In this document: positions 1-54,654 of the stretch, one piece after another | Position numbering within the stretch: the first letter of the stretch is position 1 | Layout of the letters: every line of letters starts with the position of its first letter | Origin: Gaiellaceae bacterium | GTDB lineage: Bacteria > Actinomycetota > Thermoleophilia > Gaiellales > Gaiellaceae | NCBI GenBank assembly: GCA_035762825.1 | Contig: DASUCI010000054.1 | Location: 1 to 54,654, forward strand | Length of the DNA stretch: 54,654 bases | Reading direction: 5' to 3' | Notes under the pieces: generated by a model | What the model saw: the letters and a program-made list of their open reading frames with translations, nothing else | What the model was told of the DNA's origin: nothing | Database searches by the model: none | Position numbers and translations under genes: made by a program

Positions 1-198
1 GATCGCGCGGTTCCGGGCCGTGGTGACGAGCCAGGCGCGCGGGTTCGCGGGCGTCCCCTCCGTCGGCCATCGCGCCGCAGCGATCGCGAACGCCTCCTGT
101 GCGGCCTCCTCGGCGAGGTCGAAGTCGCCGAGGAGGCCGATCAGGCTGGCGAGGACGCGTCCCCACTCCTCGCGAAAAACCTGCTCGAGGATCGCTAT
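1..198 (-). CDS. ECF-type RNA polymerase sigma factor, N-terminal part (gene runs off the left edge)
   Basis: Minus-strand translation reads IAILEQVFREEWGRVLASLIGLLGDFDLAEEAAQEAFAIAAARWPTEGTPANPRAWLVTTARNRAI, a sigma-70 region 2 signature of the ECF sigmas usually found next to YCII genes. It is absent from the ORF track because it has no stop in the window. The start codon is unresolved (see findings). Confidence 0.7.
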   Translation of the reverse strand, partial: MAILEQVFREEWGRVLASLIGLLGDFDLAEEAAQEAFAIAAARWPTEGTPANPRAWLVTTARNRAI

Positions 199-554
199 GC
201 CTCCTTGAGCGGGCGGATCTCGATGCCACCGCCCATGCGGGCAGCGGGGATGCTGGCCGCGAGCTCGATCGCCGCGTCGAGGTTGTCGGCCTCGAAGAAC
301 AGGTAGCCGCCGAGCGCCTCCTTCACGGCGACGAACGGTCCGTCGGTGGTCAGCGTCTTGCCGTTCTCGACGCGAACCGTGGTGGCGAGCTCTGGCGGCT
401 CCATCCACTCGCCGGGAGTCACGCCGGGCGCTTCGTTGATCGCCTGGTACGCGGCGAAGACGGCGTTCTGCTCGTCCTGCGAGAGCTGTCCCCAGGCCTC
501 GGGGTCGCTCGGCGTCGGGGTGGTGCCCTGGTGGATCAGCAGCAGGTACTTCAT
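195..554 (-). CDS. YCII-related domain protein
   Basis: C-terminal 119 aa of ORF 195..977 (MKYLLLIHQG...TDGPFVAVKEALGGYLFFEADNLDAAIELA) matches the YCII/DGPF fold signature. ATG at 554..552. The upstream 141 aa of the ORF are Arg/Pro-rich shadow sequence. Confidence 0.8.
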   Translation of the reverse strand: MKYLLLIHQGTTPTPSDPEAWGQLSQDEQNAVFAAYQAINEAPGVTPGEWMEPPELATTVRVENGKTLTTDGPFVAVKEALGGYLFFEADNLDAAIELAASIPAARMGGGIEIRPLKEA

Positions 555-574
555 GTCGTCCTCCTTCTCCTCGA

Positions 575-1759
575 TTGTCGTCTCTAGACGAACGGCGAGC
601 GAGCGAGAGGACATCTCGCCCGGACGAGTACGCTCGGCTCGTGGCCGTCCACCGGCTGAGCAAGGACGAGGCTCGGCGGATCGCGATCCGTGCTCAGTTG
701 CTGGACGCGAGCCGCCCCACCGACCTCCTCGAGGTCGTGCGCCACCTGACCTTCCTCCAGCTCGACCCGACGGCGGCGATCGCGCCGAGCGCCGATCTGG
801 TCGCGTGGACGCGGATGGGCGGCGCGTATCGGCCGGAGCAGCTGACGCAGGCGCTCGAACAGGACCGAACGCTGTACGAGGTCCGCGCGTACGTCCGCCC
901 CACGGCCGACCTCGGTCTCTACCTCGAGTCCATGGCGGCCTGGCCGTACGCGAAGGACGACAAGCGGTACTCGCCACCGCCGGGACCGATCGCCCAGCGG
1001 TGGCTCGAGAAGAACGAGTCGTTCCGCCAGGACGTTCTTCGACGCCTGCGGGATGCCGGGCCGCTGATGTCGCGAGACATCCCTGACACGAGCGTCGTGC
1101 CCTGGCAGTCGACCGGCTGGACCGGGAACCGCAACGTCACGCAGATGCTCGAGTTCCTGAACTCGCGCGGCGAGGTCGCGATCGCCGGCCGCAGCGGTCG
1201 GCAGCGACTCTGGGATCTCCCCGAGCGTGTGTACCCGCGCGCGAAGGCCGTTCCGCTCGCGAAAGCGCGCCGAGCGCTCGCCGAGCGGCGGATGCGTTGG
1301 TTGGGCATCTCCCGGCCCGAGGTCATCGGCGTCAGCGGTGAGCGCTACCACGAAGTGGTGCACGGCGAGCCCGCGGAGGTGGAGGGAACCGCGGGCGAGT
1401 GGGTGGTCGACCCGGCCGCTCTCGGCCAGGACTTCGAGGGCCGCACGGCGCTCCTGTCGCCGTTCGACCGGCTGATCCACGATCGCGTTCGCGCCCAGGA
1501 GCTCTTCGGCTTCGAGTACTACCTCGAGATGTACAAGCCGGCCGCCAAGCGGCGCTGGGGGTACTTCGCGCTGCCGATCCTTCACGGCGACCGGCTCGTC
1601 GGGAAGCTCGACGCGACCGCCGACCGGAAGGCGTCGACACTCCGCGTGCACGCGATCCACGAGGACGTCCGCTTCACGCGTCCGATCACGAAGGGCGTGC
1701 GGGCCGAGATCGACGCGCTCGCCTCGTGGCTCGGCCTCGAGAACGTCGTGCTCGACTAG
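575..1759 (+). CDS. winged-helix DNA-binding protein, YcaQ/DUF1006 family (crosslink-repair glycosylase-like)
   Basis: 394-aa ORF with a YcaQ-like N-terminus (LSKDEARRIAIRAQLL) and C-terminus (YFALPILHGDRLVGKLDATADRK). The TTG at 575 lies only 20 nt from the divergent YCII start, so GTG 641 is a plausible true start. Confidence 0.7.
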   Translation: MSSLDERRASERTSRPDEYARLVAVHRLSKDEARRIAIRAQLLDASRPTDLLEVVRHLTFLQLDPTAAIAPSADLVAWTRMGGAYRPEQLTQALEQDRTLYEVRAYVRPTADLGLYLESMAAWPYAKDDKRYSPPPGPIAQRWLEKNESFRQDVLRRLRDAGPLMSRDIPDTSVVPWQSTGWTGNRNVTQMLEFLNSRGEVAIAGRSGRQRLWDLPERVYPRAKAVPLAKARRALAERRMRWLGISRPEVIGVSGERYHEVVHGEPAEVEGTAGEWVVDPAALGQDFEGRTALLSPFDRLIHDRVRAQELFGFEYYLEMYKPAAKRRWGYFALPILHGDRLVGKLDATADRKASTLRVHAIHEDVRFTRPITKGVRAEIDALASWLGLENVVLD

Positions 1760-2250
1760 CGCGGCTCGAGCAGCTTCGTGTATCGCCGGCACGGAACCGC
1801 GATCGTTCCCCCCTCGACGAACGCCTCGTAGTCGAATCCGCCCTCGTCGACCCACCCCGCGCGCTCGTAGAACGCGCGCGCCCGGGCATTGCCCGCGACC
1901 ACCGCGAGCCAGGCCTTCGGATGACCCGACCCGGCCACCTTCCTCTCGGCCTCGCGCATGAGGGCGTCGGCGACTCCCGTCCCGCGGGCTGCGGCGGCGA
2001 CGTACACCTGCTCCACCTCGTCCTCGACCACCATGACGAACCCGGTGACGGCGCCATCGACGGTCGCCACCGTCGCGTCAGGGATGCGCTCCGCCGCTCG
2101 CGTCGAGAACGACTCCTCGGTGCGGACGTCCACGAGCCCCTGCGGGACGTACCCGAGGTGGCCGTCCTGCCAGCCCTGACGCCAGATGTCGGCGATCGCC
2201 TCCGCGTCCTCGCTCCGGGCCGGCCGCAGCTCAACCCCTGGTGTCGTCAC
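1756..2250 (-). CDS. GNAT family N-acetyltransferase
   Basis: C-terminal 164 aa of ORF 1756..2523 (ELRPARSEDAEAIADIW...VAAAARGTGVADALM...ARAFYERAGW) carries the acetyl-CoA binding motif. GTG 2250..2248 overlaps the TGA of the upstream gene (GTGA). Confidence 0.75.
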   Translation of the reverse strand: MTTPGVELRPARSEDAEAIADIWRQGWQDGHLGYVPQGLVDVRTEESFSTRAAERIPDATVATVDGAVTGFVMVVEDEVEQVYVAAAARGTGVADALMREAERKVAGSGHPKAWLAVVAGNARARAFYERAGWVDEGGFDYEAFVEGGTIAVPCRRYTKLLEPR

Positions 2251-2789
2251 TGCGGCTGGTACGCGAGGTAGACGACGCCGTTCGCATATGCGTCCGATCG
2301 CGCGAGCGACAGCTTGTTCGGCGCCTTCTCGTCGAAGAGCCTCGTCCCGGAGCCGATCGTGAGCGGGTAGACGAACAGATGCAGCTCGTCCACGAGCCCG
2401 TCCGCGAGCAGCGCCCGGACGAGGGTGACGCTGCCGCTGACGTAGACCTCGCCGGCGACCTCTTCCTTCAGCTCCCGGATCCGGTCGGCGTCGTACGGCC
2501 CGACGATCTCGGAGTTCCGCCACGTTCCTTCAGTGAGCGTCCCCGACACGACGTACTTGGTCGTGTCGTTGAAGAACGGCGCGCCCGGGTCGTCGTCGAC
2601 GGTTCGCGTCGACCACGCCGGCTCGAACATCTCGTACGTCTTGCGTCCGAGCAGGATGCCCCCGGAGCGGCCCGTCACCGCGCCGATGGCCTCGCCCATC
2701 TTCGGGTCGAAGCCGTACTCGAAGGTCCACGTCGGCTCGTCGATCACGCCGTCGAGGCTCATGAACTCGTGTACGTGGATGCCACCCAT
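2247..2789 (-). CDS. dihydrofolate reductase family protein (RibD C-terminal domain type)
   Basis: 180-aa ORF (SLDGVIDEP...GRKTYEMF...YVVSGTL...LVDELHLFVYPLTIGSGTRLF) is typical of the YwjB/YyaP-like DHFR family. Confidence 0.75.
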   Translation of the reverse strand: MGGIHVHEFMSLDGVIDEPTWTFEYGFDPKMGEAIGAVTGRSGGILLGRKTYEMFEPAWSTRTVDDDPGAPFFNDTTKYVVSGTLTEGTWRNSEIVGPYDADRIRELKEEVAGEVYVSGSVTLVRALLADGLVDELHLFVYPLTIGSGTRLFDEKAPNKLSLARSDAYANGVVYLAYQPQ

Positions 2790-2881
2790 GCCTCACCTCC
2801 GTGTCGATGTCACGGGTGTAGACCCTAGAGTTGCGCGGCACTCATCGATCGCGCACGCCGCGGCGCGCGCCGAGACGCGTC

Positions 2882-4021
2882 TCAGGCCGGCTGTCGGGCT
2901 TCCCGGAGGACGATGGCTCGGACGACCTCGATGCCGGCGACGACCAGTGCGATCAGGACGAGCGCCGACAGCCAGCCCCGGGCGATGGCCGGAGCGATCA
3001 GGACGAGTACGAGCAAGGCGCCGGCCGCGATTGCATACGTCGACACTCGGTTCTCGAGGACTGGCGCTACGGCGCGGCGCATGTCCGCGGCGCGACGAGT
3101 CTCGCCGACGAACCAGACGCCGACCAGCGTGGCGACTCCGAGAACGATCCACACCCAGGCGCGGTCCGCGAGCGTCTGCGTCAGGATGTTCCACGCATCG
3201 TGGGCCGCCGGCTTGACGGCGTCGTCCTGCGCGAGCTCGTCGACGAGGTAGTTGCCGGCGAAGCGGCGTACCGCCAGCATCAGAAGCCCGACCGCGAGCA
3301 AGCCGAGCGCGATCGCGCGCAGCTCGAGCCTGCGACGACCGCGGGCGAGCCAGACGGCGAGGGCGGCGACTACGAGTGCGACGAGCCACATCCAGTCGGC
3401 CACCGTGCGCAGGAGCTTCGTGATCGTCTGCGCCGTCTCCAGCTGGCTCTCCTCGATGATCGCGATCCGTCCCGAGGACTCCGGGAGCCGCTCGGCAACT
3501 CTTCCGATCACCGCGACCTGGTCACCGATCTCGATCACGATCGGGCGCAGATCGAGGACGACGGCGCCACCCTCGGTCTGGATGAACGTCGTGTCGTCGT
3601 CCAGCAGCCGTACAAGCTGGCGCTGCGTCGCAGTCGTCGTCTCGACCCACACCGTCTGCACGCGTGGCCGCTCGAGCGCGGCGTCAGCGGCGCGATCGGC
3701 GCCCGAGCGGGCGAGACCGGCCAGTACCGGCGCCAGACCCTGCTGTGCGGGAGGCAGTCGCTCCGCGATCGCAGCCTCGACATCGACGTTCTCGAACAAC
3801 GTCTCGACCGACTTGGCAGCGACCTGGGTCCGGATCTGGTCGTTCTCGATCATGTTCCGCGAGATCGTCTCGAAGCCCTCCTCGTCGAGCGCGGTGTTCT
3901 CGACATAGAACGCGATCATTCCGACCAGCGCGAGCAGGATCGCGAGGATCGTGAGCACGCGTGCGCCGATCACGCGCATGCGTGAGGTCCTCGGCAGTTC
4001 GCTGGTCCGTGTCTCGGTCAT
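2882..4021 (-). CDS. integral membrane protein of unknown function
   Basis: 379-aa ORF with one N-terminal TM segment, a long soluble region and 4-5 C-terminal TM segments. Codon usage is coherent and no family was recognised. Confidence 0.55.
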   Translation of the reverse strand: MTETRTSELPRTSRMRVIGARVLTILAILLALVGMIAFYVENTALDEEGFETISRNMIENDQIRTQVAAKSVETLFENVDVEAAIAERLPPAQQGLAPVLAGLARSGADRAADAALERPRVQTVWVETTTATQRQLVRLLDDDTTFIQTEGGAVVLDLRPIVIEIGDQVAVIGRVAERLPESSGRIAIIEESQLETAQTITKLLRTVADWMWLVALVVAALAVWLARGRRRLELRAIALGLLAVGLLMLAVRRFAGNYLVDELAQDDAVKPAAHDAWNILTQTLADRAWVWIVLGVATLVGVWFVGETRRAADMRRAVAPVLENRVSTYAIAAGALLVLVLIAPAIARGWLSALVLIALVVAGIEVVRAIVLREARQPA

Positions 4022-4155
4022 CGGAGCGGGGGAGCTTGCCGCATCCTATGACCCGCGAAGTGTTTTCGTCGCCTGCTGGGCGTACACGCCCGACGCGGGA
4101 TCGAGATGATGCGGGGTAGACGACGAGCGTTCACCGGCGATCCGAGGAGAAGACC

Positions 4156-6168
4156 ATGACGGCGAGCGAGCAGGCGACCCGCACGTACGGCCATTCCACC
4201 GCCTGGAAGCCCGAGCGGCCGACGTGGCGTGCGTTCCCCCTGGTCGTCTCCTGGCTCGCCACGGGCATCGCGCTGATGGTCGCCTCGTGGGTGCTTCCGG
4301 GCGTCGACGTCAAGAGCTTCTGGGGTGCGCTCCTCGTCGCCGCGATCGTCGCCGCGCTGAATGCGGTCATCCCGCCGGTGCTCGCCGCCTTGCGGTTGCC
4401 GCTCACGCTCGTGCTGGGCTTCCTGCTCGTCCTGATCGCGGACGCGCTGATGCTGCAGCTCGCAGCCGCAGTGGCCGAGAGCGTGCTCACGGTCGACAAC
4501 TTCGGTTGGGCGCTCCTCGCGGCTCTCGTCGTCGCGGCCGTGAGCGTCGTGCTCGCGGTGCTGCTCGGCTCGGACGACATGGGATCGATCCGCACCGCGC
4601 ACCGGATCGCGCGCCGGCAGGGAATCATCGCCTCGACCGACGTTCCGGGAATCGTCTACCTCGAGATCGACGGCCTCGCAAAGCCCGTGCTCCAGCGCGC
4701 GATGCGAGACGGCAATGCCCCCAACATGGCGCGCTGGCTGCGCGAGACGCACTCACTCGCCGAGTGGGAGACCGATCTCTCCTCGCAGACGGGCGCCAGC
4801 CAGGCGGGCATCCTCCTGGGATCCAACGAGGACATCTCCGCGTTTCGCTGGGTGGAGAAGGAGACCGGGACGATGATGACGTGCTCCGCGCCCGCCGATT
4901 GCGCCGAGCTCGAGCGTCGGCTCGGGACGGGCATCGGTCTCCTCGTCGACGGCGGCGCGAGCCGCGGCAACCTGCTCTCCGGCGAGGCGGAGGCCGTGAT
5001 CCTCACCGTGAGCCGGATGGAGGCGGAGAAGAAGTCCAACCCCGGCTACCGGGCGTTCTTCGCGAACGGCGACAACGCGACGCGCACGCTCGTCCTGTTC
5101 GGCTGGGAGGTCATCCTCGAATGGGTCGCGGCTCTGCGCGCGATCCGCCGCGACGTGCAACCGCGCGGCCACCGCGGCGGCATCTACCCGCTGATGCGAG
5201 GCGCCCTCTGCGTCTTCGTGCGCGACCTGATCGTGTCGGGCGTGCTCACCGACATCATGCGAGGGCGCCCCGCGGTGTACGCCACGTTCTCGAGCTACGA
5301 CGAGGTGGCGCATCACTCCGGTCTCGAGCGTGCGGACACGCTCGAGGCGCTGCGCAAGCTCGACGACCACTTCGCGCACATCGAGCGTGCCTGCCGGTAT
5401 GCGCCGCGGCCGTACGAGATCGTGGTCCTCTCCGACCACGGGCAGACCCAGGGAGCCACTTTCAAGCAGCGGAACGGATACGGGCTCGACGAGCTCGTGG
5501 AGCGCTCGCTCTCGCGCGGCGACGTCACCGGGATCGAAGGCGGGGACGAGCAGCACTCCATGGTCGGGCTCGCGGTCACCGAGGCAACGGGTACGACGTC
5601 GGGAAAGAAGAAGCCCAAGAACGACGTCTCCGACCGCGACGTCGTGGTGCTCGGCTCGGGCAACCTCGGCCTCGTCTACCTCATGGAGGAGCGCCGCCGG
5701 CTCACGATGGAGGAGATCGACGAGCGCCACCCGGAGCTCCTGCCGGCTCTCCGCTCGCATCCGCACGTCGGCTGGCTGCTCGTGCGCTCCTCCGAGCACG
5801 GGGCGGTCGCGCTCGGGGCCAACGGCACGCACTACCTCAGCGAGGGTCGCGTCGACGGCGAGGATCCGCTGGCGCACTTCTCACCGCATGCGCCGCAGCA
5901 CCTGCTGCGCACCGACGGCTTCGAGCACGTCGGCGACATCATGGTCGGCAGCTTCTACGACCCGGATCTCGACGAAGGCTGTGCCTTCGAGGAGTTGATC
6001 TCCTTCCACGGCGGCATCGGCGGGCTCCAGACGAGGCCGTTCATCCTGCACCCGACGCACCTCGAGGTCCCGGCCGGGCTCATTCTGGGCGCAGCGAGCG
6101 TCCACGGGATCCTCGCGGGGTGGAGGCAGCAGCTCCACTCGACGCAGACCGCCGACGCATCGCGCTAG
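4156..6168 (+). CDS. fusion protein: 4-TM holin-family-IV-like (DUF360) membrane domain + alkaline phosphatase/nucleotide pyrophosphatase-like domain
   Basis: The N-terminus has 4 TM helices (VSWLATGIALMVASWVLPGV..., AALNAVIPPVLAALRLPL...). The C-terminal ~500 aa (YLEIDGL...SDHGQTQG...HGG) resemble type I phosphodiesterase/AlkP-superfamily proteins. Confidence 0.65.
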   Translation: MTASEQATRTYGHSTAWKPERPTWRAFPLVVSWLATGIALMVASWVLPGVDVKSFWGALLVAAIVAALNAVIPPVLAALRLPLTLVLGFLLVLIADALMLQLAAAVAESVLTVDNFGWALLAALVVAAVSVVLAVLLGSDDMGSIRTAHRIARRQGIIASTDVPGIVYLEIDGLAKPVLQRAMRDGNAPNMARWLRETHSLAEWETDLSSQTGASQAGILLGSNEDISAFRWVEKETGTMMTCSAPADCAELERRLGTGIGLLVDGGASRGNLLSGEAEAVILTVSRMEAEKKSNPGYRAFFANGDNATRTLVLFGWEVILEWVAALRAIRRDVQPRGHRGGIYPLMRGALCVFVRDLIVSGVLTDIMRGRPAVYATFSSYDEVAHHSGLERADTLEALRKLDDHFAHIERACRYAPRPYEIVVLSDHGQTQGATFKQRNGYGLDELVERSLSRGDVTGIEGGDEQHSMVGLAVTEATGTTSGKKKPKNDVSDRDVVVLGSGNLGLVYLMEERRRLTMEEIDERHPELLPALRSHPHVGWLLVRSSEHGAVALGANGTHYLSEGRVDGEDPLAHFSPHAPQHLLRTDGFEHVGDIMVGSFYDPDLDEGCAFEELISFHGGIGGLQTRPFILHPTHLEVPAGLILGAASVHGILAGWRQQLHSTQTADASR

Positions 6169-6177
6169 CCCGCGCGT

Positions 6178-6206
6178 CGGGGGAGTCGCTTTTCGCGACT
6201 CCCCCG
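6178..6206. terminator. bidirectional stem-loop between convergent genes
   Basis: Perfect 12-bp stem CGGGGGAGTCGC / GCGACTCCCCCG with loop TTTTC, between the stops at 6168 (+) and 6236 (-). There is no U-tract, as is common in high-GC actinobacteria. Confidence 0.6.
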
Positions 6207-6235
6207 TAGAGCGCTCCGAGTCCGGGCCGGCGGCG

Positions 6236-7762
6236 CTAGTTCTCCGCGTTAAGCTTGTAGACGACGAGCTGGGCCTTCTGTCCCGCTCCTTGCGGGAAGC
6301 CGGCAGCCGTCACGAGCGTGTCACCCGCGATGGCCAGCGGCGAGTTCGTGCCGGCGCCGAGGTCGCTCGTCCAGACCTCGCTTCCGTCCTCGATGGAATA
6401 CGCGCGCACCTTGCCGTCGAACGTCGTCGTGAAGACGAGGTCGTTCGATACGGTCATCGCGCCGAAGGGCATCTGGTCGAGCTCCTGCTCCCACCTGATC
6501 TCCCCGGTCCCGACATCGAGAGCGACGATCGTCCCGGTGCCCTCGGTGAAGTCGACGGGCAGCACCGGCTTGTCGAGGTCAGCCGCCGTCTTCACGTGCC
6601 CCGGCAGGTTGACCACCGCCGCGTAGACGACGCCGTCGCTCACCGCCATGTTGGTCTCGACGCCTCCGTAGGGTCCCGGGTAGACGTCGAACGGAATCTC
6701 CGGGAGGTCGAGCGCTCCCTCGAGCTGCGCCGCGCCGTCGTCGTCGTGCCCGTTGTGCGTCCCGACCGGTCTCTTCCAGACGAGCTCACCGCTGTCGCGG
6801 TCGAGCGCGTAGACGATGCCCATCTTGCCCGAGACGATCGCCAGGTTCGTCCCGTCGTGCTCGACGAGGATCGGCGAGAGGTGAAGATCCCAGTCCCAGA
6901 AGTCGTTGGTGACGGCCTGGTAGTACCAGTCCAGCTCGCCCGTCTCGGCGTTCAACTTGACCGCGCTGTCGGTGTAGAGCCGCTGGTTCTGGAACCTCTC
7001 CGGTGAGTTGTGCGAGTAGTAGCCGTTCGCGACGCCGAAGTAGACGTTGCCCTCGTCGTCGAGTGCGGGCGTGTTCCACGCACCGCCCGACGGAGTCTCG
7101 TCACCCTCGGGCTCGTCGGTGGTGTCGAACCTCCATAGCTCCGTGCCGTCGGTGGCGTCGAGCGCGAGAAGGTCGCCGCCCCCTGCCTTCGCCGCCTCCG
7201 AGAGGTAGAGGACGCCGTCGCGCACGGCGGGCTGGATCGTGAGCCCGAGGTTCTGACCTTCGGCGACCCCGAACTTGCCCGTGACGATCTGCTTCTTCCA
7301 GATCTCATCGCCCGCCTCCGCATCGAGCGCGAACGCGTCCTGGTCGGTGACGCCGTAGACGGTGCCGTCCTCGTACGCGAGGCCGTTGGGCCCGATCACC
7401 GGCTTGTCGTAGGTGACGTCCCAGAGCTTCTCTCCCGTCTCCAGGTCGTAGGCGAAGACATTGGAGCCGAGGTCCTGAACGTAGGCGACGCCGTCCTCGT
7501 CGATCAAGGGTGTCGCGGCGAAGAATCCGAATGGCCCCCGGCCGGTGAGCGGCTCGGTGCTGGCGATGCTCAGGTCGGCGACGTTGCTCGAGTCGATCTC
7601 CGAGCTCGCGACCCGCGTGTTGGCGTCGTCGGCGTTGGGCTCGAGCCAGGATGCGCTCGAGTCGCCGCCGCCACCACAGCCGGCGAGTGCGGCGAGCGCG
7701 AGCGCTGTCGCTGCGCCGGCGAGCGCGACCACCGTGCGCTTGCTTCTCGGTCTGACGTTCAT
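6236..7762 (-). CDS. lipoprotein with PQQ-like (BamB-like) beta-propeller repeats
   Basis: 508-aa ORF with a signal peptide plus lipobox (LAALAGCGGG) and repeated GxxYxxxxDGxxxAxDxxTGxxxW-type propeller blades. Confidence 0.7.
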   Translation of the reverse strand: MNVRPRSKRTVVALAGAATALALAALAGCGGGGDSSASWLEPNADDANTRVASSEIDSSNVADLSIASTEPLTGRGPFGFFAATPLIDEDGVAYVQDLGSNVFAYDLETGEKLWDVTYDKPVIGPNGLAYEDGTVYGVTDQDAFALDAEAGDEIWKKQIVTGKFGVAEGQNLGLTIQPAVRDGVLYLSEAAKAGGGDLLALDATDGTELWRFDTTDEPEGDETPSGGAWNTPALDDEGNVYFGVANGYYSHNSPERFQNQRLYTDSAVKLNAETGELDWYYQAVTNDFWDWDLHLSPILVEHDGTNLAIVSGKMGIVYALDRDSGELVWKRPVGTHNGHDDDGAAQLEGALDLPEIPFDVYPGPYGGVETNMAVSDGVVYAAVVNLPGHVKTAADLDKPVLPVDFTEGTGTIVALDVGTGEIRWEQELDQMPFGAMTVSNDLVFTTTFDGKVRAYSIEDGSEVWTSDLGAGTNSPLAIAGDTLVTAAGFPQGAGQKAQLVVYKLNAEN

Positions 7763-7853
7763 CGTGCCTCCTCGGGGTGAGTCTCGTGGCGATTAACGAG
7801 ACTGCATCGTTCCGTATTCCTGCGAACACGGCGGACCGCCGGGTCCCTACCCG

Positions 7854-8462
7854 TTAGGGCGCAATTCCAAGCCAGATCGTCTCCAGCAGCTCCTCCGCGT
7901 ACCGCTCCGTGACGGGCGGGAGGCCGAGCGGGAGCAGGCGGACGAACGGCGGGCCGCCGACGAGATCGGCGACGTGCTCGACGTCGGCGTCGCGGCGCAG
8001 CTCGCCCCGCTCGCGGGCCTCCTCCAGCAGGTCGACGAGCGCCTGGCGGCGTGGATGCACCACTCGCTCGAGATACACGCGCGCGAACTCCGGGTTTCGC
8101 TGGAGCTCGCCGAGTACGACGGGCAGAATCCGACCGAACAGCGGGTCGGAGAAGAGACGGACGAGGTCCCGGATTCGTTCGAGCAGGCGCGAGCGGAGGT
8201 CGCCCTCCCCCTGCACGACGTCGAGCTCGGATGTGAGCTCGTGCAGCGCGTCGGCGATCAGCTCCTCCTTCGAGGCCCAGCGCCGGTAGATCGTGTTCCT
8301 ACCGACCCCGGCGCGGTCGGCGATCGCGTCGATCGTCGTCGCCTGGAACCCCCGCTCCGCGAGCAGCGCGAGGGTCGCCTCGAGTATCGCTTCGCCCGCG
8401 GATGCACGTCGCGGGCGGCCGCGTCGACGCGGCCGCCGCTCCACCTCGCGGCTCTCCGGCAC
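7854..8462 (-). CDS. TetR/AcrR family transcriptional regulator
   Basis: C-terminal ~200 aa of ORF 7854..8903 contain the TetR HTH (ILEATLALLAERGFQATTIDAIADRAGVGRNTIYRRWASKEEL). The start is uncertain: GTG 8462 is chosen, TTG 8489 is the alternative. Confidence 0.75.
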   Translation of the reverse strand: MPESREVERRPRRRGRPRRASAGEAILEATLALLAERGFQATTIDAIADRAGVGRNTIYRRWASKEELIADALHELTSELDVVQGEGDLRSRLLERIRDLVRLFSDPLFGRILPVVLGELQRNPEFARVYLERVVHPRRQALVDLLEEARERGELRRDADVEHVADLVGGPPFVRLLPLGLPPVTERYAEELLETIWLGIAP

Positions 8463-8507
8463 GGGCTGCGGGATGTCCTCACCGGGCAAACCTGGAGGAT
8501 CCTCGCA

Positions 8508-8553
8508 GAAGCCCTCTGACAGACTCGAAACCGTCCACCGCGTCTTACGGTGC
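8508..8553 (-). pseudogene. degenerate 3' half of a tRNA-Thr (att-like direct repeat of the tRNA at 54545..54617)
   Basis: Plus strand 8508..8539 (GAAGCCCTCTGACAGACTCGAAACCGTCCACC) aligns with 54543..54573 (GAAGCCCTCTGACGGACTCGAACCGTCGACC). There are 29 identities, 2 substitutions and a 1-nt indel. Weaker similarity (CTTAC, GGTGC blocks) continues to 8553. Confidence 0.6.
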
Positions 8554-9791
8554 CCATGACACTCGCGAATGCCATTCCCGCCGATCTTCTCACGCCCCTG
8601 GGGGCATACCTTCGCCTCCGCGGTGACGAGGGCGGCAGCTTCCTGCTCGAGTCGGTCGAGCGGGGGCGACTCGGCCGCAATTCGTTCGTCGGGTGGGGCG
8701 CACGGCTGGTCGGGCTCGAGGAGGCGGAGACGCTCGGGGCCCCTGTCGTCGGCTACGTCTCGTACGACTACGCGGCCAAGCTCGAGCCGACGGTGCCGAT
8801 GCCCGCCGAGGGACCGGACTTCCCGGAGAGCTGCTTCGTCGTCGCCGAGACGCTCGTCCGCTTCGATCACGGCGCGGGTGTTGCCGAGGTGCTCGCCGGC
8901 CAACCGGAGGACGTCGCACGCACGCTCGCAGAGCCGCTCGTCGCGGCGGAGGGAGGAGGTGGCCGACGCGGGCCGCTGCGCCGCTTCCCCTCTCAGTCGC
9001 GCTACGAGGACATGGTCCGGATCTGCCAGGACTCCATCAGAGCCGGTGACGCCTATCAGGTAGTGCCGTCCCAGCGGGCCGAGAGACCCACCTCGGCGTC
9101 AGCGCTCGCGCTCTACCGCGCGCTTCGCCGTGTCAACCCCTCGCCGTACCTCTTCCTGCTCGAGCTCGACGGGCTCGCGCTCGTCGGCTCGTCCCCGGAG
9201 CGGCTCGTCGCGTGCGAGGACGGACGGGCGAGCGTCTGTCCCATCGCGGGTACCACGACCCCCGATGACGGTGACACCGAGCGCCTGCTCTCGTCCGAGA
9301 AGGATCGTGCGGAGCATGTGATGCTGGTCGACCTCGGCCGCAACGACCTCTCCCGCGTCTGTCGCGGGGGGACGGTTCGGGTCACCCGCTTCATGGACGT
9401 CGAGCGCTTCTCGCACGTCTCGCACCTCGTCTCGGAGGTCTCGGGAGAGCTCCGTGACGGGGTCACGCCGTTCGACGTGCTGCGGGCGTGCTTCCCGGCC
9501 GGCACGGTCACGGGCGCTCCGAAGGTTCGTGCGATGCAGATCATCTCCGAGCTCGAGGAGTACCGTCGTGGCCCGTACGCCGGAGCCGTCGGCTACGTGC
9601 TCCCGGGAGGCTCGATGGACACCTGCATCGCCCTGCGTACGATCGTGCTCTCGGACGGAATCGCGCGACTTCAGGCCGGTGCCGGCGTCGTTGCGGACTC
9701 GCAGCCCGAGGCCGAGCACCGCGAGTGCCTTGCAAAGCTCGCAGCGCTCGAGAAGGCGATCGACGTGGCCGAGGCGGAGTACGCCGCATGA
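8550..9791 (+). CDS. trpE: anthranilate synthase component I
   Basis: 413-aa ORF with the LLESVE...GR(N)SF feedback motif and the chorismate-binding C-terminal domain (GTVTGAPKVRAMQII..., GPYAGAVGY). GTG 8550, alternative ATG 8556. A PabB-type function is not excluded. Confidence 0.8.
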   Translation: MPMTLANAIPADLLTPLGAYLRLRGDEGGSFLLESVERGRLGRNSFVGWGARLVGLEEAETLGAPVVGYVSYDYAAKLEPTVPMPAEGPDFPESCFVVAETLVRFDHGAGVAEVLAGQPEDVARTLAEPLVAAEGGGGRRGPLRRFPSQSRYEDMVRICQDSIRAGDAYQVVPSQRAERPTSASALALYRALRRVNPSPYLFLLELDGLALVGSSPERLVACEDGRASVCPIAGTTTPDDGDTERLLSSEKDRAEHVMLVDLGRNDLSRVCRGGTVRVTRFMDVERFSHVSHLVSEVSGELRDGVTPFDVLRACFPAGTVTGAPKVRAMQIISELEEYRRGPYAGAVGYVLPGGSMDTCIALRTIVLSDGIARLQAGAGVVADSQPEAEHRECLAKLAALEKAIDVAEAEYAA

Positions 9792-10351
9792 AGATCCTGA
9801 TGCTCGACAACTACGACTCGTTCACGTGGAACCTGGTCCACCTGTTCGAAGAGCTCGGCGCGGAGGTCGTCGTCCATCGCAACGATGCGATCACGGTGGA
9901 GGAAGCTGAGGCTCTCCGGCCGGACCGGCTCGTCGTCTCGCCCGGGCCGGGCCGTCCGGCTGACGCAGGTGTCTCGGTGCAGCTCATCCGCGCGCTCGGT
10001 CCGAGCGTGCCCACGCTCGGCGTCTGCCTCGGCCACCAGGCGATCGTCGAGGCCTTCGGCGGCTCCGTCGGGCAAGCGCGGGCGCTCCTCCATGGCAAGG
10101 CCAGCCGCGTTCATCACGACGGGCAGGGGATCTTCGCAGGGCTTCCCGAGGAGATCGAGGCCGGCCGCTACCACTCGCTCGCGGCGGTCGTGGTGCCCGA
10201 CGACCTCCTCGTGACGGCGCGCACCGAAGACGGCGAGGTCATGGCCGTCAGGCACCGAGCCCACCGGATCGAGGGCGTGCAGTTCCACCCGGAGTCGGTT
10301 CTGACGGAGACCGGCAACGCGATGGCGCAGAACTTCCTTCGCTCCTCCTAG
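9788..10351 (+). CDS. trpG: anthranilate synthase component II / glutamine amidotransferase
   Basis: MKILMLDNYDSFTWNLV...GVCLGHQAI...VQFHPES is the class I GATase triad. ATG 9788 overlaps the trpE stop (ATGA). Confidence 0.85.
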   Translation: MKILMLDNYDSFTWNLVHLFEELGAEVVVHRNDAITVEEAEALRPDRLVVSPGPGRPADAGVSVQLIRALGPSVPTLGVCLGHQAIVEAFGGSVGQARALLHGKASRVHHDGQGIFAGLPEEIEAGRYHSLAAVVVPDDLLVTARTEDGEVMAVRHRAHRIEGVQFHPESVLTETGNAMAQNFLRSS

Positions 10352-10644
10352 CCGCCGGGCGCGCCGCCGCGCGAGACCTCGCGCTTCATGAGATCGAGGA
10401 GCTCGCGGAAGACCTCCCGCAGGCCCGACTCGGACAGCGGTCCGCCGTTGGCCGCGACGAGCTCGTCGAGAATCTGACGCTCGCGGTCGGGGTCGACGAA
10501 CGCAAGCCCGTGCTCCTCCTTGTAGCGCTTGAGCTCGCCGACGAGCGCGAGCCGGGAGTTGATCGCCTCCAGGATCGTGCGGTCGAGGTCCGAGATCTCG
10601 TCGCGAAGCCGGTGGATGGGGGCGTGAGAGTGCGGGTCGTTCAT
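10348..10644 (-). CDS. chorismate mutase, small AroQ type
   Basis: 98 aa (RLRDEISDLDRTILEAINSRLALVGELKRYKEEHGL..DPDRERQIL) form a single CM_2 helical domain. ATG 10644 overlaps the pheA stop (ATGA). Its stop overlaps the trpG stop in a CTAG. Confidence 0.8.
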   Translation of the reverse strand: MNDPHSHAPIHRLRDEISDLDRTILEAINSRLALVGELKRYKEEHGLAFVDPDRERQILDELVAANGGPLSESGLREVFRELLDLMKREVSRGGAPGG

Positions 10645-11507
10645 CGTCCGTTCGCAGGGTAGGACCCGAAGACGCGAAGCTGTCTCGTGCACCTGCGCAG
10701 CTCGCGCAGAGTCTCGCTCACGATCGCGTCGAGCGGGTGGCCGTCCAGCACCGCATCGAAGCGGTAGCGCCAGGGGGAGTGCGGAATCGGCCGAGAAACG
10801 AGCTGCAGGAGGTCGATGTCGTGGCGCGCGAAGGGCTCGAGCGCCCGGTAGAGCGCGCCCGGCTGGTGATCGGTGACGAACGAGAAGGCGGTGCGCCAGG
10901 GTTCGCCGTTCGCGTCGAGACGCATGTACGTCGCGATCGCGACGAAGCGCGTGTACGCCTCCGGATGATCGCCGACGTCGTCGGCGATCAGAGTCAGCCC
11001 GTGCAGCACGGCGGCACGCTCGCTCGCGATTGCGACCTCCGTCGGATCGCCGTGCGTCGCGACCTGAGCGGCCGCATCAGCGGTCGTTGCCGCCGCGATC
11101 GCTGTCGCCCACGGCATGCCGGCGAGGAGCTGCCGACACTGGTCGAGCGCGACCGGATGCGAGTGGACGACGCGGATGTCCTCGACGCGCGTCGGCGCCG
11201 GGCCGACGAGGCAGTGGCGGATCGGCAGGACCGTCTCCGCGGTGATCGCGAGCGGCGAGTCGTACAGGAGGTCGTGCGTCTCCGACACCGGCCCCGCGAG
11301 CGAGCTTTCGATGGGCAGGACCCCGAATGCGACCCGGCCGGACGCTGCCGCCTCGGCGACCGCACTGAAGCTCGGCAGGGGGACGAGCTCTGCGTCCTCG
11401 GGGAACAGGCGGTCGCAGGCAGCGGCACTGTGGGCGCCGTCGCGTCCGGGATAGCCGACGGTGACGGGTGCGTCGTCCGGGGGCAACGGTTCGGGCATCG
11501 AGTGCAT
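10641..11507 (-). CDS. pheA: prephenate dehydratase
   Basis: 288-aa ORF with the PDT domain (VGYPGRDGAHSAAA...FGVLPIESSLAGPV) and a C-terminal ACT domain (TAFSFVTDHQPGALYRALEPFA...SRP). Confidence 0.85.
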   Translation of the reverse strand: MHSMPEPLPPDDAPVTVGYPGRDGAHSAAACDRLFPEDAELVPLPSFSAVAEAAASGRVAFGVLPIESSLAGPVSETHDLLYDSPLAITAETVLPIRHCLVGPAPTRVEDIRVVHSHPVALDQCRQLLAGMPWATAIAAATTADAAAQVATHGDPTEVAIASERAAVLHGLTLIADDVGDHPEAYTRFVAIATYMRLDANGEPWRTAFSFVTDHQPGALYRALEPFARHDIDLLQLVSRPIPHSPWRYRFDAVLDGHPLDAIVSETLRELRRCTRQLRVFGSYPANGR

Positions 11508-11564
11508 GATGGCCGACCCCGCGTCGCTCGACGCACGCCTACGGCTCTCTATCCTTCAGCCCCC

Positions 11565-12995
11565 ATGAGTAGCGCCCCTCTGCGTCGGTCGAGGCCGTTG
11601 GGCCAGCAGACGCCGGACCCGCCCGGGCCGACTTCGCGCCGCGCCGCAGGCGCCGGCGCGTGGACGACGTCGTCGTGGCGTGCGTTCCCCGCCGGGCAGC
11701 AGCCCGACTGGCCCGATCCCGTCGCGCTGGAGGGCGTCCTGGATCGTCTTCGCGGGGTCCCGCCGCTCGTCTTCGCAGGCGAGGCGCGGGCGCTTCTCGC
11801 CGGGCTCGGCGAGGTCTGCGAGGGCCGTGCCTTCCTCTTGCAAGCGGGCGAGTGCGTCGAGTCGTTCCGGGACGTCTCGGCTCCGGCGATTCGCGAGAGG
11901 CTGAAGGTGCTGCTGCAGATGTCGGCCGTACTCACCTACGGAGCGATGCTCCCGGTGGTGAAGGTGGGCCGCCTCGCAGGGCAGTTCGCGAAGCCGCGCA
12001 CCGAGCCGACGGAGACGGTCGACGGTGTCGAGCTGCCGTCCTTCCGCGGGCACGTCGTGCACTCCGACGAGCCGACACTCGAAGCGCGAACCCCCGATCC
12101 CGAACGGCTCCTCCAGGGTTACTACCAGGCGGCGTCGACGCTCAACCTGCTGCGAGCCTTTACGAAGGGCGGCTTCGCCGACCTCACCCTCGTGCACACG
12201 TGGAACCGCGAGTTCGTTGCTGCGTCTCCCGCGGGCCAGCGCTACGAGGCGCTCGCCGACGAGATCGAGCGGGCGCTCCGGTTCATCCAGTCGATCGGGA
12301 TCGATCTCGCGAACGAGCCCAGCCTGCACGAGGTCGACGTCTGGACGAGTCACGAGGGGCTACTGCTCGAGTACGAGGAGGCCCTTACCCGCACCGATTC
12401 GCTCACGGGCCGTCCCTACGACTGCTCGGCGCACATGCTCTGGATCGGGGAGCGGACGCGAGACATCGACGGCGCCCACGTGGAGTTCTTCTCAGGAGTC
12501 GACAACCCGATCGGAGTCAAGCTCGGGCCGACTGCGACCGTCCAGGACGCCGTCGCGCTCGCGGAGCGGCTGAACCCGGGCCGGATCCCGGGCCGCCTGA
12601 CGTTCATCGCGCGCATGGGCGCGGGGCGTGTGCGCGACGTGTTGCCTCCGCTCCTGCGCGCGGTGCAGCAGGCCGCGATTCCGGTCGTGTGGGTGTGCGA
12701 CCCGATGCACGCGAACCTCGTCCGTATGCCGTCGGGGACGAAGACGCGCCGCTTCGACGAGATCATGGAGGAGCTGCACGGCTTCTTCGCGGCGCATCGC
12801 GAGGTCGGCACGTGGCCGGGAGGCGTGCATCTCGAGTTCACGGGAGAGGACGTGACGGAGTGTCTGGGCGGGTCGGAGGCAGTGCTCGAGGACCAGCTCG
12901 ACAACCGCTACGAGACGCTCTGCGACCCGCGCCTGAACGGGCGCCAGTCGCTGGACCTGGCGTTCCGGGTCGCTGAGCTCATGCGGGCCGGCTGA
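11565..12995 (+). CDS. class II 3-deoxy-7-phosphoheptulonate (DAHP) synthase
   Basis: Residues from MSSAPL (ATG 11565) carry class II signatures (WRAFPAGQQPDWPD, RLAGQFAKPR, MLWIGERTR, VWVCDPMHAN). The 276-aa N-terminal extension of ORF 10737..12995 is antisense to pheA and is rejected. Confidence 0.85.
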   Translation: MSSAPLRRSRPLGQQTPDPPGPTSRRAAGAGAWTTSSWRAFPAGQQPDWPDPVALEGVLDRLRGVPPLVFAGEARALLAGLGEVCEGRAFLLQAGECVESFRDVSAPAIRERLKVLLQMSAVLTYGAMLPVVKVGRLAGQFAKPRTEPTETVDGVELPSFRGHVVHSDEPTLEARTPDPERLLQGYYQAASTLNLLRAFTKGGFADLTLVHTWNREFVAASPAGQRYEALADEIERALRFIQSIGIDLANEPSLHEVDVWTSHEGLLLEYEEALTRTDSLTGRPYDCSAHMLWIGERTRDIDGAHVEFFSGVDNPIGVKLGPTATVQDAVALAERLNPGRIPGRLTFIARMGAGRVRDVLPPLLRAVQQAAIPVVWVCDPMHANLVRMPSGTKTRRFDEIMEELHGFFAAHREVGTWPGGVHLEFTGEDVTECLGGSEAVLEDQLDNRYETLCDPRLNGRQSLDLAFRVAELMRAG

Positions 12996-13005
12996 GCGCG
13001 AGCCC

Positions 13006-14094
13006 GTGCGGCTGGCGATCATCGGCACGGGGCTGATCGGCGCCTCCGCCGGGCTGGCGGCGCGCCGCGCGGGGGTGGGCGAGGTCGTCGGCTGGGACGA
13101 CGACCCGAACGCGCTCGGCGTCGCGGTCCAGCGGGAGGCGGTGACCCGGGCGGAGTCCGTGCCGGAAGCGCTGGCGGGGTCTGACGTCGCGCTGGTTGCG
13201 ATCCCCGTCGCCGGACTTCCGGCGGTCGTTCGGAGCGTGCTCGACGTTGCGTCCGGCGCATGTACGGTGACGGATGTCGGATCCACGAAGGGCGCTGTCT
13301 GCGCAGCGGCCGGAAGTGACCCGCGCTTCGTCGGCGGGCATCCGATCTGCGGTGCCGAGACGCGCGGGCCGGAACGAGCGACCGCCGACCTCTTCGTCGG
13401 CGCGACCTGGTTCCTCACCCCGGTGAGCTCCGTGGAGCCGGAGCGCTACCGCACCGTGCACGGCCTGGTCTCCGCGCTCGGCGCACGGCCGGTCGCGATC
13501 GAGCCCGACGCGCACGACCGGCTCGTCGCTGTCACGAGTCACCTGCCGCATGCGCTCGCCAACGTCCTTCTCAATCACGCCGGCGCTGCGCGCATCGAGG
13601 GCCACGACCCCCTCGCCGCGGCCGGAGGGTCGCTGCGCGACATGACCCGCATCGCGGGCGCGAATCCCAGGATCTGGGTCGACATCCTCCTCGAGAACCG
13701 GGAGGCGCTCACCGCCGCGCTTGCCGAGCACCGTCGCCGCGTCGAGCAGCTGGAAGCCGCGTTGGCCGACGGTGACGCCGGCTTCCTCGCGCGCTGGATC
13801 GGCGAGGCGAGCGGCAACCGGCGTCGCATGCTCGACACTGCCTACGAGGACGCGGGCGCCCTCCATCGGGTGCGCGTGCACGTCCCCGACCGTCCGGGCG
13901 TCCTGGCCGGCATCTTCCACGCGCTCGGAGCCGAGCGAATCAACGTCTCCGACTTCGACCTCGAGCACCTCTCGCCCGAGCGAGGCGGCACGCTGACCAT
14001 CCTCGTCACCGGTGAGGCGAGCGCGACGCTTGCTGCGGACCTGCTCGAGGCGCAGGGCTACGGCGTCGTCGTCGCCCCGGTGCTCGAGGAGTAG
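13006..14094 (+). CDS. tyrA: prephenate dehydrogenase with C-terminal ACT domain
   Basis: Rossmann motif IIGTGLIGAS, catalytic region GGHPICG and SHLPH, and a C-terminal ACT-like segment (HVPDRPGVLAGIFHALG). Confidence 0.85.
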   Translation: MRLAIIGTGLIGASAGLAARRAGVGEVVGWDDDPNALGVAVQREAVTRAESVPEALAGSDVALVAIPVAGLPAVVRSVLDVASGACTVTDVGSTKGAVCAAAGSDPRFVGGHPICGAETRGPERATADLFVGATWFLTPVSSVEPERYRTVHGLVSALGARPVAIEPDAHDRLVAVTSHLPHALANVLLNHAGAARIEGHDPLAAAGGSLRDMTRIAGANPRIWVDILLENREALTAALAEHRRRVEQLEAALADGDAGFLARWIGEASGNRRRMLDTAYEDAGALHRVRVHVPDRPGVLAGIFHALGAERINVSDFDLEHLSPERGGTLTILVTGEASATLAADLLEAQGYGVVVAPVLEE

Positions 14095-14107
14095 AAGACC
14101 TCGGGTC

Positions 14108-14587
14108 TCAGCTCACCGCTTGCTTCACGAGCGCGGCGATCCTTGCCTCGTCGGCGGCGGACAGCTTCTTCAGCGCGAACGAGGTCGGCCACATGGTGCC
14201 GTCGTCGAGCTTCGCAGTGTCGTTGAAGCCGAATGTCGCGTACCTCGACTGAAATTTCGACGCCGGCGTGAAGTAGCAGACGACCTTGCCGTCCTGGGCA
14301 TACGCAGGCATCCCGTACCAGGTCTTCGGCCAGAGGTCGGGCGCGCTGGCCGTGACGATCGCGTGGATCCGCTTGGCCATGGAACGATCGGGTCCCGGCA
14401 TCTCGGCGATCTTCGCGAGCAGGTCATTCTCCCCCTCCGCCCTGTTCTTGCTCGCGCGCTCCTCCGCCTTCAGTTCCTTGGCGCGCTCCTTCATCGCAGC
14501 GCGTTCTTCATCCGTGAATCCCTTGGGCTTCTTGCGGCTCGCGGTGGTGCTCTCGGCGGGCTTCTGTGTGCCCTTCCTTGCGCTCAT
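14108..14587 (-). CDS. DUF1801 (YdhG-like) domain protein
   Basis: C-terminal 159 aa of ORF 14108..14803 (start MSARKG at 14587). A Lys/Glu-rich N-terminus is followed by a YdhG-like fold (WYGMPAYAQDGKVVCYF). Confidence 0.6.
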   Translation of the reverse strand: MSARKGTQKPAESTTASRKKPKGFTDEERAAMKERAKELKAEERASKNRAEGENDLLAKIAEMPGPDRSMAKRIHAIVTASAPDLWPKTWYGMPAYAQDGKVVCYFTPASKFQSRYATFGFNDTAKLDDGTMWPTSFALKKLSAADEARIAALVKQAVS

Positions 14588-14704
14588 CCTTCCCCTCCTT
14601 CGCAGGCTCGCCCATGTTCTACCCGCCCGACCCCAACCCCGCAGCACCGATGATTCACTCCACAGGGGCCGTTGGGTTCGCGAAGCAGCCGTCCGGGCCA
14701 GCAG

Positions 14705-14733
14705 TTGACACGACCCGCACAGGGACTGAGAAT
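14705..14733 (+). promoter_or_regulatory. sigma-70-like promoter for the DUF1326/DUF2182 operon
   Basis: TTGACA (14705..14710), a 17-nt spacer, then GAGAAT (14728..14733). It is followed by the RBS AAGGAGG and ATG 14767. Confidence 0.45.
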
Positions 14734-14766
14734 CGCCCTGGCCCATCCGCGGACGAAGGAGGTCAG

Positions 14767-15366
14767 ATGTCCTGGAATCTCGAGGGCAGCTACTTCGAGA
14801 CATGCTCCTGTGAGCTCATGTGCCCGTGCAACTTCTCGTTCGACCACGGCGCGACGTACGACTACTGCCGCGTCACGCTCGTCTTCCACGTCGCCGATGG
14901 GGATGTCGAGGGAACGGATGTCAGCGGACGTACGGTCGCCGTCATTGCGGACACGCCGAAGGTCATGACGGACGGCAACTGGCGTCTCGGCATGTTCGTC
15001 GACGAGGACGCGACCGACGACCAGCTGGAGAAGCTGACCGCCGTTTTCGGCGGGCAGAAGGGCGGGCCGATGGCGGGCCTGGCCCCGCTGATCGGCGAGG
15101 TGCTCGGCGTGGAGCGCGCACCGATCGAGGTTGTCGAGGACGGCCTTCGCCACAGCGTCCGGATCGGAGATGCCGTCGACTTCGAGGTCGAGGACATCGT
15201 TCCGTTCGGCATCGAGACCGGGGAGCCCGCTCGCCTGACGGGTGTCTTCCATCCCGTCGCCTCGGAGTTGACCGCTGCCGAAGCCACCCGATCACAGATC
15301 AGCGCCTTCGGCATCGAGTACGAGGGAAAGACGGGGCTCTCAGCGCCCTTCTCGTGGGCTGCCTGA
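14767..15366 (+). CDS. DUF1326 domain protein
   Basis: MSWNLEGSYFETCSCELMCPCNFS... is the characteristic Cys-rich DUF1326 N-terminus. The RBS AAGGAGG lies 5 nt upstream. Confidence 0.75.
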   Translation: MSWNLEGSYFETCSCELMCPCNFSFDHGATYDYCRVTLVFHVADGDVEGTDVSGRTVAVIADTPKVMTDGNWRLGMFVDEDATDDQLEKLTAVFGGQKGGPMAGLAPLIGEVLGVERAPIEVVEDGLRHSVRIGDAVDFEVEDIVPFGIETGEPARLTGVFHPVASELTAAEATRSQISAFGIEYEGKTGLSAPFSWAA

Positions 15367-15370
15367 GCGC

Positions 15371-16201
15371 GTGATCGCCTCCGCGCACGAGCGCGCTCCG
15401 AACGCCGGGGGTCTCGGGCCTGCATTCGCCGCCGCACGGACACGGCTTGGGCTGATCGCGCTTCTCCTCGCCCTGGCTGCGGCCGGTTGGTGGTGGACGG
15501 TCGCTGAGATGCAGGGGATGGACGGTGGGCCGTGGACGGATCTCGGGACGCTCGCCTGGTTCGTCGGCGTCTGGGTCGTGATGATGGCGGCGATGATGTT
15601 CCCCTCGGTGGCACCGACGGTCGCCCTCTACTCGAGCATGACGAAGAGGCGGTCTCTCGCTCCACCGCTTCTCTTTACGTCCGGCTATCTCGCTGCATGG
15701 ACCAGCATCGGAGTGCTTGCCTTCGTGGTTGCACGCGTGGGCGATCGTGTCTCGGGCGACCTGCTTGCATGGGATCGCGCCGGTCGCTGGATCGCGGGAG
15801 GGACGCTCGTCGTCGCAGCGGCCTACGAGCTCACGCCACTCAAGGACGTGTGCCTTGGCAAGTGCCGCAGCCCGCTCGGCTTCCTGCTCGGATCCTGGCG
15901 GAGCGGACGCGCTGGTGCCCTGCAGATGGGCGTAAGGCACGGGGCCTGGTGCGTTGGCTGTTGCTGGGCGCTGATGGCATCGCTCTTCGCGCTCGGAGTG
16001 ATGAGCGTCGTCTGGATGGCAGTCGTCGCCGGGCTCATCGCGTTCGAGAAGCTGATTCCGTCGCGTCGTGCTGCGACATCTGTCACGGCCGCGATCCTGC
16101 TCGTGCTCGGTGTTCTGATGCTCGCCGCCCCCGACGCCATCCCTGCGCTCACCGTCCCGGCCAGTGGCTCGATGTCCGAGATGGACCAGATGAGTCCCTA
16201 G
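15371..16201 (+). CDS. DUF2182 family membrane protein (predicted metal-binding)
   Basis: 276 aa and multi-TM (WVVMMAAMMFPS..., LKDVCLGKCRSPL, GAWCVGCCWALM). This is the usual partner of DUF1326. Confidence 0.7.
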   Translation: MIASAHERAPNAGGLGPAFAAARTRLGLIALLLALAAAGWWWTVAEMQGMDGGPWTDLGTLAWFVGVWVVMMAAMMFPSVAPTVALYSSMTKRRSLAPPLLFTSGYLAAWTSIGVLAFVVARVGDRVSGDLLAWDRAGRWIAGGTLVVAAAYELTPLKDVCLGKCRSPLGFLLGSWRSGRAGALQMGVRHGAWCVGCCWALMASLFALGVMSVVWMAVVAGLIAFEKLIPSRRAATSVTAAILLVLGVLMLAAPDAIPALTVPASGSMSEMDQMSP

Positions 16202-16257
16202 TCGCCGGGAACCTGCAGCACGGTTGCCGAAGCGACAACAGGACTAGAGTCGGCCGC

Positions 16258-16698
16258 GTGACGCTGCAACGGATGGACAACGTCGGCATCGTGGTCGAGT
16301 CCCTCGATGCCGCAATCTCGTTTTTCGCCGAGCTCGGCCTCGAACTCGAAGGGCGATTCCTGGTGGAAGGAGAGTGGGCAGGGCGCGTCACCGGGCTGGG
16401 TGACCAGCGCGTCGAGATCGCCATGATGCGCACGCCGGACGGCCACAGCCGGCTCGAACTCTCGCGATTTCTCACGCCGCCTACGGTCGCCGATCACCGG
16501 AACGCCCCGGTGAACGCTCTCGGCTACCTACGCGTCATGTTCGCCGTGGACGACATCGACGATACGCTCGCCCGGCTCCGCAAGCACGGTGCGCAACTTG
16601 TCAGTAGCGAAGTGGTCCAGTACGAAGACGTGTATCGGCTCTGTTACGTCCGAGGCCCTGAGGGGATCCTCATCGGGCTGGCGGAGGAGATCGGCTAG
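16258..16698 (+). CDS. VOC (glyoxalase/bleomycin-resistance/dioxygenase) family protein
   Basis: The C-terminal part of ORF 15532..16698 (MDNVGIVVESLDAAISFFAELGLELEG...LRVMFAVDDIDDTLARL) is a single VOC domain. GTG 16258, alternative ATG 16273. Confidence 0.7.
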   Translation: MTLQRMDNVGIVVESLDAAISFFAELGLELEGRFLVEGEWAGRVTGLGDQRVEIAMMRTPDGHSRLELSRFLTPPTVADHRNAPVNALGYLRVMFAVDDIDDTLARLRKHGAQLVSSEVVQYEDVYRLCYVRGPEGILIGLAEEIG

Positions 16699-16826
16699 AC
16701 CGCCGGTCGAGCAGCGGATGGAGCCGTCGGAGGGATTCGTCCTCAGCCGTACGGGCCTCGTGTGGACGCCCGCGGCTTCGATCGACCCAACCGACGATGC
16801 CCTGCGAGCACCGAGACTCGGTCTGA

Positions 16827-17315
16827 ATGGGGCTCACGTTGCGGGAGGTACGGGACGAGGATCTGCCGCTGCTGTTCGAACAGTGGGCGGATCCGGTCGC
16901 CGCACACATGGCCGCGTTTACGGCGCCCGACCACATGGACCGGGACGCATTCGAGCGCCGCTGGTCGAGGCTAAGAGCCGACGAGACGGTGCTCACCCGG
17001 GTCATCGTCGTCGACGACGAGGTTGCCGGAACGATTGGGTCCTGGGGCGACCCCGGCGAGCGCGAGGTGACGTACTGGATCGGCCGGTCCTACTGGGGCA
17101 AAGGGATCGCCACCGATGCCCTCACTGCATTCTTGGCCGTTGATCGGTCGCGGCCGCTCCACGCCCACGTCGCGTCCGACAACGTCGCGTCCCGCCGCGT
17201 CCTCGAGAAGTGCGGCTTCCGCGTGATCGCGACGGAACGAAACGTCGCTGAAGCGCGCTCAGCCGAGATCGAGGAACTTGTGCTGCGCCTCGACGAGCTC
17301 ACTTCCACGGAATAG
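16827..17315 (+). CDS. GNAT family N-acetyltransferase (RimJ/RimL-like)
   Basis: 162 aa with YWIGRSYWGKGIATDAL...ASRRVLEKCGF. Confidence 0.75.
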   Translation: MGLTLREVRDEDLPLLFEQWADPVAAHMAAFTAPDHMDRDAFERRWSRLRADETVLTRVIVVDDEVAGTIGSWGDPGEREVTYWIGRSYWGKGIATDALTAFLAVDRSRPLHAHVASDNVASRRVLEKCGFRVIATERNVAEARSAEIEELVLRLDELTSTE

Positions 17316-17393
17316 GAATGTGACCCCCGCGAGTGCCCGCGCGTGCTCGTGGGCGGCGAGAAATCGCGGGTCTGTGACGCGCACGACGTGCCA

Positions 17394-17421
17394 GTCCTGC
17401 AGGCCCGAAGGCCCACAGGAC
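17394..17421. terminator. imperfect stem-loop between convergent genes
   Basis: GTCCTG-CA-GGCC cgaa GGCC-CA-CAGGAC lies between the stops at 17315 (+) and 17447 (-). Confidence 0.35.
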
Positions 17422-17446
17422 TTGGACTGATAGGCAGCGCGATGCC

Positions 17447-18247
17447 TCAGACGACGAGCGTGAAGATGAATATCGCAAGGAACACGCTCTGGGCGCTGTG
17501 CACTGCGATCCCGATCCAGGCGCTCCGATACCGCTTCGTCGGGTACGAGATCGTGAACATGTCGAGGAGCGTTCCCGGGATCGCCCACGGCACGTGCAGG
17601 TGGTAGCCGGCGAAGAGGAGGCCGTTCGCCACCCAGTCGCCGCGCCCGAACGCCCCGTTCATGCGCGGAAGGAGGTACCCGCGGAACAGGAGCTCCTCGC
17701 CGAGCATGGTGTTGAACAGGAACATCACGAGGATGAGGCCGTACCAGCCAAAGGCCCCGTCCAGGAACGCCTTGCCGGCGTCCGACTCGAGGATCGTGGC
17801 GAACTCCCGGTCGTCGGGCGCCGGCACGATCGCGACCAGCTCTTGGGCGAAGGTGAACGCGAGGATGAGCGGAATCACGACGAGCCACACGCGACCACCG
17901 ACGCGGCCGCTGCGCGGGCTCCGCGGAGAGCGGAGCCACAGCGCCTCGCGGACCGCCGACCAGCGGAGGGTCCGCTGCTCGCGACCGACGAGGATCGCAA
18001 TCAGGATGAACTGCCAGACCATGCCGGTCGCGAGGGAGACGATCAGCGCCTTCGCCATCGGCACGTCGCCAACGCCGGCGAAGCGGTCGGCGAGCGCTGG
18101 CGCGACGAGCCAGGCGAGCACCGCCAGCGGGAGCGCGGCGGCCGCCCAGACGGCGAGGATCCCGCGGATCCGCAGCTGCGGAATCTCGACGCTCGAGACG
18201 GCGGTGTCAGAGCGGGCAGTGGCTGTGAGTGGGTATGAGACGCTCAT
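17447..18247 (-). CDS. CPBP family intramembrane glutamic endopeptidase (CAAX protease/Abi)
   Basis: 266 aa and multi-TM, with motif 1 GEELLFRGYL and motifs FAGYHL / AVHSAQS. Confidence 0.75.
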   Translation of the reverse strand: MSVSYPLTATARSDTAVSSVEIPQLRIRGILAVWAAAALPLAVLAWLVAPALADRFAGVGDVPMAKALIVSLATGMVWQFILIAILVGREQRTLRWSAVREALWLRSPRSPRSGRVGGRVWLVVIPLILAFTFAQELVAIVPAPDDREFATILESDAGKAFLDGAFGWYGLILVMFLFNTMLGEELLFRGYLLPRMNGAFGRGDWVANGLLFAGYHLHVPWAIPGTLLDMFTISYPTKRYRSAWIGIAVHSAQSVFLAIFIFTLVV

Positions 18248-18325
18248 CTGCGTCCTCCTTTGGGGGGTCGATTCCAGTGCCGGACGCTAGGAGGCGGTGG
18301 CGCCAGGCGCCTCGTCGGAAGGCCG

Positions 18326-18366
18326 GATTCGGGCTCCGACTCGCCGACGATTCCGGCTCCTACTCG
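18326..18366. promoter_or_regulatory. tandem 18-nt direct repeats in the divergent CPBP / two-component promoter region
   Basis: GATTCGGGCTCCGACTCG (18326..18343) and GATTCCGGCTCCTACTCG (18349..18366) share 16/18 positions with a 23-nt period. Confidence 0.4.
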
Positions 18367-18389
18367 GGTAGGAGGCGCCTTCAGAGAGC

Positions 18390-19577
18390 GTGCGGTACGT
18401 TCAGCCCATGGGCCGGATCCGACACATAGCGCGCGAATACTGGTTCGAGCTGCTGATCGCGTTGCTGGCGATCGCGGGCATGCTCGAGCTCGTGGTCGGA
18501 CGCGACTCGCCGGGCGCACCGCCCACGTCGCTGTGGTTCGCCATACCCACGGTGGCTGTGCTCGTCCTGCCTCTGTTCGCGCGTCGCCGCTTCCCCTTCG
18601 CCGCGCCCGCGGCCTACTGGGCCCTGGTCGCGGTGATCTCATTCGGCGACGGGGTGCTGCTCGCGTTCATCGGCAGTCTCGGGCTCGTCGGCTTGGCGAG
18701 CGCCTTCCTGCTCGGGAACCTGCGGGATCCCCTGAAGGCAGGCGCGGGCCTGATCATCGTGTTGGTCGGAATCGTGATCCTCGTCTACAACATCCCCGGT
18801 TCACTGCCAGTCGGCGACTACGTCTTCATCCCCCTTCGGTTCGTGGTCGCCTGGGTCGCGGGCTACGCACTTCGTGAGCGTGCTGAGCAGGCCGAAGCGG
18901 CGGAAGAACGCGCCGTCCACGCCGAGCGCGAGCGCGAGTCGGCTGCACGCGTCGCGGTGGCCGAGGAGCGTTCACGGATCGCCCGTGAGCTCCACGACAT
19001 CGTCGCCCACGCCGTGAGCGTGATGGTGCTCCAGGTCGGCGCAGTGAGGCACAAGCTTCCTGTCACGATGGGCGAGGACAGCGATGCGCTCAAAGGCGTC
19101 GAGCGCGCCGGCCGCACCGCGCTCGCCGAGATGCGCCGTCTCCTCGCTGCTATGCGCCGCGAAGGGGACGAAGCTGAGCTCGTGCCTCAGCCCGGCCTCG
19201 ACGGACTCGGCTCGCTGCTCGCTGATGTCAGCCGCGCCGGCCTGCCCGTCGAGCTGCATGTCGACGGCAAGCCCTTCCCGCTGCCGCGAGGGGTCGACCT
19301 CTCGGCCTATCGCATCGTTCAAGAAGGGCTGACCAACGCTCTCAAGCATGCGCACGCCAGCGACGCCGACGTGACGGTCCGTTATCGGCCGGACGAGCTG
19401 GAGATCGAGGTGCGTGACAACGGCAGCGGCGGCGTGACAAGCGACGGCCTCGGCCATGGGCTCATCGGCGTGCGGGAACGCGTCAAGATCTACGGCGGCA
19501 GGATGACCGCGGGAACGGCCATCGACGGCGGGTTCGTCCTCAGTACACGCCTCCCGCTCGGCCAGGACGAACGATGA
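18390..19577 (+). CDS. sensor histidine kinase (HisKA_3 / NarX-DesK type)
   Basis: The N-terminal sensor has 5 TM segments. H-box ERSRIARELHDIVAH, and an HATPase region (VRDNGSGG...GHGLIGVRERV). Confidence 0.85.
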   Translation: MRYVQPMGRIRHIAREYWFELLIALLAIAGMLELVVGRDSPGAPPTSLWFAIPTVAVLVLPLFARRRFPFAAPAAYWALVAVISFGDGVLLAFIGSLGLVGLASAFLLGNLRDPLKAGAGLIIVLVGIVILVYNIPGSLPVGDYVFIPLRFVVAWVAGYALRERAEQAEAAEERAVHAERERESAARVAVAEERSRIARELHDIVAHAVSVMVLQVGAVRHKLPVTMGEDSDALKGVERAGRTALAEMRRLLAAMRREGDEAELVPQPGLDGLGSLLADVSRAGLPVELHVDGKPFPLPRGVDLSAYRIVQEGLTNALKHAHASDADVTVRYRPDELEIEVRDNGSGGVTSDGLGHGLIGVRERVKIYGGRMTAGTAIDGGFVLSTRLPLGQDER

Positions 19578-20245
19578 CGATCCGTGTGCTCGTCGCCGAC
19601 GACCAGTCGATGGTCCGCGCCGGCTTTCGCATGCTGCTCGCGGGCGAGGAGGACATCGAAGTGGTGGCCGAGGCGAGCAACGGGCTCGAGGCCGTCGACA
19701 AAGCGACGCGGTTCAATCCATCGGTCGTCCTGATGGACATCCGCATGCCCGAGCTGGACGGTCTGCAGGCGACCCAACGCATCCTCGCGGCCGACAACGC
19801 CGCGCGGATTCTGATTCTCACGACGTTCGACCTGGACGAATACGTCTTCGAAGCGTTGAAGGCCGGGGCAAGCGGCTTCGTCCTCAAGGACGATTCTCCC
19901 GAACAGCTGATCGCCGCGATCCGCACGGTCGCCGATGGCGAGGCGCTCCTCTCACCGACGATCACGAGACGGGTGATCGAAAAGTTCGCCTTGATAGCGC
20001 CTCCGGCTCCTCCGAAGGAATTTGACGAGCTCAGTGAGCGCGAACGAGACGTCTTTCGCTTCATGGCTCGTGGCCTGTCCAACGCCGAAATCGGTACCGA
20101 GCTCTACATCAGCGAGACGACCGTCAAGACTCACGTCACTCACATCCTCCAGAAGCTCGACCTTCGCGACCGCGTGCAGGCAGTCGTGCTCGCGTACCAG
20201 ACCGGGCTCTTCGAGCCGGACATACCACACCGAGGCCGAGGCTAG
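19574..20245 (+). CDS. response regulator, NarL/LuxR family
   Basis: REC domain (IRVLVADDQ...DIRMPELDG) plus a LuxR HTH (LSERERDVFRFMARGLSNAEIGTELYISETTVKTHV). The start overlaps the kinase stop (ATGA). Confidence 0.9.
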   Translation: MTIRVLVADDQSMVRAGFRMLLAGEEDIEVVAEASNGLEAVDKATRFNPSVVLMDIRMPELDGLQATQRILAADNAARILILTTFDLDEYVFEALKAGASGFVLKDDSPEQLIAAIRTVADGEALLSPTITRRVIEKFALIAPPAPPKEFDELSERERDVFRFMARGLSNAEIGTELYISETTVKTHVTHILQKLDLRDRVQAVVLAYQTGLFEPDIPHRGRG

Positions 20246-20324
20246 CCGCGCATTCCCGCGAACAGCATCGACTCGGCGGGAACTAGCGGCGACGAGGATC
20301 GGCGGGCGGTGCTTTGCAGGCCGC

Positions 20325-21281
20325 TCAGCGCGCGAGCCGAGGCGCCAGGTGCTCTCCGATCAGCACGATCGAGTCGAGGTCGGTGTGCTGGCTGTGCATG
20401 ACCATCAGCCGATCGGCGCCAGCCTCGGCGTACGGACGGAGCGCCGCTGCGACCTCGTCGACCGAGCCGAACAATCGCTGCTCGCTCGAGCCGGCGAACC
20501 AGTCGTCGAAGTTCAGGTCGCGCGGCCTGAGATCGTAGATCGCGCGTGCCCGGTCCATTGCCTCGTCTCGGGTTTCCCCGACGATGCAATGGATGGCGAT
20601 GGAGAAGCGCATCGTCGCCGGATCCCGGCCGACCTCCGCGCACGCCTCGATCACGCGTTGGCGGGCATCGGGGAACTCCTGGGGACGAGAGTCCCACGAG
20701 ACGTTGTATTCGTCGGCGAAGCGCGCGGCCGGCAGCGTCGTGCCCGGCGTGCCTTTGCCACCGACGATGATCGGGGGATGCGGCGATTGCAGTGGCCTCG
20801 GCCTACCAGGCGCGTTTTCGAGCGTGTAGTGGCTGCCGTTGAACGTGACCCGGTCCTCGGTCCAGAGCCGATGCACGATCTCGAGCTGCTCGGCGAGCAT
20901 CTGCTGGCGCACGCGCGGGCGCGGGAACGGAAAGCCGAACGCCTGGTGCTCGCGCTCCATCCACCCCGACCCGAGCCCGAGCTCCACGCGGCCGCCCGAG
21001 ACGTGGTCGGCTGTCGCGACCGCGTTTGCGAGCACCGCGGGGGGACGAAACGTCACCGGAGTAACCATCGTGCCGAGACGCAGAACCGACGTGCGTGCCG
21101 CGAGACCGGTGACGATCGTCCAGGCGTCATGCGCGACCTGGCCGAGCTCGTCGCTCGTCGAGATGTAGTGGTCTCCGGCAAAGAGCGTCGGGATGGCGGA
21201 CCGTTCGCACGCATCCGCAAGCGCGCACCAGTCGTCCCAGGTGACACCTCCTTGCGTGATGATCAGCAGGTCCAGTTCCAC
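20325..21281 (-). CDS. LLM-class (luciferase-like) flavin/F420-dependent oxidoreductase
   Basis: 318 aa (LRLGTMVTPVTFRPPAVLANAVATADHVSGGRVELGLGSGW) with a typical LLM TIM barrel. Confidence 0.75.
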   Translation of the reverse strand: MELDLLIITQGGVTWDDWCALADACERSAIPTLFAGDHYISTSDELGQVAHDAWTIVTGLAARTSVLRLGTMVTPVTFRPPAVLANAVATADHVSGGRVELGLGSGWMEREHQAFGFPFPRPRVRQQMLAEQLEIVHRLWTEDRVTFNGSHYTLENAPGRPRPLQSPHPPIIVGGKGTPGTTLPAARFADEYNVSWDSRPQEFPDARQRVIEACAEVGRDPATMRFSIAIHCIVGETRDEAMDRARAIYDLRPRDLNFDDWFAGSSEQRLFGSVDEVAAALRPYAEAGADRLMVMHSQHTDLDSIVLIGEHLAPRLAR

Positions 21282-21545
21282 CGATCACCCTCCGTACGGC
21301 CCGCGCTGTCTCGACGCATGTCCGGACCCTAGGCGGTAAATAGGGCGATCTACGTCCTGAATTGCTCGGCTGGTGGACGCTGCATGAACACCGAGCCGGA
21401 GAAACGGCGTCAGGGCCGGCCACGAAAGCGCCGCTAACCGAAAGGGTCGGACACCCAGGAGTGACCCGCGCGTGGACGCGTGTGGACGCGCTGATGTTCG
21501 CACGTGGTTCGCACGACCTGTCGGCTGCGCGGACAACGCCCCCGT

Positions 21546-22706
21546 CTAGATCGTGTCGAGGCCGACGTAGTTCTCGGCGAGCGACGTGGCCGCCGCGCGG
21601 GAGCTCGCGACGTAGCGGAGCTGTGCGAGCTGCAGCTTGAGGCTGAACGCGTCACCGTCATCGCCGCGGTGGAGCATCTGCGTCATCCACCAGGAGAAGT
21701 GCTCGGCGCGCCAGACGCGCCGCAGGACCGTGTCCGAGTAGGCGTTCAGCCCGGTCGCGGCTCCGGAGCTATACCAGTCGGAAAGCGCCTCTGCGAGCAC
21801 GCGCACGTCGTGCAGCGCCAGGTTCAGCCCCTTCGCCCCCGTTGGGGGCACGATATGCGCGGCGTCGCCCGCGATGAACAGGCGCCCGTAGCGCATGGGC
21901 TCGCAGACGTAGCTGCGCATGCCGGTCACGCCCTTCTCGAGGATCGGGCCTTCGGCGAGCGTCCATCCGTCCACATCGAGCCTGGTTTGCAGCTCGTCCC
22001 AGATGCGGTCGGCGGGCCATTCCGCGAGGTCCTCGTCGGGGCGACACTGGACGTAGAGGCGGCTGAGCTCCGGTGATCGGAGGCTCAGGAGCGCGAACCC
22101 GCGCTCGTGATGGGCATACACCAGCTCGTCGTTGGAGGGGGCGACCTGCGCGAGGATCCCGAGCCAGCCGAACGGGTATTCGCGCGAGAACTCGGACAGG
22201 ACGCCTGTCGGAATGCTCGGGCGGCAGATCCCGTGGAACCCATCGCAGCCCGCGATCACGTCGCACTCGACCTCCTCGTCGCTGCCCTCGTGCCGGTACC
22301 GGATGAGGGGACGGTCGGTGTCGAGGTCGTGCACCGAGACATCCGTGACTTCGAAGTGCAGCGGCGGGCCGGTCTCCAGCCGCAGGCGTATGAGGTCTTT
22401 GACGAGCTCGGTTTGTCCGTAGATGACGATCGCCCGCCCGCCGGCGAGGTCGCTCAGCGGGATGCGGTGGCGTTCCCCTGCGAACTGCAGCTCGATCCCG
22501 TGGTGCACGAGTCCTTCGCGCCGGAGGCGCTCGCCCGCTCCCGCCTCGACCAGCATGTCGACCGCTCCCTGCTCGATCACGCCGGCGCGGATACGTGCCT
22601 CGACGTGCTCTCGGCTCCGGTTTTCGAGGATGACCGTGTCGATCCCCGCGTTGTGCAGCAGGTGGCCGAGCATGAGGCCGGCCGGTCCGGCTCCGACGAT
22701 TCCCAC
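21546..22706 (-). CDS. pobA: 4-hydroxybenzoate 3-monooxygenase
   Basis: VGIVGAGPAGLMLGHLL...CDGFHG...FIAGDAAHIVPPTGAKGLNLALHD...FSWWMT is collinear with PobA along its length. GTG 22706 is chosen; the alternative CTG 22727 overlaps the pcaC stop and gives 393 aa. Confidence 0.85.
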   Translation of the reverse strand: MGIVGAGPAGLMLGHLLHNAGIDTVILENRSREHVEARIRAGVIEQGAVDMLVEAGAGERLRREGLVHHGIELQFAGERHRIPLSDLAGGRAIVIYGQTELVKDLIRLRLETGPPLHFEVTDVSVHDLDTDRPLIRYRHEGSDEEVECDVIAGCDGFHGICRPSIPTGVLSEFSREYPFGWLGILAQVAPSNDELVYAHHERGFALLSLRSPELSRLYVQCRPDEDLAEWPADRIWDELQTRLDVDGWTLAEGPILEKGVTGMRSYVCEPMRYGRLFIAGDAAHIVPPTGAKGLNLALHDVRVLAEALSDWYSSGAATGLNAYSDTVLRRVWRAEHFSWWMTQMLHRGDDGDAFSLKLQLAQLRYVASSRAAATSLAENYVGLDTI

Positions 22707-22723
22707 CTGCGTCCGAGTGCGAT

Positions 22724-23092
22724 TCAGATCGCGCCCTCCTCCTCGAGGACGCGCTGGGCGATCGCGAACGCGCCGTTGGCCGCCGGGACCCCGCAGTAGA
22801 CGGCGCAGTGGAGCAAGACCTCCTTGAGCTCGTCCGGCGTGACGCCGTTGCGGAGCGCGGCGCGGACGTGCATCGCGAGCTCGTGCTCGCGGCCGGTCGC
22901 GACGAGAGACGCGACCGTGATGCAGCTCCGCGTGCGGCGGTCGAGGCCCGGCCGCGACCAGATCTCGCCCCAGGCGTAGCGGGTGATGAGGTCCTGGAAG
23001 TCGGCCGTGAACTCGGTCGTGCCCTCGATCGCGCGGTCCACGTGCTCGTCGCCCAGCACGTCGCGTCTCGTCTTCATCCCGTCGTCGCTCAC
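22724..23092 (-). CDS. pcaC: 4-carboxymuconolactone decarboxylase
   Basis: The C-terminus of ORF 22724..23317 (TRYAWGEIWSRPGLDRRTRSCITVA...ELAMHVRAALRNG) is a CMD domain. GTG 23092 overlaps the pcaD stop (GTGA); alternative ATG 23077. Confidence 0.8.
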   Translation of the reverse strand: MSDDGMKTRRDVLGDEHVDRAIEGTTEFTADFQDLITRYAWGEIWSRPGLDRRTRSCITVASLVATGREHELAMHVRAALRNGVTPDELKEVLLHCAVYCGVPAANGAFAIAQRVLEEEGAI

Positions 23093-23862
23093 ACTGGCAC
23101 CTCCTGTCCGAGATGGTCGAGCGCGGCCCTCGTGAACTCCTCGGCACGCTCGACGTTCGCGAGGTGGGCCGCGCGCTCCAGGACGACGAGCCTCGCCTCC
23201 GGGATCCTGGAGACGAGAAGCTCGGCGTGCTCGACCGGCGTCGCCGCCGGGTCCTCGGCCCCCGCGATGACGAGTGTCGGGACGGAGATCGCGGTGATCC
23301 GCTCTCTCGCGTCCCACGCGGCGAGCGCCTCGCAGCAGCGCGCGTAGCCCTCCGGCGGAGTCGCGACCAGCATCGCGCGGAAGCGCGCGACCGTCTCCGG
23401 CTCCTCGCGCGGGAACTCCGGCGTGAACCAGCGCACGACGACGCTGTCCGCGATTGCCTCCATCCCGTCAGCCCGAACTCTCCGGGCGCGCTCTGCCCAC
23501 CCAGCGGGCGGTCCGAGATATGCGGACGTGCACGAGAGAACGAGCCGCTCGACGCGCTCGGGCGCTTCGAGTGCGAGCGCGAGTCCGACCATCCCTCCGA
23601 GCGAGGTTCCGCAGAGCGACACGCGTTCGAGCGCGAGCGCGTCGAGGAGCTCGAGGAGGCTCTGTGCGAATGCCTCGACGGTGCACGGCTCCTCGGGAAG
23701 CCCCGAGGCGCCGTGGCCAGGGTGGTCGTACGTGAGGACGCGGAAGCGCTCCGTTAGCTCTGGGAGCTGTCGGCTCCAGAGGTGCTGACCGGTGCCCAGG
23801 GAGTTCGCAAGCACCAGTGCCGGCGCTTCCCCGCGGCCGTGGAGGCGATGGTCGAGCCTCAT
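23089..23862 (-). CDS. pcaD: 3-oxoadipate enol-lactonase
   Basis: Alpha/beta hydrolase with nucleophile elbow GTSLGG and HxxN (AAHLANVE). ATG 23862 overlaps the pcaB stop (ATGA); alternative ATG 23877. Confidence 0.8.
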   Translation of the reverse strand: MRLDHRLHGRGEAPALVLANSLGTGQHLWSRQLPELTERFRVLTYDHPGHGASGLPEEPCTVEAFAQSLLELLDALALERVSLCGTSLGGMVGLALALEAPERVERLVLSCTSAYLGPPAGWAERARRVRADGMEAIADSVVVRWFTPEFPREEPETVARFRAMLVATPPEGYARCCEALAAWDARERITAISVPTLVIAGAEDPAATPVEHAELLVSRIPEARLVVLERAAHLANVERAEEFTRAALDHLGQEVPV

Positions 23863-25163
23863 CGTGCCTCTGCCCACTCGACGAGTGTGCGGTCCACGAG
23901 CGCCTCTGCGGATCCGATGTACCCGGCAGGGTCGAGGAGCTCGTCGAGCTCGGTCTCCGACAGAGCGACGCGCTTGTCGACGAGCAGCGCCTCCCGGAAC
24001 GAGCGAGCGCGCGCGGCCTCAGCAACGACGTCGTGAGCCTGGCTGCGTCCCAGGCGGGGTGTGAGCGCAAACGAGACGCGCTCCGCGACAACGAGCCCAC
24101 CGCTCGCCTCCAGGTTCGTCCGCATCCGCTCGGCGTCGACTTCGAGACCGGTCACGGCGTCCCCCGCGGCGGACGCCGCTCCGCCTGCGAACGCGAGCGC
24201 GCCGGAGAGCGCCGCCCACTCGGCGTGCCAGCCTCCCACCGCGCGCTCGTGCTCGTGCGCGAGCTCCCCGAGCAGGACGCCTGCGTGAGCGCTCGTGAGG
24301 CGCGCGCACGAGACCGCCAGGGTCGAGCGGACGGGATTTCGCTTCTGCGGCATGGTCGACGAGCGCCCGCCTGCCGCCTCCCTTACCTCGCCCACCTCGC
24401 TCTGGGCGAGGAGCACGAGGTCGCGGCCGACCTTCGCCGCTGCGCCGGCGACGCCTACGAGTGCCGCGCCGAGCTCCGCTACGCGCTGGCGATTCGTATG
24501 CCAGGGGAGCACGGGCTCCGCGAGCTCGAGCTCACGCGCGTAGAGACGGACCACCTCGAGCGCGTCGTCACCGAGCGCTGCGAGGGTCCCGGCGGCGCCA
24601 CCGAGCTGCGCTGCGAGTCGCTCGTCGCGCACCGCCGTGAGTCGCCGCCGCGCCTCGAGCAGCGCAACGAGCCAGCCCGCCGCCTTCAGCCCGAAGGTCG
24701 TGGGCACTGCCTGCTGCAGGAGGGTGCGCGCCGCCATGGGAGTCGACCGGTGGGCGCGTGCGAGCTCGGCGCATCCTTCGCCGAGTCGGTCGACCTCGGC
24801 GAGCACGAGTGCGACTGCACGACGAGAGACGAGCATCGCGGCCGTGTCGATGATGTCCTGGCTCGTCGCCCCGTGATGAACCCAGTCCGAGGCCTCGCCG
24901 CCGACCGCCTCGCGCAGCGCTCGGACGAGGGGCTCGGCCGGGTTCCCGACCGTGCGTCCTTTTTGCGCCAGCTCTTCCGGGTCGTACAGCTCCGCGCGAC
25001 ATGCCGCTCCGATCCGGGCCGCGGCCTCCTCCGGGACGAGCCCGACTGCGGCACTCGCCGTGGCAAGCGCGCGCTCCGCGTCCAGCATCCCCTGCAGCCA
25101 GGCGCGATCCGAGACCGCTTCTCGCAGCGCCCGCGGCACGAAGATGGCCGAGAACGGCGTCAC
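23859..25163 (-). CDS. pcaB: 3-carboxy-cis,cis-muconate cycloisomerase
   Basis: Fumarate-lyase superfamily signature GSSTMPQKRNP, HGATSQD and TNRQR. GTG 25163 overlaps the pcaG stop (GTGA). The longer ORF N-terminus is Arg/Pro-rich shadow. Confidence 0.85.
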   Translation of the reverse strand: MTPFSAIFVPRALREAVSDRAWLQGMLDAERALATASAAVGLVPEEAAARIGAACRAELYDPEELAQKGRTVGNPAEPLVRALREAVGGEASDWVHHGATSQDIIDTAAMLVSRRAVALVLAEVDRLGEGCAELARAHRSTPMAARTLLQQAVPTTFGLKAAGWLVALLEARRRLTAVRDERLAAQLGGAAGTLAALGDDALEVVRLYARELELAEPVLPWHTNRQRVAELGAALVGVAGAAAKVGRDLVLLAQSEVGEVREAAGGRSSTMPQKRNPVRSTLAVSCARLTSAHAGVLLGELAHEHERAVGGWHAEWAALSGALAFAGGAASAAGDAVTGLEVDAERMRTNLEASGGLVVAERVSFALTPRLGRSQAHDVVAEAARARSFREALLVDKRVALSETELDELLDPAGYIGSAEALVDRTLVEWAEAR

Positions 25164-25729
25164 ACCGCGAAGAACGTCGACTGGCCGCGGCCCTGGAGGA
25201 CGATGTCGAAGCGAAGCGCGCCGTCTTCCGCCCGCGCGACGAGCGTCGCCCGCTTCTCCGGCTCGAGGCCGAGGAGCAGGGGGTCCTCCGCGTTCGCGGC
25301 TTCCTCGTCGGGGAAGTACATGCGGGTCGCGACTCGCTTGAGGAGCCCGCGCGCGAAGACCCCGACGAGGAGGTGCGGCGCCTGGAGGTGTCCGTCCACC
25401 CACGGCACGCGGCCCGGCTTCACGGTGACGAAGTCGAAGCGGCCGCCGTCCTGGGTGGCCGAGCGGCCGAATCCCCAGAACCCGTCCTCGAGCGGGACGT
25501 CCTCACGGTCGTCCGCCGGATGCGCGTAGCGGCCCGTGGCATTCGCCTGCCAGATCTCGACCAGGCCGTCGGCCACCGGATCGCCTGCGCCGTCGAGGAC
25601 TACGCCCGAGATGCGGATGGCGCGCGGGTCGACCTCGTCCACCAGGCGGTTCGTGATCGGCCCGTCGACGAGGCCGATCGTGAGAAACGGCCCGGCGGTC
25701 TGGGACGGCGTGAGCACGAGCTCAGTCAT
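25160..25729 (-). CDS. pcaG: protocatechuate 3,4-dioxygenase alpha subunit
   Basis: [15 protein letters not shown]...[16 protein letters not shown]...APHLLVGVFARGL. ATG 25729 lies 2 nt after the pcaH stop. Confidence 0.85.
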   Translation of the reverse strand: MTELVLTPSQTAGPFLTIGLVDGPITNRLVDEVDPRAIRISGVVLDGAGDPVADGLVEIWQANATGRYAHPADDREDVPLEDGFWGFGRSATQDGGRFDFVTVKPGRVPWVDGHLQAPHLLVGVFARGLLKRVATRMYFPDEEAANAEDPLLLGLEPEKRATLVARAEDGALRFDIVLQGRGQSTFFAV

Positions 25730-26450
25730 CGTGCGGCTCCTCGAGCGGCGTCGGCGCACGGCCGCCCAGAACGATGTCGAAGCGAAACCCGAGCGCCCAG
25801 TCCGGCTTCGTCAGCTCCAGGTCGAACTCCGAGACGAGCCGTTGCCGGGCGCGCTCGTCCCGGATCGAGTTGAAGATCGGATCGAACGGGAAGAGCGGGT
25901 CGCCTGGGAAGTACATCTGCGTCACGAGCCGCTCCGCGAACGCGCGGCCGAACAGCGAGACGTGGATGTGCCGCGGACGCCACGCGTTCGCGTGGTTTCC
26001 CCACGGGTACGCGCCCGGCATGACAGTGACGAATCGGTACGTGCCGTCGGCCTCCGTCAGGCAGCGTCCGCCTCCCGAGAAGTTCGGGTCGAGCGGCGCG
26101 TCCCAGGTGTCGGCGACGTGGTCGTAGCGGCCGGCCGCGTTCGCCTGCCAGATCTCGACGAGCTGCCCGCGGAGGGGCTTCCCGTCCGAGCCGAGGACCC
26201 GACCGGTGACGACGATGCGCTGCCCGAGCGGCTCCCCCGCGTGCTGGCGGGTGAGGTCGGCGTCCGTTTCCGAGAGCGGGCCGTCGCCGTAGATAGGCCC
26301 CGTGACCTCGGAGAGCGAGGCCGGCAGGACGACAAGCGGTTCCTTCGGTGCACGCAGGCGCGTGCTCACGTACTCCGGGTAGAGGAGCGGCGGGTCGATG
26401 CCTGTCAGCGCGCTGTCAGGGACGCGAGCAAGAGCGGTCTCAGGCTGCAC
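25722..26450 (-). CDS. pcaH: protocatechuate 3,4-dioxygenase beta subunit
   Basis: [15 protein letters not shown]...[21 protein letters not shown] carries the iron-ligand Tyr/His region. GTG 26450 gives 242 aa and overlaps the pcaJ end by 11 nt. Confidence 0.85.
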
Positions 26451-27096
26451 GGCGATCCTCCAGGTCGACGTCGAAGGGAGCGCCGGTCGCGGCCCGCACT
26501 TCGTCGACGGTCGCGTCGTCGAGCAGCTCGGTGAGGACGAGGGCCCCCTCGCGGAACCGGAAGACAGCGAGCTCGGTGACGACAACGTCGGCGACACCGC
26601 GGGCCGTCAGCGGATAGGTGCACTCGCGCACGATCTTCGGCTCTCCCGTCGACGACGTCGAGGTCATCGTCACGATCACGCGGCGCGCGCCGACGACGAG
26701 GTCCATCGCGCCGCCGACGCCGAGCACGTCCTTACCCGGGACGGCCCAGTTTGCGATGTCGCCGGAGATCGAGACCTGCAACGCGCCGAGCACCGCAACG
26801 TCGATGTGCCCACCCCGGATCATCGCGAAGCTCTGGGCGCTGTCGAAGTACGCCGCGCCGGGGAGTGCAGTCACCGGCCGCTTCGCTGCGTCTATGAGAT
26901 CGGGGTCGAGCTCCTCCTCGCTCGGCCGTGGCCCGACTCCGAGGAGGCCGTTCTCCGTGTGCAGGAAGACGTCCGTTCCACCACCTAACAGTCCCGGTAT
27001 GAGGTTCGGAATGCCGATGCCGAGGTTGACGATCTCGCCCGGCCGCAGCTCCTGCGCCGCGCGCGCTGCGATTGCGGACTTGACGTCGCCGGTCAT
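26440..27096 (-). CDS. pcaJ: 3-oxoadipate CoA-transferase subunit B
   Basis: 218 aa with the class I CoA-transferase B signature (NLGIGIP...LHTENG..., GGAMDL). Confidence 0.85.
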
Positions 27097-27755
27097 CGCG
27101 ACAGCACGAGCTCGTCGACGTAGAGGTGTGGCGTATGGATCGACTCCGGCTCGAGCTCGCCCGCTGGCACGATCTCTCCCACCTCGGCGATTGTCACCCG
27201 TGCGGCTGTCGCCATCAACGGGTTGAAGTTGCGCGCAGTGCGCCGGTACCAGAGGTTGCCGAGCTCGTCGCCGCGCGCCGCGTAGACGAGTGCGACGTCC
27301 GCGTGGATCGGCCGTTCGAGCACGTACGGGACGCCGTCGATGACTCGCTCCTCCTTGCCCTCCGCGAGCAGCGTCCCCGCGCCGACCGGCGTGAGGAAGC
27401 CGGCGATCCCGGCGCCGCCCGCGCGGATCGCCTCGGCGAACGTCCCCTGCGGCACGAGCGTCGCCTCGATCTCGCCTGCGTTCACGGCCGCAACCGCCTC
27501 CGGGTTCGAGGTGAAGTACGACGAGATGCCACGCTTGATCCGCCCTTGGCGGAGCAGCTTCCCCAGGCCCCGGCCCGGCTCGCCGATGTTGTTCGAGACG
27601 ATCGTCAGCTCGTCGGCGTCGGAGCTCTCGGCGAGGGCGTCGATGAGCGTGAGCGGCGCGCCGACGAGCCCGAACCCGCCGACCATGACGGTGTCGCCCG
27701 AGCTGATCGCCGACACTGCCTCATCGGGCTCGATGGGGCCGCTCGCAATCGGCAT
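27093..27755 (-). CDS. pcaI: 3-oxoadipate CoA-transferase subunit A
   Basis: 220 aa ([15 protein letters not shown]...ELTIVSNN...). Its stop overlaps the pcaJ start (ATGA). Confidence 0.85.
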
Positions 27756-27801
27756 CCCTCACACCCCTTTCGTCGCGAAATGCGAAGGAGACTACTAGCG
27801 C

Positions 27802-27875
27802 TTGTATGCAAACGTTGCGTGGTTGAGGGCCTGACGGGCGCCTGCTGGACGCAACACGGTCGGTGTTGTATACAT
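27802..27875. promoter_or_regulatory. two GntR-type (GT-N-AC) boxes in the pcaI / ABC divergent region
   Basis: TTGTATGCAA (27802..27811) and TTGTATACAT (27866..27875, containing the perfect palindrome TGTATACA) sit in the 265-nt, lower-GC intergenic region. Confidence 0.35.
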
Positions 27876-28020
27876 CGGCCGATGTCCTCGTGACGCGCAG
27901 GCGAGCCGCAGTGAGTGTTCCGGGTTCGCTGAACTTCCCAGAGCAGTGTGTCGTCAGAGGATCGACCGGACCGGAGAGCGGGCAGGCCTCGTTGGCAGGC
28001 TTGACGGAAGGAGGAGGGTC

Positions 28021-29259
28021 GTGAAGCGGTACAGAGCGATTGCGGCCGTGGGCGGCTTGGCGATGCTCACCGCCGTACTCAGCGGTTCGAGCGCGTACGG
28101 AGGTTCGAGCGCGTCCGCCCAGGGAAGCCCGATCAAGATCGGCGTGCTCACACCCCTGACAGCGAACTTCGCGCCCTGGGGGCTCCAGGTGCGCGCCGGG
28201 GCGGCGCTCGCAGTGAACGAGATCAACAGGTCGGGCGGCGTGAAGGGGCGCGGCCAGGGGCGGCGTCTCAACCTCGTCGTCGCCGACGACCAGTCCACGA
28301 ACACCACCGCGGCCGTCGACGGCTTCCGGCGGCTGACGCAGCAGGAGAACGTCGTGTCGGTCGGGGGCATCATCGGCAGCCCGATCGGGCTCGCGACGAC
28401 GCGACTCGCCGAAGAAGGGAAGATTCCGCTGTTCCTCGTGAAGTCGGGGAACAACGAGATCCTGACGCAGTCGAGCCGCTACACGTTCCGCACGTGCCTG
28501 CCCGCCGCCGCGACGGTCGCCCAGTCGGTCGTGCGCTTCGCGCAGCGACGTGAGATCAGGAGCGTCGGGGTGATGATCGCGGACTACGCGTGGGGGCAGT
28601 CCTTCAAGTCGTCGCTCGAGGATGCGGCCAAGTCCGTGTCGAACGTCAGGTTCAACGTCCAGGTTGCGCCCGTTCCGACGACCAACTTCACGCCGTACCT
28701 GCGTGCGTTCGGCGACGTCTCGTTGATCGTCGCGACAGGCCATCCGCCGGGAGCGCCGCTGGTTCTGGCGCAGGCTGGGCAGCTCGGCCTGAAGGCACCG
28801 GTGGTGGGCGCGGATGGGCCGTGGTCGCTGACTGCGAAGAGCACGACGACGTCGGCGTTCGGCCGCTACAGCGACTTCAAGTGCATGGCCTCCGCGAGCA
28901 AGCAGTACAAGGCCCTCGCCAAGCGCTACCTGCGGGCGTTCCCGCAGAACGAGTTCATGGAAGACGACGCGGTGGCGGGCTACGCGTACGTGAAGATCGT
29001 CGCGGAGGCGATCAGCAAGGTCGGCGTCAACCGGCAGAGGATCGCCGCCTACGTCCATGCCAACACGTTCAACATCCCCGGCCATGCGTGGCCGCTCAAG
29101 TGGACGGCGTGGGGCGAGATGATCGGGGCGCGACCGCAATACGCGATCCTGACCAAAGGCGCTCCACCCGAGGCCGGGCTGAATACCGCTTCGACCACGT
29201 TCTGGCCGAGAGTGATATTCAAGTCGCCAGCGCTGCCTGCGTACCGTCCGTCGTCGTAG
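28021..29259 (+). CDS. ABC transporter substrate-binding protein, LivK/Peripla_BP_6 type
   Basis: VKRYRAIAAVGGLAMLTAVLSGSSAYG is a signal peptide, followed by IKIGVLTPLTANFAPWG...GVKG... GTG 28021 is preceded by GGAAGGAGGAGG. Confidence 0.8.
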   Translation: MKRYRAIAAVGGLAMLTAVLSGSSAYGGSSASAQGSPIKIGVLTPLTANFAPWGLQVRAGAALAVNEINRSGGVKGRGQGRRLNLVVADDQSTNTTAAVDGFRRLTQQENVVSVGGIIGSPIGLATTRLAEEGKIPLFLVKSGNNEILTQSSRYTFRTCLPAAATVAQSVVRFAQRREIRSVGVMIADYAWGQSFKSSLEDAAKSVSNVRFNVQVAPVPTTNFTPYLRAFGDVSLIVATGHPPGAPLVLAQAGQLGLKAPVVGADGPWSLTAKSTTTSAFGRYSDFKCMASASKQYKALAKRYLRAFPQNEFMEDDAVAGYAYVKIVAEAISKVGVNRQRIAAYVHANTFNIPGHAWPLKWTAWGEMIGARPQYAILTKGAPPEAGLNTASTTFWPRVIFKSPALPAYRPSS

Positions 29260-29275
29260 CCCGTGGAGGCCGAAT

Positions 29276-30010
29276 CTGCTCCTCGAGGTTGACGCGGTCA
29301 CCAAACGCTTCGGCGGTCTGCCGGCCGTCGACGGCGTGACGTTCGCGATCGACGACGGCGACATCGTCGCCGTCGTCGGTCCGAACGGGGCCGGGAAGAG
29401 CACGCTCTTGAAGCTCATCGTCGGACTGGAGCGGCCGACTGCCGGCACCGTCCTGCTGGGCGGCGATCGGATCGACGGGCTCACCGCCCATCAGATCCGG
29501 CGCAAGGGAATCGCATTGGCCATGCAACGACCGCTTCCGTTCGGCTCGATGACGGTCCTCGAGAACGCCGTCGTGGGCGCCATGTTCGGCGTCGGGCACG
29601 GCGTCCTGAGCGAGCGGGAGGCGAGACGGCGGGCGACCGAGGCCTTGGCCGTCGTCGGACTGGAGGAGCGAGCCGGTCGGCCGGTGTCGAGCCTGAACCT
29701 CCACCAGCAGCGATTCCTCGAGATGGCGAAGGCGCTGGCGGGCGAACCGAAGGTGCTGCTGCTCGACGAGGTGATGGCGGGTCTCAACGAGGCGGAGCTG
29801 GCGCACTCCGTCGCCATCGTTCGAAGCGTCCGCGACACCCTCGGGACGGCGATCCTCTGGGTCGAGCACGTGATGAGTGCCGTGATTCAGCTCGCCGAAC
29901 GCGCGATCGTCCTGAACTTCGGTCAGGTCCTGGCGGACGGCGAGCCCGGCGTCGTCATGCGGGACCCCCAGGTAGTCGACGCGTACCTCGGTCAGGCTCG
30001 CGTTGCTTGA
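29276..30010 (+). CDS. ABC transporter ATP-binding protein (LivG-like)
   Basis: Walker A GPNGAGKST, LSGG-like region and Walker B LLLDEV. The conserved N-terminus LLLEVDAVTKRFGGLPAVDG lies upstream of the track start (GTG 29336). The only near-cognate start is CTG 29276, 6 nt after GGAGG. Confidence 0.7.
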   Translation: MLLEVDAVTKRFGGLPAVDGVTFAIDDGDIVAVVGPNGAGKSTLLKLIVGLERPTAGTVLLGGDRIDGLTAHQIRRKGIALAMQRPLPFGSMTVLENAVVGAMFGVGHGVLSEREARRRATEALAVVGLEERAGRPVSSLNLHQQRFLEMAKALAGEPKVLLLDEVMAGLNEAELAHSVAIVRSVRDTLGTAILWVEHVMSAVIQLAERAIVLNFGQVLADGEPGVVMRDPQVVDAYLGQARVA

Positions 30011-30701
30011 GGTCGCCGGGCTGGCAGCCGGGTATCTCGGCGAGCGGGTCATCGACGGCATCGACATCGAAGTTCGGACGGGTGAGGCGGTCGTGGTCTT
30101 CGGCTCGAACGGCGCGGGAAAGACCACGCTCTTCCGGGCCATTGCCGGGCTCCTCCCGCGAATGGCGGGTCGCGTGGTCCTCGACGGCAAGGACCTGACG
30201 CGTAGTCCCGCCCACCGCATCTCACGCACGGGGATCGCGTACGTCCCGGCGGAACGGCACCTGTTCCCGGCGATGACCGTGAAGTCCAACCTGGTACTGG
30301 GCGCGTATCCCCGCCGTGCCGACCGGGACACGCTGGCGCTGGTGTACGACCTCTTCCCGCGGTTGCGGGAGCGGCACCGCCAGCATGCGGGAACCCTGAG
30401 CGGCGGGGAGCAGCAGATGCTTGCCGTGGGTCGTGCGCTCATGGCGAAGCCCAGGTTGCTCATGCTCGACGAGCCCACGACCGGACTGGCGCCGAAGATC
30501 GCGCAGGCCGCGTTCGAGGCACTCGCGGGTCTCAAGGAAGGGGGGATGACCCTGCTCATCGCGGAGCAGCAAGTGCCCCTGGCTCTCTCGGTGGCAGACC
30601 GCGGCTATGTGCTCGAGAACGGCCGGATCCGACTCGAAGGAACCTCCGACCAGCTAGCGCACAACCCTGAGGTCCGACGCGCCTACCTCGGCGTCGCATG
30701 A
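30003..30701 (+). CDS. ABC transporter ATP-binding protein (LivF-like)
   Basis: GSNGAGKTT, LSGGEQQML, LLMLDEP. TTG start at 30003. Confidence 0.85.
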   Translation: MLEVAGLAAGYLGERVIDGIDIEVRTGEAVVVFGSNGAGKTTLFRAIAGLLPRMAGRVVLDGKDLTRSPAHRISRTGIAYVPAERHLFPAMTVKSNLVLGAYPRRADRDTLALVYDLFPRLRERHRQHAGTLSGGEQQMLAVGRALMAKPRLLMLDEPTTGLAPKIAQAAFEALAGLKEGGMTLLIAEQQVPLALSVADRGYVLENGRIRLEGTSDQLAHNPEVRRAYLGVA

Positions 30702-31549
30702 AGGCGGTCGTCCTCGATGGGATCGTGCTCGGCCTGGCCTTCGGACTGCTCGGAGTCGGGATGACGCTCGTCTACGGGCTCGGCGGTGTCATCAACCTCG
30801 CGTACGGCCAGATCGTGATCGCCGCCGCGATCGTCGCCTCATTGGTCATCGAGAGAGGTGAGTCCCAGGCAGTGGCGGCTGGCGTCGGCGTGCTGGCCGC
30901 AGTCGGCCTTAGCGTCCTGCTGGATCTCACCTTGATGCGTCCTGTCTATCGCCAGCACGGCGAAGAGCGGACGCTCTTAGGCCTCCTACTGACGCTCGGT
31001 GCGGCGTTCGTCATCGGGGGCCTCCTCGCCTGGCGCTATCCCGCCGGCGCGTTGTACATCTACGTCGGCGGGGACCCGATCTCGGTCATCGGCGTCCCGA
31101 TGTCCGTGGGCAGCATCTGGGCCTCGGCCATCGCGCTCGTCGTGGCGGCGGTCCTCCTCGTGTTCTTCGGCGCCACCACCTTCGGGCGCGGCGTCCGCTC
31201 CGTGATCCAGGACGAGACGGGCGCGAGGCTCGTCGGCATCAACCCGTCGTTCGTCCGCACGGTCATCTTCGCGCTGAGCGGCGCGCTCGCCGGCGTGGTC
31301 GCCATCGCGCAGTCCATGACCGGGCCGCTGACGGTCAATGCGGGCTTCGAGCTCACGACGTTCGCGCTGATCGTGACCGTCGTCGGAGGCCTCGGGAGTG
31401 TCGCGGGAGCGTTCCTCGCGGGCGTGCTTCTGGGCGTGGTGAACGCGCTGAGCGCCCACTACATCGGGCAGTACATCACCACCATCGTCCTCCTCGGTGC
31501 AGCTGCCCTGACGATCCTCATCCGACCTCGAGGGCTGCTCGGCCGATGA
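30698..31549 (+). CDS. branched-chain-type ABC permease (LivH-like)
   Basis: 283 aa with 8 predicted TM segments (GLGGVINLAYGQ). The start overlaps the upstream stop. Confidence 0.8.
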   Translation: MKAVVLDGIVLGLAFGLLGVGMTLVYGLGGVINLAYGQIVIAAAIVASLVIERGESQAVAAGVGVLAAVGLSVLLDLTLMRPVYRQHGEERTLLGLLLTLGAAFVIGGLLAWRYPAGALYIYVGGDPISVIGVPMSVGSIWASAIALVVAAVLLVFFGATTFGRGVRSVIQDETGARLVGINPSFVRTVIFALSGALAGVVAIAQSMTGPLTVNAGFELTTFALIVTVVGGLGSVAGAFLAGVLLGVVNALSAHYIGQYITTIVLLGAAALTILIRPRGLLGR

Positions 31550-32574
31550 CCGAGACGCGGACGGCGGGCGGCTCGCGGCGGCTCGGGAGTATGGGCTGGG
31601 CGTTCCTGCCCATCGTCGTCACGGCGGCGTTCCTCGCCGTCCTTCCGCCCGTCTGGTTCGGTGACTCGCCGTACACGACGTCGTTGGCCGTCCAGGCGCT
31701 CGTGTTCGCCTCGTACGGCGTGGGCTTCAACCTCATCTTCGGGAGCACGAACCAGCTCTTCCTCTGCGTCGGCGCCCTGGCCGGAGTCGGCGGCTACGGC
31801 GCGGGCATCCTCGCGAACGAAAGCTCGCTACCGATGGCGGCGGGCGTGGCCGTGGGAACGGCGAGCGCGGCGATCGTGGGCGGTCTGCTGAGCTGGATCG
31901 CGGTGCGGCGGTCGCTCGGGATCATCTTCACCGGCATCGTCACGCTCGTCTTCTCGCTCGGGTTCGCGAACCTGCTGCTCGGCCAGCGCGACCTGACGGG
32001 ATCCGAGACGGGTCTCATCGTGGACGGGGTCCCCGCCGAGCTGGCTGACGACAGCGTCGGCGGCTACTACCTCTTCGCGGGTCTCCTCGTCGCGTTCCTG
32101 ATCGTCTTCCGGGCTCTCCAGCTGTCGCACGTCGGCTGGGCGTTCCGCGCCTTGCGCGACGACGAGGTGGCCGCGGAGCTGGCGGGCGTGAACGTCTCCC
32201 GCTACCGGATCTATGCGGCGACCGTGGGCTCGGCGATGATCGGCCTCACCGGCGCTCTCCTCGCCTACAGTGCGGGCTTCATCAGCCCGGCGACGTACAG
32301 CTTCGACCGCGTGGACGTGCGCGTTCTCGTGATGGTCGCGTTCGGAGGTCTCGGTACCCTGCTCGGCCCGGTCATCGGCGCGGGAGTGTTCGCGATCCTG
32401 GACGAGCAGCTGACGGCCAGCCTCGAGCTGCGCGAGGTCCTGTACGGCGCGTTCGTCATCACGATCTTCCTGTTCTTCAGGCGCGGTGTCGTACAGGCGT
32501 TCGTCTCATTCTTCGACCGCTTTGTCCGCTCTGGCCGACGCACCCAGCCAAACGTGCAATCGTCACGAGAGTAG
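31546..32574 (+). CDS. branched-chain-type ABC permease (LivM-like)
   Basis: 342 aa and multi-TM (GFNLIFGSTNQLFLCVGALAGVGGY). The start overlaps the upstream stop. Confidence 0.8.
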   Translation: MTETRTAGGSRRLGSMGWAFLPIVVTAAFLAVLPPVWFGDSPYTTSLAVQALVFASYGVGFNLIFGSTNQLFLCVGALAGVGGYGAGILANESSLPMAAGVAVGTASAAIVGGLLSWIAVRRSLGIIFTGIVTLVFSLGFANLLLGQRDLTGSETGLIVDGVPAELADDSVGGYYLFAGLLVAFLIVFRALQLSHVGWAFRALRDDEVAAELAGVNVSRYRIYAATVGSAMIGLTGALLAYSAGFISPATYSFDRVDVRVLVMVAFGGLGTLLGPVIGAGVFAILDEQLTASLELREVLYGAFVITIFLFFRRGVVQAFVSFFDRFVRSGRRTQPNVQSSRE

Positions 32575-32586
32575 GAGTCGACGACC

Positions 32587-33336
32587 GTGCCACGCGGGAA
32601 CCACCCGAACTCACAGACGACGAAGGCGACGCTCGGGCTCCGGGAGCTCCTGCTCAACGGCGCCTTCCAGCCCCGAGAACGTGTTCCCGAGCTGCGCCTG
32701 GTCGAGGAGCTCGGCGTCTCGCGGACGCCACTGCGGATCGCACTCATGACGCTCGAGCACGAAGGGCTCCTCGAAACGCTCCCGGGCGGCGGCTTCGTCG
32801 TGCGCGAGTTCACGCGCAGCGACATCGACGACGCGATCGAGCTGCGCGGCGTGCTCGAGGGCACGGCTGCACGCCTCGCGGCGGAGAGGCTGGACTCGGA
32901 CGACGAGCTCGAGCCCTTGCGGGAGCTGTGCCGGGAGATGGATGGTGTCGTCCGCGCGCCGAGCATCGAGACGTTCATGGAGTACGTCCGCCTGAACGAG
33001 GAGTTCCACCACGGGTTCCGCGACCTGGCGAAGAGCCCGCAGCTCGACCGGACGCTCGAGCACGTGCTCGCCCTCCCCTTCGGGCCGCCGAGCGCCCTGC
33101 TGATGACGGTCCACGCAGCGCTTCCGGAGTCGTGGGAGATCTTCCTGGTCGCCCAGCACCAGCATGTCGCGCTCGTCGAGGCGATCGGACGGGGCGAAGC
33201 CTCGCGGGCGGAGGACATCGCGCGTGAGCACGCACGCATCGCGCGTCGGAACCTCGACATCGCGCTCGAGAACCGGGACCTCCTCGAGCGTCTTCCCGGG
33301 TCGACGCTGCTGCGCCTTCCGGCTGCTGCCTCCTGA
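32587..33336 (+). CDS. GntR family transcriptional regulator (FadR/FCD subfamily)
   Basis: wHTH (ELRLVEELGVSRTPLRIALMTLEHEGLL) plus an all-helical FCD domain (NEEFHHGF...QHQHVALVEAI). GTG lies 13 nt after the permease stop. Confidence 0.85.
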   Translation: MPRGNHPNSQTTKATLGLRELLLNGAFQPRERVPELRLVEELGVSRTPLRIALMTLEHEGLLETLPGGGFVVREFTRSDIDDAIELRGVLEGTAARLAAERLDSDDELEPLRELCREMDGVVRAPSIETFMEYVRLNEEFHHGFRDLAKSPQLDRTLEHVLALPFGPPSALLMTVHAALPESWEIFLVAQHQHVALVEAIGRGEASRAEDIAREHARIARRNLDIALENRDLLERLPGSTLLRLPAAAS

Positions 33337-33341
33337 AGGGC

Positions 33342-34316
33342 ATGCCGCCCGAGGCCGAGACCGACCGGCTCGAGAGCACTGCGCACGTGAGGCCCATGCG
33401 GGCCGACGATCTCGAGGCTGCTGACCGTGTCCTGAGGATTGCTTTCGGGACGATTCGAGGGCTTCCCGATCCGAGTGCCGCGTTCGGGGACGCGGACTAC
33501 GTGCATACGCGGTTTCGTGCCGCGCCGGAATGTGCCTGGGTGGCCGAGGTCGACGGCGCTGTCGTCGGCTCCGTGTTCGCGGCGCGCTGGGGCTCGTTCG
33601 GCTTCTTCGGACCTCTCAGCGTCGATCCCGGCCTCTGGGATCGCGGGGTCGGGAGTCGATTGCTGCAGCCCGTCCTCGAAGCCTTCGCGAGCTGGGACGT
33701 CCGTCAGGCCGGGCTCTTCACCTTCGCGGACAGCGCGAAGCATCTCGGCCTGTACCAGAAGCACGGCTTCTGGCCGGGACCTCTCACGGCGGTGACCGCG
33801 AAGGCGGTCGGCCCCACGGCGCCGGCCCCGTACGCGCTCGTCGCGAACGAGCTGGAGAACCGGCAGGGCGTCGTGCTCGACGAGATCCGCACCCTGACGG
33901 ATCAGGTCTGCGCCGGGCTCGACCTCGGCCGCGAGATCCTCGCGGTCGACGAGCAGCGGATCGGCGACACCCTTCTCGTGCGGCGCGACGGGACCTTGGA
34001 GGCGTTGGCCGTGTGCCACGCCGGGGCGAGGAGCGAGGCGGGCAGCGGCACCTGCTACGTCAAGTTCGCGGCGGTTCGCCCCGCCGGGGACGCACCGGCG
34101 CGGTTCGAGCGGCTGCTCGACGCCTGCGAGGCGTACGCGGCGGAATCAGGACTGGGCCGTCTCGTCGCGGGTGTGAACACGGGCCGTCTCCACGCGTACC
34201 GCGACCTCCTTGCCCACGGCTTTCGCATCGAGCAGACCGGCGTCTCGATGTGGCTGCACCCCGAGCGCCCGCACTTCCACACGCCTGCGCACTACGTGCT
34301 CGACGACCTCCGCTGA
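33342..34316 (+). CDS. GNAT family N-acetyltransferase, two-domain
   Basis: The N-terminal GNAT core is (VVGSVFAARWGSFGFFGPLSVDPGLWDRGVGSRLL). The C-terminal half is uncharacterised. Confidence 0.6.
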   Translation: MPPEAETDRLESTAHVRPMRADDLEAADRVLRIAFGTIRGLPDPSAAFGDADYVHTRFRAAPECAWVAEVDGAVVGSVFAARWGSFGFFGPLSVDPGLWDRGVGSRLLQPVLEAFASWDVRQAGLFTFADSAKHLGLYQKHGFWPGPLTAVTAKAVGPTAPAPYALVANELENRQGVVLDEIRTLTDQVCAGLDLGREILAVDEQRIGDTLLVRRDGTLEALAVCHAGARSEAGSGTCYVKFAAVRPAGDAPARFERLLDACEAYAAESGLGRLVAGVNTGRLHAYRDLLAHGFRIEQTGVSMWLHPERPHFHTPAHYVLDDLR

Positions 34317-34344
34317 CGGCGCCGGCTTCGGGTCGGCACGAGCC

Positions 34345-35739
34345 TCAGCTCACTGCGGCCTCCGTGCGCCACCCCTCGTGGTACGAGCTGCGTGCGACCT
34401 CGGAGTACGGGCAGGGGCTCACGATGGCGCGGATCTCCACCTGTCGGTGGCGCTCGACCACCGGCTTCGAGGACCCGCCGTCCTCCTCGCCCCAGACGAG
34501 AGTCAGCTCGGCGCCGATCTCCACGTCCACGTCGACCATCGCGAGCGAGAGGTACGAGCGCTCGTTGTAGCTGTACCCGGAGAACGTCGAGACGCCGACC
34601 GGCTCGCCGTCTCGGAGCACCTTGTCGTACGGCCACGTGGAGTAGTTCGAGAGCGGGATGTCGATGTACTTCGCGGGATCCCCCTTCTCGAAGAGCGAGC
34701 CCATGGCGTGCGCGACGTCCTCGCCGTTCCACGCGAGCGTGACCTTCTTCCGGCGCGGCCGGTCGGCCATCTCGAGGAGCGCCTCCCGCCCGACGAAGTC
34801 GTGGTCGAACTTCACGAACGGCCAGTACCCGAGGTCGTGCGGAGTGAGGTAGTAGTCCTCGATGTCGTCGGAGACGAAGCTGCCTCCGAGTGAGCCCGTA
34901 CCCTCGTACCCGTCGGCCGGCAGCCACTCGCGGTAGGCCCTCAGCTCCTCGCCGGTGAAGACGGCCGGGAGCGGGCACGGGATCCACCCCGACTCGAGCG
35001 TGTTGGTCGCGTACACGCGTGAGCCGACCTGGCGCAGCCCGAAGTCCCTGCCGGCCTCGACGATCGCGCCTCTCACGTCCTCACGCTCGGCCCATGGGCC
35101 CCAGAGCTCGAGCCCGGGCACGCCCGACATCCCGTGATGGAGCGCGCGCACCTTCCGCCCGCCGATCGTGAGCTCGCCCATGTTGAAGAACTTGATCTCG
35201 GGGAGGGGCCCGCCGTTCGCTCTCTCCAGCACCTGCATCGCCGTCGGCCCCTGGACCTGGAAGCGGAAGAGCTCGCGCCCGCCCGTCGGGTTGACTGCGG
35301 TTCGCTCGTCCCTCGAGACCTGCACGTCGTAGCCGCCCGTCTCAGCGTGGTACTGCACCCAGTTGTGCGCGGAGGGGCGTCCCACGAGCCGCGCCGTGTG
35401 GTCGTCCAGGTGGAAGAGGATCGCGTCTCCGATGACGTAGCCGTCGGGGTTGCACACGACGAGCTGCTTAGCCTTGTTCACCGCGAAGTTCTCGAAGGTG
35501 TTGACGCCGACATTGGAGAGGAGCTCGATCGTGCCCGGGCCCTCGATCTGGAGGTCCAGCATGTGGTGCGACTGGTCGAAGAGCGCGGACGTCTCACGCC
35601 AGGCCACCTGTTCGTCCCGCCAGTTCGAGAACTCGCTCGGCACCGCCGGGTAGACGTAGGGCCCTATCTGCGAGTTGCGCGCCATCTCCACGGCGCTGCC
35701 AACGGCCTGGAGCTTCTCGTCGAGGTTTCCATACGCCAT
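34345..35739 (-). CDS. tetrahydrofolate-dependent aryl O-demethylase, LigM/DesA-like (GcvT aminomethyltransferase fold)
   Basis: 464 aa, collinear from memory with Sphingobium LigM: VEMARNSQIGPYVYP..PSEFSNWRDEQ.AWR, FRFQVQGP, NTLESGWIPCPLPAVFTGEELRAYREWLPA, FVKFDHDFVGREAL, RKKVTLAWNGEDV, VSPCPYS. Confidence 0.85.
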   Translation of the reverse strand: MAYGNLDEKLQAVGSAVEMARNSQIGPYVYPAVPSEFSNWRDEQVAWRETSALFDQSHHMLDLQIEGPGTIELLSNVGVNTFENFAVNKAKQLVVCNPDGYVIGDAILFHLDDHTARLVGRPSAHNWVQYHAETGGYDVQVSRDERTAVNPTGGRELFRFQVQGPTAMQVLERANGGPLPEIKFFNMGELTIGGRKVRALHHGMSGVPGLELWGPWAEREDVRGAIVEAGRDFGLRQVGSRVYATNTLESGWIPCPLPAVFTGEELRAYREWLPADGYEGTGSLGGSFVSDDIEDYYLTPHDLGYWPFVKFDHDFVGREALLEMADRPRRKKVTLAWNGEDVAHAMGSLFEKGDPAKYIDIPLSNYSTWPYDKVLRDGEPVGVSTFSGYSYNERSYLSLAMVDVDVEIGAELTLVWGEEDGGSSKPVVERHRQVEIRAIVSPCPYSEVARSSYHEGWRTEAAVS

Positions 35740-35781
35740 CTCTGCCAGCCTCCTCTCCGTCGGGGCTTCCGCCCTTGCCGA

Positions 35782-37350
35782 TTATGAGCCGTCCGGTCCG
35801 CCCGCGGTTCCCTGCTCGCCGCGGGCGAGGTGGTCACGACCGAGGAACGTGTTCGCCCAGGCGCTTGTGCCCTGCAGCGCGTTGTCCTTGACGACGACGG
35901 GGCCGTCCAGCATCGACTCCTCCTCGCCGTAGGCCTTCAGTCGCTCGTACGCGTCCGACCAGATGCACTCCGTGTCGTACACCTCGCACAGCCCGTCGCG
36001 CGTCCCGCCGCACGGGCCGTTGCGCTGATTCTTCGCGCACTGCGACTCGGGGCAGACGTATGCGATCTCGGGAAGCGAGCAGTCGCCGCAGTCCTTGCAT
36101 CCGAACAGCGGCACCTTGGCGGTCTGCTCGAGGGCGTGGGCCACCCGGCGAACCGTCTTCGGGGCCTTGTCGATTCCGCTGTAGACACGCCGTCCGGTCT
36201 CGAACAGCGGGGCGTCGCGCGCGAACACCGTGCCGTGCAGGCGACGGCTGAGCCGGTACTTGACGGGAACGCGCAGCTCGGTCCGCCGCCGCCGCTTCGA
36301 CTCGAGGTACGCGGCGTTCACGGCGTCGGTCGAGAGGCCCGTCTCGGGGTCGCGCTCGAAGAAGTGGAACTCCTGGGGGCGCGCGAACTGGACCTCGCGT
36401 GCGAGGTCGCGCCAGTCGCCGGGGGCGAAGGCGTCGGCGCGGTCGATGATCTCGGCGAACGTCTCCGCAGGCATGTGGCCGCCGAGGTAGACGCCGTCGA
36501 AGCCGAGGCCGCGCACGACCGCGAGATGCTTCGAGGCGAGGTCGACGAAGAAGGCGCGGCCCTGGTCCGGGCTGGCGCCGTGCCGCTCCGCGAGCGCGAG
36601 CAGCTCGTCGGACACGAGGATGCCGGGGATGATCCCGCGGTGAAACGCGCGCGCGGCCGTGCGAGAGAGCAGATAGACGTTCCCGACGACGTGCAGGTCC
36701 AGGTCTTCGCGGCGGATCCAGCGGAGGAGCTCGTCGTCCTTGCGCGTGTTCCAGCCTGCCTGGTTGATGACGAAGCGCGCACCTGCGCGGACCTTCTTGC
36801 GCAGCTTGAAGTACTGGGGCATCACCTCGCGCTCGAGCAGCTTGTGGTTCGTGACGACGCAGCCGAGGAAGAAGTCGGTCCGCTCGAGAGGCGTCTCCGG
36901 CGTGCGCGTGTCGGGCAGACCGGCATTCATCTCCGAGAAGAGGCTGATGAGCCCCACCGAGTCGATGTCGAAGACGGGGGCCGCGAGACCTCGATGACCC
37001 ATCACCGGGTAGTCGCCCGACATCGCGAGCACGTTCTGGAAGCCCGCCGAGCTCAGCTGCCAGCCGCGGCTCTCGAGCGCGTTGCGATTCCAGTCCTTGC
37101 AGGCGAGGTGGATGATCACCTCCTGCCCGCGCGAGATGAGGTCGGTTCCGAGCGCGTCAGGCGAGAGCATCGCGTGCCCGCCGGGGTTGTCGGTGATCGA
37201 GAGGACGTCGATCCTCGGGTCGGCGGCGAGATCCCTCGCGAGAGCCAGCACCCGCGCCCCTCCTTCGGAGCTGATCGGGCCGCGGCTCGTGACGAGCTCC
37301 GCGGCCACGACGAAGCCGTCCGGCTGGGCGAGGGCGTCGCGGAAGCGCAC
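35782..37350 (-). CDS. metF: methylenetetrahydrofolate reductase fused to an MTHFR C-terminal (MetV-like, Cys-rich) domain
   Basis: 522 aa. The N-terminal ~300 aa form an MTHFR barrel (SITDNPGG..., LAMSGDYP). The C-terminus is Cys-rich (FGCKDCGDCSLPEIAYVCPESQCAKNQRNGPCGG...C), as in MetV. GTG 37350 lies 4 nt after the upstream stop. Confidence 0.75.
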   Translation of the reverse strand: MRFRDALAQPDGFVVAAELVTSRGPISSEGGARVLALARDLAADPRIDVLSITDNPGGHAMLSPDALGTDLISRGQEVIIHLACKDWNRNALESRGWQLSSAGFQNVLAMSGDYPVMGHRGLAAPVFDIDSVGLISLFSEMNAGLPDTRTPETPLERTDFFLGCVVTNHKLLEREVMPQYFKLRKKVRAGARFVINQAGWNTRKDDELLRWIRREDLDLHVVGNVYLLSRTAARAFHRGIIPGILVSDELLALAERHGASPDQGRAFFVDLASKHLAVVRGLGFDGVYLGGHMPAETFAEIIDRADAFAPGDWRDLAREVQFARPQEFHFFERDPETGLSTDAVNAAYLESKRRRRTELRVPVKYRLSRRLHGTVFARDAPLFETGRRVYSGIDKAPKTVRRVAHALEQTAKVPLFGCKDCGDCSLPEIAYVCPESQCAKNQRNGPCGGTRDGLCEVYDTECIWSDAYERLKAYGEEESMLDGPVVVKDNALQGTSAWANTFLGRDHLARGEQGTAGGPDGS

Positions 37351-37354
37351 GTCG

Positions 37355-38311
37355 TCAGCCCTCTCTGCCGACGTCGGGCGTTCCGTATGTGTGGAAGCTC
37401 TCGATCGTCTGCACGCCCCAGTACTGGCCCCGCGCGCGCTCTGCGGGGGTCCACGTGATGGGCTCGAAGTCCGGGTCGTACACGAAGTAGCCCCCGGTCG
37501 TGACCTCGATCCGGTTGCCTCCGGGCTCGAAGCCGTACAGGAAGAACCCTTGCGCGACTCCGTGTTTCGACGGTGCCGCTTCGATCGGGACGTCCGCGTC
37601 GACGAAGAGGTCCGCGGCCCGCAGGCACTCCTCGCGCGTGTCGACCCAGAAGGCGAGGTGGTGGAGCCGTCCCGTCGCGCCGTGGGCGTCCGCGACGTAG
37701 ATGAGCTCGTGCGCCGCGATCGTGAGGCTCATCCAGGCACCGGTCTCGGTTCCGTCGTCGAGCTCGATCCGCTCGTACAGGCGGTAACCGAGCACGTTCC
37801 TTGCGAACGTGCTGTTCGCGCGGACATCGGCCGCCAGCAGGTTCACGTGGTCGAGCCGCTTGACCGCCGCTCCCCTGCCGAGGTAGCGCTGTGGCTGATT
37901 CCTCCAGGACGGCCGCAGGTGCTTGGGCGGCTCGTAGCGCTCGGCCTCGTAATAGAGCTCGAAGACGTGGCCGTCGGGGTCCGTGAAGCGGTATGCCCGG
38001 CCGTGGCCTACGTCTCCTTCGATCCATCCGAGCCCGAGCCCCGTCGCCTCGACGGCCGCGACCCGGCGGTCGAGCGCCTCGGGGCTCCATGCCCGCAGCG
38101 CGACGTGCCCGAGCCCCGCCTGCGACGACTCCGTGAGCTTCAGGCTGTAGCGGAGGTAGTCGCCCCAGCCCCGGAGGAAGACGGACTGCCCGTCGCGGGC
38201 CTCTTCCTCCATGCCGAGCACGTCGGCGAAGAAGCGGAGGCTCGCCTCGGGCTTCGGGGTGAGGAGCTCCGCATGGCCGATCCGGGCGAGATCGTGGATC
38301 GGCTCGCTCAT
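37355..38311 (-). CDS. type I (VOC, two-domain, XylE-like) extradiol ring-cleavage dioxygenase
   Basis: 318 aa. Candidate 2-His-1-carboxylate ligands lie in RLDHVNL, RLHHLAFW and FEPGGNRIEV, spaced as in catechol 2,3-dioxygenases. ATG overlaps the upstream stop (ATGA). Confidence 0.8.
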   Translation of the reverse strand: MSEPIHDLARIGHAELLTPKPEASLRFFADVLGMEEEARDGQSVFLRGWGDYLRYSLKLTESSQAGLGHVALRAWSPEALDRRVAAVEATGLGLGWIEGDVGHGRAYRFTDPDGHVFELYYEAERYEPPKHLRPSWRNQPQRYLGRGAAVKRLDHVNLLAADVRANSTFARNVLGYRLYERIELDDGTETGAWMSLTIAAHELIYVADAHGATGRLHHLAFWVDTREECLRAADLFVDADVPIEAAPSKHGVAQGFFLYGFEPGGNRIEVTTGGYFVYDPDFEPITWTPAERARGQYWGVQTIESFHTYGTPDVGREG

Positions 38312-38925
38312 TGCTCGACGAGCTGCCGCAGGCCGTCGAGGTCGTACGAGCGCTCGCCGGCCTCGAGCTTCGCTCGCTTCTCGCGCTCGCGCGCCTCGCG
38401 CGCGAGGCCAGCCTTCAGAACCTCGTCGATCCGCTCCCGCTCGACGACGACTGCTCCGTCCGCGTCGAGCACGACCACGTCTCCCTGACGGATCGTCGCC
38501 CCGGCGACCTCGACGGGCTCGCCGATCACGCCCGGAGCCTGCTTCTCGGCTCCGGTGACGCGGACGTACCGCGCCCAGATCGGCAACCCGACAGCTCGGA
38601 GCTCGTCGAGGTCGCGCACCGCAGCGTCCACGAGCAGCGCCGCGAGGCCTGCGACCTTCGCCTGCGTCGCAAGCAGCTCGCCGACGAGTGCGACCGGCCT
38701 CGGCTCGGGCATCGTGAGGACGAGCACCTCGCCAGGCTCCGCCTCGGCCACGGCCGCGTGGACCATGAGGTTGTCGTCCTGGCCGCAGCGCACGGTCCGC
38801 GCCGCGCCGGCCGCACGCGAGCCCGGCACGACCTGGAGCAGCGGCACGTCGACGACGCGGGCGCGGCCCGCCGCCTCGTGCACCGTGGCGGTTCCCAGCC
38901 GGGCGAGCTCGGTGAATTCCGTCAC
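38308..38925 (-). CDS. RraA-fold class II aldolase, LigK/GalC-like (4-carboxy-4-hydroxy-2-oxoadipate aldolase / oxaloacetate decarboxylase)
   Basis: 205 aa (TATVHEAAG..., DDNLMVHAAV..AEPGEVLVL, GELLATQAKVAGLAALLVDAAVRD...GLPIWAR, GDVVVLDADGAVVV). GTG 38925 overlaps the upstream stop (GTGA). Confidence 0.7.
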   Translation of the reverse strand: MTEFTELARLGTATVHEAAGRARVVDVPLLQVVPGSRAAGAARTVRCGQDDNLMVHAAVAEAEPGEVLVLTMPEPRPVALVGELLATQAKVAGLAALLVDAAVRDLDELRAVGLPIWARYVRVTGAEKQAPGVIGEPVEVAGATIRQGDVVVLDADGAVVVERERIDEVLKAGLAREAREREKRAKLEAGERSYDLDGLRQLVEQ

Positions 38926-39635
38926 AGGGCGCTCACCACCTGCGGCGTGACGCGCTGGAACGCCTCGGCGTGGCGAATCGCCGCGTTCCCCGACGAGCGC
39001 CGGGCGTGGTTGGCGCGCTGCTCGGCGCGCTGCGAGTAGTACGTGTGGAGGTACGACTGCGCCTTCATCTCCGCCATCGCGGCGTTCTTCTGCTCGATCA
39101 CCGGCGTGATGTCCACGAAGGTCGTGGGCACGAAGTTGCACAGCTCGGGCTGGTGCGGCTCGAAGAGCAGCAGCTCCGGCGGCTCGACCGTCTCGAACGC
39201 GCTCGGGACGCCCGCGCCGGCGGCGAGTGCGCGAGCCTTCTCGACGGCGAAGAACGCGGCTGCGTGGTCCGGGTTGAACGGGTCGCGATCGGTGTGTGTG
39301 AGGACCACGTCGGGAGCGAACGCGCGGATCCCGTCGGCGATCGCACCGAGTGCTTCGCTGTCGACCTCGAGAGGGTAGTCCCCGAGATCGAGGCACTCGA
39401 ACTCGGCACCGAGCGCCGCAGCCGCCCGCTCCGCCTCGCCGTGGCGGATCTCCTTCACGCGCTCGACGGTCTGTCCCTCCTTCTTCCAGAGCTCGCCGGA
39501 CTCCCCGCGCTCGCCGTAGGAGAGCGCGAGCACGCGCGCCGTGCCGCCGTTCGTCGTCGCGACTGCGATCGCGCCACCGGCCCGCCAGACGAAGTCGGCG
39601 GAGTGCGCGCCGATCACGAGGAGCTTGCGGCTCAC
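38922..39635 (-). CDS. PIG-L/LmbE family protein, GalB-like candidate 4-oxalomesaconate hydratase
   Basis: 237 aa (LLVIGAHSADFVWRAGGAIA, LSYGERGES, DPFNPDH, FEPHQPE). GTG 39635 overlaps the upstream stop (GTGA). Confidence 0.65.
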   Translation of the reverse strand: MSRKLLVIGAHSADFVWRAGGAIAVATTNGGTARVLALSYGERGESGELWKKEGQTVERVKEIRHGEAERAAAALGAEFECLDLGDYPLEVDSEALGAIADGIRAFAPDVVLTHTDRDPFNPDHAAAFFAVEKARALAAGAGVPSAFETVEPPELLLFEPHQPELCNFVPTTFVDITPVIEQKNAAMAEMKAQSYLHTYYSQRAEQRANHARRSSGNAAIRHAEAFQRVTPQVVSAL

Positions 39636-40558
39636 GAGGCACCGGCCAGGCGTCGCGACTGCCCCACGATCAGCTCGCGCACCTCGTCCTCGTCGAACCG
39701 TGCGCCGAGCAGGCGGTCGGCCCAGAGCGCGAGCCCGTCCTCGACCGGCGGATAGTCGGGGTTCCCGCAGTCGCTCGAGAAGAGCGAGTGCTCGACGCCG
39801 ACCGCGCGCACGCCGTCGAAGACGTGCTCCCACTCGGTCTTTCCGGACAGCGGCGTGCTGAGGCACCGCTCGAGCAGGCACCCGCGCTCCGCGAGAGTGC
39901 GTTGATCGTCGAGCGAGAAGTTCTGACAGGGGAACTCCGGGTGCGTGACGACGATGCGTGCCACGCCTTCCTCGAGCGCTGCGTCGACGACCGCGAAGGT
40001 GTCGTCGCGACCGAGGTGGCCCGTGGCGAGTACGAGGTCGTGGCGTGCGATCGCGCGCAGCACGTCACGCGCCTCGGGAAGAAGGCGCCCGTCGGGATCG
40101 GTGACGTGTACCGCGTCGATGCTGAGACCCAGGCCCCGCAGCTCGTGCTGGAGCTGGGCCCACTGCGGCACCTTGTCTCCGTCCCTCGGCTGGGTCCTCC
40201 CGGCCGTCTCCGCGGGGGAGTCGACCGTCGGCATCCAGACGATCGCGGCGCCCTCGCGCGCTGCGATCTCGACGGCGAGGGCATTCATGCCGCCGACGGC
40301 CCAGTTCAGCGTGAGCGTGCCGACCACCTGCACGTCGGCGACGAGACTCGAGACGACCTGCGCGCGCTCGGCGGTCGAGGTGTAGTGCGACTTCAGGGCA
40401 AAGCCCGCGAGCCCGAGCTCGGCGAAGCGCTGCGCGAGCGTGCGGTCGTCGATCCGTCGCCGGGGCACGTCCGGCGCGACGTGGACGTGCAGGTCGTAGG
40501 CGCCCTCCACGAGCACCCGGGCCCGTTCGCTCGGAGAGGTCGCGACGACCTGGGTCAC
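39632..40558 (-). CDS. amidohydrolase-superfamily-like TIM-barrel protein (DxHxH), function unassigned
   Basis: 308 aa with N-terminal YDLHVHVAPD, then KSHY, ATGH and SDCG as candidate metal-ligand positions. GTG 40558 overlaps the upstream stop (GTGA). Confidence 0.5.
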   Translation of the reverse strand: MTQVVATSPSERARVLVEGAYDLHVHVAPDVPRRRIDDRTLAQRFAELGLAGFALKSHYTSTAERAQVVSSLVADVQVVGTLTLNWAVGGMNALAVEIAAREGAAIVWMPTVDSPAETAGRTQPRDGDKVPQWAQLQHELRGLGLSIDAVHVTDPDGRLLPEARDVLRAIARHDLVLATGHLGRDDTFAVVDAALEEGVARIVVTHPEFPCQNFSLDDQRTLAERGCLLERCLSTPLSGKTEWEHVFDGVRAVGVEHSLFSSDCGNPDYPPVEDGLALWADRLLGARFDEDEVRELIVGQSRRLAGAS

Positions 40559-41352
40559 GATCGCACCCCGCGTCCGTGCGAAGCGAGCTCGGCCAGCTGC
40601 GCGGCGCTGGCGGATGCGATGCGCGGCTCGACTCCGAGCTCGACCAGCAGGTCGCGCGCGGCTTCCATCTCGTCGACGCGACGCGCGGCGTGCGTCCGGC
40701 TACCCTCGAGTGCCCGCTCGAGATACGGCCGGCCGATCATTCCGGCGATCTCCTTCGCGAGCCAGTCCGCGTGGCCCGCGATCTCCGCCGCCTGCATGCT
40801 CTCGACCACGGCGGCGGCGAGCCCCTTCATGAACACCGAGCGCACCAGCTTGAGCGCAGCTGCGTCCCCGGCGTGCTCCGAGAGCACCTCGACGGGCATC
40901 CCGAGGGGCTCGAACAGCCCGGCGAACGCCGCCGCACCCGGCCCCGACGCGAGCACGGGAGCGCGCAGCCCGTGCTGCGGGAGCGGCCCGAGGAGGGCGA
41001 CGTCGACGAACGGCAGCGCAGCCTCCCCGACGAGCGCCGCGAGCTCGCGCTTCAGGTCCGGCGAGGCGGTGTTCAGGTCCGCGTAGATCGTCGACGCCGA
41101 GAGCACGGGGAGGACTTGGGCCGCCGCGTCGAGCGCGGCCCGCGCGCCGTTCACGCTCAACACGACGTCGCTGCCGGCTGCTGCCGAGCCGGCATCGGAA
41201 GCCCTCAAGATCGACGGGACGTCACGGTCGGGATCGGGGTCGTAGCCGCGCACCTCCACACCGGCGGCGGCGAGGTCGGCCGCGAGGCGGCTCCCGGCCT
41301 CACCGAGACCGAGCACCGCGACGGCCCGTGCGCTTCGATCCACGGCTGACAT
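40555..41352 (-). CDS. NAD(P)-dependent dehydrogenase, 6-phosphogluconate-dehydrogenase-type Rossmann domain with DUF1932-like C-terminus
   Basis: 265 aa starting MSAVDRSARAVAVLGLGEAGSRLAADL (GxGxxG). The C-terminal helical domain is (KLVRSVFMKGLAA). The upstream 327 aa of ORF 40555..42333 are shadow sequence antisense to the GntR and ligM-like genes. Confidence 0.6.
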   Translation of the reverse strand: MSAVDRSARAVAVLGLGEAGSRLAADLAAAGVEVRGYDPDPDRDVPSILRASDAGSAAAGSDVVLSVNGARAALDAAAQVLPVLSASTIYADLNTASPDLKRELAALVGEAALPFVDVALLGPLPQHGLRAPVLASGPGAAAFAGLFEPLGMPVEVLSEHAGDAAALKLVRSVFMKGLAAAVVESMQAAEIAGHADWLAKEIAGMIGRPYLERALEGSRTHAARRVDEMEAARDLLVELGVEPRIASASAAQLAELASHGRGVRS

Positions 41353-41365
41353 GAAAACAGAATTG

Positions 41366-41394
41366 TTGACGATTTTCGCGACATTCCGCAGAAT
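41366..41394 (+). promoter_or_regulatory. sigma-70-like promoter for the GntR/ligM-like-2 unit
   Basis: TTGACG (41366..41371), a 17-nt spacer, then CAGAAT (41389..41394). The ATG at 41407 is only 12 nt downstream, so the leader is very short or absent. The 54-nt spacer is AT-rich. Confidence 0.45.
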
Positions 41395-41406
41395 CGGTGG
41401 CGCACG

Positions 41407-42069
41407 ATGGCCGTCACCTCGAGCTACGACGCCCTCCGCGCGGCCATCGTCCGCGGCGACATCGCGCCCGACGCGCGCCTCGTCGAAGCCGACCTCTCGA
41501 CGACGTTCGCGATGTCGCGCGGGGCCGTGCGCACCGCGCTCATCCGCCTCGAGCAGGACGGGCTCGTCGTCCGCGAGCCTCATCGGGGCGCACGCGTTCG
41601 GCGCGTCTCGGACGCCGAGGCGGTCGAGATCCTGCAAGCTCGCGCGGTTCTCGAAGGCCTCGCCGTCCGGCAGGCCGCCGACCGCATCGACCATGCGGGC
41701 GCCGCCCGTCTCCAGAGCTGCATCGCCCGTCAACGCGAGCTTCTCGAGAACGGCGACCTCCTCGGCGCGTCGGAGGTGAACGCCGAGCTGCACGCCACGC
41801 TGCTCGAGCTCTCCGGCCACGCGACCGCTATGCGTCTCATCGAGAGCCTGAACGCCCAGACGGTCCGCTACCAGTACCGCACGATCCTCATCCCGGGGCG
41901 TCCGGGCGCGTCCGTGGCTGAGCACGCTGCGATCGTCGAGGCGGTGACCGCCGGGAACGAGGACGAGGCGGAGCTGGCGATGCGGAGACATCTCCTCAAC
42001 GTCGCCGAGGCAGTGCGGGGTGGACGGCTGCCGGGCGGTATCGACAATGCGAGCCGCGGTGTCCTCTAG
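41407..42069 (+). CDS. GntR family transcriptional regulator (FadR/FCD subfamily)
   Basis: wHTH (EADLSTTFAMSRGAVRTALIRLEQDGLV) plus an FCD domain (NAELHATLLEL...EHAAIVEAV). Confidence 0.85.
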   Translation: MAVTSSYDALRAAIVRGDIAPDARLVEADLSTTFAMSRGAVRTALIRLEQDGLVVREPHRGARVRRVSDAEAVEILQARAVLEGLAVRQAADRIDHAGAARLQSCIARQRELLENGDLLGASEVNAELHATLLELSGHATAMRLIESLNAQTVRYQYRTILIPGRPGASVAEHAAIVEAVTAGNEDEAELAMRRHLLNVAEAVRGGRLPGGIDNASRGVL

Positions 42070-43456
42070 TCCTAGCCTCGAAGATCTGCTGGCCACGGCC
42101 GGGAACCCGGTCGAGCTGCTCCGCAACTCGCCGGCGGGCCCCAACGTGTACCCGGTCGTGCCTCCGGAGTTCACGAACTGGCGCGACGAGCAGAGGGCGT
42201 GGCAGACGACGTGCGTCCTCTTCAACCTCTCGTACCACATGAACGACCTGGCGGTCGAGGGCCCGGATGCCCTCGAGCTCCTCTCCCGGCTCGCCGTCAA
42301 CAGCTTCGACGGATTCGCGGGCGATCGTGCCAAGCACTACGTGCCGTGCAGCCCCGACGGATATGTGATCGGCGACGTCATTCTCTTCGCGCTGGGCGAG
42401 AACCGATTCAACCTCGTCGGCCGCGCCCCGGCCCTCAGCTGGATCATGTACCACGCGGAGACGGGCGGCTACGACGTCGCGGTCGAGCTCGACGTGAGGT
42501 CTGCGCTGCGCACCGACGGCCGCAGGAGGTCGTATCGCTTCCAGGTGCAAGGCCCCACCGCGATGCAGGTGATCGAGAAGGCGCTCGGCGGCACTCCGCC
42601 CGAGCTCGAGTTCTTCCATACGACGCCGGTGACCATCGCCGGCACGACCGCCGGCGCCTTGCGGCACGGCATGGTCGGACAACCGGGCTGGGAGCTCTTC
42701 GGGCCCTGGGACGACGGGGAGGCCGTGCACGAGGCGCTCGTCGCGGCCGGGGAGGAGTCCGGGCTCCGGCTCGCGGGTGCACGCGCGTACTCGTCCAACA
42801 CGCTCGAGTCCGGCTGGATCCCCTCGCCGCTTCCGGCCGTGTACTCCGGTGAGAGGATGAAGGCCTACCGCGAATGGCTGCCCGCGGCGGGGTACGAGGG
42901 GTCCGCGTCCATCGGCGGCAGCTTCGTCTCCGCGGACATCGAGGACTACTACTTCACTCCCTGGGACCTCGGATACGGGAGCTACGTCAAGTTCGACCAC
43001 GACTTCATCGGGCGCGAGGCGCTGGAGGCGATGGCGAAGGGAGAGCACCGCCGGAAGGTCACGCTGGCGCTCGACGACGAGGACGTCACCCGCACGATCG
43101 CAACCATGTTCGAGCAGGACGAGCGTGCGAAGTTCATCGACTGGCCGTCGGCGGTGTACTCGATGCATCAGTACGACCGGGTGACCGTGGAGGGGGAGAC
43201 CGTCGGCGTCTCGACCTGGATCGGCTACAGCGCGAACGAGGGCAAGCTGCTCACGCTCGCCGTGCTGGACGCCGAGCATGCCGAGCCCGGCACCGACGTG
43301 ACGTTCGTCTGGGGAGAGGAGGACGGCGGCACGGCCAAGCCCACAGTGGAGCCACACGTGCAGGTCGAGCTCGGCGCCGTGGTCAGCCCGGCGCCCTACG
43401 TGGAAGCCGTACGCAGGTCCTACGCACCCGGCGGCTGGCGCGCACAACATCCCTAG
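42047..43456 (+). CDS. tetrahydrofolate-dependent aryl O-demethylase, LigM/DesA-like, paralogue 2
   Basis: 469 aa from MRAAVSSSPSLEDLL. It shares the blocks of the 34345..35739 product (ELLRNSPAGPNVYPVVPPEFTNWRDEQRAWQ, YRFQVQGPTAMQVIEK, NTLESGWIPSPLPAVYSGERMKAYREWLPA, VKFDHDFIGREALEAM, RKVTLA). It overlaps the GntR end by 23 nt. Confidence 0.85.
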   Translation: MRAAVSSSPSLEDLLATAGNPVELLRNSPAGPNVYPVVPPEFTNWRDEQRAWQTTCVLFNLSYHMNDLAVEGPDALELLSRLAVNSFDGFAGDRAKHYVPCSPDGYVIGDVILFALGENRFNLVGRAPALSWIMYHAETGGYDVAVELDVRSALRTDGRRRSYRFQVQGPTAMQVIEKALGGTPPELEFFHTTPVTIAGTTAGALRHGMVGQPGWELFGPWDDGEAVHEALVAAGEESGLRLAGARAYSSNTLESGWIPSPLPAVYSGERMKAYREWLPAAGYEGSASIGGSFVSADIEDYYFTPWDLGYGSYVKFDHDFIGREALEAMAKGEHRRKVTLALDDEDVTRTIATMFEQDERAKFIDWPSAVYSMHQYDRVTVEGETVGVSTWIGYSANEGKLLTLAVLDAEHAEPGTDVTFVWGEEDGGTAKPTVEPHVQVELGAVVSPAPYVEAVRRSYAPGGWRAQHP

Positions 43457-43473
43457 CGGGATGCCGCCGAGCG

Positions 43474-44292
43474 CTACCAGAGCTCGAGGCGGCCGTCCTT
43501 GAGGACGGCGGTGCCCTCTGGGTTGACCGACTCGAAACCGAATCCAGCGTCGACGTTCCAGACGCGCGTCGTGACGGTCTCGCCGGGGAAGAGCGGTGCG
43601 GAGAAGCGCACGGCGATGCGCTTCACCGCTCGCGGATTCGCGACGCCCGCCGCCCGGAGAACGGCCCTCCCCGCGAACGCCATGGTGCAAAGCCCGTGCA
43701 CGATCCGTCCGGGGAGCCCGACCCCGTGGGCGAACTCGTCGTCGAGGTGGATCGCGAAGTCGTCTCCCGAAGCCGCCGCGTAGCGGGCGGTCTGATCCTC
43801 CGCGACGAGGTACGTGATCTCGGCGACCGGGTCGCCGTCCGCCTCGAGTCGGTGGTCGGGCGCTCGCTCGCCGACTCCGTCGCCTGCCTGCACGCCGCGG
43901 AAGAACTCCGTCACGTACTGCTCGTTCACGAGCTCGCCGCTCTCATCCCGCGTCTCCGTCTTGATGACGAGCGACGTCCCGTTCGGGCGCGGGAGCAGGG
44001 CGACCGGTGTCGCACGCGATACGACCTGCATGCCGGCCTCGAGCGGCCGGTGGAGCAGCATGTCCTGCTCGTAGTGCACCACGAAGCGGCGAATATCGCC
44101 GGACGCGACCGCCTCGGACGCAGGCGCGATCGCGCTCCGTACCGGAACGATCGCGAAGACCGGCCCTCCGGCGACGTCGTCCGTCGCCTCCGCGTACGCT
44201 TGCATCGCCGCGTCGGTGACCTCGTACGGGTAGTCGTCCCCGGCGCCTCCGATCGCAGCCACGTCGAAGGTCAGGGCACTCGTCTCGGGCAC
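43474..44292 (-). CDS. double hot-dog MaoC-like (R)-specific enoyl-CoA hydratase
   Basis: 272 aa from GVG 44292 region start VPETSALTF (GTG 44292). There is an N-terminal hot-dog domain and a C-terminal MaoC motif (YAAASGDDFAIHLDDEFAHGVGLPGRIVHG). The upstream 88 aa of the ORF lie in low-GC intergenic DNA. Confidence 0.75.
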   Translation of the reverse strand: MPETSALTFDVAAIGGAGDDYPYEVTDAAMQAYAEATDDVAGGPVFAIVPVRSAIAPASEAVASGDIRRFVVHYEQDMLLHRPLEAGMQVVSRATPVALLPRPNGTSLVIKTETRDESGELVNEQYVTEFFRGVQAGDGVGERAPDHRLEADGDPVAEITYLVAEDQTARYAAASGDDFAIHLDDEFAHGVGLPGRIVHGLCTMAFAGRAVLRAAGVANPRAVKRIAVRFSAPLFPGETVTTRVWNVDAGFGFESVNPEGTAVLKDGRLELW

Positions 44293-44296
44293 GCGT

Positions 44297-44311
44297 TTCA
44301 GGCTACCTGAT
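44297..44311. promoter_or_regulatory. operator palindrome TTCAGG-N3-CCTGAT (site 1)
   Basis: TTCAGGCTACCTGAT lies 5 nt upstream of the MaoC-like GTG, in the divergent region shared with the SBP gene. Confidence 0.6.
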
Positions 44312-44345
44312 AACCGGCAAAAGGTTTCAGCCTCTGGACAGTAGT

Positions 44346-44360
44346 TACAGGTTCCCTTAA
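44346..44360. promoter_or_regulatory. degenerate second operator copy (site 1b)
   Basis: TACAGGTTCCCTTAA matches 10 of the 12 half-site positions, in the same intergenic region. Confidence 0.35.
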
Positions 44361-44412
44361 ACTCGACCTCGTTGAGGCGACGCTGTCTCATCGATACCGA
44401 AGGGAGCCCTTC

Positions 44413-45594
44413 ATGAGCAGGAGGCAGATCGGTGTCGTCGTGGCTGCCGGTGCCGCGGTTCTCGCCCTCGTTCTCGTACCGGCGTCCGCGACGAGCCCCT
44501 CGCAGGCAGGCGCCATCTACTTCGGCATGGACGCGCCGCTGACCGGGCCCACGCAACTCGTCGGCCAGAGCGACCGGCAGGCCGTCGAAGCAGTGGTCGC
44601 GTACTGGAACTCACGCGGCGGCATCAGAGGTAGGCGAGTCGTCGTGGACGTTCTCGACAACTCATCCAACCCGTCGCAGGCCGTACAGAACGTCCAGAAG
44701 TTCATCAGCGACGCCAAGTACGTCGGCATCTTCGGCTCGGGTAACGCGGCCGCGGCCGTGGCGACCGGGGCGATCGCGAGCCAGGCGAGGATCCCGTTCA
44801 TCGCACTCTCGCCGCCGACGACGCTCGTCGAGCCGCCGCAGCCGTACGCCTACATCCTCACGGCGACGGCCCGCCTCTACGCATACAGCGAGGCGGCGTA
44901 CCTGAAGAGCATCGGCGTCAGGCGTGTCTGGCTGATGGGTGACAACGGCGGCTACGGCCGCGACGGGCCGAACCAGGTCTCGAAGCTCGCCCGGAAGTAC
45001 AACCTCGAGATCGTCGACACGACGATCTTCTCGCCCGCGTCGACGGACTTCTCCGCCGAGCTGACGAGGATCAAGAACTCCAATGCGCAGGCGCTCTGGC
45101 TCTGGACCGCGACACCTGCGGGCCCGACGATCGTCAAGCAGTTCAAGCAGCTCCAGCTGTCGCAGAGGCTCGTGTTGACGGGCGCCAACGTCTCGCCGCA
45201 GTTCCTCCAGGGCACGTGCGGCGACGTGAACGGCGCGCTCGTAAACTCGTTCCTGGCGACCGCGTGGACGTTCCTCCCCAAGACGAATCCCGTGCGCAAG
45301 GAGGCCGCTCTGCTCCGAAGCATCCTCAAGCGGCCGGTCTCCAACTTCGACGGCGACGCTGCGGGCGCGCTCTGGGCGTACAAGGCGGCGATCGAGAGAG
45401 GCGGTGCGACGCGAGCGGGCATCAACGCCGCGCTGGAGACGAAGCTGCGCGGGCTCGTGACGCCCGCAGGGAAGATCTATCTCTCACGGACCAACCATCA
45501 GGGCCTTCAGCTGGACTCGATGTGGGTCGGGAGGATCCAGAACTGCCAGGTCAGGCCGCTCTTCGGCCCGGCCTTCGCGAAGAAGAAGAAGTAG
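44413..45594 (+). CDS. ABC transporter substrate-binding protein, LivK/Peripla_BP_6 type (second system)
   Basis: 393 aa with a signal peptide (VVVAAGAAVLALVLVPASA), then YFGMDAPLTGP...GGIRG. Confidence 0.8.
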   Translation: MSRRQIGVVVAAGAAVLALVLVPASATSPSQAGAIYFGMDAPLTGPTQLVGQSDRQAVEAVVAYWNSRGGIRGRRVVVDVLDNSSNPSQAVQNVQKFISDAKYVGIFGSGNAAAAVATGAIASQARIPFIALSPPTTLVEPPQPYAYILTATARLYAYSEAAYLKSIGVRRVWLMGDNGGYGRDGPNQVSKLARKYNLEIVDTTIFSPASTDFSAELTRIKNSNAQALWLWTATPAGPTIVKQFKQLQLSQRLVLTGANVSPQFLQGTCGDVNGALVNSFLATAWTFLPKTNPVRKEAALLRSILKRPVSNFDGDAAGALWAYKAAIERGGATRAGINAALETKLRGLVTPAGKIYLSRTNHQGLQLDSMWVGRIQNCQVRPLFGPAFAKKKK

Positions 45595-45643
45595 CGATCA
45601 TGCGAGCGCCGCAGACGCTCGTCGTCCGGCGGCAGCGGCGCTC

Positions 45644-47059
45644 GTGAATCTCGCCCACGTCCTCGCGGACGGCGCCGACCGGCATCCCGAGCGGACGGCG
45701 TTGCTGTTCGAGGGCGAGCGGATCTCGTACCGCGAGCTCGACCGTCGGGCGGCCGTTGCGGCCACTGCGCTGCGGGCGCAGGGCGTCGACGCCGACGACC
45801 GCGTCGCGATCAAGCTGCCGAACACGCCCGACTACGTGGCCGCGTACTTCGGCGTTCTCCGCCTCGGAGCGATCGCGGTGCCACTCAACGTCCTTCTGGC
45901 ACAGCCCGAGATCGACGCGCGGCTCGAGGCGGCGACGCCGAGGACGTTCGTCGATCGTCCGCTCACGAGGGATGGCGAGCCGCGCGTCGAGATCGCCGTA
46001 CGGGACGAGGACGATCCGGCTGCGCTCCTCTTCACCTCCGGCACGACCGACCGGCCGAAGGGCGCGATCCTGACACATGCCGGAATCCGCGCGTCCGCGC
46101 GCTTCGGCGTGGAGGCCCTCGGCTTCACCGCCGACGACGTGCTGCTCGGCGTCGCACCCTTCCCGCATGTACTCGGTCAGCAGGTGTTCGTCTGCGCGTT
46201 TCTCGTCGGGGGAGCCGTATCCGTGATGCAGCGCTTCGAGCCCGAGGCCGCGCTCGAGACGATGGCGAGCACGCGGACGACGGTCATGTTCGGCGTACCG
46301 ACGATGTGCATCGCGCTCTGCGAGGCAGCGCCGAGCGCGGAGGCGCTGCCGCCGCTGCGGATCGCGCATATCGGCGGGTCCGCGGTCCCCGTCGACGTCG
46401 TGCGACGGTTCGAGGAGACGTTCGCGGCGGCGGTCCACGAGGGCTACGGTCTTACCGAGATGAGCGGCCTGGCGACGACCTTCGCGCTCGGGCGGCGCCG
46501 CAAATCGGGCTCGGTCGGACAGCCGTCGAGTGGCACGGAGGTTCGGATCGCGAGCACGGACGAGCGGGGGGCCGGTGAGGTCCAGTTCCGCGGCCCCTCG
46601 GTCATCCGCGGCTACTGGAACGACCCGGAGGCCACGGCCGCGAGGCTCGACAGCGACGGCTGGCTCTCGACCGGCGACCTCGGCTACCTCGACGAGGACG
46701 GCGACCTCTTCCTCGTCGACCGCAAGAAGGAGCTGATCATCCGAGGCGGCTACAACGTCTATCCGCGCGAGGTCGAGGAGGTGCTGTACCAGCATCCCGC
46801 CGTCCTCGAGGTCGCGGTCGTGGGAGTGCCCCACGAGTCGCTCGGTGAAGAGGTTGCCGCGATCGTCGTCCCGCGGCCCGGTGCCAAGGTCGATCCTGAA
46901 GAGCTGACGGCGTGGGCGAAGGAACGCGTGGCGGCCTACAAGTACCCTCGGCATGTCGTACTCGTCGCGGAGCTCCCGAAGAGCCCGACGGGGAAGATCC
47001 TCAAGCGGAGCATCGATCTCGGCCCACTCCGGGAGGGACTGACCCGCGCCGCACCGTGA
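45644..47059 (+). CDS. AMP-dependent acyl-CoA ligase (candidate hydroxycinnamate:CoA ligase)
   Basis: 471 aa with the adenylate-forming motifs LLFTSGTTDRPKGA, GYGLTE, TGDLGYLDEDG and RKKELIIRGGYNVYP. GTG start. Confidence 0.8.
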   Translation: MNLAHVLADGADRHPERTALLFEGERISYRELDRRAAVAATALRAQGVDADDRVAIKLPNTPDYVAAYFGVLRLGAIAVPLNVLLAQPEIDARLEAATPRTFVDRPLTRDGEPRVEIAVRDEDDPAALLFTSGTTDRPKGAILTHAGIRASARFGVEALGFTADDVLLGVAPFPHVLGQQVFVCAFLVGGAVSVMQRFEPEAALETMASTRTTVMFGVPTMCIALCEAAPSAEALPPLRIAHIGGSAVPVDVVRRFEETFAAAVHEGYGLTEMSGLATTFALGRRRKSGSVGQPSSGTEVRIASTDERGAGEVQFRGPSVIRGYWNDPEATAARLDSDGWLSTGDLGYLDEDGDLFLVDRKKELIIRGGYNVYPREVEEVLYQHPAVLEVAVVGVPHESLGEEVAAIVVPRPGAKVDPEELTAWAKERVAAYKYPRHVVLVAELPKSPTGKILKRSIDLGPLREGLTRAAP

Positions 47060-47084
47060 GCTTCGCGCGTGAATCTCAGGGTGA

Positions 47085-47113
47085 TTGACAGGTAGCCTGA
47101 AATCTTCGATACT
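47085..47113 (+). promoter_or_regulatory. promoter with embedded operator (site 2)
   Basis: TTGACA (47085..47090), a 17-nt spacer, then GATACT (47108..47113). The spacer carries GACAGGTAGCCTGAA (47087..47101), the reverse complement of TTCAGGCTACCTGTC. Confidence 0.55.
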
Positions 47114-47178
47114 CCCTCGGTCATCTGCCGGCGCGGGCAGAGCGGCCGAAATGCCGGCACGAGCAGGGGAGGTCGATC

Positions 47179-48573
47179 GTGAACCGTCTCCGCATCTGGC
47201 TTCGGAGCACGCTCCTCGTCGTTGCTCTCGTCGTGACGCTCGTCGCGGGCACGGGCTCGTCGGCGTCGGCAGCGAGCACCCACTTCACGGGGACGCTCCC
47301 GAACGGAGCCGCGTGGGTCGCGGACGTGCCGTCGAGCTGGAACGGCGTTCTCGTTCTCTACAGCCATGGCTTCGGGCCGCTGCTGGCGGCGAACGCGCCG
47401 AATGCGGCGACGCGCGACGCACTGCTCGCGCGCGGCTACGCGCTTGCCGGCTCGTCGTACGACCCCGCCGGCTCGTGGTGGGCGCTGAACACCGCCGTCA
47501 GCGACCAGTTCGCCACGATCGGCGCGGTGACGGCGGCAGGCCTCCCGCGCGCGCCCGAGCGCGTCCTCGCGTTCGGCACCTCGATGGGCGGCCTCGTGAG
47601 CGCGCTCGAAGCGGAGCAGGGAGCCGGAGTCATCGACGGTGCGCTCTCGACGTGCGGCCTCGTCGCCGGCGCGATCCATCTCAACAACTACCAGCTCGAC
47701 GCCGAGTACGCGATCGCGAGGCTCCTGATGCCTCCTCCTGGGGCCAAGCTCCTCGATTTCGCGAACCCGGGCGAGGGCGCCGCGTCGGGAGCCGCGCTGA
47801 CCGCAGCGGTGCAGACCGCGCAGACGACCCCGGAAGGCCGTGCACGCCTCTCACTGGTCTTCGCGCTCCTCAACGTCGTACCCGTCGCGCCCGGCGTTCC
47901 CGAGCCGGCGCCGAACGACGCCGCGGAGATCGAGGCGGCGCAATACGCGAGCGCGGTGCAGTCGTTCCCGCTGCTGAACTTCATCCAGTTCGGCCGCTAC
48001 TGGATCGAGCTCGCGGCCGGCGGCAACGGATCGTGGACGCGCGGCGAGGACTTCGCCGAGCTGCTGAGCCACTCGCCATACCACGACGTCGTCCGGAAGC
48101 TGTATCGCGCTGCCGGCCTCGACCTGAAGGCGGATCTGGGGACGCTCGACGCGGGCGCCTCGATCGGAGCCGATGCGGATGCCATCGCCTCGCTCGAGGA
48201 GACGTCGGTGCCGACCGGAGAGCTCGAGGTCCCGCAGCTCACGCTGCACACGACGGCAGATCCTCTCGTTCCCGTCCAGCACGAGAGCGTCTATGCGGAC
48301 GTCGTGCGGCGCGCCGGGAGCACCAGTCTCCTGCGGCAGGCATACGTCGACCGCTGGGGCCACTGCAGCTTCACGCCGGCCGAATTGGTGGCGGGCGTCG
48401 AGGCGCTCAGGCATCGGGTCGAGACCGGCCGCTGGGGCTCCGTCGCGCAGCCGGAGGCGCTCCAGGCGTCGGCGAACGCGCTCGGGCTCGGAGACGCGGC
48501 GTTCGTGCACTACACGCCACCGGCGCTGTCCGGCGACAACGGCTCGTTCGACCCGGCGAGCAACGGACGCTGA
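47179..48573 (+). CDS. secreted alpha/beta-hydrolase (candidate esterase)
   Basis: 464 aa with a signal peptide (LLVVALVVTLVAGTGSSASA), nucleophile elbow GTSMGG, and later TTADPLV and WGHCSF as candidate Asp/His positions. Confidence 0.6.
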   Translation: MNRLRIWLRSTLLVVALVVTLVAGTGSSASAASTHFTGTLPNGAAWVADVPSSWNGVLVLYSHGFGPLLAANAPNAATRDALLARGYALAGSSYDPAGSWWALNTAVSDQFATIGAVTAAGLPRAPERVLAFGTSMGGLVSALEAEQGAGVIDGALSTCGLVAGAIHLNNYQLDAEYAIARLLMPPPGAKLLDFANPGEGAASGAALTAAVQTAQTTPEGRARLSLVFALLNVVPVAPGVPEPAPNDAAEIEAAQYASAVQSFPLLNFIQFGRYWIELAAGGNGSWTRGEDFAELLSHSPYHDVVRKLYRAAGLDLKADLGTLDAGASIGADADAIASLEETSVPTGELEVPQLTLHTTADPLVPVQHESVYADVVRRAGSTSLLRQAYVDRWGHCSFTPAELVAGVEALRHRVETGRWGSVAQPEALQASANALGLGDAAFVHYTPPALSGDNGSFDPASNGR

Positions 48574-48669
48574 CGTGGAGCTGACGGCAGCAACGACCCA
48601 CCTGGCCGCGGGCGGCCGGCCGACCGGCTGCCCGCGTGAGCCTTCCGCGCGTTGTGCCACGATGCGCCG

Positions 48670-49137
48670 ATGAGCGAGGCCGTCCAGGTCGAGGAGGCGA
48701 CTCGCGCGGAGCCCGGCGTCTCGTACGCGGTCGCCCGCCTCCATCAGCGACTGTTCGCGGGCATCACCGAGCGCGTCGCCTCGTACGGACTCACGACACT
48801 GCAGTTCACGACGCTCAGCGTGCTCAGCCGGCACGGTGCCCCGCTGTCCACCTCGCAGCTCGCGCGGCGCGCGTTCATGACCCCGCAGTCGATGAGCGAG
48901 GTCATCCACGCGCTCGAGCGCAAGGGGCTGATCAAGCGCAACCCGCATCCGAATCACCGCAGGACGCTGCCCGCGACGCTCACGGCCAAGGGCCGTCGCG
49001 TGCTCGCCGAGTGTGAGGCGGCGGTCACGGAGTTCGAGGACTCCATGCTCGCCGGCTTCTCGGAGAAGGACCGCGCCACGTTCCTCGACATGGTCAAGGC
49101 GGCGGTTCGCAACCTCGGCGGCGGCTTTCCGGACTAG
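48670..49137 (+). CDS. MarR family transcriptional regulator
   Basis: wHTH (LTTLQFTTLSVLSRHGAPLSTSQLARRAFMTPQSMSEVIHALERKGLIKRNPHPNHRRT). ATG 48670, alternative TTG 48652. Confidence 0.85.
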   Translation: MSEAVQVEEATRAEPGVSYAVARLHQRLFAGITERVASYGLTTLQFTTLSVLSRHGAPLSTSQLARRAFMTPQSMSEVIHALERKGLIKRNPHPNHRRTLPATLTAKGRRVLAECEAAVTEFEDSMLAGFSEKDRATFLDMVKAAVRNLGGGFPD

Positions 49138-49151
49138 AAGCTGCCACGTGT

Positions 49152-49166
49152 TTCAGGTAACCTGAA
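49152..49166. promoter_or_regulatory. operator palindrome TTCAGG-N3-CCTGAA (site 3, best palindrome)
   Basis: TTCAGGTAACCTGAA lies in the 32-nt gap between the MarR stop and the ATPase GTG (49170). Confidence 0.6.
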
Positions 49167-49169
49167 TCC

Positions 49170-49973
49170 GTGGCGGCGGCTCTCCCGCTCGCACCCGAGA
49201 CGGAGCCGCAGCTCGCCTGCGAGCTCTCAGGCGTCACGAAGGCGTTCGGCGCGGTCAGGGCGGTCGACGACGTCTCGCTGGACGTCGCCGCCGGGTCGCT
49301 GACCTGCCTCATCGGTCCGAACGGCGCGGGAAAGTCGACCCTGCTCGGCTGCATCTCGGGATTCCACCTCGTCGACACCGGCGTCGTTCGGATCGAGCGG
49401 CAGGACGTCACGCGCTGGCCTCCGCATCGCCGCGCCCGGCACGGCCTGGCGACGGTGTTCCAGACGACGCGCCCGCTTGCCGAGCTCGACGTCCTCGACA
49501 ACGCTGCGGTCGGAGCCCATGTCCGCTCGCGCACCGGCTTTTTCGAGAGCATGCTGCGGCCCCCGTGGCAGTGGCGCGAGCAGCAGCGGGTGCGGGAGGA
49601 GGCTCACGAGGCTCTCGCGATCGTCGGGTTGGACGGGCGTGCGGCGCACCCGGCCGCCGTGCTTCCGCTGGGACAGCTCCGGCTCCTCGCGCTTGCACGG
49701 GCGCTCGCGCAGCGTCCATCCGTGCTGCTGCTCGACGAGCCGGCCGCAGGGTTGCGCGCCGGCGAGAAGGCGCACCTCATCGACGCCCTGCGGACGCTCT
49801 CGGGGCGTGGGCTCACGATGGTGCTGGTCGAGCACGACATGCAGTTCGTGGGCGCGCTCGCAGAACGCGTCGTCGTGCTGGACCGGGGGCGCGTGATCGC
49901 AGACGGAACGGCGACCGAGGTGCGCAATGACCCGCAGGTCATCGCGGCGTACCTCGGCTCGACGACGCTATGA
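49170..49973 (+). CDS. ABC transporter ATP-binding protein (LivG-like)
   Basis: GPNGAGKST and LLLDEPAAGL, with the LivG-specific insertion. Confidence 0.85.
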   Translation: MAAALPLAPETEPQLACELSGVTKAFGAVRAVDDVSLDVAAGSLTCLIGPNGAGKSTLLGCISGFHLVDTGVVRIERQDVTRWPPHRRARHGLATVFQTTRPLAELDVLDNAAVGAHVRSRTGFFESMLRPPWQWREQQRVREEAHEALAIVGLDGRAAHPAAVLPLGQLRLLALARALAQRPSVLLLDEPAAGLRAGEKAHLIDALRTLSGRGLTMVLVEHDMQFVGALAERVVVLDRGRVIADGTATEVRNDPQVIAAYLGSTTL

Positions 49974-50737
49974 CCGCGCTCGTCGAGGTGGACGACCTCG
50001 TCGTCCGCTACGGGCCGGCGGTGGCGCTCCACGGCGTCTCGCTGACGCTCGGAGCGGGTGAGCGCGTCGCCCTCATCGGCGCCAACGGCGCGGGCAAGTC
50101 CTCGCTCTTGAACGCGGTCTGCGGCGTGGTGCGGCCGGCGGGAGGAAGGGTGCGGGTCGCGGGTGACGACGTCACCGGAAAGACGCCGAACCACGTGGTA
50201 CGCCGTGGCCTGACGCAGGTCCCGGAGGGCCGGCAGGTGTTCCCCAGCCTTCCGGTCGAGGCAAATCTCCTTCTCGGCGCGTTCGGCCGCTCCTTCCGGA
50301 CGGAGATCGTGACCTCGACTCTCCGCTACCTCCGCCGCCGTGCGGAGGCGCGCGAGCGTCTCGAGCGCGTCTACACCCTGCTGCCGAAGCTGCACGAGCT
50401 GCGCCAACGGCCTGCCGGACGAACCTCGGGCGGCGAGCAGCAGATGGTCGCGATTGGTCGCGCACTGATGGCCGAGCCGCGGGCGCTCGCGATCGACGAG
50501 CTCTCGCTCGGACTCGGGCCGATGGTCGTGGAGCAGCTCGTCGAATTCCTGCACCGGCTCAACGACGAGGAGCACGTCGCGATCCTCCTCGTCGAGCAGA
50601 ACGCGCTGCTCGCTTTCGACTTCTGCGAGCGCGCCTACGTCCTGGAGACCGGTCGGGTCGCGCTCGAGGGAGAGAGCAGTCAGATTCGTGAGCGCCCGGA
50701 GGTGCACAGCGCGTACCTCGGAGGTGGCCCCGGATGA
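49970..50737 (+). CDS. ABC transporter ATP-binding protein (LivF-like)
   Basis: GANGAGKSS, TSGGEQQMV, LAIDELS. The start overlaps the upstream stop. Confidence 0.85.
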   Translation: MTALVEVDDLVVRYGPAVALHGVSLTLGAGERVALIGANGAGKSSLLNAVCGVVRPAGGRVRVAGDDVTGKTPNHVVRRGLTQVPEGRQVFPSLPVEANLLLGAFGRSFRTEIVTSTLRYLRRRAEARERLERVYTLLPKLHELRQRPAGRTSGGEQQMVAIGRALMAEPRALAIDELSLGLGPMVVEQLVEFLHRLNDEEHVAILLVEQNALLAFDFCERAYVLETGRVALEGESSQIRERPEVHSAYLGGGPG

Positions 50738-52707
50738 CCGAGTTCCTGCAGCTTGTCGTCGTCGGGCTCTCGACCGGGTCGGCGTTCGCGCTCGTCGGCA
50801 TGAGCCTCGTGCTCGTCTATCGGACGACGGGGATCGTGAACTTCGCGCAAGGCGTCTTCGCGGTGATCGGCGGACTGTTCACGTTCCAGCTCTCCGACGA
50901 CATGCCGCTCGCGCTCGCGACGCTCGTGTCCGTCCTGCTCGCCGCGTTCCTCGCCTCGCTTCTCGCCGTCGTCGCCGTCGGCTTCCGCGGGCGGACGACC
51001 GGTCTCGCGAGCACGATCATCACGCTCGGCGCCGCCTTTCTGGCGCAGGCGCTGCTCCTGCTCAAGTTCGGGGACATCCCGCGCAGCTATCCCGGCATCT
51101 CCGACCGGGCGTGGAGCATCGGTGGCGTACTCGTCCAGCCGCAGTACGTGCTCATCGCAGGGGTCGCGCTCGCCTGCGCCGTCGCACTGACGCTCTTCCT
51201 CCGCTGGACCATCGTCGGACAGGCGCTCGTCGCGTGCGCGGACTCGCGCCGCGCCGCCGAGCTCGTCGGCCTCAACATCCGCTCGCTCGCTGTCGTCGCG
51301 TTTGCCGGTGCAGGCGCTCTCTGCGCGCTCGGCGGCGCGCTGCTCGCGCCGAGCAACCCGATGACGTACAGCTCGGACGTCGCGATCACGGTGAACGGCT
51401 TCGCCGCGGCCGTCTTCGGCGGCCTCGGCTCGATCCGCCTCGCGCTGCTCGGGGGCTACGCGCTCGGGATCCTCGAGCAGCTCGTCGTCGGCTACGTCGA
51501 CCCGCAGTACAGCCTGATCATCGCCCTGATCGTCATGCTCGTCCTCATCGGCTGGCGCTCGCGCGCGGAGATCGCGAGTGCGTCGCACGAGGCGCGGGCG
51601 GTCGTCCAGCGCGCACGCGTGCCGTGGCCGGCGCCGGTCCGGATCGGGCTGATCCTCGCCGGCGCCGTCTTCGCCTGTTGGCTTCCGTACCAGCTCTCGA
51701 CTTTCGACGTGGCGCTGTACGACCGCATGGGTCTGTATGCGCTCGTGACGATCGGCCTGACGCTCCTCATGGGGTATGCCGGGCAGATCTCGCTCGGGCA
51801 GGGGGCGTTCTTCCTCGTCGGCGCGTACACGTCGGCGATCCTCACCGTCGGCATCGACCCCGACACGCGCTTCGTCGATCCCGGTGCCGGCGTCTCGCCG
51901 GTGCTCGCCGTGCTCGCCGCGCCCGTGGTCGCGGCAGTGCTCGCGGCCGTGATCGGCGTCCCGCTTCTCCGCCTCCACGGCCATTACCTCGCGTTCGCGA
52001 CGCTCGCGCTCCACCTCATCGCGTTCTCGGTTCTCTCGGCCTGGGACCGGTTCACGGGCGGCCAGTACGGGATCTCGGTCACGAAGCCGCTCACAGTCTT
52101 CGGTCACGATCTTCGCGGGCCGCTGCATGCAGCAGTCGTCTGGGCCGTCGTTGCGGTCGCACTGCTCCTCGCGACCAACCTCGTCCACTCGCGGGTCGGG
52201 CGCGCGTTGCAGGCGATCGCCACGGACGAGCAGTCGGCCGCCGCGTCGGGCATCCCGGTCGCGAGCTACAAGCTCCGGCTGTTCGTCTTGGCGGCCGCTC
52301 TCGCCGGGCTCGGCGGAGGGCTGTTCACGTTCTCGTTCCTCATCGTCTCCCCCGAGGCGTTCCCCATCGTGCTGAGCATCGAGTTCGTCGTCATGGTCGC
52401 CGTCGGCGGACTGGGAAACATCTACGGCGCGGTCGCGGGGGCGGTCGCCATCCTCTACCTCGAGCAGAAGCTCCGCGACCTGGGAACGCGGCCGGACCTG
52501 TTCGGCTGGGACTTGCCCGACGCGGCTCCGACCGTATTCTCGTTCGGCGTCTTCGGGCTGATCCTGATGGCGATCATGCTCTTCTTCCCGCGCGGGCTGC
52601 TTCCGGCGCTCGGCGACGTGACCGCGCGCCTCTGGGAGAAGGTCCGCAGTGCCCGGCGTCCGGGCGCTACTCCGCCAGCCCCAGCAGCCGGGCAGCGTTC
52701 TGCTTGA
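50734..52707 (+). CDS. fused LivH-LivM type ABC permease
   Basis: 657 aa. The N-terminal ~290 aa are LivH-like (GIVNFAQG). The C-terminal ~340 aa are LivM-like (LLMGYAGQISLGQGAFFLVGAY). Confidence 0.8.
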   Translation: MTEFLQLVVVGLSTGSAFALVGMSLVLVYRTTGIVNFAQGVFAVIGGLFTFQLSDDMPLALATLVSVLLAAFLASLLAVVAVGFRGRTTGLASTIITLGAAFLAQALLLLKFGDIPRSYPGISDRAWSIGGVLVQPQYVLIAGVALACAVALTLFLRWTIVGQALVACADSRRAAELVGLNIRSLAVVAFAGAGALCALGGALLAPSNPMTYSSDVAITVNGFAAAVFGGLGSIRLALLGGYALGILEQLVVGYVDPQYSLIIALIVMLVLIGWRSRAEIASASHEARAVVQRARVPWPAPVRIGLILAGAVFACWLPYQLSTFDVALYDRMGLYALVTIGLTLLMGYAGQISLGQGAFFLVGAYTSAILTVGIDPDTRFVDPGAGVSPVLAVLAAPVVAAVLAAVIGVPLLRLHGHYLAFATLALHLIAFSVLSAWDRFTGGQYGISVTKPLTVFGHDLRGPLHAAVVWAVVAVALLLATNLVHSRVGRALQAIATDEQSAAASGIPVASYKLRLFVLAAALAGLGGGLFTFSFLIVSPEAFPIVLSIEFVVMVAVGGLGNIYGAVAGAVAILYLEQKLRDLGTRPDLFGWDLPDAAPTVFSFGVFGLILMAIMLFFPRGLLPALGDVTARLWEKVRSARRPGATPPAPAAGQRSA

Positions 52708-53536
52708 GGACGAGCGGCCGGACGTCGTCCCTGAAGTCCGCGCGCGCGAAGTCCTCGAGCCACCGGTCGGGCGTGATCAACGGGAAGTCCGACCCGAAGA
52801 GCACGCGGTCGCGCAGCAGCGTGTTCGCGTACTGGACCAGCTGCGGCGGGAAGTACTTCGGCGACCAGCCAGAGAGATCGATGTAGACCTGCTCCTTGTG
52901 CAGCGCGACCGAGATAGCCTCGTCCTGCCAGGGGAACGAGGGATGAGCGAGCACGATCTTCAGCTCGGGGAAGTCGACCGCGACGTCGTCCACGTACATC
53001 GGGTTCGAGAACTTGAGCCGGATGCCGCCTCCGCCCGGAAGGCCGGAGCCGATTCCCGAATGCCCCGTGTGGAAGAGCGCGGGCACGCCCGCCTCGGCGA
53101 CCACCTCGTACAGCGCGTAGAAGGCGCGATCGTTGGGATAGAACGCCTGCACGTTCGGGTGGAACTTGAACCCCTTGACGTCGTAGTCGCGGACGAGCCG
53201 CTTCGCCTCCTCCACCGCACGCGCGCCTTTGTTCGGGTCGATCGACGCGAACGGGATGAGCACGTCCGGATTCGCCGCCGCGACCTCGGCGATCTCTTCG
53301 TTCGGCACTGCCGGGCGCCCGGTCACCGTCTCCGCGTCGACGGTGAAGATGACCGCCGCAAGCTTGCGCTCGCGGTAGTAGGCCGCCACGTCCTCCACGG
53401 TCGGCAGCGCGTGCTCGCCGAAGTACGTGGCCGCCGCCGCGCGCCACTCCGGCCGCAGCCCGTCCTCGCCCGCGCGCCCGACCTCCGCGTGGACGTGGAC
53501 GTCGATCGCCTCGACGGCTGCGACGTCGATGGTCAC
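52667..53536 (-). CDS. amidohydrolase family protein (Amidohydro_2-like; CouO-like candidate)
   Basis: 289 aa from VTIDVAAVEAIDVHVHAE (HxH), then FHTGHSG, LAHPSFPW and GSDFP. GTG 53536 overlaps the SDR stop (GTGA). Confidence 0.7.
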   Translation of the reverse strand: MTIDVAAVEAIDVHVHAEVGRAGEDGLRPEWRAAAATYFGEHALPTVEDVAAYYRERKLAAVIFTVDAETVTGRPAVPNEEIAEVAAANPDVLIPFASIDPNKGARAVEEAKRLVRDYDVKGFKFHPNVQAFYPNDRAFYALYEVVAEAGVPALFHTGHSGIGSGLPGGGGIRLKFSNPMYVDDVAVDFPELKIVLAHPSFPWQDEAISVALHKEQVYIDLSGWSPKYFPPQLVQYANTLLRDRVLFGSDFPLITPDRWLEDFARADFRDDVRPLVLKQNAARLLGLAE

Positions 53537-54360
53537 GAGGTCATGCCGGTCATCTGGCCGCCGTTCACCGTGAGCACCTGGCCTTGCACGAAGTTCGACC
53601 ATGGGGAGCACAGGAAGAAGATCGCGCCCGCAGCCTCCTCGGGAGTGCCGGCTCGGCCGAGCGGGATGATCGTCGGCGCGAGCTCGCGCATCTGCTGGGG
53701 GATGCCGAGCCTGATCGCCTGACCGTCCCGTTCGATCGTGTCGCCGTTCTCGGAGGAAGCCGTCAGCCGGGTATCGATGAACCCGAAGGCGGCGGCGTTC
53801 ACGTTCACGTTGAACGGTCCCCATTCCCGCGCGAGCGTCTTCGTCAAGCCGACGAGCCCGGCCTTCGCAGCCGCGTAGTTGATCTGGCCGACGTTCCCCT
53901 GCGTGCCGGAGATCGAGGTGATGTTGACGACCTTCCGGAAGACTTCGCGGCCCTCCGCCTTGTCCTTCTTGCCTGCATCTCGGAGGTACGGAGCGGCACC
54001 GCGGAGAACCGCGAACGGCACCACGGTGTGGATCTCGAGCATCGCGCGGAACTGCTCGTCGCTCATCTTGTGCGCCATGCCGTCCCAGGTGTAGCCGGCG
54101 TTGTTGACCACGATGTCGATCTGCCCGAACGCGTCGACCGCGGCCTGGACGAGTGCCGCGGGAGCGCCCTCCGCCGTCAGGTCGCCTGCGAAGACGGCCG
54201 TCTCGCCATCGATCTCGTTCGCGGCCTGCTCGGCGACGTCGCCGTCGACGTCGTTGATCAGCACGCGCGCTCCGTGCTCGGAGAGAAGCGCGGCGGTCGC
54301 GCGACCGATGCCGCGCGCCGACCCAGTGACGATCGCCGCCTTGCCGTCGAGCACGCCCAT
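53533..54360 (-). CDS. SDR family oxidoreductase (candidate 3-hydroxyacyl-CoA dehydrogenase)
   Basis: 275 aa from MGVLDGKAAIVTGSARGIGRA (TGxxxGxG), with NNAG and YAAAK. ATG 54360 is preceded by GGAAAGGAAGG. Confidence 0.8.
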   Translation of the reverse strand: MGVLDGKAAIVTGSARGIGRATAALLSEHGARVLINDVDGDVAEQAANEIDGETAVFAGDLTAEGAPAALVQAAVDAFGQIDIVVNNAGYTWDGMAHKMSDEQFRAMLEIHTVVPFAVLRGAAPYLRDAGKKDKAEGREVFRKVVNITSISGTQGNVGQINYAAAKAGLVGLTKTLAREWGPFNVNVNAAAFGFIDTRLTASSENGDTIERDGQAIRLGIPQQMRELAPTIIPLGRAGTPEEAAGAIFFLCSPWSNFVQGQVLTVNGGQMTGMTS

Positions 54361-54384
54361 GGGGCGGGCCTTCCTTTCCGCGAT

Positions 54385-54399
54385 TTCAGGTTCCCTGAT
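54385..54399. promoter_or_regulatory. operator palindrome TTCAGG-N3-CCTGAT (site 4)
   Basis: TTCAGGTTCCCTGAT lies 25 nt upstream of the SDR ATG. On the coding strand it directly follows a TAGTAT -10-like hexamer. Confidence 0.55.
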
Positions 54400-54544
54400 A
54401 CTAGTCGGGGTCACGCGTAGGCGCGTAGGGCGTGCGTGCCGTCTCGACGTTAGGGGATCGCGCCGACAACCGCTGCGGACTTCGGGCTACGTTGTAGTCG
54501 ATCTCACGCTCCGACCAAATGCCGATTTGCAGGTAATTCAGCGA

Positions 54545-54617
54545 AGCCCTCTGACGGACTCGAACCGTCGACCCCCTCCTTACCATGGAGGTGCTCTACC
54601 GACTGAGCTAAGAGGGC
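54545..54617 (-). tRNA. tRNA-Thr (anticodon GGU)
   Basis: The reverse complement folds as a 73-nt cloverleaf: GCCCTCT TA GCTC AGTCGGTA GAGC A CCTCC ATGGTAA GGAGG GGGTC GACGG TTCGAGT CCGTC AGAGGGC T. No CCA is encoded. Confidence 0.9.
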
Positions 54618-54654
54618 AAGAGATCGGAGTGTAGCCCCCGTTTTCCGGAGGTCC

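Follow-up and report, generated by a model that had tools for sequence, protein, structure and literature searches.

Two stretches of tRNA-Thr sequence, one an intact gene and the other a decayed 3' part, stand 46 kb apart at this locus, raising the question of whether they are the relic boundaries of a single genomic island, as a preliminary description of the DNA had suggested. The window analyzed here is the whole stretch of contig DASUCI010000054.1 from a Gaiellaceae bacterium (assembly GCA_035762825.1), 54,654 nt in length. The intact gene, a tRNA-Thr(GGU) at 54545..54617 on the minus strand, is the sole tRNA called in the window (ARAGORN; Rfam RF00005, 67.4 bits), and the contig ends 37 nt past it. 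The partial copy, at 8508..8554 and likewise on the minus strand, occupies most of the 66-nt spacer between a TetR-family regulator gene and the divergently oriented trpE. Because the tRNA lies on the minus strand and the fragment has the lower coordinates, the two form a direct repeat in which the fragment is placed 3' of the intact gene, which confirms the geometry first described.

Local alignment reproduced the previously noted match between 8508-8539 and 54543-54573, with 29 identities, two substitutions (A/G and C/G) and one extra A, both segments having the same orientation. Besides the T arm, the aligned part takes in the discriminator with the 3' strand of the acceptor stem, and it continues for 2 nt outside the 3' end of the tRNA. 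The weaker blocks that had been reported to run into the anticodon arm were also recovered: the fainter likeness, interrupted at the anticodon by a 6-nt indel, reaches about 8549-8554 and pairs the fragment as a whole (8508-8554) with 54543-54592. When the tRNA region was compared with the rest of the window, the best local scores were 50 (matching strand) and 29 (opposite strand), against a mean of 26.7 (sd 2.6, maximum 36) for 150 shuffles of the tRNA. A 51-nt profile of the block, built from 129 metagenomic copies, detected only the tRNA (E = 2.5e-18) and 8509-8544 (nhmmer E = 5.1e-7) across the whole window. A chance origin of the similarity between the fragment and tRNA-Thr is thereby excluded. 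Whole-window Rfam and direct-repeat searches gave no other tRNA fragment or att copy, the only further repeats being paralogous ABC-transporter genes.

The fragment is in an advanced state of decay. Its T arm carries one inserted T and a C>T change, its variable and anticodon region is degenerate, and neither ARAGORN nor the Rfam tRNA model calls it, even at E <= 1. The 5' edge falls in the anticodon loop, where the sequence reconstructs to CAT|GG...GTAAGG, a few bases from the trpE ATG; this start codon (8556-8558) is 1-12 nt from the edge.

Partial copies of the same kind proved to be abundant in a scan of soil metagenomes that used the T-arm/acceptor block as query and whose counts cover the matches listed. 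The block is present in at least 120 loci and at least 134 copies, comprising 31 intact tRNA-Thr(GGU) genes, 92 partial copies, and 11 copies cut by contig ends. The partial copies are devoid of the tRNA 5' half, and 43 of the 92 listed start at tRNA position 31-32, the 5' edge of the anticodon loop, so that the edge of the window fragment is also the modal edge of the population; smaller classes among the matches listed start at positions 26-27 or 40-44. Two or three copies occur together in at least 12 loci, all of them direct in 11 of the 12 listed. At least four loci among the matches listed (L121, L125, L132, and L152) combine an intact tRNA with downstream partial copies, and L152 has three of these less than 13 kb from its own tRNA. 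A Phage_integrase gene (Pfam, tyrosine recombinase) ends about 20 nt beyond the block in at least 15 loci. One locus, L176, contains a complete islet of 4.35 kb in the order block, integrase, RCC1-repeat cargo, block; integrase-less islets exist as well, such as that of L121, whose cargo is an ECF sigma/anti-sigma pair only. Islet sizes at tRNA-Thr range from about 0.5 to 10 kb, as seen on short contigs. Scans of viral contigs with the block returned no matches and hence no evidence for these elements being phages.

Because the same block recurs as metagenomic partial copies, in tandem and with an integrase, we identify the fragment on sequence grounds as an att-type scar from elements whose tyrosine integrases direct them to the 3' part of tRNA-Thr(GGU). 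The proposal that a tyrosine recombinase acted at the 3' end of this tRNA gene, originally made from the arrangement in the window, is thus sustained by the partial copies, their direct arrays, and the integrases some 20 nt away. The duplicate would date from recombination between such an element and the tRNA gene, with the exchange in the anticodon loop. With at least 92 partial copies to at least 31 intact genes in one scan, tRNA-Thr(GGU) stands out as a hot spot where integration is very active among uncultured, Gaiellales-like actinobacteria of soil, and in this Gaiellaceae-like clade small integrase-plus-cargo islets accumulate in tandem at the gene. It had been argued beforehand that a fragment dispersed over many loci would undermine an island. 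The fragment does occur at many metagenome loci, but the copies are att sequences at one hot spot, and within the window the fragment is not a dispersed repeat.

The sequences that follow the tRNA 3' end in the two copies are of different types. Behind the intact tRNA stands TCGCTGAATTACCTGCAAATCGGCA (54520..54544, minus strand), a decayed hairpin resembling a P' arm, and blastn matches run 24-25 nt past the tRNA 3' end in L152, L174, L202, and L182. In islets elsewhere, trailers of this class stand at the tRNA-proximal end, behind tRNA-Thr or a partial copy, and the trailer in the window resembles the integrase-proximal arm of elements (e.g., L152 6697). The fragment is followed by T-CTGCGAGGATCCTCC (8490..8507, minus strand), which includes the AGGATCCT palindrome, is kept in two relatives with the same junction (L208 and L211), and is the sole sequence between the scar and the TetR start codon. 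This second trailer is of a CTGC(A/G)A type (TCTGCGAGGATCC in the window). Among the metagenome matches listed, the CTGC(A/G)A motif is found at +1 to +4, right after the discriminator, in 7 of 31 intact tRNAs and 30 of 92 partial copies, and it also stands behind many terminal partial copies. An element-type hairpin at the intact tRNA and a CTGC(A/G)A motif at the fragment fit the anatomy of an attL/attR pair, to judge from these trailer classes. When the tRNA-proximal spacer and the scar flanks were compared with the att loci by blastn-short, the trailer of about 25 nt was all that they shared. The spacer itself, a lineage-specific segment (54407..54519) between the tRNA trailer and the conserved promoter region of a short-chain dehydrogenase/reductase (SDR) gene, has no homolog in any fetched locus by blastn-short and no integrase C-terminus in any frame.

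These observations also bear on another origin, in which tRNA-Thr was duplicated and the second gene then lost its 5' half, leaving the fragment as a truncated pseudogene unrelated to integrases. The similarity can indeed be stretched to the GCACC of the D/anticodon stem junction, given a 6-nt deletion. However, the similarity edge in the anticodon loop is the modal att-block edge, the trailer classes match the displaced-fragment model, and the fragment matches no tRNA model at E <= 1. The two halves are also far from equally preserved, the 5' half being missing from all three orthologous copies (the window, L208, and L211), where trpE coding sequence takes its place. We therefore consider a pseudogene very improbable.

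The junction of the TetR gene, the scar, and trpE recurs in L208 (from SRR5678933; 87.5% nucleotide identity over 2.5 kb) and in L211 (from JGI 3300037762; 86% over 3.9 kb), with third-codon identities of 81-84%. Because L208 and L211 are independent contigs from other samples that share the arrangement, the junction is real and not an assembly artefact. The tRNA-like part has its own indels and substitutions in each of the three lineages, and the AGGATCCT palindrome is common to all. A shared junction with differing indels marks the scar, on this comparison, as old, and its tRNA-like part appears unconstrained. Lacking a crossover region and having accumulated indels freely, the scar would no longer be able to recombine. 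It predates the split of the window lineage from L208 and L211.

The same comparison addresses whether the antisense-tRNA sequence could be a functional trpE leader or TetR operator maintained by selection, for example through tRNA-Thr pairing or a regulatory hairpin. Its position, filling most of the divergent spacer immediately before the trpE ATG, would suit such a role, as would the conservation of the adjoining palindrome in three lineages. Yet the window, L208, and L211 differ by several indels and substitutions despite flanking genes that are 86-88% identical, the plus-strand fold is no better than that of shuffled sequences (z = +1.25), there is no Rfam match, and a consensus scan gave no sigma-70-like promoter or terminator. 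With neither structure nor sequence conserved, we find a regulatory role hardly credible.

Downstream of the scar, L211 has its first 142 trpE codons intact, and trpE of L208 is an in-frame stub of 72 codons followed by trpG, which suggests that this trpE copy may be dispensable in L208. In the window, trpE (anthranilate synthase component I; 8556..9791, plus strand; Pfam Chorismate_bind, 80 related loci) is followed by trpG (glutamine amidotransferase; 9788..10351, plus strand; Pfam GATase, E = 2e-55), which overlaps the trpE stop codon, and then by Pfam-assigned genes for chorismate mutase (10348-10692, minus strand), a class-II DAHP synthase (ORF at 10737-12995, plus strand), and prephenate dehydrogenase (PDH; 13006-14094, plus strand). 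A minus-strand ORF at 9671-10288 was rejected as a gene, being an antisense shadow of trpG.

A TrpE search retrieved 80 loci with 69-86% amino acid identity, every one from a Gaiellaceae, Gaiellales, or Thermoleophilia MAG; these are distant relatives, with third-codon identities of 56-60%. In none of the 80 retrieved loci is there a tRNA-Thr or fragment near trpE. The trpE-trpG pair is kept in nearly all of them and the order through PDH in L005 and L007, with which the 10348..14094 block is syntenic by tblastn. In the majority of 14 inspected relatives, trpE is preceded by a Trp leader, with a short ORF containing consecutive Trp codons (MSPASLQAWWWWHRMRGGSLR* in L004), a GC hairpin, and a T run; it is also gone in a few relatives (L007, L010, L014, and L017). 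The window trpE has no such leader, and the tRNA-like sequence reaches its start codon. From the synteny in relatives, the DNA abutting the fragment is therefore housekeeping DNA in its ancestral organization, with a break exactly at the trpE start. The scar dates an old rearrangement that left trpE stripped of the attenuator carried by most distant relatives and back to back with a TetR gene.

On the other side of the scar lie the TetR-family gene (7854..8489, minus strand, with a likely TTG start at 8489; Pfam TetR_N and TetR_C_11) and a gene for a PQQ-like beta-propeller protein (6236..7762, minus strand; Pfam and homologs), which served as the anchor for finding relatives of the left flank. 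The TetR-PQQ pair is common to L081, L208, and L211. In L081 the orthologous pair (82.5% amino acid identity for TetR and 85-88% for the PQQ-like protein) occurs without trpE, and another decayed copy of the block (E = 4.3e-7) is found 2.1 kb upstream of it in the same orientation, with DUF899 and an AlkZ paralog in between. Farther out in the window is an AlkZ-like glycosylase gene (575..1759, plus strand; Pfam), whose closest homolog (75% nucleotide identity; L202 2834-3934) sits between two att copies at 384-427 and 4572-4634.

This flank could be taken to mean that the scar faces the other way. The scar would then be the tRNA-proximal block (attL-type or internal) of a left-side islet that runs from TetR-PQQ to the AlkZ-like gene and past the left end of the window, having entered a secondary site upstream of trpE and displaced the Trp leader; the intact tRNA would be coincidental or part of the same long array. 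The left flank does vary among relatives, the AlkZ-like gene is cargo between the two L202 att copies in the same relative orientation, the L081 order (decayed block, DUF899, AlkZ paralog, TetR, PQQ) would agree, and the junction coincides with the crossover edge of the block. We nevertheless judge a left-side islet quite unlikely: the trailer of the scar is of the CTGC(A/G)A type and not of the P'/integrase-proximal type, no integrase adjoins it, L081 has the same conserved TetR-PQQ-YCII backbone, and the nearness to an intact tRNA in direct orientation would have to be a coincidence.

Beyond the PDH gene, the interval contains a run of genes (14566..20245) for DUF1326, PpoB2, VOC (16258-16698), GNAT, CAAX protease, histidine kinase, and LuxR-type response regulator proteins, with homologs at tRNA-Thr att arrays. 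Inside or beside such arrays, the GNAT gene has a homolog of 93% nucleotide identity (L187), DUF1326 one of 80% (L174), VOC one of 89% (L152; also L112 and L132), and the histidine kinase-response regulator pair homologs of about 65% (L152 and L174). Judged by these homologies, only the part from about 14.5 to 20 kb resembles tRNA-Thr islet cargo known elsewhere. The VOC protein is also about 90% identical to Ktedonobacteraceae proteins, a likeness that we take as a sign of recent horizontal spread. Separately, the VOC homolog search turned up a contig of a same-species MAG (L210), and the L081 protein was absent among the matches listed. The NCBI MAG GCA_035698105.1, of the same species, matches at 99.7% identity over 5.5 kb.

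The remaining genes up to the tRNA encode a luciferase-like oxidoreductase, protocatechuate-pathway enzymes, two branched-chain-type ABC systems, GcvT-like and MTHFR-like proteins, an extradiol dioxygenase, a CoA ligase, MarR, an amidohydrolase, and the SDR. The SDR gene with its conserved 46-nt upstream region (53533..54406, minus strand; assigned by Pfam and collinearity) is the first gene of the interval beside the tRNA and starts an 11-kb block collinear with L084. Over this SDR-to-MaoC block (43.5-54.4 kb of the window), nucleotide identity to L084 and L085 is 90-92%. Homology to L084-L087 ends at 54403-54406; in these four loci no tRNA accompanies the SDR block, and in L084 and L085 neither a tRNA nor an att sequence was found beside the SDR promoter. 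A look-up of the exact SDR protein gave no record, and the loci retrieved include no close relative's counterpart of the tRNA-Thr locus. The SDR-to-MaoC module has a different neighbor in each relative.

As had been reported from inspection alone, no gene for mobility is visible: Pfam detected no integrase, excisionase, transposase, or transfer gene among the called genes of the window. By tblastn the cognate integrase family gave only E > 0.1 against the window, and no C-terminal integrase relic was found beside the tRNA. The profile search of the whole window revealed no internal att copy in the interval. GC content is 0.67-0.72, in agreement with the uniformity first noted, with a mild dip at 14-21 kb (about 0.67 over the 14566..20245 cargo). 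A k-mer profile had been proposed as a check for island boundaries, and tetranucleotide usage within the window has no break at either boundary.

The reading first proposed for the two ends is that the whole of 8.55-54.54 kb is one old, immobilized island or accreted array in tRNA-Thr, bearing the aromatic catabolic clusters and a second aromatic amino-acid set, whose integrase was later lost. It has attL-type and attR-type trailers in direct orientation, synteny breaks at both junctions, cargo-like genes at 14.5-20 kb, an SDR module whose neighbor differs from relative to relative, and a scar-adjacent trpE that is a stub in L208, as might be expected of a redundant copy. Weighing against it, however, are the absence of any integrase, excisionase, transfer gene, or relic of one; the absence of a P-arm motif beside the scar, where trpE coding sequence stands instead; the lack of internal att copies and of a compositional signal; the synteny of the aro block in relatives; and the missing Trp leader, which a normal element end would not produce. 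Islets at tRNA-Thr are, moreover, far smaller (about 0.5-10 kb), although the contigs are short. Finally, L208 and L211 have the scar-trpE junction, whereas the equally diverged L084 and L085 are without the tRNA-SDR junction. This last comparison suggests that the two ends of the interval probably differ in age, an argument that is only suggestive because the four contigs come from different samples and are not assignable to the same genomes. Taken together, we regard one island as unlikely. Of the relic boundaries originally proposed, then, the fragment endures as an integration scar; the island reading of the 46 kb is only partly supported, given no integrase, no internal att copy, no compositional break, and a syntenic aro block.

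The reading we favor, with moderate confidence, takes the fragment for a decayed att-type copy of the 3' part of tRNA-Thr(GGU) and the 46 kb for a reshuffled mosaic, not one element. The mosaic would have three parts: the housekeeping aromatic amino-acid block, which has lost its trpE attenuator and breaks at the scar; islet-type cargo of about 6 kb; and aromatic-catabolism modules totaling about 33 kb that relatives have in other, non-tRNA contexts. Its present order we infer to have come about when DNA was later deleted or rearranged; an integrase may have caused an aberrant deletion with one end at the core, and such a deletion would have removed the element's own genes together with the trp leader. 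A single inversion was rejected as a path to the present order since it does not reproduce the direct orientation, and a simple one-step excision and reintegration could not be made to fit. Because neither model fits, we propose no specific rearrangement path.

Several observations count against a mosaic. Both ends of the interval are synteny breaks with att-type sequence in direct orientation. The probability that a relic would lie less than 46 kb from its own tRNA by chance is a few percent, an estimate that takes the genome to be as large as one related MAG chromosome (about 3 Mb). The 72-aa trpE stub of L208 would suit a dispensable, island-borne second copy. The AlkZ-like gene is cargo in L202, and the TetR side may be native flank or another islet. 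With these in mind, we allow a single large capture of the interval a minor probability.

A further possibility, which we consider distinctly unlikely, is that the 46 kb, or its scar-adjacent part, is chromosomal DNA that became enclosed by att sites when an integrase recombined aberrantly with a pseudo-att site overlapping the trpE start codon. The housekeeping aromatic amino-acid genes and the catabolic modules would then be an att-flanked unit at the Gaiellaceae tRNA-Thr hot spot, potentially mobilizable in trans, and control of trpE would have passed from Trp attenuation to a divergent promoter linked to TetR. The pseudo-att pairing proposed for this event sets CCATGG of the anticodon loop against ...GTCAT of trpE. 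If true, integrases would be moving core metabolic DNA. For annotation, the locus carries the warning that a tRNA repeat alone is insufficient to call a 46-kb aromatic-catabolism "island".

How the locus relates to known systems depends on which of its parts is compared. Fragments of tRNA genes are reported to be mis-annotated as tRNA genes or pseudogenes (PMC9897764), and the window fragment resembles those discussed there in being a partial, non-canonical tRNA-like sequence of mobile-element origin. Unlike them, it is too decayed for ARAGORN or the Rfam tRNA model.

Cis-mobilizable elements (CIMEs) are att-flanked, integrase-less remnants that need two functional att sites. The window interval is similarly flanked by att repeats and has no integrase of its own. 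In contrast to CIMEs, its distal copy is without a core and has indels at the anticodon and T loops; in detail, its T loop has gained a T, its T stem has a C>T change, a 6-nt indel affects the anticodon, and there is no P arm. Without a core in the distal copy, mobilization in trans is implausible.

Parallels are also found among tyrosine-integrase islands, for which the displaced tDNA 3' fragment (attR) was defined for the Islander database, with Williams 2002 cited therein (PMC4383910). The signature of site-specific tRNA integration is a regenerated target plus a displaced fragment (PMC4383910). As in Islander islands, the window has a tRNA 3' fragment in direct orientation, 3' of the regenerated gene, and the block starts in the anticodon loop, the Islander "A" sublocation (PMC4383910); the same block also flanks integrase-bearing islets in related organisms. 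The window interval differs in having no integrase, a decayed crossover region, an island-side arm replaced by the trpE start codon, and syntenic housekeeping genes inside. With no integrase inside, it would fail the filter of Islander. The scar itself is of a kind already known, a decayed tDNA att fragment being an ordinary by-product of site-specific integration.

The hot spot as a whole compares with the tycheposons of Prochlorococcus, in which islets accrete in tandem at one tRNA with degenerate partial tRNAs (bioRxiv 10.1101/2020.12.28.424599); the ssrA islands of Dehalococcoides apparently show similar tandem accretion (PMC3146451). The host here is a Gaiellales-like actinomycetote and the target tRNA-Thr(GGU), unlike in tycheposons, and the likeness drawn here is one of arrangement; a single relic survives in the window, 46 kb from the tRNA. 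In tycheposons as in the arrays at tRNA-Thr(GGU), many small integrase-plus-cargo units and integrase-less, cargo-only units stand in tandem at one tRNA, with older partial tRNA copies deeper in the array.

The tRNA-Thr(GGU) gene is an integration hot spot in this group of soil actinobacteria, where units of cargo with or without an integrase (islets), each 0.5-10 kb long, stand in tandem arrays at the tRNA (metagenome loci L088-L207). Copies of the tRNA-Thr 3' block lie at 755, 1729 and 6697 in L152, which also carries the tRNA at 13540-13612, at 741, 2912 and 9028 in L088, and at 43 and 4397 in L176. Element-side arm motifs recur beside the block across these loci and fall into at least three families, exemplified by AAACCGTTGCCnnGGTTGCGACCAGTTGCC, GTGATCGCnnGTGnACGCnnGTGAC and GTGCCCGGCCGTGCCCGCCAGTACCGC. 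None of the IMG/VR contigs scanned for the block carries it.

The tRNA-Thr islets in L112, L132 and L152 contain homologs of a 146-aa VOC/glyoxalase-family protein encoded in the window (16258-16698, plus strand). Proteins annotated as coming from Ktedonobacteraceae (Chloroflexota) share 89-93% identity with the window's protein, an unusually high conservation across phyla that suggests recent horizontal spread. The longest direct repeats internal to the window are formed by two paralogous sets of branched-chain-type ABC transporter genes (29.3-32.6 kb and 49.2-52.7 kb) that are 60-78% identical around the Walker motifs.

The window seems to span an entire contig, and at the right end it continues for only 37 nt past tRNA-Thr (54618-54654), possibly reflecting an assembly break at a repeated or variable tRNA locus. 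A contig from a same-species MAG (L210, GCA_035698105.1) is 99.7% identical to window positions 13413-18903. Upstream of the SDR gene, the first inside the interval next to the tRNA, a 46-nt stretch (54361-54406; GACTAGTATCAGGGAACCTGAAATCGCGGAAAGGA...) is kept in the four loci that share the SDR block (L084-L087), and the DNA past it is different in every locus, the window included. This stretch probably serves the SDR/amidohydrolase unit as its promoter or operator.

Near the left end, a YCII-family gene (190-617, minus strand) is 87% identical at the nucleotide level to positions 13692-14116 of the more distant relative L081, where it lies downstream of PQQ. From this match we infer that TetR-PQQ...YCII is a conserved backbone, with inserts that differ between the window and L081. 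Those in the window encode a 670-aa holin-like/phosphodiesterase protein, a 379-aa protein of no assigned family, RibD_C and an AlkZ-like protein.

In L208, a relative with the same TetR-scar-trpE junction (87.5% nucleotide identity to the window), the trpE adjoining the scar is an in-frame stub of 72 codons (L208 1-260), joining the N-terminal ~30 aa to the C-terminal ~42 aa; the start of trpG, which comes next, appears intact. Either anthranilate synthase component I has really been lost in L208, or the stub is an artefact of the contig.

The window and L007, L010, L014 and L017 have lost a Trp leader attenuator that is found just upstream of trpE, at 9880-10000 in L004 and at ~9840-10000 in L001, L002, L005, L006, L008, L009, L012 and L020; a search of Rfam with the L004 copy matched no family. 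Of 14 Gaiellales relatives inspected, most have it 5' of trpE; it is a leader-peptide attenuator of the classic type, in which a short ORF with two to four consecutive Trp codons precedes a GC hairpin that is in turn followed by a run of T.

Follow-up and report, generated by a model that had tools for sequence, protein, structure and literature searches.

The closest described systems are the protocatechuate 4,5-cleavage and gallate pathways, in which the ring is opened by type II extradiol dioxygenases (LigAB, GalA, or DesB), while LigC belongs to the Gfo/Idh/MocA family and LigI and LigJ to Amidohydro_2. The LigC/LigI route leads from a hemiacetal through a lactone to an open-chain acid through the successive action of an alcohol-type dehydrogenase and a lactonase, and the canonical pathways further require an isomerase of the PrpF family, LigU or GalD. 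The last two steps convert 4-oxalomesaconate (OMA) to CHA and CHA to pyruvate and oxaloacetate. To our knowledge, no type I extradiol enzyme is known to cleave protocatechuate at the 4,5-position or to cleave gallate. In Pseudomonas sp. NGC7, 3-O-methylgallate is degraded by an MgaAB-MgaC-(MgaD)-GalB-GalC route, and CHMOD is spontaneously converted to 2-pyrone-4,6-dicarboxylate (PDC) (PMC12314914).

The locus examined here lies in a window of 54,654 nucleotides from a Gaiellaceae bacterium. Analysis of open reading frames and start codons revealed seven co-directional genes running from 41352 to 34345 (Table 1), with 4-nt overlaps at the g1/g2, g2/g3, g3/g4, and g4/g5 junctions, a 4-nt gap between g5 and g6, and a 42-nt gap between g6 and g7 that holds a GGAGAGGAGG ribosome-binding site. 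The four overlaps support g1–g5 being bound as one unit, and we infer that the operon genes are co-transcribed. An earlier, sequence-only reading of the locus had described this layout of seven minus-strand genes with overlaps of 4 nt or gaps of at most 42 nt, and all seven of its family assignments hold in Pfam and NCBIfam profile searches. Its claim that the canonical upstream enzymes are missing agrees with the same searches, in which none of the seven products matched LigB, LigA, Gfo/Idh/MocA, Amidohydro_2, or PrpF.

Table 1. Features of the seven-gene operon and of the divergent region (positions in the window).
Feature	Position	Strand	Description
g1	41352-40555	-	265 aa; NAD_binding_2 + DUF1932 dehydrogenase
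g2	40558-39632	-	308 aa; DUF6282
g3	39635-38922	-	237 aa; PIG-L, GalB-type
g4	38925-38308	-	205 aa; RraA-like
g5	38311-37355	-	318 aa; two-domain Glyoxalase/VOC dioxygenase
g6	37350-35782	-	522 aa; MTHFR + DUF5981 (MetV-type C-terminal domain)
g7	35739-34345	-	464 aa; GCV_T, LigM-type
Intergenic region, g1/GntR	41353..41406		54 bp; AT-rich vs. ~70% GC genome
GntR/FCD regulator	41407..42069	+	220 aa; PF00392 + PF07729; divergent from operon
DesA-type THF-dependent syringate O-demethylase	42020..43456	+	longest ORF 478 aa; NF047633

On balance, and with moderate confidence, we read the operon and the divergent GntR and DesA-type genes as one unit for the catabolism of methoxylated aromatic acids derived from lignin, an assignment built on sequence comparison and structural modeling. 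DesA would convert syringate to 3-O-methylgallate, and LigM (g7) would convert vanillate to protocatechuate and 3-O-methylgallate to gallate, both passing the methyl group to tetrahydrofolate, while g6 is proposed to recycle the 5-methyl-THF from the O-demethylases back into the folate pool. The dioxygenase g5 may open the ring beside the 4-hydroxyl group, giving 4-carboxy-2-hydroxymuconate semialdehyde (CHMS) from protocatechuate, OMA from gallate, and the methyl ester CHMOD from 3-O-methylgallate. In the role of LigC, g1 would turn the cyclic hemiacetal of CHMS into the lactone PDC, a step that gallate and 3-O-methylgallate would bypass; in the role of LigI, g2 would hydrolyze PDC, and possibly CHMOD too, to OMA/CHMA. 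Subsequently, g3 would yield CHA, from which g4 would release pyruvate and oxaloacetate. The pairing of the DUF1932 and DUF6282 proteins fits this route since oxidation by a dehydrogenase and subsequent opening of the lactone is the LigC/LigI chemistry, and three of the usual enzymes of the canonical protocatechuate/gallate route would thus be swapped for unrelated or uncharacterized families. The sequence-only reading had mapped the five catabolic genes one-to-one onto cleavage, oxidation, lactone hydrolysis, hydration, and aldol cleavage; this mapping omits the isomerization of OMA, for which the operon offers no candidate. Its overall proposal, O-demethylation joined to a non-canonical meta-cleavage set, is supported by the homology of g3 and g4, by the clusters found in other phyla, and by a Roseomonas plasmid, as described below.

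The products of g3 and g4 closely resemble the enzymes of the last two pathway steps, GalB and the CHA aldolase. The GalB structure (PDB 5cgz) is matched by g3 at 2.3e-57 with ~50% identity across 232 residues and with the AHSADFVWRAGGAIA motif kept, the second-best PDB match reaching only 3.8e-6, which supports the assignment of g3 as a GalB-type 4-oxalomesaconate/KCH hydratase of the PIG-L fold. A deacetylase of the MshB/BshB type is disfavored because the GalB match is strong and g3 lies far under the cut-offs of the bacillithiol/mycothiol deacetylase models; the protein thus groups with GalB, as had been suggested, and not with MshB/LmbE deacetylases. Likewise, g4 aligns with a solved CHA aldolase (PDB 3noj) at 3.4e-39 and ~42% identity, its 'VDAAVRD' aligning to 'VDAGVRD' with the 'VRD' motif retained, and reaches 166 bits on NCBIfam PRK09262, slightly under the 179-bit cut-off. 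These matches support an RraA-like class II aldolase of the CHA/HMG aldolase and oxaloacetate decarboxylase type. Since the RraA regulator models give only 33–67 bits, whereas the catalytic HMG/CHA aldolase 3noj matches with its 'VRD', a non-catalytic RraA regulator is likewise disfavored, and the earlier LigK-like label stands.

The predicted O-demethylases belong to two classes. The g7 product passes the LigM model NF047885 (665.9 bits vs. the 580-bit cut-off) and falls below the cut-off of the DesA model NF047633 (679.8 vs. 800 bits), and is classified as a LigM-type THF-dependent vanillate/3-O-methylgallate O-demethylase; a LigM-type gene lies at most 9 kb downstream in 64 of the 80 Gaiellaceae loci. 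The divergent DesA-type product scores 802.9 bits on NF047633 (cut-off 800), with the match beginning at residue 19 of the ORF, and translation probably begins a few codons further in, e.g., at the ATG at 42047; such a gene is found upstream in half of the loci (40/80). In g6, an MTHFR domain (PF02219, 34 bits vs. a 24-bit cut-off; NCBIfam PRK08645, 95 bits) is followed by a Cys-rich DUF5981 domain (PF12225, 89 bits) in a MetF-MetV-type fusion that recurs in 44/80 loci, and one fusion-less locus that was inspected, L056, has a short MetF-like gene between its dioxygenase and ligM genes. The divergent GntR/FCD protein is the probable repressor of the operon and is a member of the conserved module: in Thermus and contig L085, the gene immediately upstream of DUF6282 is a GntR gene with ~52% identity, and GntR/FCD genes are similarly placed in T. 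caldilimi, L093, G. zalihae, and Meiothermus. The region between this gene and g1 is the presumed promoter and operator region, and contains the sole σ70-like match within 33900–42200, TTGACG-17-CAGAAT on the plus strand at 41366–41394.

The gene arrangement is non-chance: among 80 species-level Gaiellaceae genomes, 66 have g1–g5 complete and in this order, 57 of these 66 with LigM nearby, and clusters of these families also occur in at least four other phyla, so that the set is kept across five. The clusters outside Gaiellaceae include those of Thermus oshimai, Meiothermus, Geobacillus zalihae, and contigs L093, L094, and L100, unassigned metagenome contigs being among the hosts. Four of the genes stand beside LigM, MetF (MTHFR), and FTHFS in Thermomicrobium and are also present in L085, L086, and L101. 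Because the dehydrogenase is missing in about half of the non-Gaiellaceae clusters, the invariant core consists of the dioxygenase, the DUF6282 protein, the GalB-type hydratase, and the aldolase. In Meiothermus, the gene immediately upstream of the dioxygenase gene, and co-directional with it, encodes a PobA-like monooxygenase, with the DUF1932 gene ending the run, and an annotated 4-hydroxybenzoate 3-monooxygenase gene adjoins the module in T. oshimai. This travelling of the non-canonical set across phyla beside enzymes that make protocatechuate or gallate supports the meta-cleavage reading. A literature search found no paper describing the module, in line with the earlier claim that the combination is uncharacterized, although a structure of one orthologous member exists.

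That structure is PDB 9wgj, a Geobacillus zalihae dioxygenase orthologous to g5 (3e-122, 56% identity), for which the literature search found no paper. Its residues mark g5 as a type I (VOC) Fe(II) extradiol dioxygenase whose iron site is intact: the ligands H155, H218, and E269 and the catalytic H201, H250, and Y259 align with those of XylE. The clade of g5 has a specific Arg-rich C-terminal loop, ER(A/K/R)(R/K)GQxWG, which is also present in homoprotocatechuate dioxygenase, in contrast to XylE and AphC. Its proposed substrates are protocatechuate (4,5-cleavage) and/or gallate and 3-O-methylgallate.

The DUF6282 protein g2 matches Pfam PF19799 at 7.6e-62 and has neither an NCBIfam nor a PDB sequence match. 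Its AlphaFold model is a (β/α)8 barrel (pLDDT 91.7) for which Foldseek matched only amidohydrolase-superfamily enzymes (TM ~0.55–0.6); LigI-like proteins were not singled out (2ffi at rank 9), and hhalign against a LigI-like protein gave 8.8% probability. This high-confidence model places g2 as an amidohydrolase-superfamily barrel outside the Amidohydro_2/LigI family; the claim of different folds thus fails for DUF6282 and LigI, which share a superfamily, but holds as one of a different family. In the D22-L-H24-V-H26 motif, H24 and H26 are nearly invariant, and H58, H181, H206, D263, R34, R65, R101, and R184 are invariant. We propose g2 as a hydrolase that would give OMA/CHMA from PDC (a lactone) and/or CHMOD (a methyl ester), or else as an OMA isomerase.

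The g1 product matches PF03446 (7e-9) and PF09130 (1.5e-8), and its nearest solved structures (3qsg, 4ezb, and 1i36) are all uncharacterized. Homologues with 52–56% identity occur in the Thermus oshimai, L093, and L094 modules, and in M. currus, L093, and L100 a g5-like dioxygenase gene has a DUF1932 gene as its direct neighbor. On plasmid pRo-1 of Roseomonas gilardii, a DUF1932 gene overlaps the gene of an Amidohydro_2 LigI-like lactonase in a cluster that also has LigA, LigB, LigK, and VanAB and shows no LigC or other Gfo/Idh/MocA gene, a placement that supports the pattern expected of a LigC substitute. Thus, g1 is proposed to be a CHMS-hemiacetal dehydrogenase replacing LigC. It is accessory and non-essential to the core, because it is missing from 5 of the 11 non-Gaiellaceae contexts, and its presence argues for protocatechuate among the substrates.

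A gallate-only route, possible though unlikely, would mirror GalA-GalD-GalB-GalC, with g5 making OMA, DUF6282 acting as an OMA-to-KCH/enol isomerase rather than a hydrolase, GalB and the aldolase completing the route, and DUF1932 being an add-on with another role. The four core genes map one-to-one onto that route, and in all contexts examined the PIG-L gene is immediately preceded by the DUF6282 gene. Since the operon encodes no LigU/GalD (PrpF) isomerase by profile search, and no PrpF-type isomerase occurs in any context examined, DUF6282 could take the isomerase role; its superfamily includes an isomerase, uronate isomerase. In the window, DesA and LigM would jointly yield gallate from syringate, while protocatechuate has a separate and complete ortho route, including PobA-like and PcaHG genes, and thus already has a second fate in the organism; pcaHG, previously placed 8 kb away, lies at 25160–26597, 7.7 kb from the operon end, within a fuller ortho-cleavage operon (21546–27755). 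In L094, a tannase gene is found 6 kb from the module. However, g1 is present in 68/80 Gaiellaceae loci and overlaps g2 here, the pairing of DUF1932 with g5-like dioxygenase and LigI-like lactonase genes elsewhere sits poorly with a route that has no redox step, and the PobA-like genes in or beside the Meiothermus and Thermus clusters make protocatechuate, not gallate. In addition, g2 has a complete set of metal-ligand-type residues, which is more typical of hydrolases.

A linear 3-O-methylgallate route after the NGC7 model, compatible with the preferred reading, seems rather improbable as the whole explanation; in it, g5 would give CHMOD and DUF6282 would be a methyl-esterase releasing methanol and CHMA, followed by GalB and the aldolase. 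The described NGC7 pathway with its spontaneous formation of PDC (PMC12314914) and the window's DesA, a source of 3-O-methylgallate, favor it, as does L086, where the dioxygenase gene is followed directly by a gene of the Pfam family SnoaL_4, to which MgaD also belongs. The clusters without g1 need a hydrolase, and a PDC hydrolase would have work there only if PDC came from 3-O-methylgallate/gallate cleavage. However, MgaC and DesC, the known hydrolases of CHMOD, have an α/β fold and are not amidohydrolases, the window has no SnoaL gene, the operon's LigM would take 3-O-methylgallate on to gallate, and g1 and the PobA-linked clusters are left unexplained.

The default database reading, i.e., a catechol/alkylcatechol 2,3-dioxygenase, a PIG-L deacetylase, an RraA-like regulator or unrelated protein, and incidental clustering with the O-demethylases, forming no pathway, agrees with the marginal pass of g5 on the TIGR03211 equivalog (330.6 vs. 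320.2 bits), with public records naming its relatives 'catechol 2,3-dioxygenase', and with ~50% identical homologues in module-less clusters, e.g., in Alicyclobacillus acidoterrestris, but is very improbable given the conservation of the set in five phyla, the identities of g3 and g4, and an operon in which profile searches found no 2-hydroxymuconate-semialdehyde dehydrogenase or hydrolase, OEH hydratase, or HOA aldolase. That marginal pass, together with the g4 score just under the aldolase cut-off, counts against the preferred reading, as do the catalytic range known for type I extradiol enzymes, the clusters without g1 and the condition they set on a PDC hydrolase, the missing PrpF-type isomerase, the ortho route encoded in the window, and the low Foldseek rank of 2ffi.

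If the proposed meta-cleavage reading is true, lignin-derived vanillate and syringate would be demethylated and their ring broken through a variant of the protocatechuate/gallate meta-cleavage pathway in a soil actinobacterium.

The catabolic operon lies on the minus strand of a window with a G+C content of ~70% and comprises seven genes, g1 to g7, whose boundaries were taken from an ORF listing together with start-codon inspection. Four of the junctions are 4-nt overlaps and the other two are gaps of 4 nt and 42 nt, which bears out the co-directional, tightly spaced arrangement first read from the sequence alone. A GntR/FCD regulator and a DesA-type gene diverge from g1 across an AT-rich spacer of 54 bp, in which a search by eye for an inverted-repeat operator gave only a weak 8-of-12 palindrome; the promoter/terminator scan returned a single weak promoter-like site and no terminator downstream of g7. 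Taken at its longest, the DesA ORF shares 50 nt (42020–42069) with the 3′ end of the GntR gene, and since the match to the DesA model starts at ORF residue 19, the true start probably lies downstream, e.g., at ATG 42047. The genes of the right flank resemble a set for the uptake and activation of hydroxycinnamates or aromatic acids. Three genes located upstream of the catabolic island, for the chorismate-binding enzyme, prephenate dehydratase, and prephenate dehydrogenase, belong to aromatic amino-acid biosynthesis.

Features of the window, with the operon genes g1 to g7 in order of transcription
Feature	Position	Strand	Length	Description
g1	41352-40555	-	265 aa	NAD_binding_2 + DUF1932
g2	40558-39632	-	308 aa	DUF6282, D-L-H-V-H motif
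g3	39635-38922	-	237 aa	PIG-L
g4	38925-38308	-	205 aa	RraA-like
g5	38311-37355	-	318 aa	Two-domain VOC extradiol dioxygenase
g6	37350-35782	-	522 aa	MTHFR + Cys-rich DUF5981 (MetV-type)
g7	35739-34345	-	464 aa	LigM-type
GntR/FCD regulator	41407-42069			Divergent from g1
DesA-type gene	42020-43456			Second aminomethyltransferase-type gene, divergent from g1
Right flank	43474-52707			MaoC-type hydratase (- strand), Peripla_BP_6 binding protein, AMP-binding CoA ligase, hydrolase-like protein, MarR regulator, two ABC ATPases, fused permease
GNAT protein	33342-34316			Left flank
GntR regulator	32587-33336			Left flank
Second ABC system	27946-32574			Left flank
Ortho (β-ketoadipate) operon	21546-27755	-		PobA-like FAD monooxygenase, PcaD-like α/β hydrolase, PcaB-like Lyase_1, PcaG, PcaH, two CoA-transferase subunits
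Prephenate dehydrogenase	13006-14094			With ACT domain; upstream of catabolic island
Prephenate dehydratase	10641-11507			Upstream of catabolic island
Chorismate-binding enzyme	8550-9791			Upstream of catabolic island
PQQ β-propeller dehydrogenase	6236-7762

The products of g7 and of the divergent DesA-type gene have the GCV_T fold and exceed the curated equivalog cut-offs for THF-dependent aryl O-demethylases, g7 scoring 665.9 bits on the LigM model (cut-off 580) and its divergent counterpart 802.9 bits on the DesA model (cut-off 800). The g6 product matches PF02219 (34 bits, cut-off 24) and PF12225 (89 bits, cut-off 23) and is predicted at the domain level to be a MetF/MetV-type methylene-THF reductase. 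In L056, a related locus without the fusion that was inspected, a short MetF-like gene of ~270 aa (~13160–14000) lies between the dioxygenase and ligM genes; this looks like an interchangeable module for methyl-THF recycling.

The putative last two steps are represented by g3 and g4. The PIG-L protein g3 (PF02585, 78.9 bits) matches 5cgz, the solved structure of P. putida GalB, a 4-oxalomesaconate hydratase, at 2.3e-57 and ~50% identity, while its second-best PDB match reaches 3.8e-6; the segment AHSADFVWRAGGAIA at the N-terminal AHxxD metal motif (AHSAD) is the same in both proteins. Its scores on the BshB1 (58 bits, cut-off 182) and MshB (19 bits, cut-off 224) models are low, placing it by sequence closer to the characterized GalB than to the GlcNAc-type deacetylases MshB, BshB, and LmbE, and it is predicted to be a GalB-type hydratase converting OMA/KCH to CHA (OMA, 4-oxalomesaconate). 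The RraA-like protein g4 (PF03737, 116 bits) has its best match in the HMG/CHA aldolase 3noj (3.4e-39, ~42% identity), compared with 1e-8 or weaker for RraA structures, and keeps the "VRD" segment, which in 3noj contains the active-site Arg-Asp pair. Since g4 falls under the NCBI equivalog cut-offs (PRK09262, 166.1 versus 179 bits; TIGR02798, 149.6 versus 304.5 bits), it is best described as a probable divergent aldolase that works like the LigK, GalC, and PcmE class. Two readings named in advance as fatal to the meta-cleavage proposal, of g3 as an MshB/LmbE-type deacetylase and of g4 as an RraA regulator, are rejected, because GalB and the catalytic aldolase match better.

Ring opening would fall to g5, which contains two copies of PF00903. 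Alignment with XylE shows that the iron triad H155, H218, and E269 and the catalytic H201, H250, and Y259 are kept; we take their XylE counterparts to be H153, H214, E265, H199, H246, and Y255, respectively. The protein is predicted to be a type I (VOC) Fe(II) extradiol dioxygenase and is not of the LigAB/GalA/DesB/DesZ type, as LigB (PF02900) and LigA were unmatched in all seven operon products. It passes the catechol 2,3-dioxygenase model TIGR03211 marginally (330.6 bits, cut-off 320.2). No families of HMS dehydrogenase or hydrolase, 2-oxopent-4-enoate hydratase, or HOA aldolase are found among the operon products, and because no catechol meta-pathway genes accompany g5, the default annotation as a catechol 2,3-dioxygenase is unlikely and the catechol meta-pathway reading was rejected.

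The nearest solved relative of g5 is 9wgj (3e-122), the Geobacillus zalihae protein P0241, at 56% identity; its existence suggests that the Geobacillus enzyme is under study by someone. Members of the g5 clade have in common a C-terminal loop, ER(A/K/R)(R/K)GQxWG…FHT(Y/H)G, that aligns with the R292–R293 loop of homoprotocatechuate 2,3-dioxygenase and is missing from the catechol-specific enzymes XylE and AphC. In homoprotocatechuate dioxygenase, this loop helps to bind the substrate carboxylate, and the Arg-rich loop of g5 is a lead, though not proof, that the enzyme takes a carboxylated catechol. At the position of the second-sphere acid/base residue His199 of XylE, most clade members have Tyr in the motif NK(S/T)YD, a replacement that is unusual among extradiol dioxygenases; the related loci listed for this position (residue 201 in g5) are L081, L084, L085, L090, L093, L087, and L088, and Tyr is also found in 9wgj. 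The Gaiellaceae-type enzymes, i.e., those of the window (codon at ~37709–37711), L086, and L094, keep His in the motif IAAHEL.

The sequence-only reading had called for a survey of gene neighborhoods, and this revealed that the block is widely conserved. The nearest relatives of the window are genomes of uncultured soil Gaiellaceae (class Thermoleophilia). Among 80 species-level Gaiellaceae genomes, g2 is followed by g3 in 79 loci, g4 and g5 are each present in 75, and g1 precedes g2 in 68; g1–g5 are all present in 66/80, together with a LigM-type gene within 9 kb in 57, and the MetF-MetV fusion occurs in 44. The unit recurs across several phyla. Outside the family, 11 contexts with sufficient flanking sequence were judged, the Alicyclobacillus dauci plasmid copy not being counted, as its module is truncated by the end of the record. 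The DUF6282 subfamily shows 43–62% identity there, and in all 11 contexts a GalB-type gene directly follows DUF6282 and a g5-type dioxygenase lies within ~7 kb; an RraA-type gene follows the GalB-type gene in the ten intact contexts and is split over two frames in L086. On a Thermus oshimai JL-2 plasmid, the order dioxygenase, GntR, DUF6282, PIG-L, aldolase, DUF1932 adjoins a 4-hydroxybenzoate 3-monooxygenase gene, and in Meiothermus sp. QL-1 the same six genes end a same-strand run that begins with an ABC transporter, a Rieske dioxygenase, and a PobA-like monooxygenase. In G. zalihae, the full set is accompanied by an MFS transporter and a feruloyl-type esterase; g1–g5 of L094 stand in exactly the order of the window, and in L093 and L100 a dioxygenase–DUF1932 pair adjoins GntR, DUF6282, PIG-L, and aldolase genes. 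DUF1932 is missing from Thermomicrobium (MTHFR, FTHFS, LigM-like, DUF6282, PIG-L, aldolase, dioxygenase), from L085, L086, and L101, and from T. caldilimi, where insertion sequences cut the cluster. The dehydrogenase is thus found in 6 of the 11 contexts, including both clusters with an adjoining PobA-like gene (T. oshimai and Meiothermus), and because it is missing from others, the invariant core consists of four genes, with the dehydrogenase as an accessory.

Two further observations concern individual loci. L076, a contig labeled as a Verrucomicrobiota MAG, has a version of the locus like that of Gaiellaceae (73% identity to g2), owing possibly to a binning error or to horizontal transfer. 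In L086, whose cluster is without the dehydrogenase, the g5-type dioxygenase gene is immediately followed by a SnoaL_4 gene (12285–13091).

The g1 product combines NAD_binding_2 with DUF1932 and does not have the Gfo/Idh/MocA fold; any resemblance to LigC would lie in the proposed function only. Its nearest solved structures are all uncharacterized, and the literature search on DUF1932 returned unrelated papers. Two alphaproteobacterial plasmids provide context. Plasmid pRo-1 of Roseomonas gilardii has overlapping genes for a DUF1932 protein and an Amidohydro_2 protein, the latter resembling LigI-type lactone hydrolases; LigA, a LigB-type dioxygenase, LigK, VanAB, and a g5-like dioxygenase are encoded in the same cluster, with no Gfo/Idh/MocA gene in view. 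Methylobacterium currus has a DUF1932 gene immediately ahead of a g5-like dioxygenase gene, and an Amidohydro_2 gene and ligK lie close by; the ligK neighbors included no LigU or LigI gene usable as a seed. DUF1932 therefore sits at the place expected for LigC, and the Roseomonas Amidohydro_2–DUF1932 pair parallels the DUF1932–DUF6282 pair of the window. Converting the hemiacetal of 4-carboxy-2-hydroxymuconate semialdehyde (CHMS) to 2-pyrone-4,6-dicarboxylate (PDC) and then OMA requires the chemistry of an alcohol-type dehydrogenase and then of a lactonase; were an aldehyde oxidized to an acid, an ALDH would be expected instead.

For g2, the only Pfam match is PF19799 (DUF6282), a family of ~2,900 representative clusters at 50% identity; a PDB sequence search gave no match, and no description of DUF6282 was found in the literature. 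The AlphaFold model, built from a 48-sequence alignment and of high confidence (pLDDT 91.7, pTM 0.91), is a (β/α)8 barrel for which Foldseek returned amidohydrolase-superfamily enzymes only (TM ~0.55–0.6, identity ≤17%), among them dihydroorotase, PTER-type lactonases, TatD, and the putative PDC hydrolase 2ffi (rank 9). H24 and H26 (HxH) are nearly invariant, while H58, H181, H206, D263, and four arginines are invariant, a pattern that would suit a metal-dependent hydrolase acting on a polycarboxylate. The modeled barrel has the features of the amidohydrolase superfamily, the HxH lying at strand 1 and the Asp at strand 8. Membership of Amidohydro_2 (PF04909) was rejected, as only PF19799 matched and aligning the DUF6282 profile to a LigI-like Amidohydro_2 protein with hhalign gave a weak, nonsignificant local match at strand 8 (8.8% probability). 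By model and profile, g2 thus falls in the superfamily of LigI but in a different family, and because of this shared superfamily, the original wording that the operon uses different folds needs correction for this pair, although the difference in sequence family stands.

Fusions of DUF6282 with GntR, DUF1932, or dioxygenase domains (proteins P0048, P0365, P0367, P0408, and P0458) were not counted as evidence because they resemble frameshifts or merged gene calls of overlapping neighbors. An apparently real fusion is the 616-aa metagenomic protein P0363, whose DUF6282 domain is 53% identical to g2 and whose N-terminal half appears, by eye, HpcH/HpaI-type aldolase-like. In Roseomonas marmotae (L095, 4165–5873), a distant DUF6282 paralogue has a gene annotated "aldolase/citrate lyase family protein" on one side and TctC and PrpD genes on the other. 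More broadly, the DUF6282 family appears to be tied to pathways of polycarboxylates and aldolases.

Based on these assignments, we propose that DesA and LigM would demethylate syringate, 3-O-methylgallate, and vanillate onto THF, with the MetF-MetV-type protein recycling methyl-THF, and that g5 would cleave protocatechuate, gallate, and/or 3-O-methylgallate. Subsequently, g1 would oxidize CHMS to PDC, a step required for protocatechuate only; g2 would hydrolyze PDC, and possibly CHMOD, the methyl ester formed from 3-O-methylgallate, to OMA/CHMA; g3 would hydrate OMA/CHMA to CHA; and g4 would yield pyruvate and oxaloacetate. Our confidence in the overall pathway type, protocatechuate/gallate meta-cleavage, is fairly high, and the specific roles of g1 and g2 stand at about even. 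The classical ortho route, expected nearby from its pcaHG genes, is indeed there, PcaGH lying within a fuller, complete-looking operon, so that protocatechuate may have two fates within 20 kb. Given this full ortho route, the meta set may, as the sequence-only reading had suggested, mainly serve syringyl units in this organism; the tight coupling of g1 and g2 argues that protocatechuate would also be a substrate.

Alternative roles concern DUF6282. It might be the OMA isomerase, in the role of GalD/LigU, rather than a hydrolase, because the four-gene core maps neatly onto GalA-GalD-GalB-GalC and a LigU/GalD isomerase is encoded nowhere in these clusters: no gene of the PrpF family, to which these enzymes belong, was found in the operon or among the Pfam families listed for the related contexts. 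DUF6282 might also stand in for the missing isomerase in addition to its hydrolytic role. A role as a CHMOD methyl-esterase is likewise possible. In the linear 3-O-methylgallate route of Pseudomonas sp. NGC7, a CHMOD hydrolase and a SnoaL-type tautomerase are used, MgaD being the proposed CHMA tautomerase (PMC12314914), and L086 has a gene of MgaD's Pfam family, SnoaL_4, after its dioxygenase gene.

The proposed pathway follows the logic of protocatechuate 4,5-cleavage in Sphingobium sp. SYK-6 (LigAB, LigC, LigI, LigU, LigJ, LigK; LigM-MetF-LigH, DesA) and of the gallate pathway of P. putida KT2440 (GalA, GalD, GalB, GalC). The proposed order of extradiol cleavage, hemiacetal oxidation, lactone hydrolysis, hydration, and aldol cleavage to pyruvate and oxaloacetate is like that of SYK-6, as are the RraA-like aldolase family, the THF-dependent LigM/DesA O-demethylases, and the MTHFR partner. 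However, SYK-6 uses the type II/III LigAB rather than a type I (VOC) enzyme, a Gfo/Idh/MocA dehydrogenase (LigC) rather than NAD_binding_2/DUF1932, Amidohydro_2 (LigI) rather than the DUF6282 candidate of the same superfamily, and LigJ rather than a PIG-L-fold GalB; its LigU has no counterpart here, and, unlike in SYK-6, MetF is fused to a MetV-type domain and FTHFS (LigH) is missing from the operon. The absence of the canonical families, an early claim, holds throughout g1–g7, which contain no LigB, LigA, Gfo/Idh/MocA, Amidohydro_2, or PrpF domain.

The KT2440 pathway resembles the four-gene core and would give identical end products, with g3 ~50% identical to GalB and g4 of the GalC/LigK type. 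In contrast, GalA is a LigB-type dioxygenase, GalD (PrpF family) is missing here, the gal cluster has nothing corresponding to DUF6282 or DUF1932, and regulation involves the LysR-type GalR instead of GntR/FCD. The NGC7 syringate/3-O-methylgallate pathway comprises VanA1B1, MgaAB, MgaC, and MgaD together with GalD, GalB, and GalC (PMC12314914); it likewise feeds syringate-derived ring-fission products into GalB/GalC, places a hydrolase step before GalB, and has a GntR-type regulator, and its MgaD has a SnoaL_4 relative in L086. It differs in using Rieske VanAB for O-demethylation instead of THF-dependent LigM and DesA, a LigAB-like MgaAB, and an α/β hydrolase (MgaC), and in having no dehydrogenase. 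The XylE/DmpB enzymes of catechol meta-cleavage have in common with g5 the fold, iron ligands, and catalytic residues, and g5 passes TIGR03211 marginally, but the downstream genes of the catechol pathway are all missing here, and g5 forms a separate clade with the Arg-rich loop and has homologues of OMA hydratase and CHA aldolase as genomic partners, unlike the catechol meta pathway.

Known families accommodate GalB, the aldolase, LigM, and DesA as ordinary members or near-members. What is new is the type I dioxygenase at ring opening, DUF1932 in the place of LigC, and DUF6282 in that of LigI, or possibly that of GalD, three components that are kept as a unit across several phyla. The early impression that this combination is uncharacterized agrees with the searchable literature, in which no description of the module was found under DUF6282, 9wgj or the G. 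zalihae dioxygenase, type I gallate/protocatechuate enzymes, Thermus and protocatechuate, or Gaiellaceae/Thermoleophilia. The claim that these genes represent a widespread, undescribed version of protocatechuate/gallate meta-cleavage in Actinomycetota, Deinococcota, Bacillota, and Chloroflexota, with a type I dioxygenase represented by 9wgj, a DUF1932 CHMS dehydrogenase, and a DUF6282 PDC/CHMOD hydrolase, is in our judgment evenly balanced between right and wrong.

If true, two domains of unknown function, DUF1932 and DUF6282, would receive their first assigned roles, with testable functions, and three consecutive steps of a textbook pathway would show a clean non-orthologous replacement. PDC is a bioplastic monomer, and the Thermus, Meiothermus, and Geobacillus versions could give heat-stable enzymes that make or consume it. 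Profile-based annotation, relying on LigAB, LigC, LigI, and LigJ, would score these organisms as lacking protocatechuate/gallate meta-cleavage, and metagenomic surveys would for this reason underestimate the turnover of lignin aromatics by Gaiellaceae and several thermophiles. For the abundant, uncultured Gaiellaceae of soil, the operon would constitute the main route of vanillate and syringate mineralization.

Follow-up and report, generated by a model that had tools for sequence, protein, structure and literature searches.

A type I extradiol dioxygenase beside GalB-like and LigK-like genes in a Gaiellaceae bacterium, a candidate counterpart of LigB-type ring-opening enzymes

Background

Why does the gene for a type I extradiol dioxygenase of the VOC fold lie beside genes for a GalB-like hydratase and a LigK-like aldolase, where a LigB-type enzyme would be expected? 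The question is raised by a 54,654-nucleotide stretch of DNA from a Gaiellaceae bacterium (GenBank assembly GCA_035762825.1, contig DASUCI010000054.1, positions 1 to 54,654), the whole of which we analysed and refer to as the window. [quoted passage not shown] All of them are LigB-family (type II) enzymes, whereas the window enzyme, whose activity is putative, has an unrelated fold and ancestry, and Pfam detects no LigB catalytic domain (PF02900) in its protein.

The AromaDeg survey lists gallate, 3-O-methylgallate and protocatechuate 4,5-cleavage only under the LigB superfamily (PMC4250580), which agrees with the premise of an earlier note on this DNA that such specificities are normally LigB-type. 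Our searches of the accessible literature found no gallate or protocatechuate 4,5-dioxygenase of the VOC (type I) kind. From its genomic context, we conclude that the window dioxygenase is probably a functional analogue of LigAB, GalA and DesB, one that would open the ring of gallate or of 3-O-methylgallate, and perhaps also that of protocatechuate at the 4,5 position.

Results and discussion

The dioxygenase and its catalytic residues

The open reading frame encodes a 318-residue protein with VOC stretches in both halves, as the earlier note had read it. PF00903 covers residues 152-270 of the C-terminal domain (E 4.6e-26), while PF18029 (residues 18-119) and Diox-like_N (69-122; PF22247) are assigned by Pfam to the N-terminal half. 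These are the two tandem VOC (beta-alpha-beta-beta-beta) domains of type I extradiol dioxygenases, and the protein aligns over its full length with 9wgj, AphC, XylE and HPCD.

The metal ligands reported for AphC (PDB 7q2a) are His155, His217 and Glu268 (PMC9062432). Alignment to that structure predicts an intact triad of His155, His218 and Glu269 in the window enzyme, falling in the three motifs from which a His/His/Glu triad had already been suggested: RLDHVNL (residues 152-158), RLHHLAFW (215-222) and FEPGGNRIEV (261-270). His218 is the second histidine of the HH pair, and Glu269 is the glutamate of RIEV, not that of FEPGG. The triad also matches His155, His214 and Glu267 of MndD and is invariant across 86 homologues. 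Second-sphere catalytic residues are present as His201, His250 and Tyr259, equivalent to His200, His248 and Tyr257 of HPCD; His201 is replaced by Tyr in a branch comprising 9wgj and sequences from Bacillota and Alphaproteobacteria.

The label "XylE-like" is correct as to type I extradiol class, superfamily and domain architecture, but not as to closeness, since XylE (1mpy) matches at only ~29-30% identity (E 2.4e-41). The nearest characterised homologue is instead AphC, a Rhodococcus 4-alkylcatechol 2,3-dioxygenase (7q2a/3lm4; 42% identity, E 2.6e-78), which shares both the triad and the second-sphere His/His/Tyr. The closest solved structure is PDB 9wgj, a 323-residue entry named "Catechol 1,2-dioxygenase" (56% identity, E 3e-122), for which a text search found no paper, organism or function. 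Its closest relatives among our loci, in Thermogemmatispora (74% identity) and Alicyclobacillus (69%), both lie in a cluster with DUF6282, GalB, LigK and DUF1932 genes. Among the NCBIfam models, the protein passes the cut-off of the TIGR03211 "catechol 2,3-dioxygenase" equivalog by a margin of only 10 bits (330.6 versus 320.2) and stays below that of HpaD (212 versus 321).

The operon and its surroundings

The dioxygenase gene belongs to a tightly packed operon with overlapping stops and starts, in the order DUF1932 dehydrogenase, DUF6282, GalB, LigK, dioxygenase, MetF-like, LigM (Table 1). Its start overlaps the stop of the LigK/GalC-like gene (ATGA), with the GalB-like gene next upstream.

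Table 1. Features of the dioxygenase locus, in window coordinates
Feature	Position	Strand	Evidence or remark
Liv-type ABC transporter (binding protein, two ATPases, two permeases)	27946..32574	+	Pfam
LigM-like tetrahydrofolate-dependent vanillate/3-O-methylgallate O-demethylase	34345..35739	-	NF047885 665.9 vs cut-off 580
MTHFR-like, DUF5981 C-terminal domain (MetF-like)	35782..37350	-	PF02219 + PF12225
Type I (VOC) two-domain extradiol dioxygenase	37355..38311	-	ATG start, 318 aa
Loop E291-R-A-R-G-Q-Y-W-G299 (Arg292, Arg294, Gln296)	37415..37441	-	proposed part of carboxylate-binding pocket
Glu269 codon, predicted third metal ligand	37505..37507	-	aligns with AphC Glu268, MndD Glu267
His218 codon, predicted second metal ligand	37658..37660	-	aligns with AphC His217
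His155 codon, predicted first metal ligand	37847..37849	-	aligns with AphC His155
RraA-family LigK/GalC-like CHA aldolase	38308..38925	-	PF03737 E 1.8e-33
PIG-L family GalB-like 4-oxalomesaconate hydratase	38922..39638	-	PF02585
DUF6282, amidohydrolase-superfamily TIM barrel	39632..40558	-	PF19799 E 7.6e-62
NAD_binding_2/DUF1932 oxidoreductase	40555..41352	-	Pfam; 3qsg E 1e-25
GntR/FCD regulator, divergent from operon	41407..42069	+	PF00392 + PF07729
DesA-like tetrahydrofolate-dependent syringate O-demethylase	42020..43456	+	NF047633 802.9 vs cut-off 800

Both neighbours named in the earlier note were recovered. The GalB-like protein matches P. putida GalB (5cgz) over its full length (residues 5-236 on 3-237, E 2.4e-57), and the LigK-like protein matches the CHA/HMG aldolase 3noj, also full length (E 3.4e-39), with scores below the family cut-offs of NF006731 (166 versus 179) and TIGR02798 (150 versus 304.5). 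The further observation that the neighbours are not of the xylGFJK type was confirmed by tblastn (E<=1e-3), which found no xylG/J/Q/K/I or GalD homologue in the window; the XylG/F/J/Q/K/I queries for the lower catechol meta-pathway hit only the PcaD enol-lactonase. Two LigB-type queries likewise found no homologue there, so that nothing else in the window could open the product of the DesA-like enzyme. No homologue of 4-oxalomesaconate tautomerase (GalD/LigU, PrpF family) was present in the window either.

These surroundings set the enzyme apart from AphC and XylE. The partners of AphC are those of a classical meta-cleavage pathway, and an XylE-type locus in our sample (L085) has the xylGFJQKI-type partners that the window lacks. 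A further comparison is with the gal cluster of P. putida (GalA, GalB, GalC, GalD), whose GalB and GalC equivalents are also adjacent in the window; here, however, a type I enzyme replaces GalA, GalD is absent, and DUF6282 and DUF1932 have been added. Sphingobium SYK-6 likewise groups the tetrahydrofolate-dependent LigM and DesA, and MetF, with the ring-opening step.

Several flanking genes also accompany the dioxygenase elsewhere. The MetF-like gene is kept beside it in related loci, and GntR genes go with the cluster in Bacillota and Chloroflexota. The Liv-type transporter may serve in aromatic-acid uptake; its membership of the cluster is uncertain, and such a transporter also flanks the cluster on Agrobacterium and Roseomonas plasmids. 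The true start of the DesA-like gene is probably ~10-18 codons downstream of position 42020, as NF047633 aligns from residue 19. Finally, a complete set for protocatechuate 3,4-cleavage (PobA, PcaHGBD, PcaIJ) is found ~10 kb upstream, so a role in protocatechuate breakdown would be redundant in this Gaiellaceae genome.

Conserved linkage across genomes

An independent line of evidence is the persistence of this neighbourhood in other genomes. We sampled 80 loci by dioxygenase homology alone and considered the genes within 10 kb. For 61 of the 80, distributed over four phyla, both a GalB (PIG-L) and a LigK (RraA) gene fell within that distance, in at least four different arrangements. The lineages concerned include Gaiellaceae, Solirubrobacterales, Thermoleophilaceae, Conexibacteraceae, Microthrixaceae, Chloroflexia, Thermogemmatispora, Paenibacillus, Bacillus, Alicyclobacillus and Alphaproteobacteria. 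Neither gene was within 10 kb at 16 loci, some of them on contigs that are short or end near the dioxygenase gene. At two loci (L060 and L061) the homologue is paired instead with an HpaB-type hydroxylase.

The smaller clusters are informative about the core of the system. The Bacillus cluster consists of an MFS transporter, the dioxygenase, GalB, LigK and RidA, with neither dehydrogenase nor hydrolase, while that of Paenibacillus has a TctABC tricarboxylate-type transporter inside it. Alphaproteobacterial versions, including plasmid-borne ones, share a GalD-type tautomerase with the P. putida gal cluster: Agrobacterium pAt carries PIG-L, dioxygenase, ligK, 4-oxalomesaconate tautomerase and a tannase-family esterase, Thioclava has a core of PIG-L, dioxygenase, ligK and tautomerase plus DUF1932, and the Rhizobium version also includes the tautomerase. 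A tannase homologue occurs near a Chloroflexia locus (L062) as well. The Methylobacterium locus reads DUF1932, dioxygenase, MFS and a bona fide LigJ, and in Roseomonas the dioxygenase is accompanied by a bona fide LigI.

The DUF6282 and DUF1932 proteins

DUF6282 genes occurred at 60 of the 80 loci. None of these loci also had GalD, which was itself present at only three. The window protein conserves HxH, His58, His181, His206 and Asp263. It had no sequence match in the PDB, and an AF2 model (pLDDT 79) gave Foldseek matches to amidohydrolases and PTE-like lactonases. Profile comparison by hhalign to the LigI/LigJ family gave a partial, C-terminal match only (93.6% probability, 107 columns), which shows membership of the superfamily and nothing more specific, and its kinship to Amidohydro_2 is remote. 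DUF6282 is a candidate hydrolase of 2-pyrone-4,6-dicarboxylate (PDC) or CHMOD, or a candidate substitute for the 4-oxalomesaconate tautomerase.

DUF1932 genes were found at 37 of the 80 loci. One adjoins the dioxygenase gene in Methylobacterium, and the one in Roseomonas overlaps the true LigI gene by 4 nt. We infer that the DUF1932 oxidoreductase may be an analogue of LigC, the dehydrogenase of 4-carboxy-2-hydroxymuconate semialdehyde (CHMS). No LigI orthologue was found, and the DUF1932 and DUF6282 proteins both fall outside the LigC and LigI families. Literature searches on the two domains returned nothing relevant. As a separate matter, a role confined to gallate would leave the widely conserved DUF1932 dehydrogenase without explanation.

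The substrate pocket

Carboxylate binding in HPCD is by Arg293 and Arg243. The Arg-bearing loop of the window enzyme aligns with the loop that carries Arg292-Arg293 in MndD and HPCD, and members of the dioxygenase clade share R292, [R/K]294 and Q296; 9wgj has the same Arg/Arg/Gln/His signature. The corresponding residues of AphC are Ile292, Thr294 and Leu296, the last of which lines its 4-alkyl pocket (PMC9062432). In the alignment, the hydrophobic pair Leu296/Phe309 of AphC becomes Gln296/His307, while Ile292 and Thr294 become Arg292 and Arg294. Polar and basic residues at the alkyl-pocket positions would support a carboxylated substrate. An AF2 prediction of the dioxygenase structure, made with a shallow alignment, was unusable (pLDDT 47.5; Foldseek TM scores ~0.25), so the pocket argument is drawn only from the alignments to AphC and MndD. 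Divergent homologues that lack Gln296 (L072, L087, L076, L078) occur in other contexts, with an HOA aldolase or a cupin gene nearby.

A proposed pathway

The comparative evidence (linkage at 61 of 80 loci, the identity of the neighbours and the pocket alignment) supports the suggestion in the earlier note that a type I enzyme was recruited to a carboxylated di- or trihydroxybenzoate whose products feed GalB and LigK. The dioxygenase would use Fe(II), or perhaps Mn(II), and do the job of the proteobacterial LigAB, DesB, DesZ or GalA. DesA and LigM would move the methyl groups of syringate and vanillate onto tetrahydrofolate, with the MetF-like enzyme recycling the methyl-tetrahydrofolate, to give 3-O-methylgallate, gallate and protocatechuate. 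The vicinal hydroxyls of these compounds would bind the metal held by His155, His218 and Glu269, the ring carboxylate would sit in the polar, basic pocket of Arg292, Arg294, Gln296 and His307, and the ring would be cut on the side distal to the carboxylate. Gallate would then yield 4-oxalomesaconate directly, 3-O-methylgallate would yield PDC by way of a methyl ester, and protocatechuate would yield CHMS. The DUF1932 dehydrogenase and the DUF6282 protein may bring PDC and CHMS to 4-oxalomesaconate, which GalB would hydrate and the LigK-like aldolase would split into pyruvate and oxaloacetate.

Activity on gallate or 3-O-methylgallate appears rather likely; for protocatechuate, which the same enzyme could also accept, we see the case for and against as evenly balanced. 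Characterised type I enzymes (XylE, HPCD and those of the AphC type) open the ring of 4-substituted catechols at the bond adjoining the substituent; the formation of 4-oxalomesaconate or CHMS would need a cleavage position opposite to this usual type I pattern. More tentatively, the clusters may represent an undescribed version of gallate/protocatechuate-4,5 meta-cleavage in soil Thermoleophilia, Chloroflexota, Bacillota and some Alphaproteobacteria, with non-orthologous enzymes at several steps: a VOC dioxygenase in place of LigAB, GalA or DesB, DUF1932 in place of LigC, and DUF6282 in place of LigI or GalD/LigU.

Competing explanations

The best-surviving alternative is a narrower form of our own reading, in which the enzyme is a strict gallate dioxygenase analogous to DesB and GalA, and DUF1932 and DUF6282 have nothing to do with CHMS and PDC, DUF6282 for example replacing GalD. 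The Bacillus cluster, with its missing dehydrogenase and hydrolase, fits this, as do the mutual exclusion of DUF6282 and GalD, the PcaHG route that already serves protocatechuate in the window, and the association with tautomerase and tannase-family genes in Agrobacterium and with a tannase homologue near L062. Despite these points we consider it somewhat unlikely. The tannase family includes feruloyl esterases too, which makes the Agrobacterium gene weak evidence for gallate, and the tautomerase is confined to its three loci. Many lineages keep DUF1932 adjacent to the dioxygenase gene, and its overlap with a true PDC hydrolase gene in Roseomonas points to a semialdehyde intermediate.

Another reading accepts a carboxylated catechol and supposes that it is cleaved otherwise (protocatechuate at 2,3 as by PraA, homoprotocatechuate, or for example 2,3-dihydroxybenzoate), with GalB and LigK serving another, co-regulated branch. 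The proximal cut usual for type I enzymes, the alignment of the Arg-bearing loop with that of homoprotocatechuate dioxygenase and the HpaB-type partner at L060 and L061 are in its favour. It is nonetheless improbable: the window holds no decarboxylase, isomerase or lower meta-pathway for the products, the HpaD model scores far under its cut-off, and in the minimal clusters of Bacillus, Agrobacterium and Thioclava the dioxygenase is the only ring-opener beside GalB, LigK and tautomerase genes.

A third reading, that we are dealing with a usual 2,3-dioxygenase of catechol or alkylcatechols whose proximity to GalB and LigK has no functional meaning, is very unlikely. It would accord with the TIGR03211 score, the name "catechol 2,3-dioxygenase" given to homologues in the source databases, the 4-alkylcatechol activity of AphC and the position of the Alicyclobacillus sacchari gene, which directly follows genes of the classical lower meta-pathway (those for an aldehyde dehydrogenase, a hydratase, an acetaldehyde dehydrogenase and an HOA aldolase), but that set has its own LigB-type dioxygenase, the window lacks HMS dehydrogenase, HMS hydrolase, OEH, HOA aldolase and acetaldehyde dehydrogenase, the hydrophobic pocket of AphC is exchanged for Gln, His and Arg, the start of the gene overlaps the stop of the aldolase gene, and the linkage to GalB and LigK outlasts changes of gene order in four phyla.

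Implications and occurrence of the clade

If the preferred reading, an analogue of LigAB, GalA and DesB, is correct, the dioxygenase fills a role for which only the unrelated LigB family has been known until now, and the ability to mineralise monomers of syringyl lignin and of tannins is currently overlooked or goes under the wrong name, since automatic annotation labels the clade "catechol 2,3-dioxygenase". The enzyme would then offer a natural case in which to study what determines the cleavage position in type I enzymes. As a single-subunit VOC protein that is tractable for structural work, it could also serve in the valorisation of lignin to PDC or 4-oxalomesaconate. DUF6282 and DUF1932 would gain testable functions, and these would be their first if the two proteins do stand in for LigC, LigI or GalD/LigU.

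Two RraA-dioxygenase fusion proteins, P0001 (525 aa) and P0002 (503 aa), were considered as Rosetta-stone evidence, and neither was counted. The RraA half of P0001 contains frameshifted low-complexity stretches, and this protein is probably an artefact of assembly or gene calling. The dioxygenase clade itself is abundant in soil metagenomes, with thousands of clusters at 90% identity, mostly from Gaiellales and Solirubrobacterales.

The dioxygenase and its operon

The dioxygenase reading frame opens with ATG and has a third-position GC of 0.91, as in real genes of this 69% GC window. Its product carries two VOC/Glyoxalase folds (Pfam) and scores 330.6 against a cut-off of 320.2 on the NCBIfam catechol 2,3-dioxygenase model (TIGR03211), a margin of only 10 bits; its score on the type I HpaD model of NCBIfam is far under the cut-off. 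The earlier note had described the enzyme as XylE-like, which is right for the two-domain VOC type but not for closeness to XylE itself (E 2.4e-41, about 29-30% identity). The nearest solved structure is 9wgj (56% identity, E 3e-122), a recent unpublished deposit for which we found no paper in the open-access literature, and the next nearest is AphC (42% identity). AphC binds its metal through His155, His217 and Glu268 and has His200, His249 and Tyr258 as catalytic residues (PMC9062432). Aligned with it, the dioxygenase has His155, His218 and Glu269 as predicted ligands and His201, His250 and Tyr259 as catalytic residues. The three motifs from which a His/His/Glu triad had been proposed are present at residues 152-158, 215-222 and 261-270, and the triad aligns with that of AphC.

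The Actinomycetota branch, to which the window's enzyme belongs, retains the second-sphere histidine at residue 201 (His200 of HPCD and AphC). Tyrosine replaces it in 9wgj and in a Bacillota, Chloroflexota and Alphaproteobacteria branch (related loci L062, L063, L066, L074-L084 and L086); a natural change of this kind is unusual among type I extradiol dioxygenases.

The seven minus-strand genes of the operon are tightly packed, with ends that overlap or almost abut; a single ATGA holds both the stop codon of the aldolase gene and the start codon of the dioxygenase gene. Divergent from them are genes for a GntR/FCD regulator and a DesA-like syringate O-demethylase (802.9 against an NCBIfam cut-off of 800). 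The neighbours are the proposed GalB-like hydratase and a candidate LigK-like aldolase, judged by their matches to PDB entries (see table); the aldolase scores under the NCBIfam equivalog cut-offs. As had also been claimed, the neighbours are not of the xyl-type lower meta-pathway: tblastn found no xylG, xylJ, xylQ, xylK or xylI homologue in the 54.6-kb window, nor did it match a LigB-type dioxygenase or a GalD-type tautomerase there. Demethylases for both steps from syringate to 3-O-methylgallate and gallate are apparently encoded in the window. The type I dioxygenase is the sole ring-opening candidate in the window for those products.

Features of the window and of two related loci (L002, L074)
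Feature	Coordinates	Strand	Remarks
Aromatic amino-acid biosynthesis genes	8550-14094	+	Chorismate-binding enzyme, class II DAHP synthase, prephenate dehydrogenase with ACT domain
DUF1326 and PpoB2 copper-chaperone pair	14566-16201		Follows the aromatic amino-acid genes
PobA, PcaD, PcaB, PcaG, PcaH, PcaIJ-like CoA-transferase	21546-27755	-	
LigM-like O-demethylase	34345-35739	-	Operon
MTHFR-like protein with DUF5981	35782-37350	-	Operon
Dioxygenase	37355-38311	-	Operon; 318 aa
Codon of dioxygenase residue 201	37709-37711		
RraA-like protein	38308-38925	-	Operon; matches CHA/HMG aldolase 3noj, E 3.4e-39
PIG-L protein, GalB-like	38922-39638	-	Operon; matches 5cgz (GalB of P. putida) over its full length, E 2.4e-57
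DUF6282 protein	39632-40558	-	Operon
NAD_binding_2/DUF1932 oxidoreductase	40555-41352	-	Operon
MaoC-type hydratase, Liv-type binding protein, acyl-CoA ligase, weak alpha/beta hydrolase, MarR regulator, second Liv-type ABC transporter	43474-52707		
Amidohydro_2 (PF04909) protein	52667-53824	-	385 aa; best PDB match uncharacterised 3irs, E 7.5e-23; no NCBIfam match
SDR gene	53533-54414		Adjoins the Amidohydro_2 gene
L002: PurU-like formyl-tetrahydrofolate deformylase	5941-6804		ACT and Formyl_trans_N; directly upstream of DUF1932 gene
L002: fused PIG-L-RraA gene call	8535-10004		489 aa
L074: Pra-like lower meta-pathway set	2670-9773		Directly upstream of dioxygenase

A complete protocatechuate 3,4-cleavage/beta-ketoadipate set lies about 10 kb upstream, all of it passing NCBIfam equivalog cut-offs except PobA and the CoA-transferase subunits. 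In about a dozen related loci, too, PcaHG genes are no more than 10 kb from the dioxygenase cluster. The genes at 43474-52707 could serve a putative CoA-dependent side-chain shortening, from hydroxycinnamate to benzoate, that feeds the demethylases. The Amidohydro_2 protein shares its broad family with LigI, LigJ and LigW.

Conserved linkage across genomes

We scanned one genome per GTDB species with two peptide patterns derived solely from the dioxygenase and obtained 80 loci with homologues 54-93% identical to it, the closest in metagenome-assembled genomes of Gaiellaceae and other Thermoleophilia. PIG-L and RraA genes were both within 10 kb of the homologue in 61 of these loci, and at least one was in 64; DUF6282 was as near in 60 and DUF1932 in 37. 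LigM, DesA and MTHFR genes were almost confined to the Gaiellales-like group. The linkage extends from Gaiellaceae, Solirubrobacterales, Thermoleophilaceae, Conexibacteraceae and Microthrixaceae to Chloroflexia, Thermogemmatispora, Paenibacillus, Bacillus, Alicyclobacillus, Bradyrhizobium and other Alphaproteobacteria. The dioxygenase gene comes last in Gaiellales and first in Alicyclobacillus and Thermogemmatispora; in some Solirubrobacterales it is flanked by the DUF1932 and DUF6282 genes. That linkage is kept despite rearranged gene order is good evidence for functional coupling.

Individual clusters vary in content. Bacillus sp. USDA818B3_A has GntR, then MFS, dioxygenase, GalB, LigK and RidA-like genes, without dehydrogenase or hydrolase; Paenibacillus naphthalenovorans has a TctBAC tricarboxylate-type transporter within the cluster. 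Agrobacterium pAt carries PIG-L, dioxygenase, ligK, 4-oxalomesaconate tautomerase and a tannase/feruloyl-esterase-family hydrolase, and Thioclava has DUF1932, then PIG-L, dioxygenase, LigK and tautomerase. Methylobacterium combines DUF1932, dioxygenase, MFS and a true LigJ (2gwg, E 3e-189), with ligK nearby. In Roseomonas, a true LigI gene (4d8l, E 4e-76) overlaps the DUF1932 gene by 4 nt, alongside LigAB-type, VanAB-type and type I dioxygenase genes. The PurU-like gene of L002 agrees with C1-tetrahydrofolate recycling tied to O-demethylation.

Substrate pocket

The 4-alkyl pocket of AphC is formed by Trp192, Met205, Ile251, Leu296, Leu303 and Phe309 (PMC9062432), where the aligned dioxygenase has Trp193, Val206, Val252, Gln296, Ile303 and His307. 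The earlier note had proposed inspecting the pocket for Arg or Lys; in the alignment, AphC Ile292 and Thr294 correspond to Arg292 and Arg294, so that Ile292, Thr294, Leu296 and Phe309 of AphC stand against Arg292, Arg294, Gln296 and His307. The counterpart of the Arg292/Arg294 loop in MndD and HPCD is, by alignment, their Arg292-Arg293 loop, which presumably contributes to binding the homoprotocatechuate carboxylate. The whole GalB/LigK-linked clade, 9wgj included, retains Arg292, Gln296, Trp298 and His307; position 294 there is Arg or Lys, and in a few loci Leu or His. In the marker scan, GalB and LigK are missing beside each of the four divergent homologues that do not have Gln296; two of them (L072 and L087) have an HOA aldolase nearby, L078 has cupin and FAA-hydrolase surroundings, and the fourth is L076. 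In the alignment, this residue pattern fits a putative anion-binding pocket.

Predicted function

The best-supported reading is that the dioxygenase probably fills the role of LigAB, DesB or GalA on a type I fold. AromaDeg assigns gallate, methylgallate and protocatechuate 4,5-dioxygenases to the LigB superfamily, upholding the claim that such specificity is normally type II, and its validated type I substrates include neither gallate nor protocatechuate (PMC4250580). We found no report of a VOC-type gallate or protocatechuate 4,5-dioxygenase in the open-access literature.

Evidence for gallate or 3-O-methylgallate comes from the divergent DesA gene, the nearby PcaHG set, the minimal Bacillus cluster and, in Agrobacterium, the genes for the tautomerase and the tannase-family hydrolase. 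The conserved dehydrogenase is a point for protocatechuate. DUF1932 is an uncharacterised domain family, and its gene's recurrent place beside the dioxygenase, with its overlap with the true LigI gene in Roseomonas, suggests a LigC-like role, which would imply a semialdehyde intermediate from protocatechuate. As with LigAB, both kinds of acid could be substrates.

The main mechanistic caveat to a gallate or protocatechuate-4,5 reading is the cleavage position. XylE, HPCD and AphC-type enzymes cleave 4-substituted catechols beside the substituent; to supply GalB and LigK, the ring must be opened on its far side, so the substrate would have to sit in a different orientation.

The DUF6282 protein has no sequence relative in the PDB. 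AF2 predicts for it (pLDDT 79) a TIM barrel of the amidohydrolase type, resembling dipeptidases, dihydroorotases and PTE-like lactonases (TM 0.55-0.6), with conserved HxH, His58, His181, His206 and Asp263. Given this fold, its remote relation to the LigI/LigJ family, and the fact that DUF6282 and GalD (present in only three loci) never occur together among the 80, it could be a PDC hydrolase, a methyl-ester hydrolase or a tautomerase substitute.

Exceptions and artefacts

GalB and LigK were both absent within 10 kb in 16 of the 80 loci, some of them on contigs that are short or stop close to the homologue. Four Gaiellales-like loci (L013, L016, L019 and L020) have neither within that distance, yet place DUF6282 directly upstream of the dioxygenase and LigM downstream, with MTHFR in three; the pairing with DUF6282 seems tighter than the link to hydratase and aldolase. 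In L060 and L061 the homologue is paired with an HpaB-type hydroxylase. The L074 set (Alicyclobacillus sacchari DSM 17974) comprises a LigB-type dioxygenase, aldehyde dehydrogenase, two FAA-hydrolase-family proteins, acetaldehyde dehydrogenase, HOA aldolase and an Amidohydro_2 protein, and from its gene content resembles a protocatechuate 2,3-cleavage pathway beside the GalB/LigK module.

Two homologous proteins, P0001 (525 aa) and P0002 (503 aa), are fused RraA-dioxygenase calls. We rejected P0001 as a genuine fusion and regard it as probably an assembly or gene-calling artefact because it contains frameshifted stretches. A fused PIG-L-RraA call occurs in L002.

Follow-up and report, generated by a model that had tools for sequence, protein, structure and literature searches.

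Two co-translated enzymes of barely characterized families lead a syringate/vanillate operon in Gaiellaceae and may supply a hydrolase and a dehydrogenase after ring cleavage

INTRODUCTION

Which reactions are carried out by two enzymes of barely characterized families whose genes stand at the head of an operon for lignin-monomer breakdown? The question is raised by contig DASUCI010000054.1 of a Gaiellaceae genome, analyzed here over its whole length of 54,654 nucleotides (the window). Its operon is linked to the breakdown of syringate and vanillate and starts with two genes, designated A and B. They are followed by genes for a GalB-type hydratase, a CHA aldolase, a type I extradiol dioxygenase, an MTHFR protein, and LigM, while the opposite strand carries the genes for a GntR regulator and DesA. 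A preliminary description of the window proposed that A and B fill the steps of LigC, the CHMS dehydrogenase, and LigI, the 2-pyrone-4,6-dicarboxylate (PDC) hydrolase. As a fallback, it suggested that they oxidize and open a different intermediate. Here, we examine both proposals using domain profiles, structure models, and the gene neighborhoods of homologous clusters.

RESULTS

Organization of the operon

Genes A and B were found on the minus strand at the coordinates given in the preliminary description (Table 1). The operon opens with gene A, whose start is separated from the divergent regulator gene by 54 nt. The GTGA coupling of the pair to the hydratase and aldolase genes, also described earlier, is present at A/B (40558-40555), at B/C (39635-39632, where the C start lies over the B stop), and at C/D (38925-38922). 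D and E likewise overlap by four bases, in this case ATGA (38311-38308). A and B are regarded as real, co-translated enzymes of the lower pathway for syringate and vanillate in this Gaiellaceae genome. Genes A to E also have matches of 95 to 100% identity in short soil RNA-library contigs, a weak sign of expression given possible DNA carry-over. These matches are scattered pieces of 150 to 290 nt at a depth of 2 to 8, from which an operon transcript cannot be read, and the uncovered stretches between them are uninformative.

Table 1. Genes of the operon and its divergent neighbors, with positions in the window
Gene	Assignment	Position	Strand	Basis
A	265 aa; NAD_binding_2 + DUF1932, beta-hydroxyacid-dehydrogenase superfamily	40555..41352	-	Translation, Pfam, AF2
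B	308 aa; DUF6282, amidohydrolase-superfamily (beta/alpha)8 barrel	39632..40558	-	Pfam PF19799, AF2
C	GalB-type (PIG-L family) 4-oxalomesaconate / 4-carboxy-2-hydroxymuconate hydratase	38922..39635	-	PDB 5cgz, Pfam PIG-L
D	RraA-like class II 4-carboxy-4-hydroxy-2-oxoadipate aldolase / oxaloacetate decarboxylase	38308..38925	-	NF006731, TIGR02798, 3noj
E	Type I (VOC) extradiol dioxygenase with two domains; opens the ring in this operon	37355..38311	-	TIGR03211, PDB 9wgj
F	MTHFR + C-terminal Cys-rich DUF5981, methyl-tetrahydrofolate recycling	35782..37350	-	Pfam
G	LigM-type tetrahydrofolate-dependent vanillate / 3-O-methylgallate O-demethylase	34345..35739	-	NF047885
R	GntR/FCD regulator, divergent from A	41407..42069	+	Pfam GntR + FCD
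H	DesA-type syringate O-demethylase	42020..43456	+	NF047633

Neighboring genes and the pathways of the window

The hydratase, aldolase, and dioxygenase assignments made earlier for the downstream genes agree with the profile and structure searches. Protein C aligns over its full length with GalB (PDB 5cgz; E 2.3e-57) and matches the Pfam PIG-L family. Protein D scores 166 bits against NF006731 and 150 bits against TIGR02798, both under the equivalog cut-offs, and matches the CHA aldolase 3noj (E 3.4e-39). Protein E passes the cut-off of TIGR03211 (330.6 versus 320.2 bits) and matches PDB 9wgj (E 3e-122). F combines the Pfam domains MTHFR and DUF5981, and the demethylases exceed their family cut-offs (G, 665.9 versus 580 bits for NF047885; H, 802.9 versus 800 bits for NF047633). 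A literature search returned nothing relevant on GalB in connection with PIG-L, on 9wgj, or on type I gallate dioxygenases.

The gal cluster of Pseudomonas putida KT2440 (GalA, GalD, GalB, GalC) is the obvious point of reference. C is a clear GalB orthologue, D is an aldolase of the GalC/LigK type, and a dioxygenase gene is adjacent in both systems. However, the gal dioxygenase is of the LigB type, whereas E is a VOC type I enzyme. The operon described here also lacks PrpF/GalD, has folate-dependent demethylases attached, and contains in A and B two genes without a gal counterpart.

The presence of DesA and LigM makes the operon look mainly devoted to a syringate / 3-O-methylgallate / gallate route, which has no need of a dehydrogenase. 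Together, the two demethylases could convert syringate fully to gallate, whose cleavage calls for no dehydrogenase and, in principle, no hydrolase either. Ring cleavage of 3-O-methylgallate, in turn, yields CHMOD, which cyclizes non-enzymatically to PDC (PMC8091115; PMC6888825). The window furthermore encodes the protocatechuate ortho route (pobA, pcaHG, pcaB, pcaD, and pcaIJ), and pcaH was found in four of five related genomes. Protocatechuate thus has another route, and an aldehyde intermediate may not occur at all in this operon.

Gene B encodes a predicted metal-dependent hydrolase

The preliminary description of B as a protein of about 300 residues starting with YDLHVHVAPD, a TIM-barrel signature, is borne out: the motif occupies residues 21 to 30, and the DUF6282 profile (PF19799) is matched at 208.9 bits (cut-off, 26.8) over profile positions 1 to 196. 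The AF2 model (pLDDT 95.5) folds into eight strand-helix units. Structure comparison yields Z scores of 16.5 to 20.1 to more than 50 members of the amidohydrolase superfamily, including dipeptidase 6vgo (20.1), 4lef (19.7), and lactonase 3pnz (18.6). No single characterized relative stands out in this fold search, which indicates superfamily membership only. No PDB entry was matched by sequence, and a protein-atlas search yielded further DUF6282 clusters and nothing else.

The conserved residues of B comprise D22, H24, H26, K56, H58, H181, H206, E230, and D263; H24/H26, H181, H206, and D263 are conserved in at least 90% of 68 homologues. In the model, the HxH pair is placed at the end of strand 1, the histidines at the ends of strands 5 and 6, and the aspartate at the end of strand 8. 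The modelled barrel and this HxH/His/His/Asp pattern allow us to predict with confidence that B belongs to the amidohydrolase superfamily, where it is probably a metal-dependent hydrolase. B orthologues additionally retain R34, R35, R65, and R101, four arginines that would suit a polycarboxylate substrate.

LigI of Sphingobium sp. SYK-6 (4d8l) is built on the same amidohydrolase (beta/alpha)8 barrel (Z 16.5; 240 residues aligned at 3.4 A), with HxH on strand 1 and His and Asp on later strands. Its place in the pathway, just before hydration of 4-oxalomesaconate, is also the one proposed for B. Nevertheless, LigI is an Amidohydro_2 protein, and B, a DUF6282 protein, has no detectable sequence relationship to it; no Pfam match to Amidohydro_2 (PF04909) was obtained for B at an E value of 0.01 or better. 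The ligand set of B is fuller than that of LigI (K56/H58, H206, E230), an enzyme that works metal-free. The LigI-type chains 4d8l, 4i6k, and 2ffi (Z 16.5 to 17.7) rank only 23rd to 49th among the structural matches. As a point against equating the two, the modelled structure of B resembles LigI no more closely than it does dipeptidases, TatD, and PTE-like proteins. A canonical LigI was not found; the only Amidohydro_2 protein of the window matches 3irs. The earlier statement that B does not resemble LigI consequently applies to its sequence and not to its fold and catalytic scaffold.

We propose that B would act after ring cleavage and ahead of the GalB-type hydratase. It would hydrolyze PDC, and perhaps also the methyl ester CHMOD, to 4-oxalomesaconate / 4-carboxy-2-hydroxymuconate, thereby performing the job of LigI in sphingomonads with a different family. 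A LigI-like hydrolase that releases 4-oxalomesaconate from PDC, from the methyl-ester precursor, or from both is, on balance, a probable function for B.

Gene A encodes a beta-hydroxyacid dehydrogenase-like protein

The profile searches suggested for A agree with its description as a 6PGDH-type Rossmann protein with a DUF1932 tail. The protein begins with MSAVDRSARAVAVLGLGEAGS and matches NAD_binding_2 (PF03446; 36.3 bits, cut-off 21), and residues 192 to 254 match DUF1932 (PF09130; 34.9 bits, cut-off 25). The AF2 model (pLDDT 89.7) is structurally closest to 3qsg (Z 28.0), 1i36 (Z 27.0), and the HIBADH of Mycobacterium tuberculosis, 5y8g (Z 25.2), with 3cky at Z 23.3. By sequence, 3qsg, 4ezb, and 1i36 are the closest PDB chains (E 1e-25 to 8.5e-20). 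The structural-genomics proteins 3qsg (from Alicyclobacillus), 4ezb, and 1i36 (MTH1747) share the two-domain architecture of A; as they have no assigned function, they give no information on its substrate. The fold search with A was headed by such proteins. Among the NCBIfam equivalogs of characterized beta-hydroxyacid dehydrogenases (HIBADH, L-threonate dehydrogenase, and sulfolactaldehyde reductase), TIGR01692 is the best match but reaches only 22.7 bits where the cut-off is 291.6. Both families had been called essentially uncharacterized, in line with these results, with the lack of a PDB sequence match for B, and with a full-text literature search that found nothing on DUF6282 and nothing relevant on DUF1932.

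A GxGxxG/A Rossmann domain, an all-helical C-terminal domain, and a lysine at the start of the interdomain helix place A in the beta-hydroxyacid dehydrogenase superfamily. Across 23 orthologues, G15-x-G17-E-A-G is conserved and K168, which sits in a KLxRS motif, is invariant. The orthologues keep GLGEAG, D38 after strand 2, K168, R171, K176, H221, R224, and R225. Judging from its position, K168 would be the catalytic residue.

Like A, LigC of Sphingobium sp. SYK-6 is an NAD(P)-dependent Rossmann enzyme whose gene lies beside those of the ring-cleavage dioxygenase and the hydrolase. LigC converts a lactol to a lactone, an alcohol-type oxidation of which beta-hydroxyacid dehydrogenases would in principle be capable. 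The chemistry of this superfamily, oxidation of C-OH to C=O, fits such a step, which would in turn create a need for a lactonase. The families differ, however: LigC belongs to Gfo/Idh/MocA, a domain that was not found in A (only NAD_binding_2, DUF1932, and a sub-threshold 2-Hacid_dh_C were detected with Pfam). That A does not resemble LigC, as previously noted, therefore stands. In addition, Asp38 suggests that A probably prefers NAD+, whereas LigC prefers NADP+. In the LigC role, the likeliest of those considered for A, it would oxidize the 4,5-cleavage product of protocatechuate (CHMS), in its cyclic hemiacetal form, to PDC, so that protocatechuate from the LigM reaction could join the PDC route.

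Gene B is tightly linked to the pathway, whereas gene A is frequent but dispensable in some relatives

The operon occurs in at least 80 species-level genomes of Gaiellaceae and related Thermoleophilia and also in other actinobacterial lineages, where the cluster is accompanied by an orthologous GntR regulator. Of 76 B loci flanked by 5 kb or more on each side, 74 include C, 73 include D, 71 include E, and 68 include A. Among 401 sampled Actinomycetota genomes, all B orthologues (at least 46% identity) adjoin C and D, while B paralogues (about 30% identity) reside in unrelated gene contexts. B-type clusters are usually located near LigM/DesA-type demethylases.

A was found only together with B and in none of the clusters of the PrpF or LigB type, but several B-type clusters lack it. 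One complete genome (G145, 100%) carries R-B-C-D-E without A, its best genome-wide match having an E value of 3e-6. A is equally missing from two further loci (L180 and L194, 8-kb flanks each). The idea that clusters with A might have a dioxygenase clade of their own, hinting at protocatechuate rather than gallate, was refuted by the dioxygenase tree, in which clusters with A are mixed with those lacking it; even the near-identical sisters L180 and L191 differ in this respect. These A-less relatives, the flips in the tree, and the pca genes together with the DesA/LigM context weaken the assignment of A to the LigC step. Unlike LigC in the comparison above, A can be dispensed with in some relatives. 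The role remains plausible but doubtful.

The dispensability of A and the ortho pathway in the same window would also suit an operon for gallate only, in which E would convert gallate to 4-oxalomesaconate. B would then be a non-homologous replacement for the GalD/LigU isomerase, turning the keto form into the form hydrated by GalB, with A as a non-obligatory accessory. Gallate would be obtainable through DesA and LigM, and PrpF (PF04303) was found neither in the genome of the window (74% complete) nor in five near-complete genomes with a B-C-D cluster. Four genomes (f27) conversely show the order R-C-D-PrpF-E, in which both A and B are missing and the dioxygenase is orthologous. E orthologues are indeed common to both cluster types, and in the dioxygenase tree those of the PrpF type are nested inside the B-type clade. 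This nesting suggests, from sequence, that the ring-cleavage product can be 4-oxalomesaconate itself. Both genomes with a PrpF-type cluster (C-D-PrpF-E, without A or B) that were examined for LigM/DesA homologues lacked them, in contrast to the usual proximity of B-type clusters to such demethylases.

As C, D, E, and R are common to both types, a clean non-orthologous displacement of PrpF by B was considered. It is weakened from two sides. PrpF and B stand side by side in two clusters (L181 and L183; R-PrpF-B-C-D-ABC importer), so that the B step appears distinct from tautomerization and B is not simply a GalD/LigU replacement. Clusters with a LigB-type dioxygenase, C, and D (f15) possess neither gene, and a dedicated isomerase is hence not universal. 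Neither A nor B matches the PrpF family in Pfam, B has the full metal and acid-base set of a hydrolase, and the tight linkage of A to B would be left unexplained. A gallate-only operon with B as an isomerase is accordingly judged unlikely.

The importer clusters, and a further one with the order R-B-C-D-A in a genome where no E-like dioxygenase was found (G065), fit the uptake of an opened or lactone substrate such as PDC. The latter cluster is also compatible with the fallback of the preliminary description, which stays among the readings considered here: B would act before A on another intermediate, which could be a lactone, an ester, or a cyclic amide, and the hydroxy acid or semialdehyde released by its opening would then be oxidized or reduced by A. 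Alternatively, A would act on the aldolase product. The nearest characterized structures of A (HIBADH, tartronate semialdehyde reductase, and 2-(hydroxymethyl)glutarate dehydrogenase) point in this direction, as do the DUF6282 paralogues. Some of these lie beside a dehydrogenase of the Iso_dh family and a carboxylate transporter (CitMHS), some adjoin a fumarase, and others are joined to an HpcH aldolase, beside an extradiol dioxygenase, in a fusion that recurs on eight contigs. Other apparent fusions, GntR-DUF6282 (P0247 and P0249) and DUF1932-tail-DUF6282 (P0050), are single or rare records spanning adjacent genes and were treated as gene-call or frameshift artefacts. However, between the cleavage of gallate or protocatechuate and 4-oxalomesaconate, no intermediate is known that must first be hydrolyzed and then oxidized. 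A role on the product side would moreover be equally useful in clusters of the PrpF and LigB types, yet A occurs only with B. We regard this order of events as quite unlikely.

A syringyl-specific role is suggested by DesC and DesD of Novosphingobium aromaticivorans, a CHMOD methylesterase and a glutathione-transferase-type isomerase. Going by their descriptions, they belong to families unrelated to A and B, but they likewise form an accessory pair of the syringyl branch, after ring cleavage and before 4-oxalomesaconate. B could be the counterpart that releases 4-oxalomesaconate as a CHMOD methylesterase, and A could resolve a CHMOD stereoisomer or side product in a host without glutathione-dependent isomerases. 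DesA, LigM, and the folate-recycling gene flank the operon, and the hydrolase-type active site of B would be appropriate. To our knowledge, enzymes of the beta-hydroxyacid dehydrogenase type do not include a cis-trans isomerase. Each pair combines an essential member with one that only helps: growth of N. aromaticivorans on sinapate requires desC and is only moderately affected by desD (bioRxiv 10.1101/160747), mirroring a B that is always present and an A that is common but dispensable. Nevertheless, the clusters without dioxygenase or demethylase (L181, L183, and G065) would never meet the methyl ester. As CHMOD cyclizes to PDC by itself (PMC8091115), a PDC hydrolase would suffice. DesC/DesD-like functions for A and B are thus improbable.

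DISCUSSION

The best overall explanation of the locus, held tentatively and at somewhat less than even confidence, is that B is a PDC/CHMOD hydrolase and A its frequent but dispensable dehydrogenase partner. The analysis establishes the folds, conserved residues, gene linkage, and distribution of the two proteins, from which their substrates, the sequence of reactions, and the cofactor preference are inferred. The two halves of the original LigC/LigI proposal fared differently. The part concerning B gains from the barrel, the arginines, the adjacency to the GalB and aldolase genes, and the co-occurrence with PrpF, whereas the part concerning A loses ground to its dispensability and to the ortho route in the window. 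A broader reading would see in the DUF1932 dehydrogenase and the DUF6282 hydrolase a previously unrecognized lactol-dehydrogenase / lactonase module. With the VOC dioxygenase and the PIG-L hydratase, it would rebuild the protocatechuate-4,5 / 3-O-methylgallate route almost entirely from non-lig families, as the main route for G- and S-type lignin monomers in soil Gaiellaceae and other Actinomycetota. This we consider possible but rather unlikely.

If B were an isomerase, or A irrelevant to the pathway, the operon would be an ordinary variant of the gallate pathway. If B is a PDC/CHMOD hydrolase and A a CHMS dehydrogenase, a first function would be assigned to two DUF families with thousands of members each. 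PDC is a target bioplastic monomer, and a new pair of PDC-forming and PDC-opening enzymes would be of practical use. Gaiellaceae and their relatives in the Thermoleophilia rank with the most common soil actinobacteria that remain uncultured. As genome surveys look for ligC, ligI, and ligAB, genome-based counts of soil bacteria using lignin monomers would, under these assignments of A and B, be too low.

Organization of the meta-cleavage operon

The operon lies in a window of approximately 70% G+C from a Gaiellaceae metagenome-assembled genome that is 74% complete. The preliminary description had placed two enzyme genes at its head, here called A (a DUF1932-type dehydrogenase) and B (a DUF6282 protein), an arrangement borne out by the coordinates, overlaps and family matches of genes A to G; the peptides cited for both proteins are found in the translations. 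Neighboring genes share four-base overlaps, GTGA at A/B, B/C and C/D and ATGA at D/E. The best solved relative of dioxygenase E, 9wgj, was deposited as "catechol 1,2-dioxygenase", a label at odds with its two-domain VOC extradiol architecture, and a literature search for this entry found no paper.

Soil metatranscriptomes from two studies (four libraries) contain short contigs that match segments of E, D and C at 95 to 100% identity. In one of these libraries (X6), segments of B (39704-39878 and 39930-40081) and of A (40742-40906) are represented as well. These contigs are a weak sign of transcription, as DNA carry-over is possible.

Features of the meta-cleavage operon and related genes in the window
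Feature	Position	Strand	Assignment
A	40555-41352	minus	NAD_binding_2 + DUF1932
B	39632-40558	minus	DUF6282, 208.9 bits
C	38922-39635	minus	GalB orthologue (hydratase); 5cgz, E 2e-57
D	38308-38925	minus	RraA-like CHA aldolase; 3noj, NF006731
E	37355-38311	minus	two-domain VOC extradiol dioxygenase; TIGR03211 above cut-off; 9wgj, E 3e-122
F	35782-37350	minus	MTHFR with DUF5981 tail
G	34345-35739	minus	LigM, score above cut-off
R	41407-42069	plus	GntR/FCD regulator, upstream of A
H	42020-43456	plus	second O-demethylase, upstream of A; score above DesA cut-off
pobA, pcaD, pcaB, pcaG, pcaH, pcaJ, pcaI	21546-27755	minus	complete protocatechuate ortho-cleavage set
Amidohydro_2 protein	52667-53536	minus	in hydroxycinnamate (cou-like) module

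Linkage and distribution of A and B

Across 80 related Gaiellaceae/Thermoleophilia genomes, the usual order is A-B-C-D-E(-F)-G. In an evenly drawn sample of 401 Actinomycetota genomes, DUF6282 scores above the cut-off in 27, and all copies at least 46% identical to B adjoin C and D. Paralogues about 30% identical to B occur in unrelated contexts, with Mo-hydroxylases, purine-type permeases, CoA-transferases and cupins. Of the 76 pooled loci in which B is flanked by 5 kb or more of sequence on each side, 74 also contain C, 73 D, 71 E and 68 A; among the 11 that fall outside the Gaiellaceae-like group, six contain A. The gene order varies across lineages, being B-C-D-E-A in family f19 and B-C-D-A in genome G065, and A therefore stays with B while shifting its position in the cluster.

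Protein B as a candidate hydrolase

The model of B (pLDDT 95.5) adopts a (beta/alpha)8 barrel of the amidohydrolase superfamily. A structure search against 48,161 representative chains returned a dipeptidase (Z 20.1), the E. coli phosphotriesterase-homology protein (Z 19.7), TatD (Z 19.1), a Listeria lactonase (Z 18.6) and three LigI-type chains (4d8l, 4i6k and 2ffi; Z 16.5 to 17.7). Judged from the model, these matches indicate superfamily membership and no particular kinship with LigI. D22, H24, H26, K56, H58, H181, H206, E230 and D263 are conserved in a set of 68 homologues that extends to identities of about 30%. The model places them where strands 1, 2, 5, 6, 7 and 8 end on the C-terminal side, which is where members of the superfamily canonically carry their metal ligands and acid-base residues. 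In addition, R34, R35, R65 and R101 are invariant in the orthologous group, in keeping with a substrate that bears multiple carboxylates.

The searchable literature yielded nothing on DUF6282 or DUF1932. A genuine 616-aa fusion, in which a DUF6282 domain (53% identity to B) is joined to an HpcH/HpaI class II aldolase, recurs on eight contigs. At L110:6455-8305 (also in L111 to L113), it lies between a cupin and a type I extradiol dioxygenase; the flanking genes also include an amidase and an MBL-fold protein, and GalB is absent. A 42%-identical paralogue, on 12 contigs, is found between a CitMHS/Na-sulfate-symporter-type carboxylate transporter and an Iso_dh-family (isocitrate/isopropylmalate-dehydrogenase) gene (L125:7376-11023), a set that may serve a lactone or hydroxy-tricarboxylate pathway; another, 49% identical, adjoins a class II fumarase. 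Together, these contexts point to DUF6282 chemistry on polycarboxylic acids and lactones, near aldolase or dehydrogenase steps. That B, followed by A, acts on some other intermediate seems improbable.

GalB-containing clusters in the 401-genome sample fall into three types. Type 1 (9 genomes) carries B, in most cases along with A and E; type 2, in four large genomes of family f27, reads R-C-D-PrpF-E without A or B; type 3 combines a LigB-type dioxygenase with C and D and lacks PrpF and B (two genomes, f15). No PrpF gene was found anywhere in five near-complete type 1 genomes. This pattern at first pointed to B standing in for the GalD/LigU isomerase in a route limited to gallate, the main alternative. 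However, two metagenome loci, L181 (5287-12932) and L183 (1-7657), carry both genes, with a divergent A next to R-PrpF-B-C-D and a NitT/TauT-type ABC importer, so PrpF and B can act side by side. This weakens the isomerase reading, which we now consider unlikely.

Neither locus contains a dioxygenase. The actinobacterial genome G065 (100% complete, 2.4 Mb, 53% G+C) encodes R-B-C-D-A followed by a thiamine-diphosphate enzyme (L014, C2:29450-33310), and queries with the window proteins found no E-like extradiol dioxygenase or LigM homologue in it. These dioxygenase-free clusters look designed for an imported ring-opened compound or lactone; that of L181 and L183 would take up and use a ring-opened or pyrone compound, possibly 2-pyrone-4,6-dicarboxylate (PDC) itself.

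B-type clusters usually have LigM/DesA-type demethylases nearby, and neither of the two type 2 genomes checked has a homologue. Sphingomonads cleave 3-O-methylgallate to the methyl ester CHMOD, which cyclizes non-enzymatically to PDC or is hydrolyzed by DesC (PMC8091115; PMC6888825; bioRxiv 10.1101/160747). Because of these two fates, a hydrolase is needed in a methoxy-fed pathway and not in the pure gallate version. B is a somewhat favored candidate for the hydrolase that feeds 4-oxalomesaconate to GalB from PDC and/or CHMOD; the task of LigI (and perhaps DesC) would then fall to another family within one superfamily. It is quite improbable that A and B form a DesC/DesD-like pair.

Protein A as a possible LigC-like dehydrogenase

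The model of A (pLDDT 89.7) shows a beta-hydroxyacid dehydrogenase fold. Its structural matches are two proteins of unknown function, 3qsg and 1i36 (Z 28.0 and 27.0), HIBADH (Z 25.2), and tartronate-semialdehyde reductase-type enzymes and 2-(hydroxymethyl)glutarate dehydrogenase (Z about 23); no curated equivalog model came near its cut-off. Orthologues retain the dinucleotide motif, Lys168 at the catalytic-lysine position of the family, the basic residues R171, K176, H221, R224 and R225, and Asp38 directly after strand 2, a feature that in Rossmann folds generally suggests NAD+.

Enzymes of this superfamily oxidize C-OH to C=O, and LigC oxidizes the cyclic hemiacetal of CHMS, the protocatechuate 4,5-cleavage product, to the lactone PDC. 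A LigC-type reaction by A would generate demand for a lactonase. A is tied to B specifically and occurs in no PrpF-type or LigB-type cluster. It was not found in G145 (100% complete; best genome-wide match E 3e-6), nor within the 8-kb flanks of loci L180 and L194. In a maximum-likelihood phylogeny of 38 dioxygenases, clusters that have A, lack A or carry PrpF are intermixed, and L180, which lacks A, is the near-identical sister of L191, which has it. Besides the E orthologue, both of these loci encode another extradiol dioxygenase downstream of the aldolase (L180:12708 and L191:11701) that diverges strongly, with a branch length of 1.67 on the tree, and L180 has an HpaB-type hydroxylase that could form gallate from protocatechuate.

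Two Amidohydro_2 genes were noted. In G145, one (363 aa; L021:14607-15698) follows B-C-D-E together with an MFS transporter; its product may act as a decarboxylase or, alongside DUF6282, as a LigI/LigJ-type enzyme. The sole Amidohydro_2 protein of the window matches uncharacterized BB4693 (3irs, E 4e-23) and, weakly, LigW, and is not LigI.

The proposal that A and B are analogues of LigC and LigI holds unevenly: B is best read as a LigI-type hydrolase, and A, absent from some relatives, is a plausible but doubtful candidate for a LigC-like CHMS dehydrogenase. We tentatively keep the joint reading as the preferred explanation, since the part concerning B is stronger than that concerning A.

A distance of 7 kb separates the ortho-cleavage set from the meta operon, and pcaH is present in four of the five type 1 genomes checked. 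With the ortho route present, and A missing in relatives that intermix on the tree, A is accessory and not core. This fits a role in rescuing protocatechuate-derived CHMS, or admitting it, into a mainly syringyl route, and other accessory roles fit too. The presence of both gene sets in one 55-kb stretch therefore gives the organism two ring-opening routes for lignin monomers.
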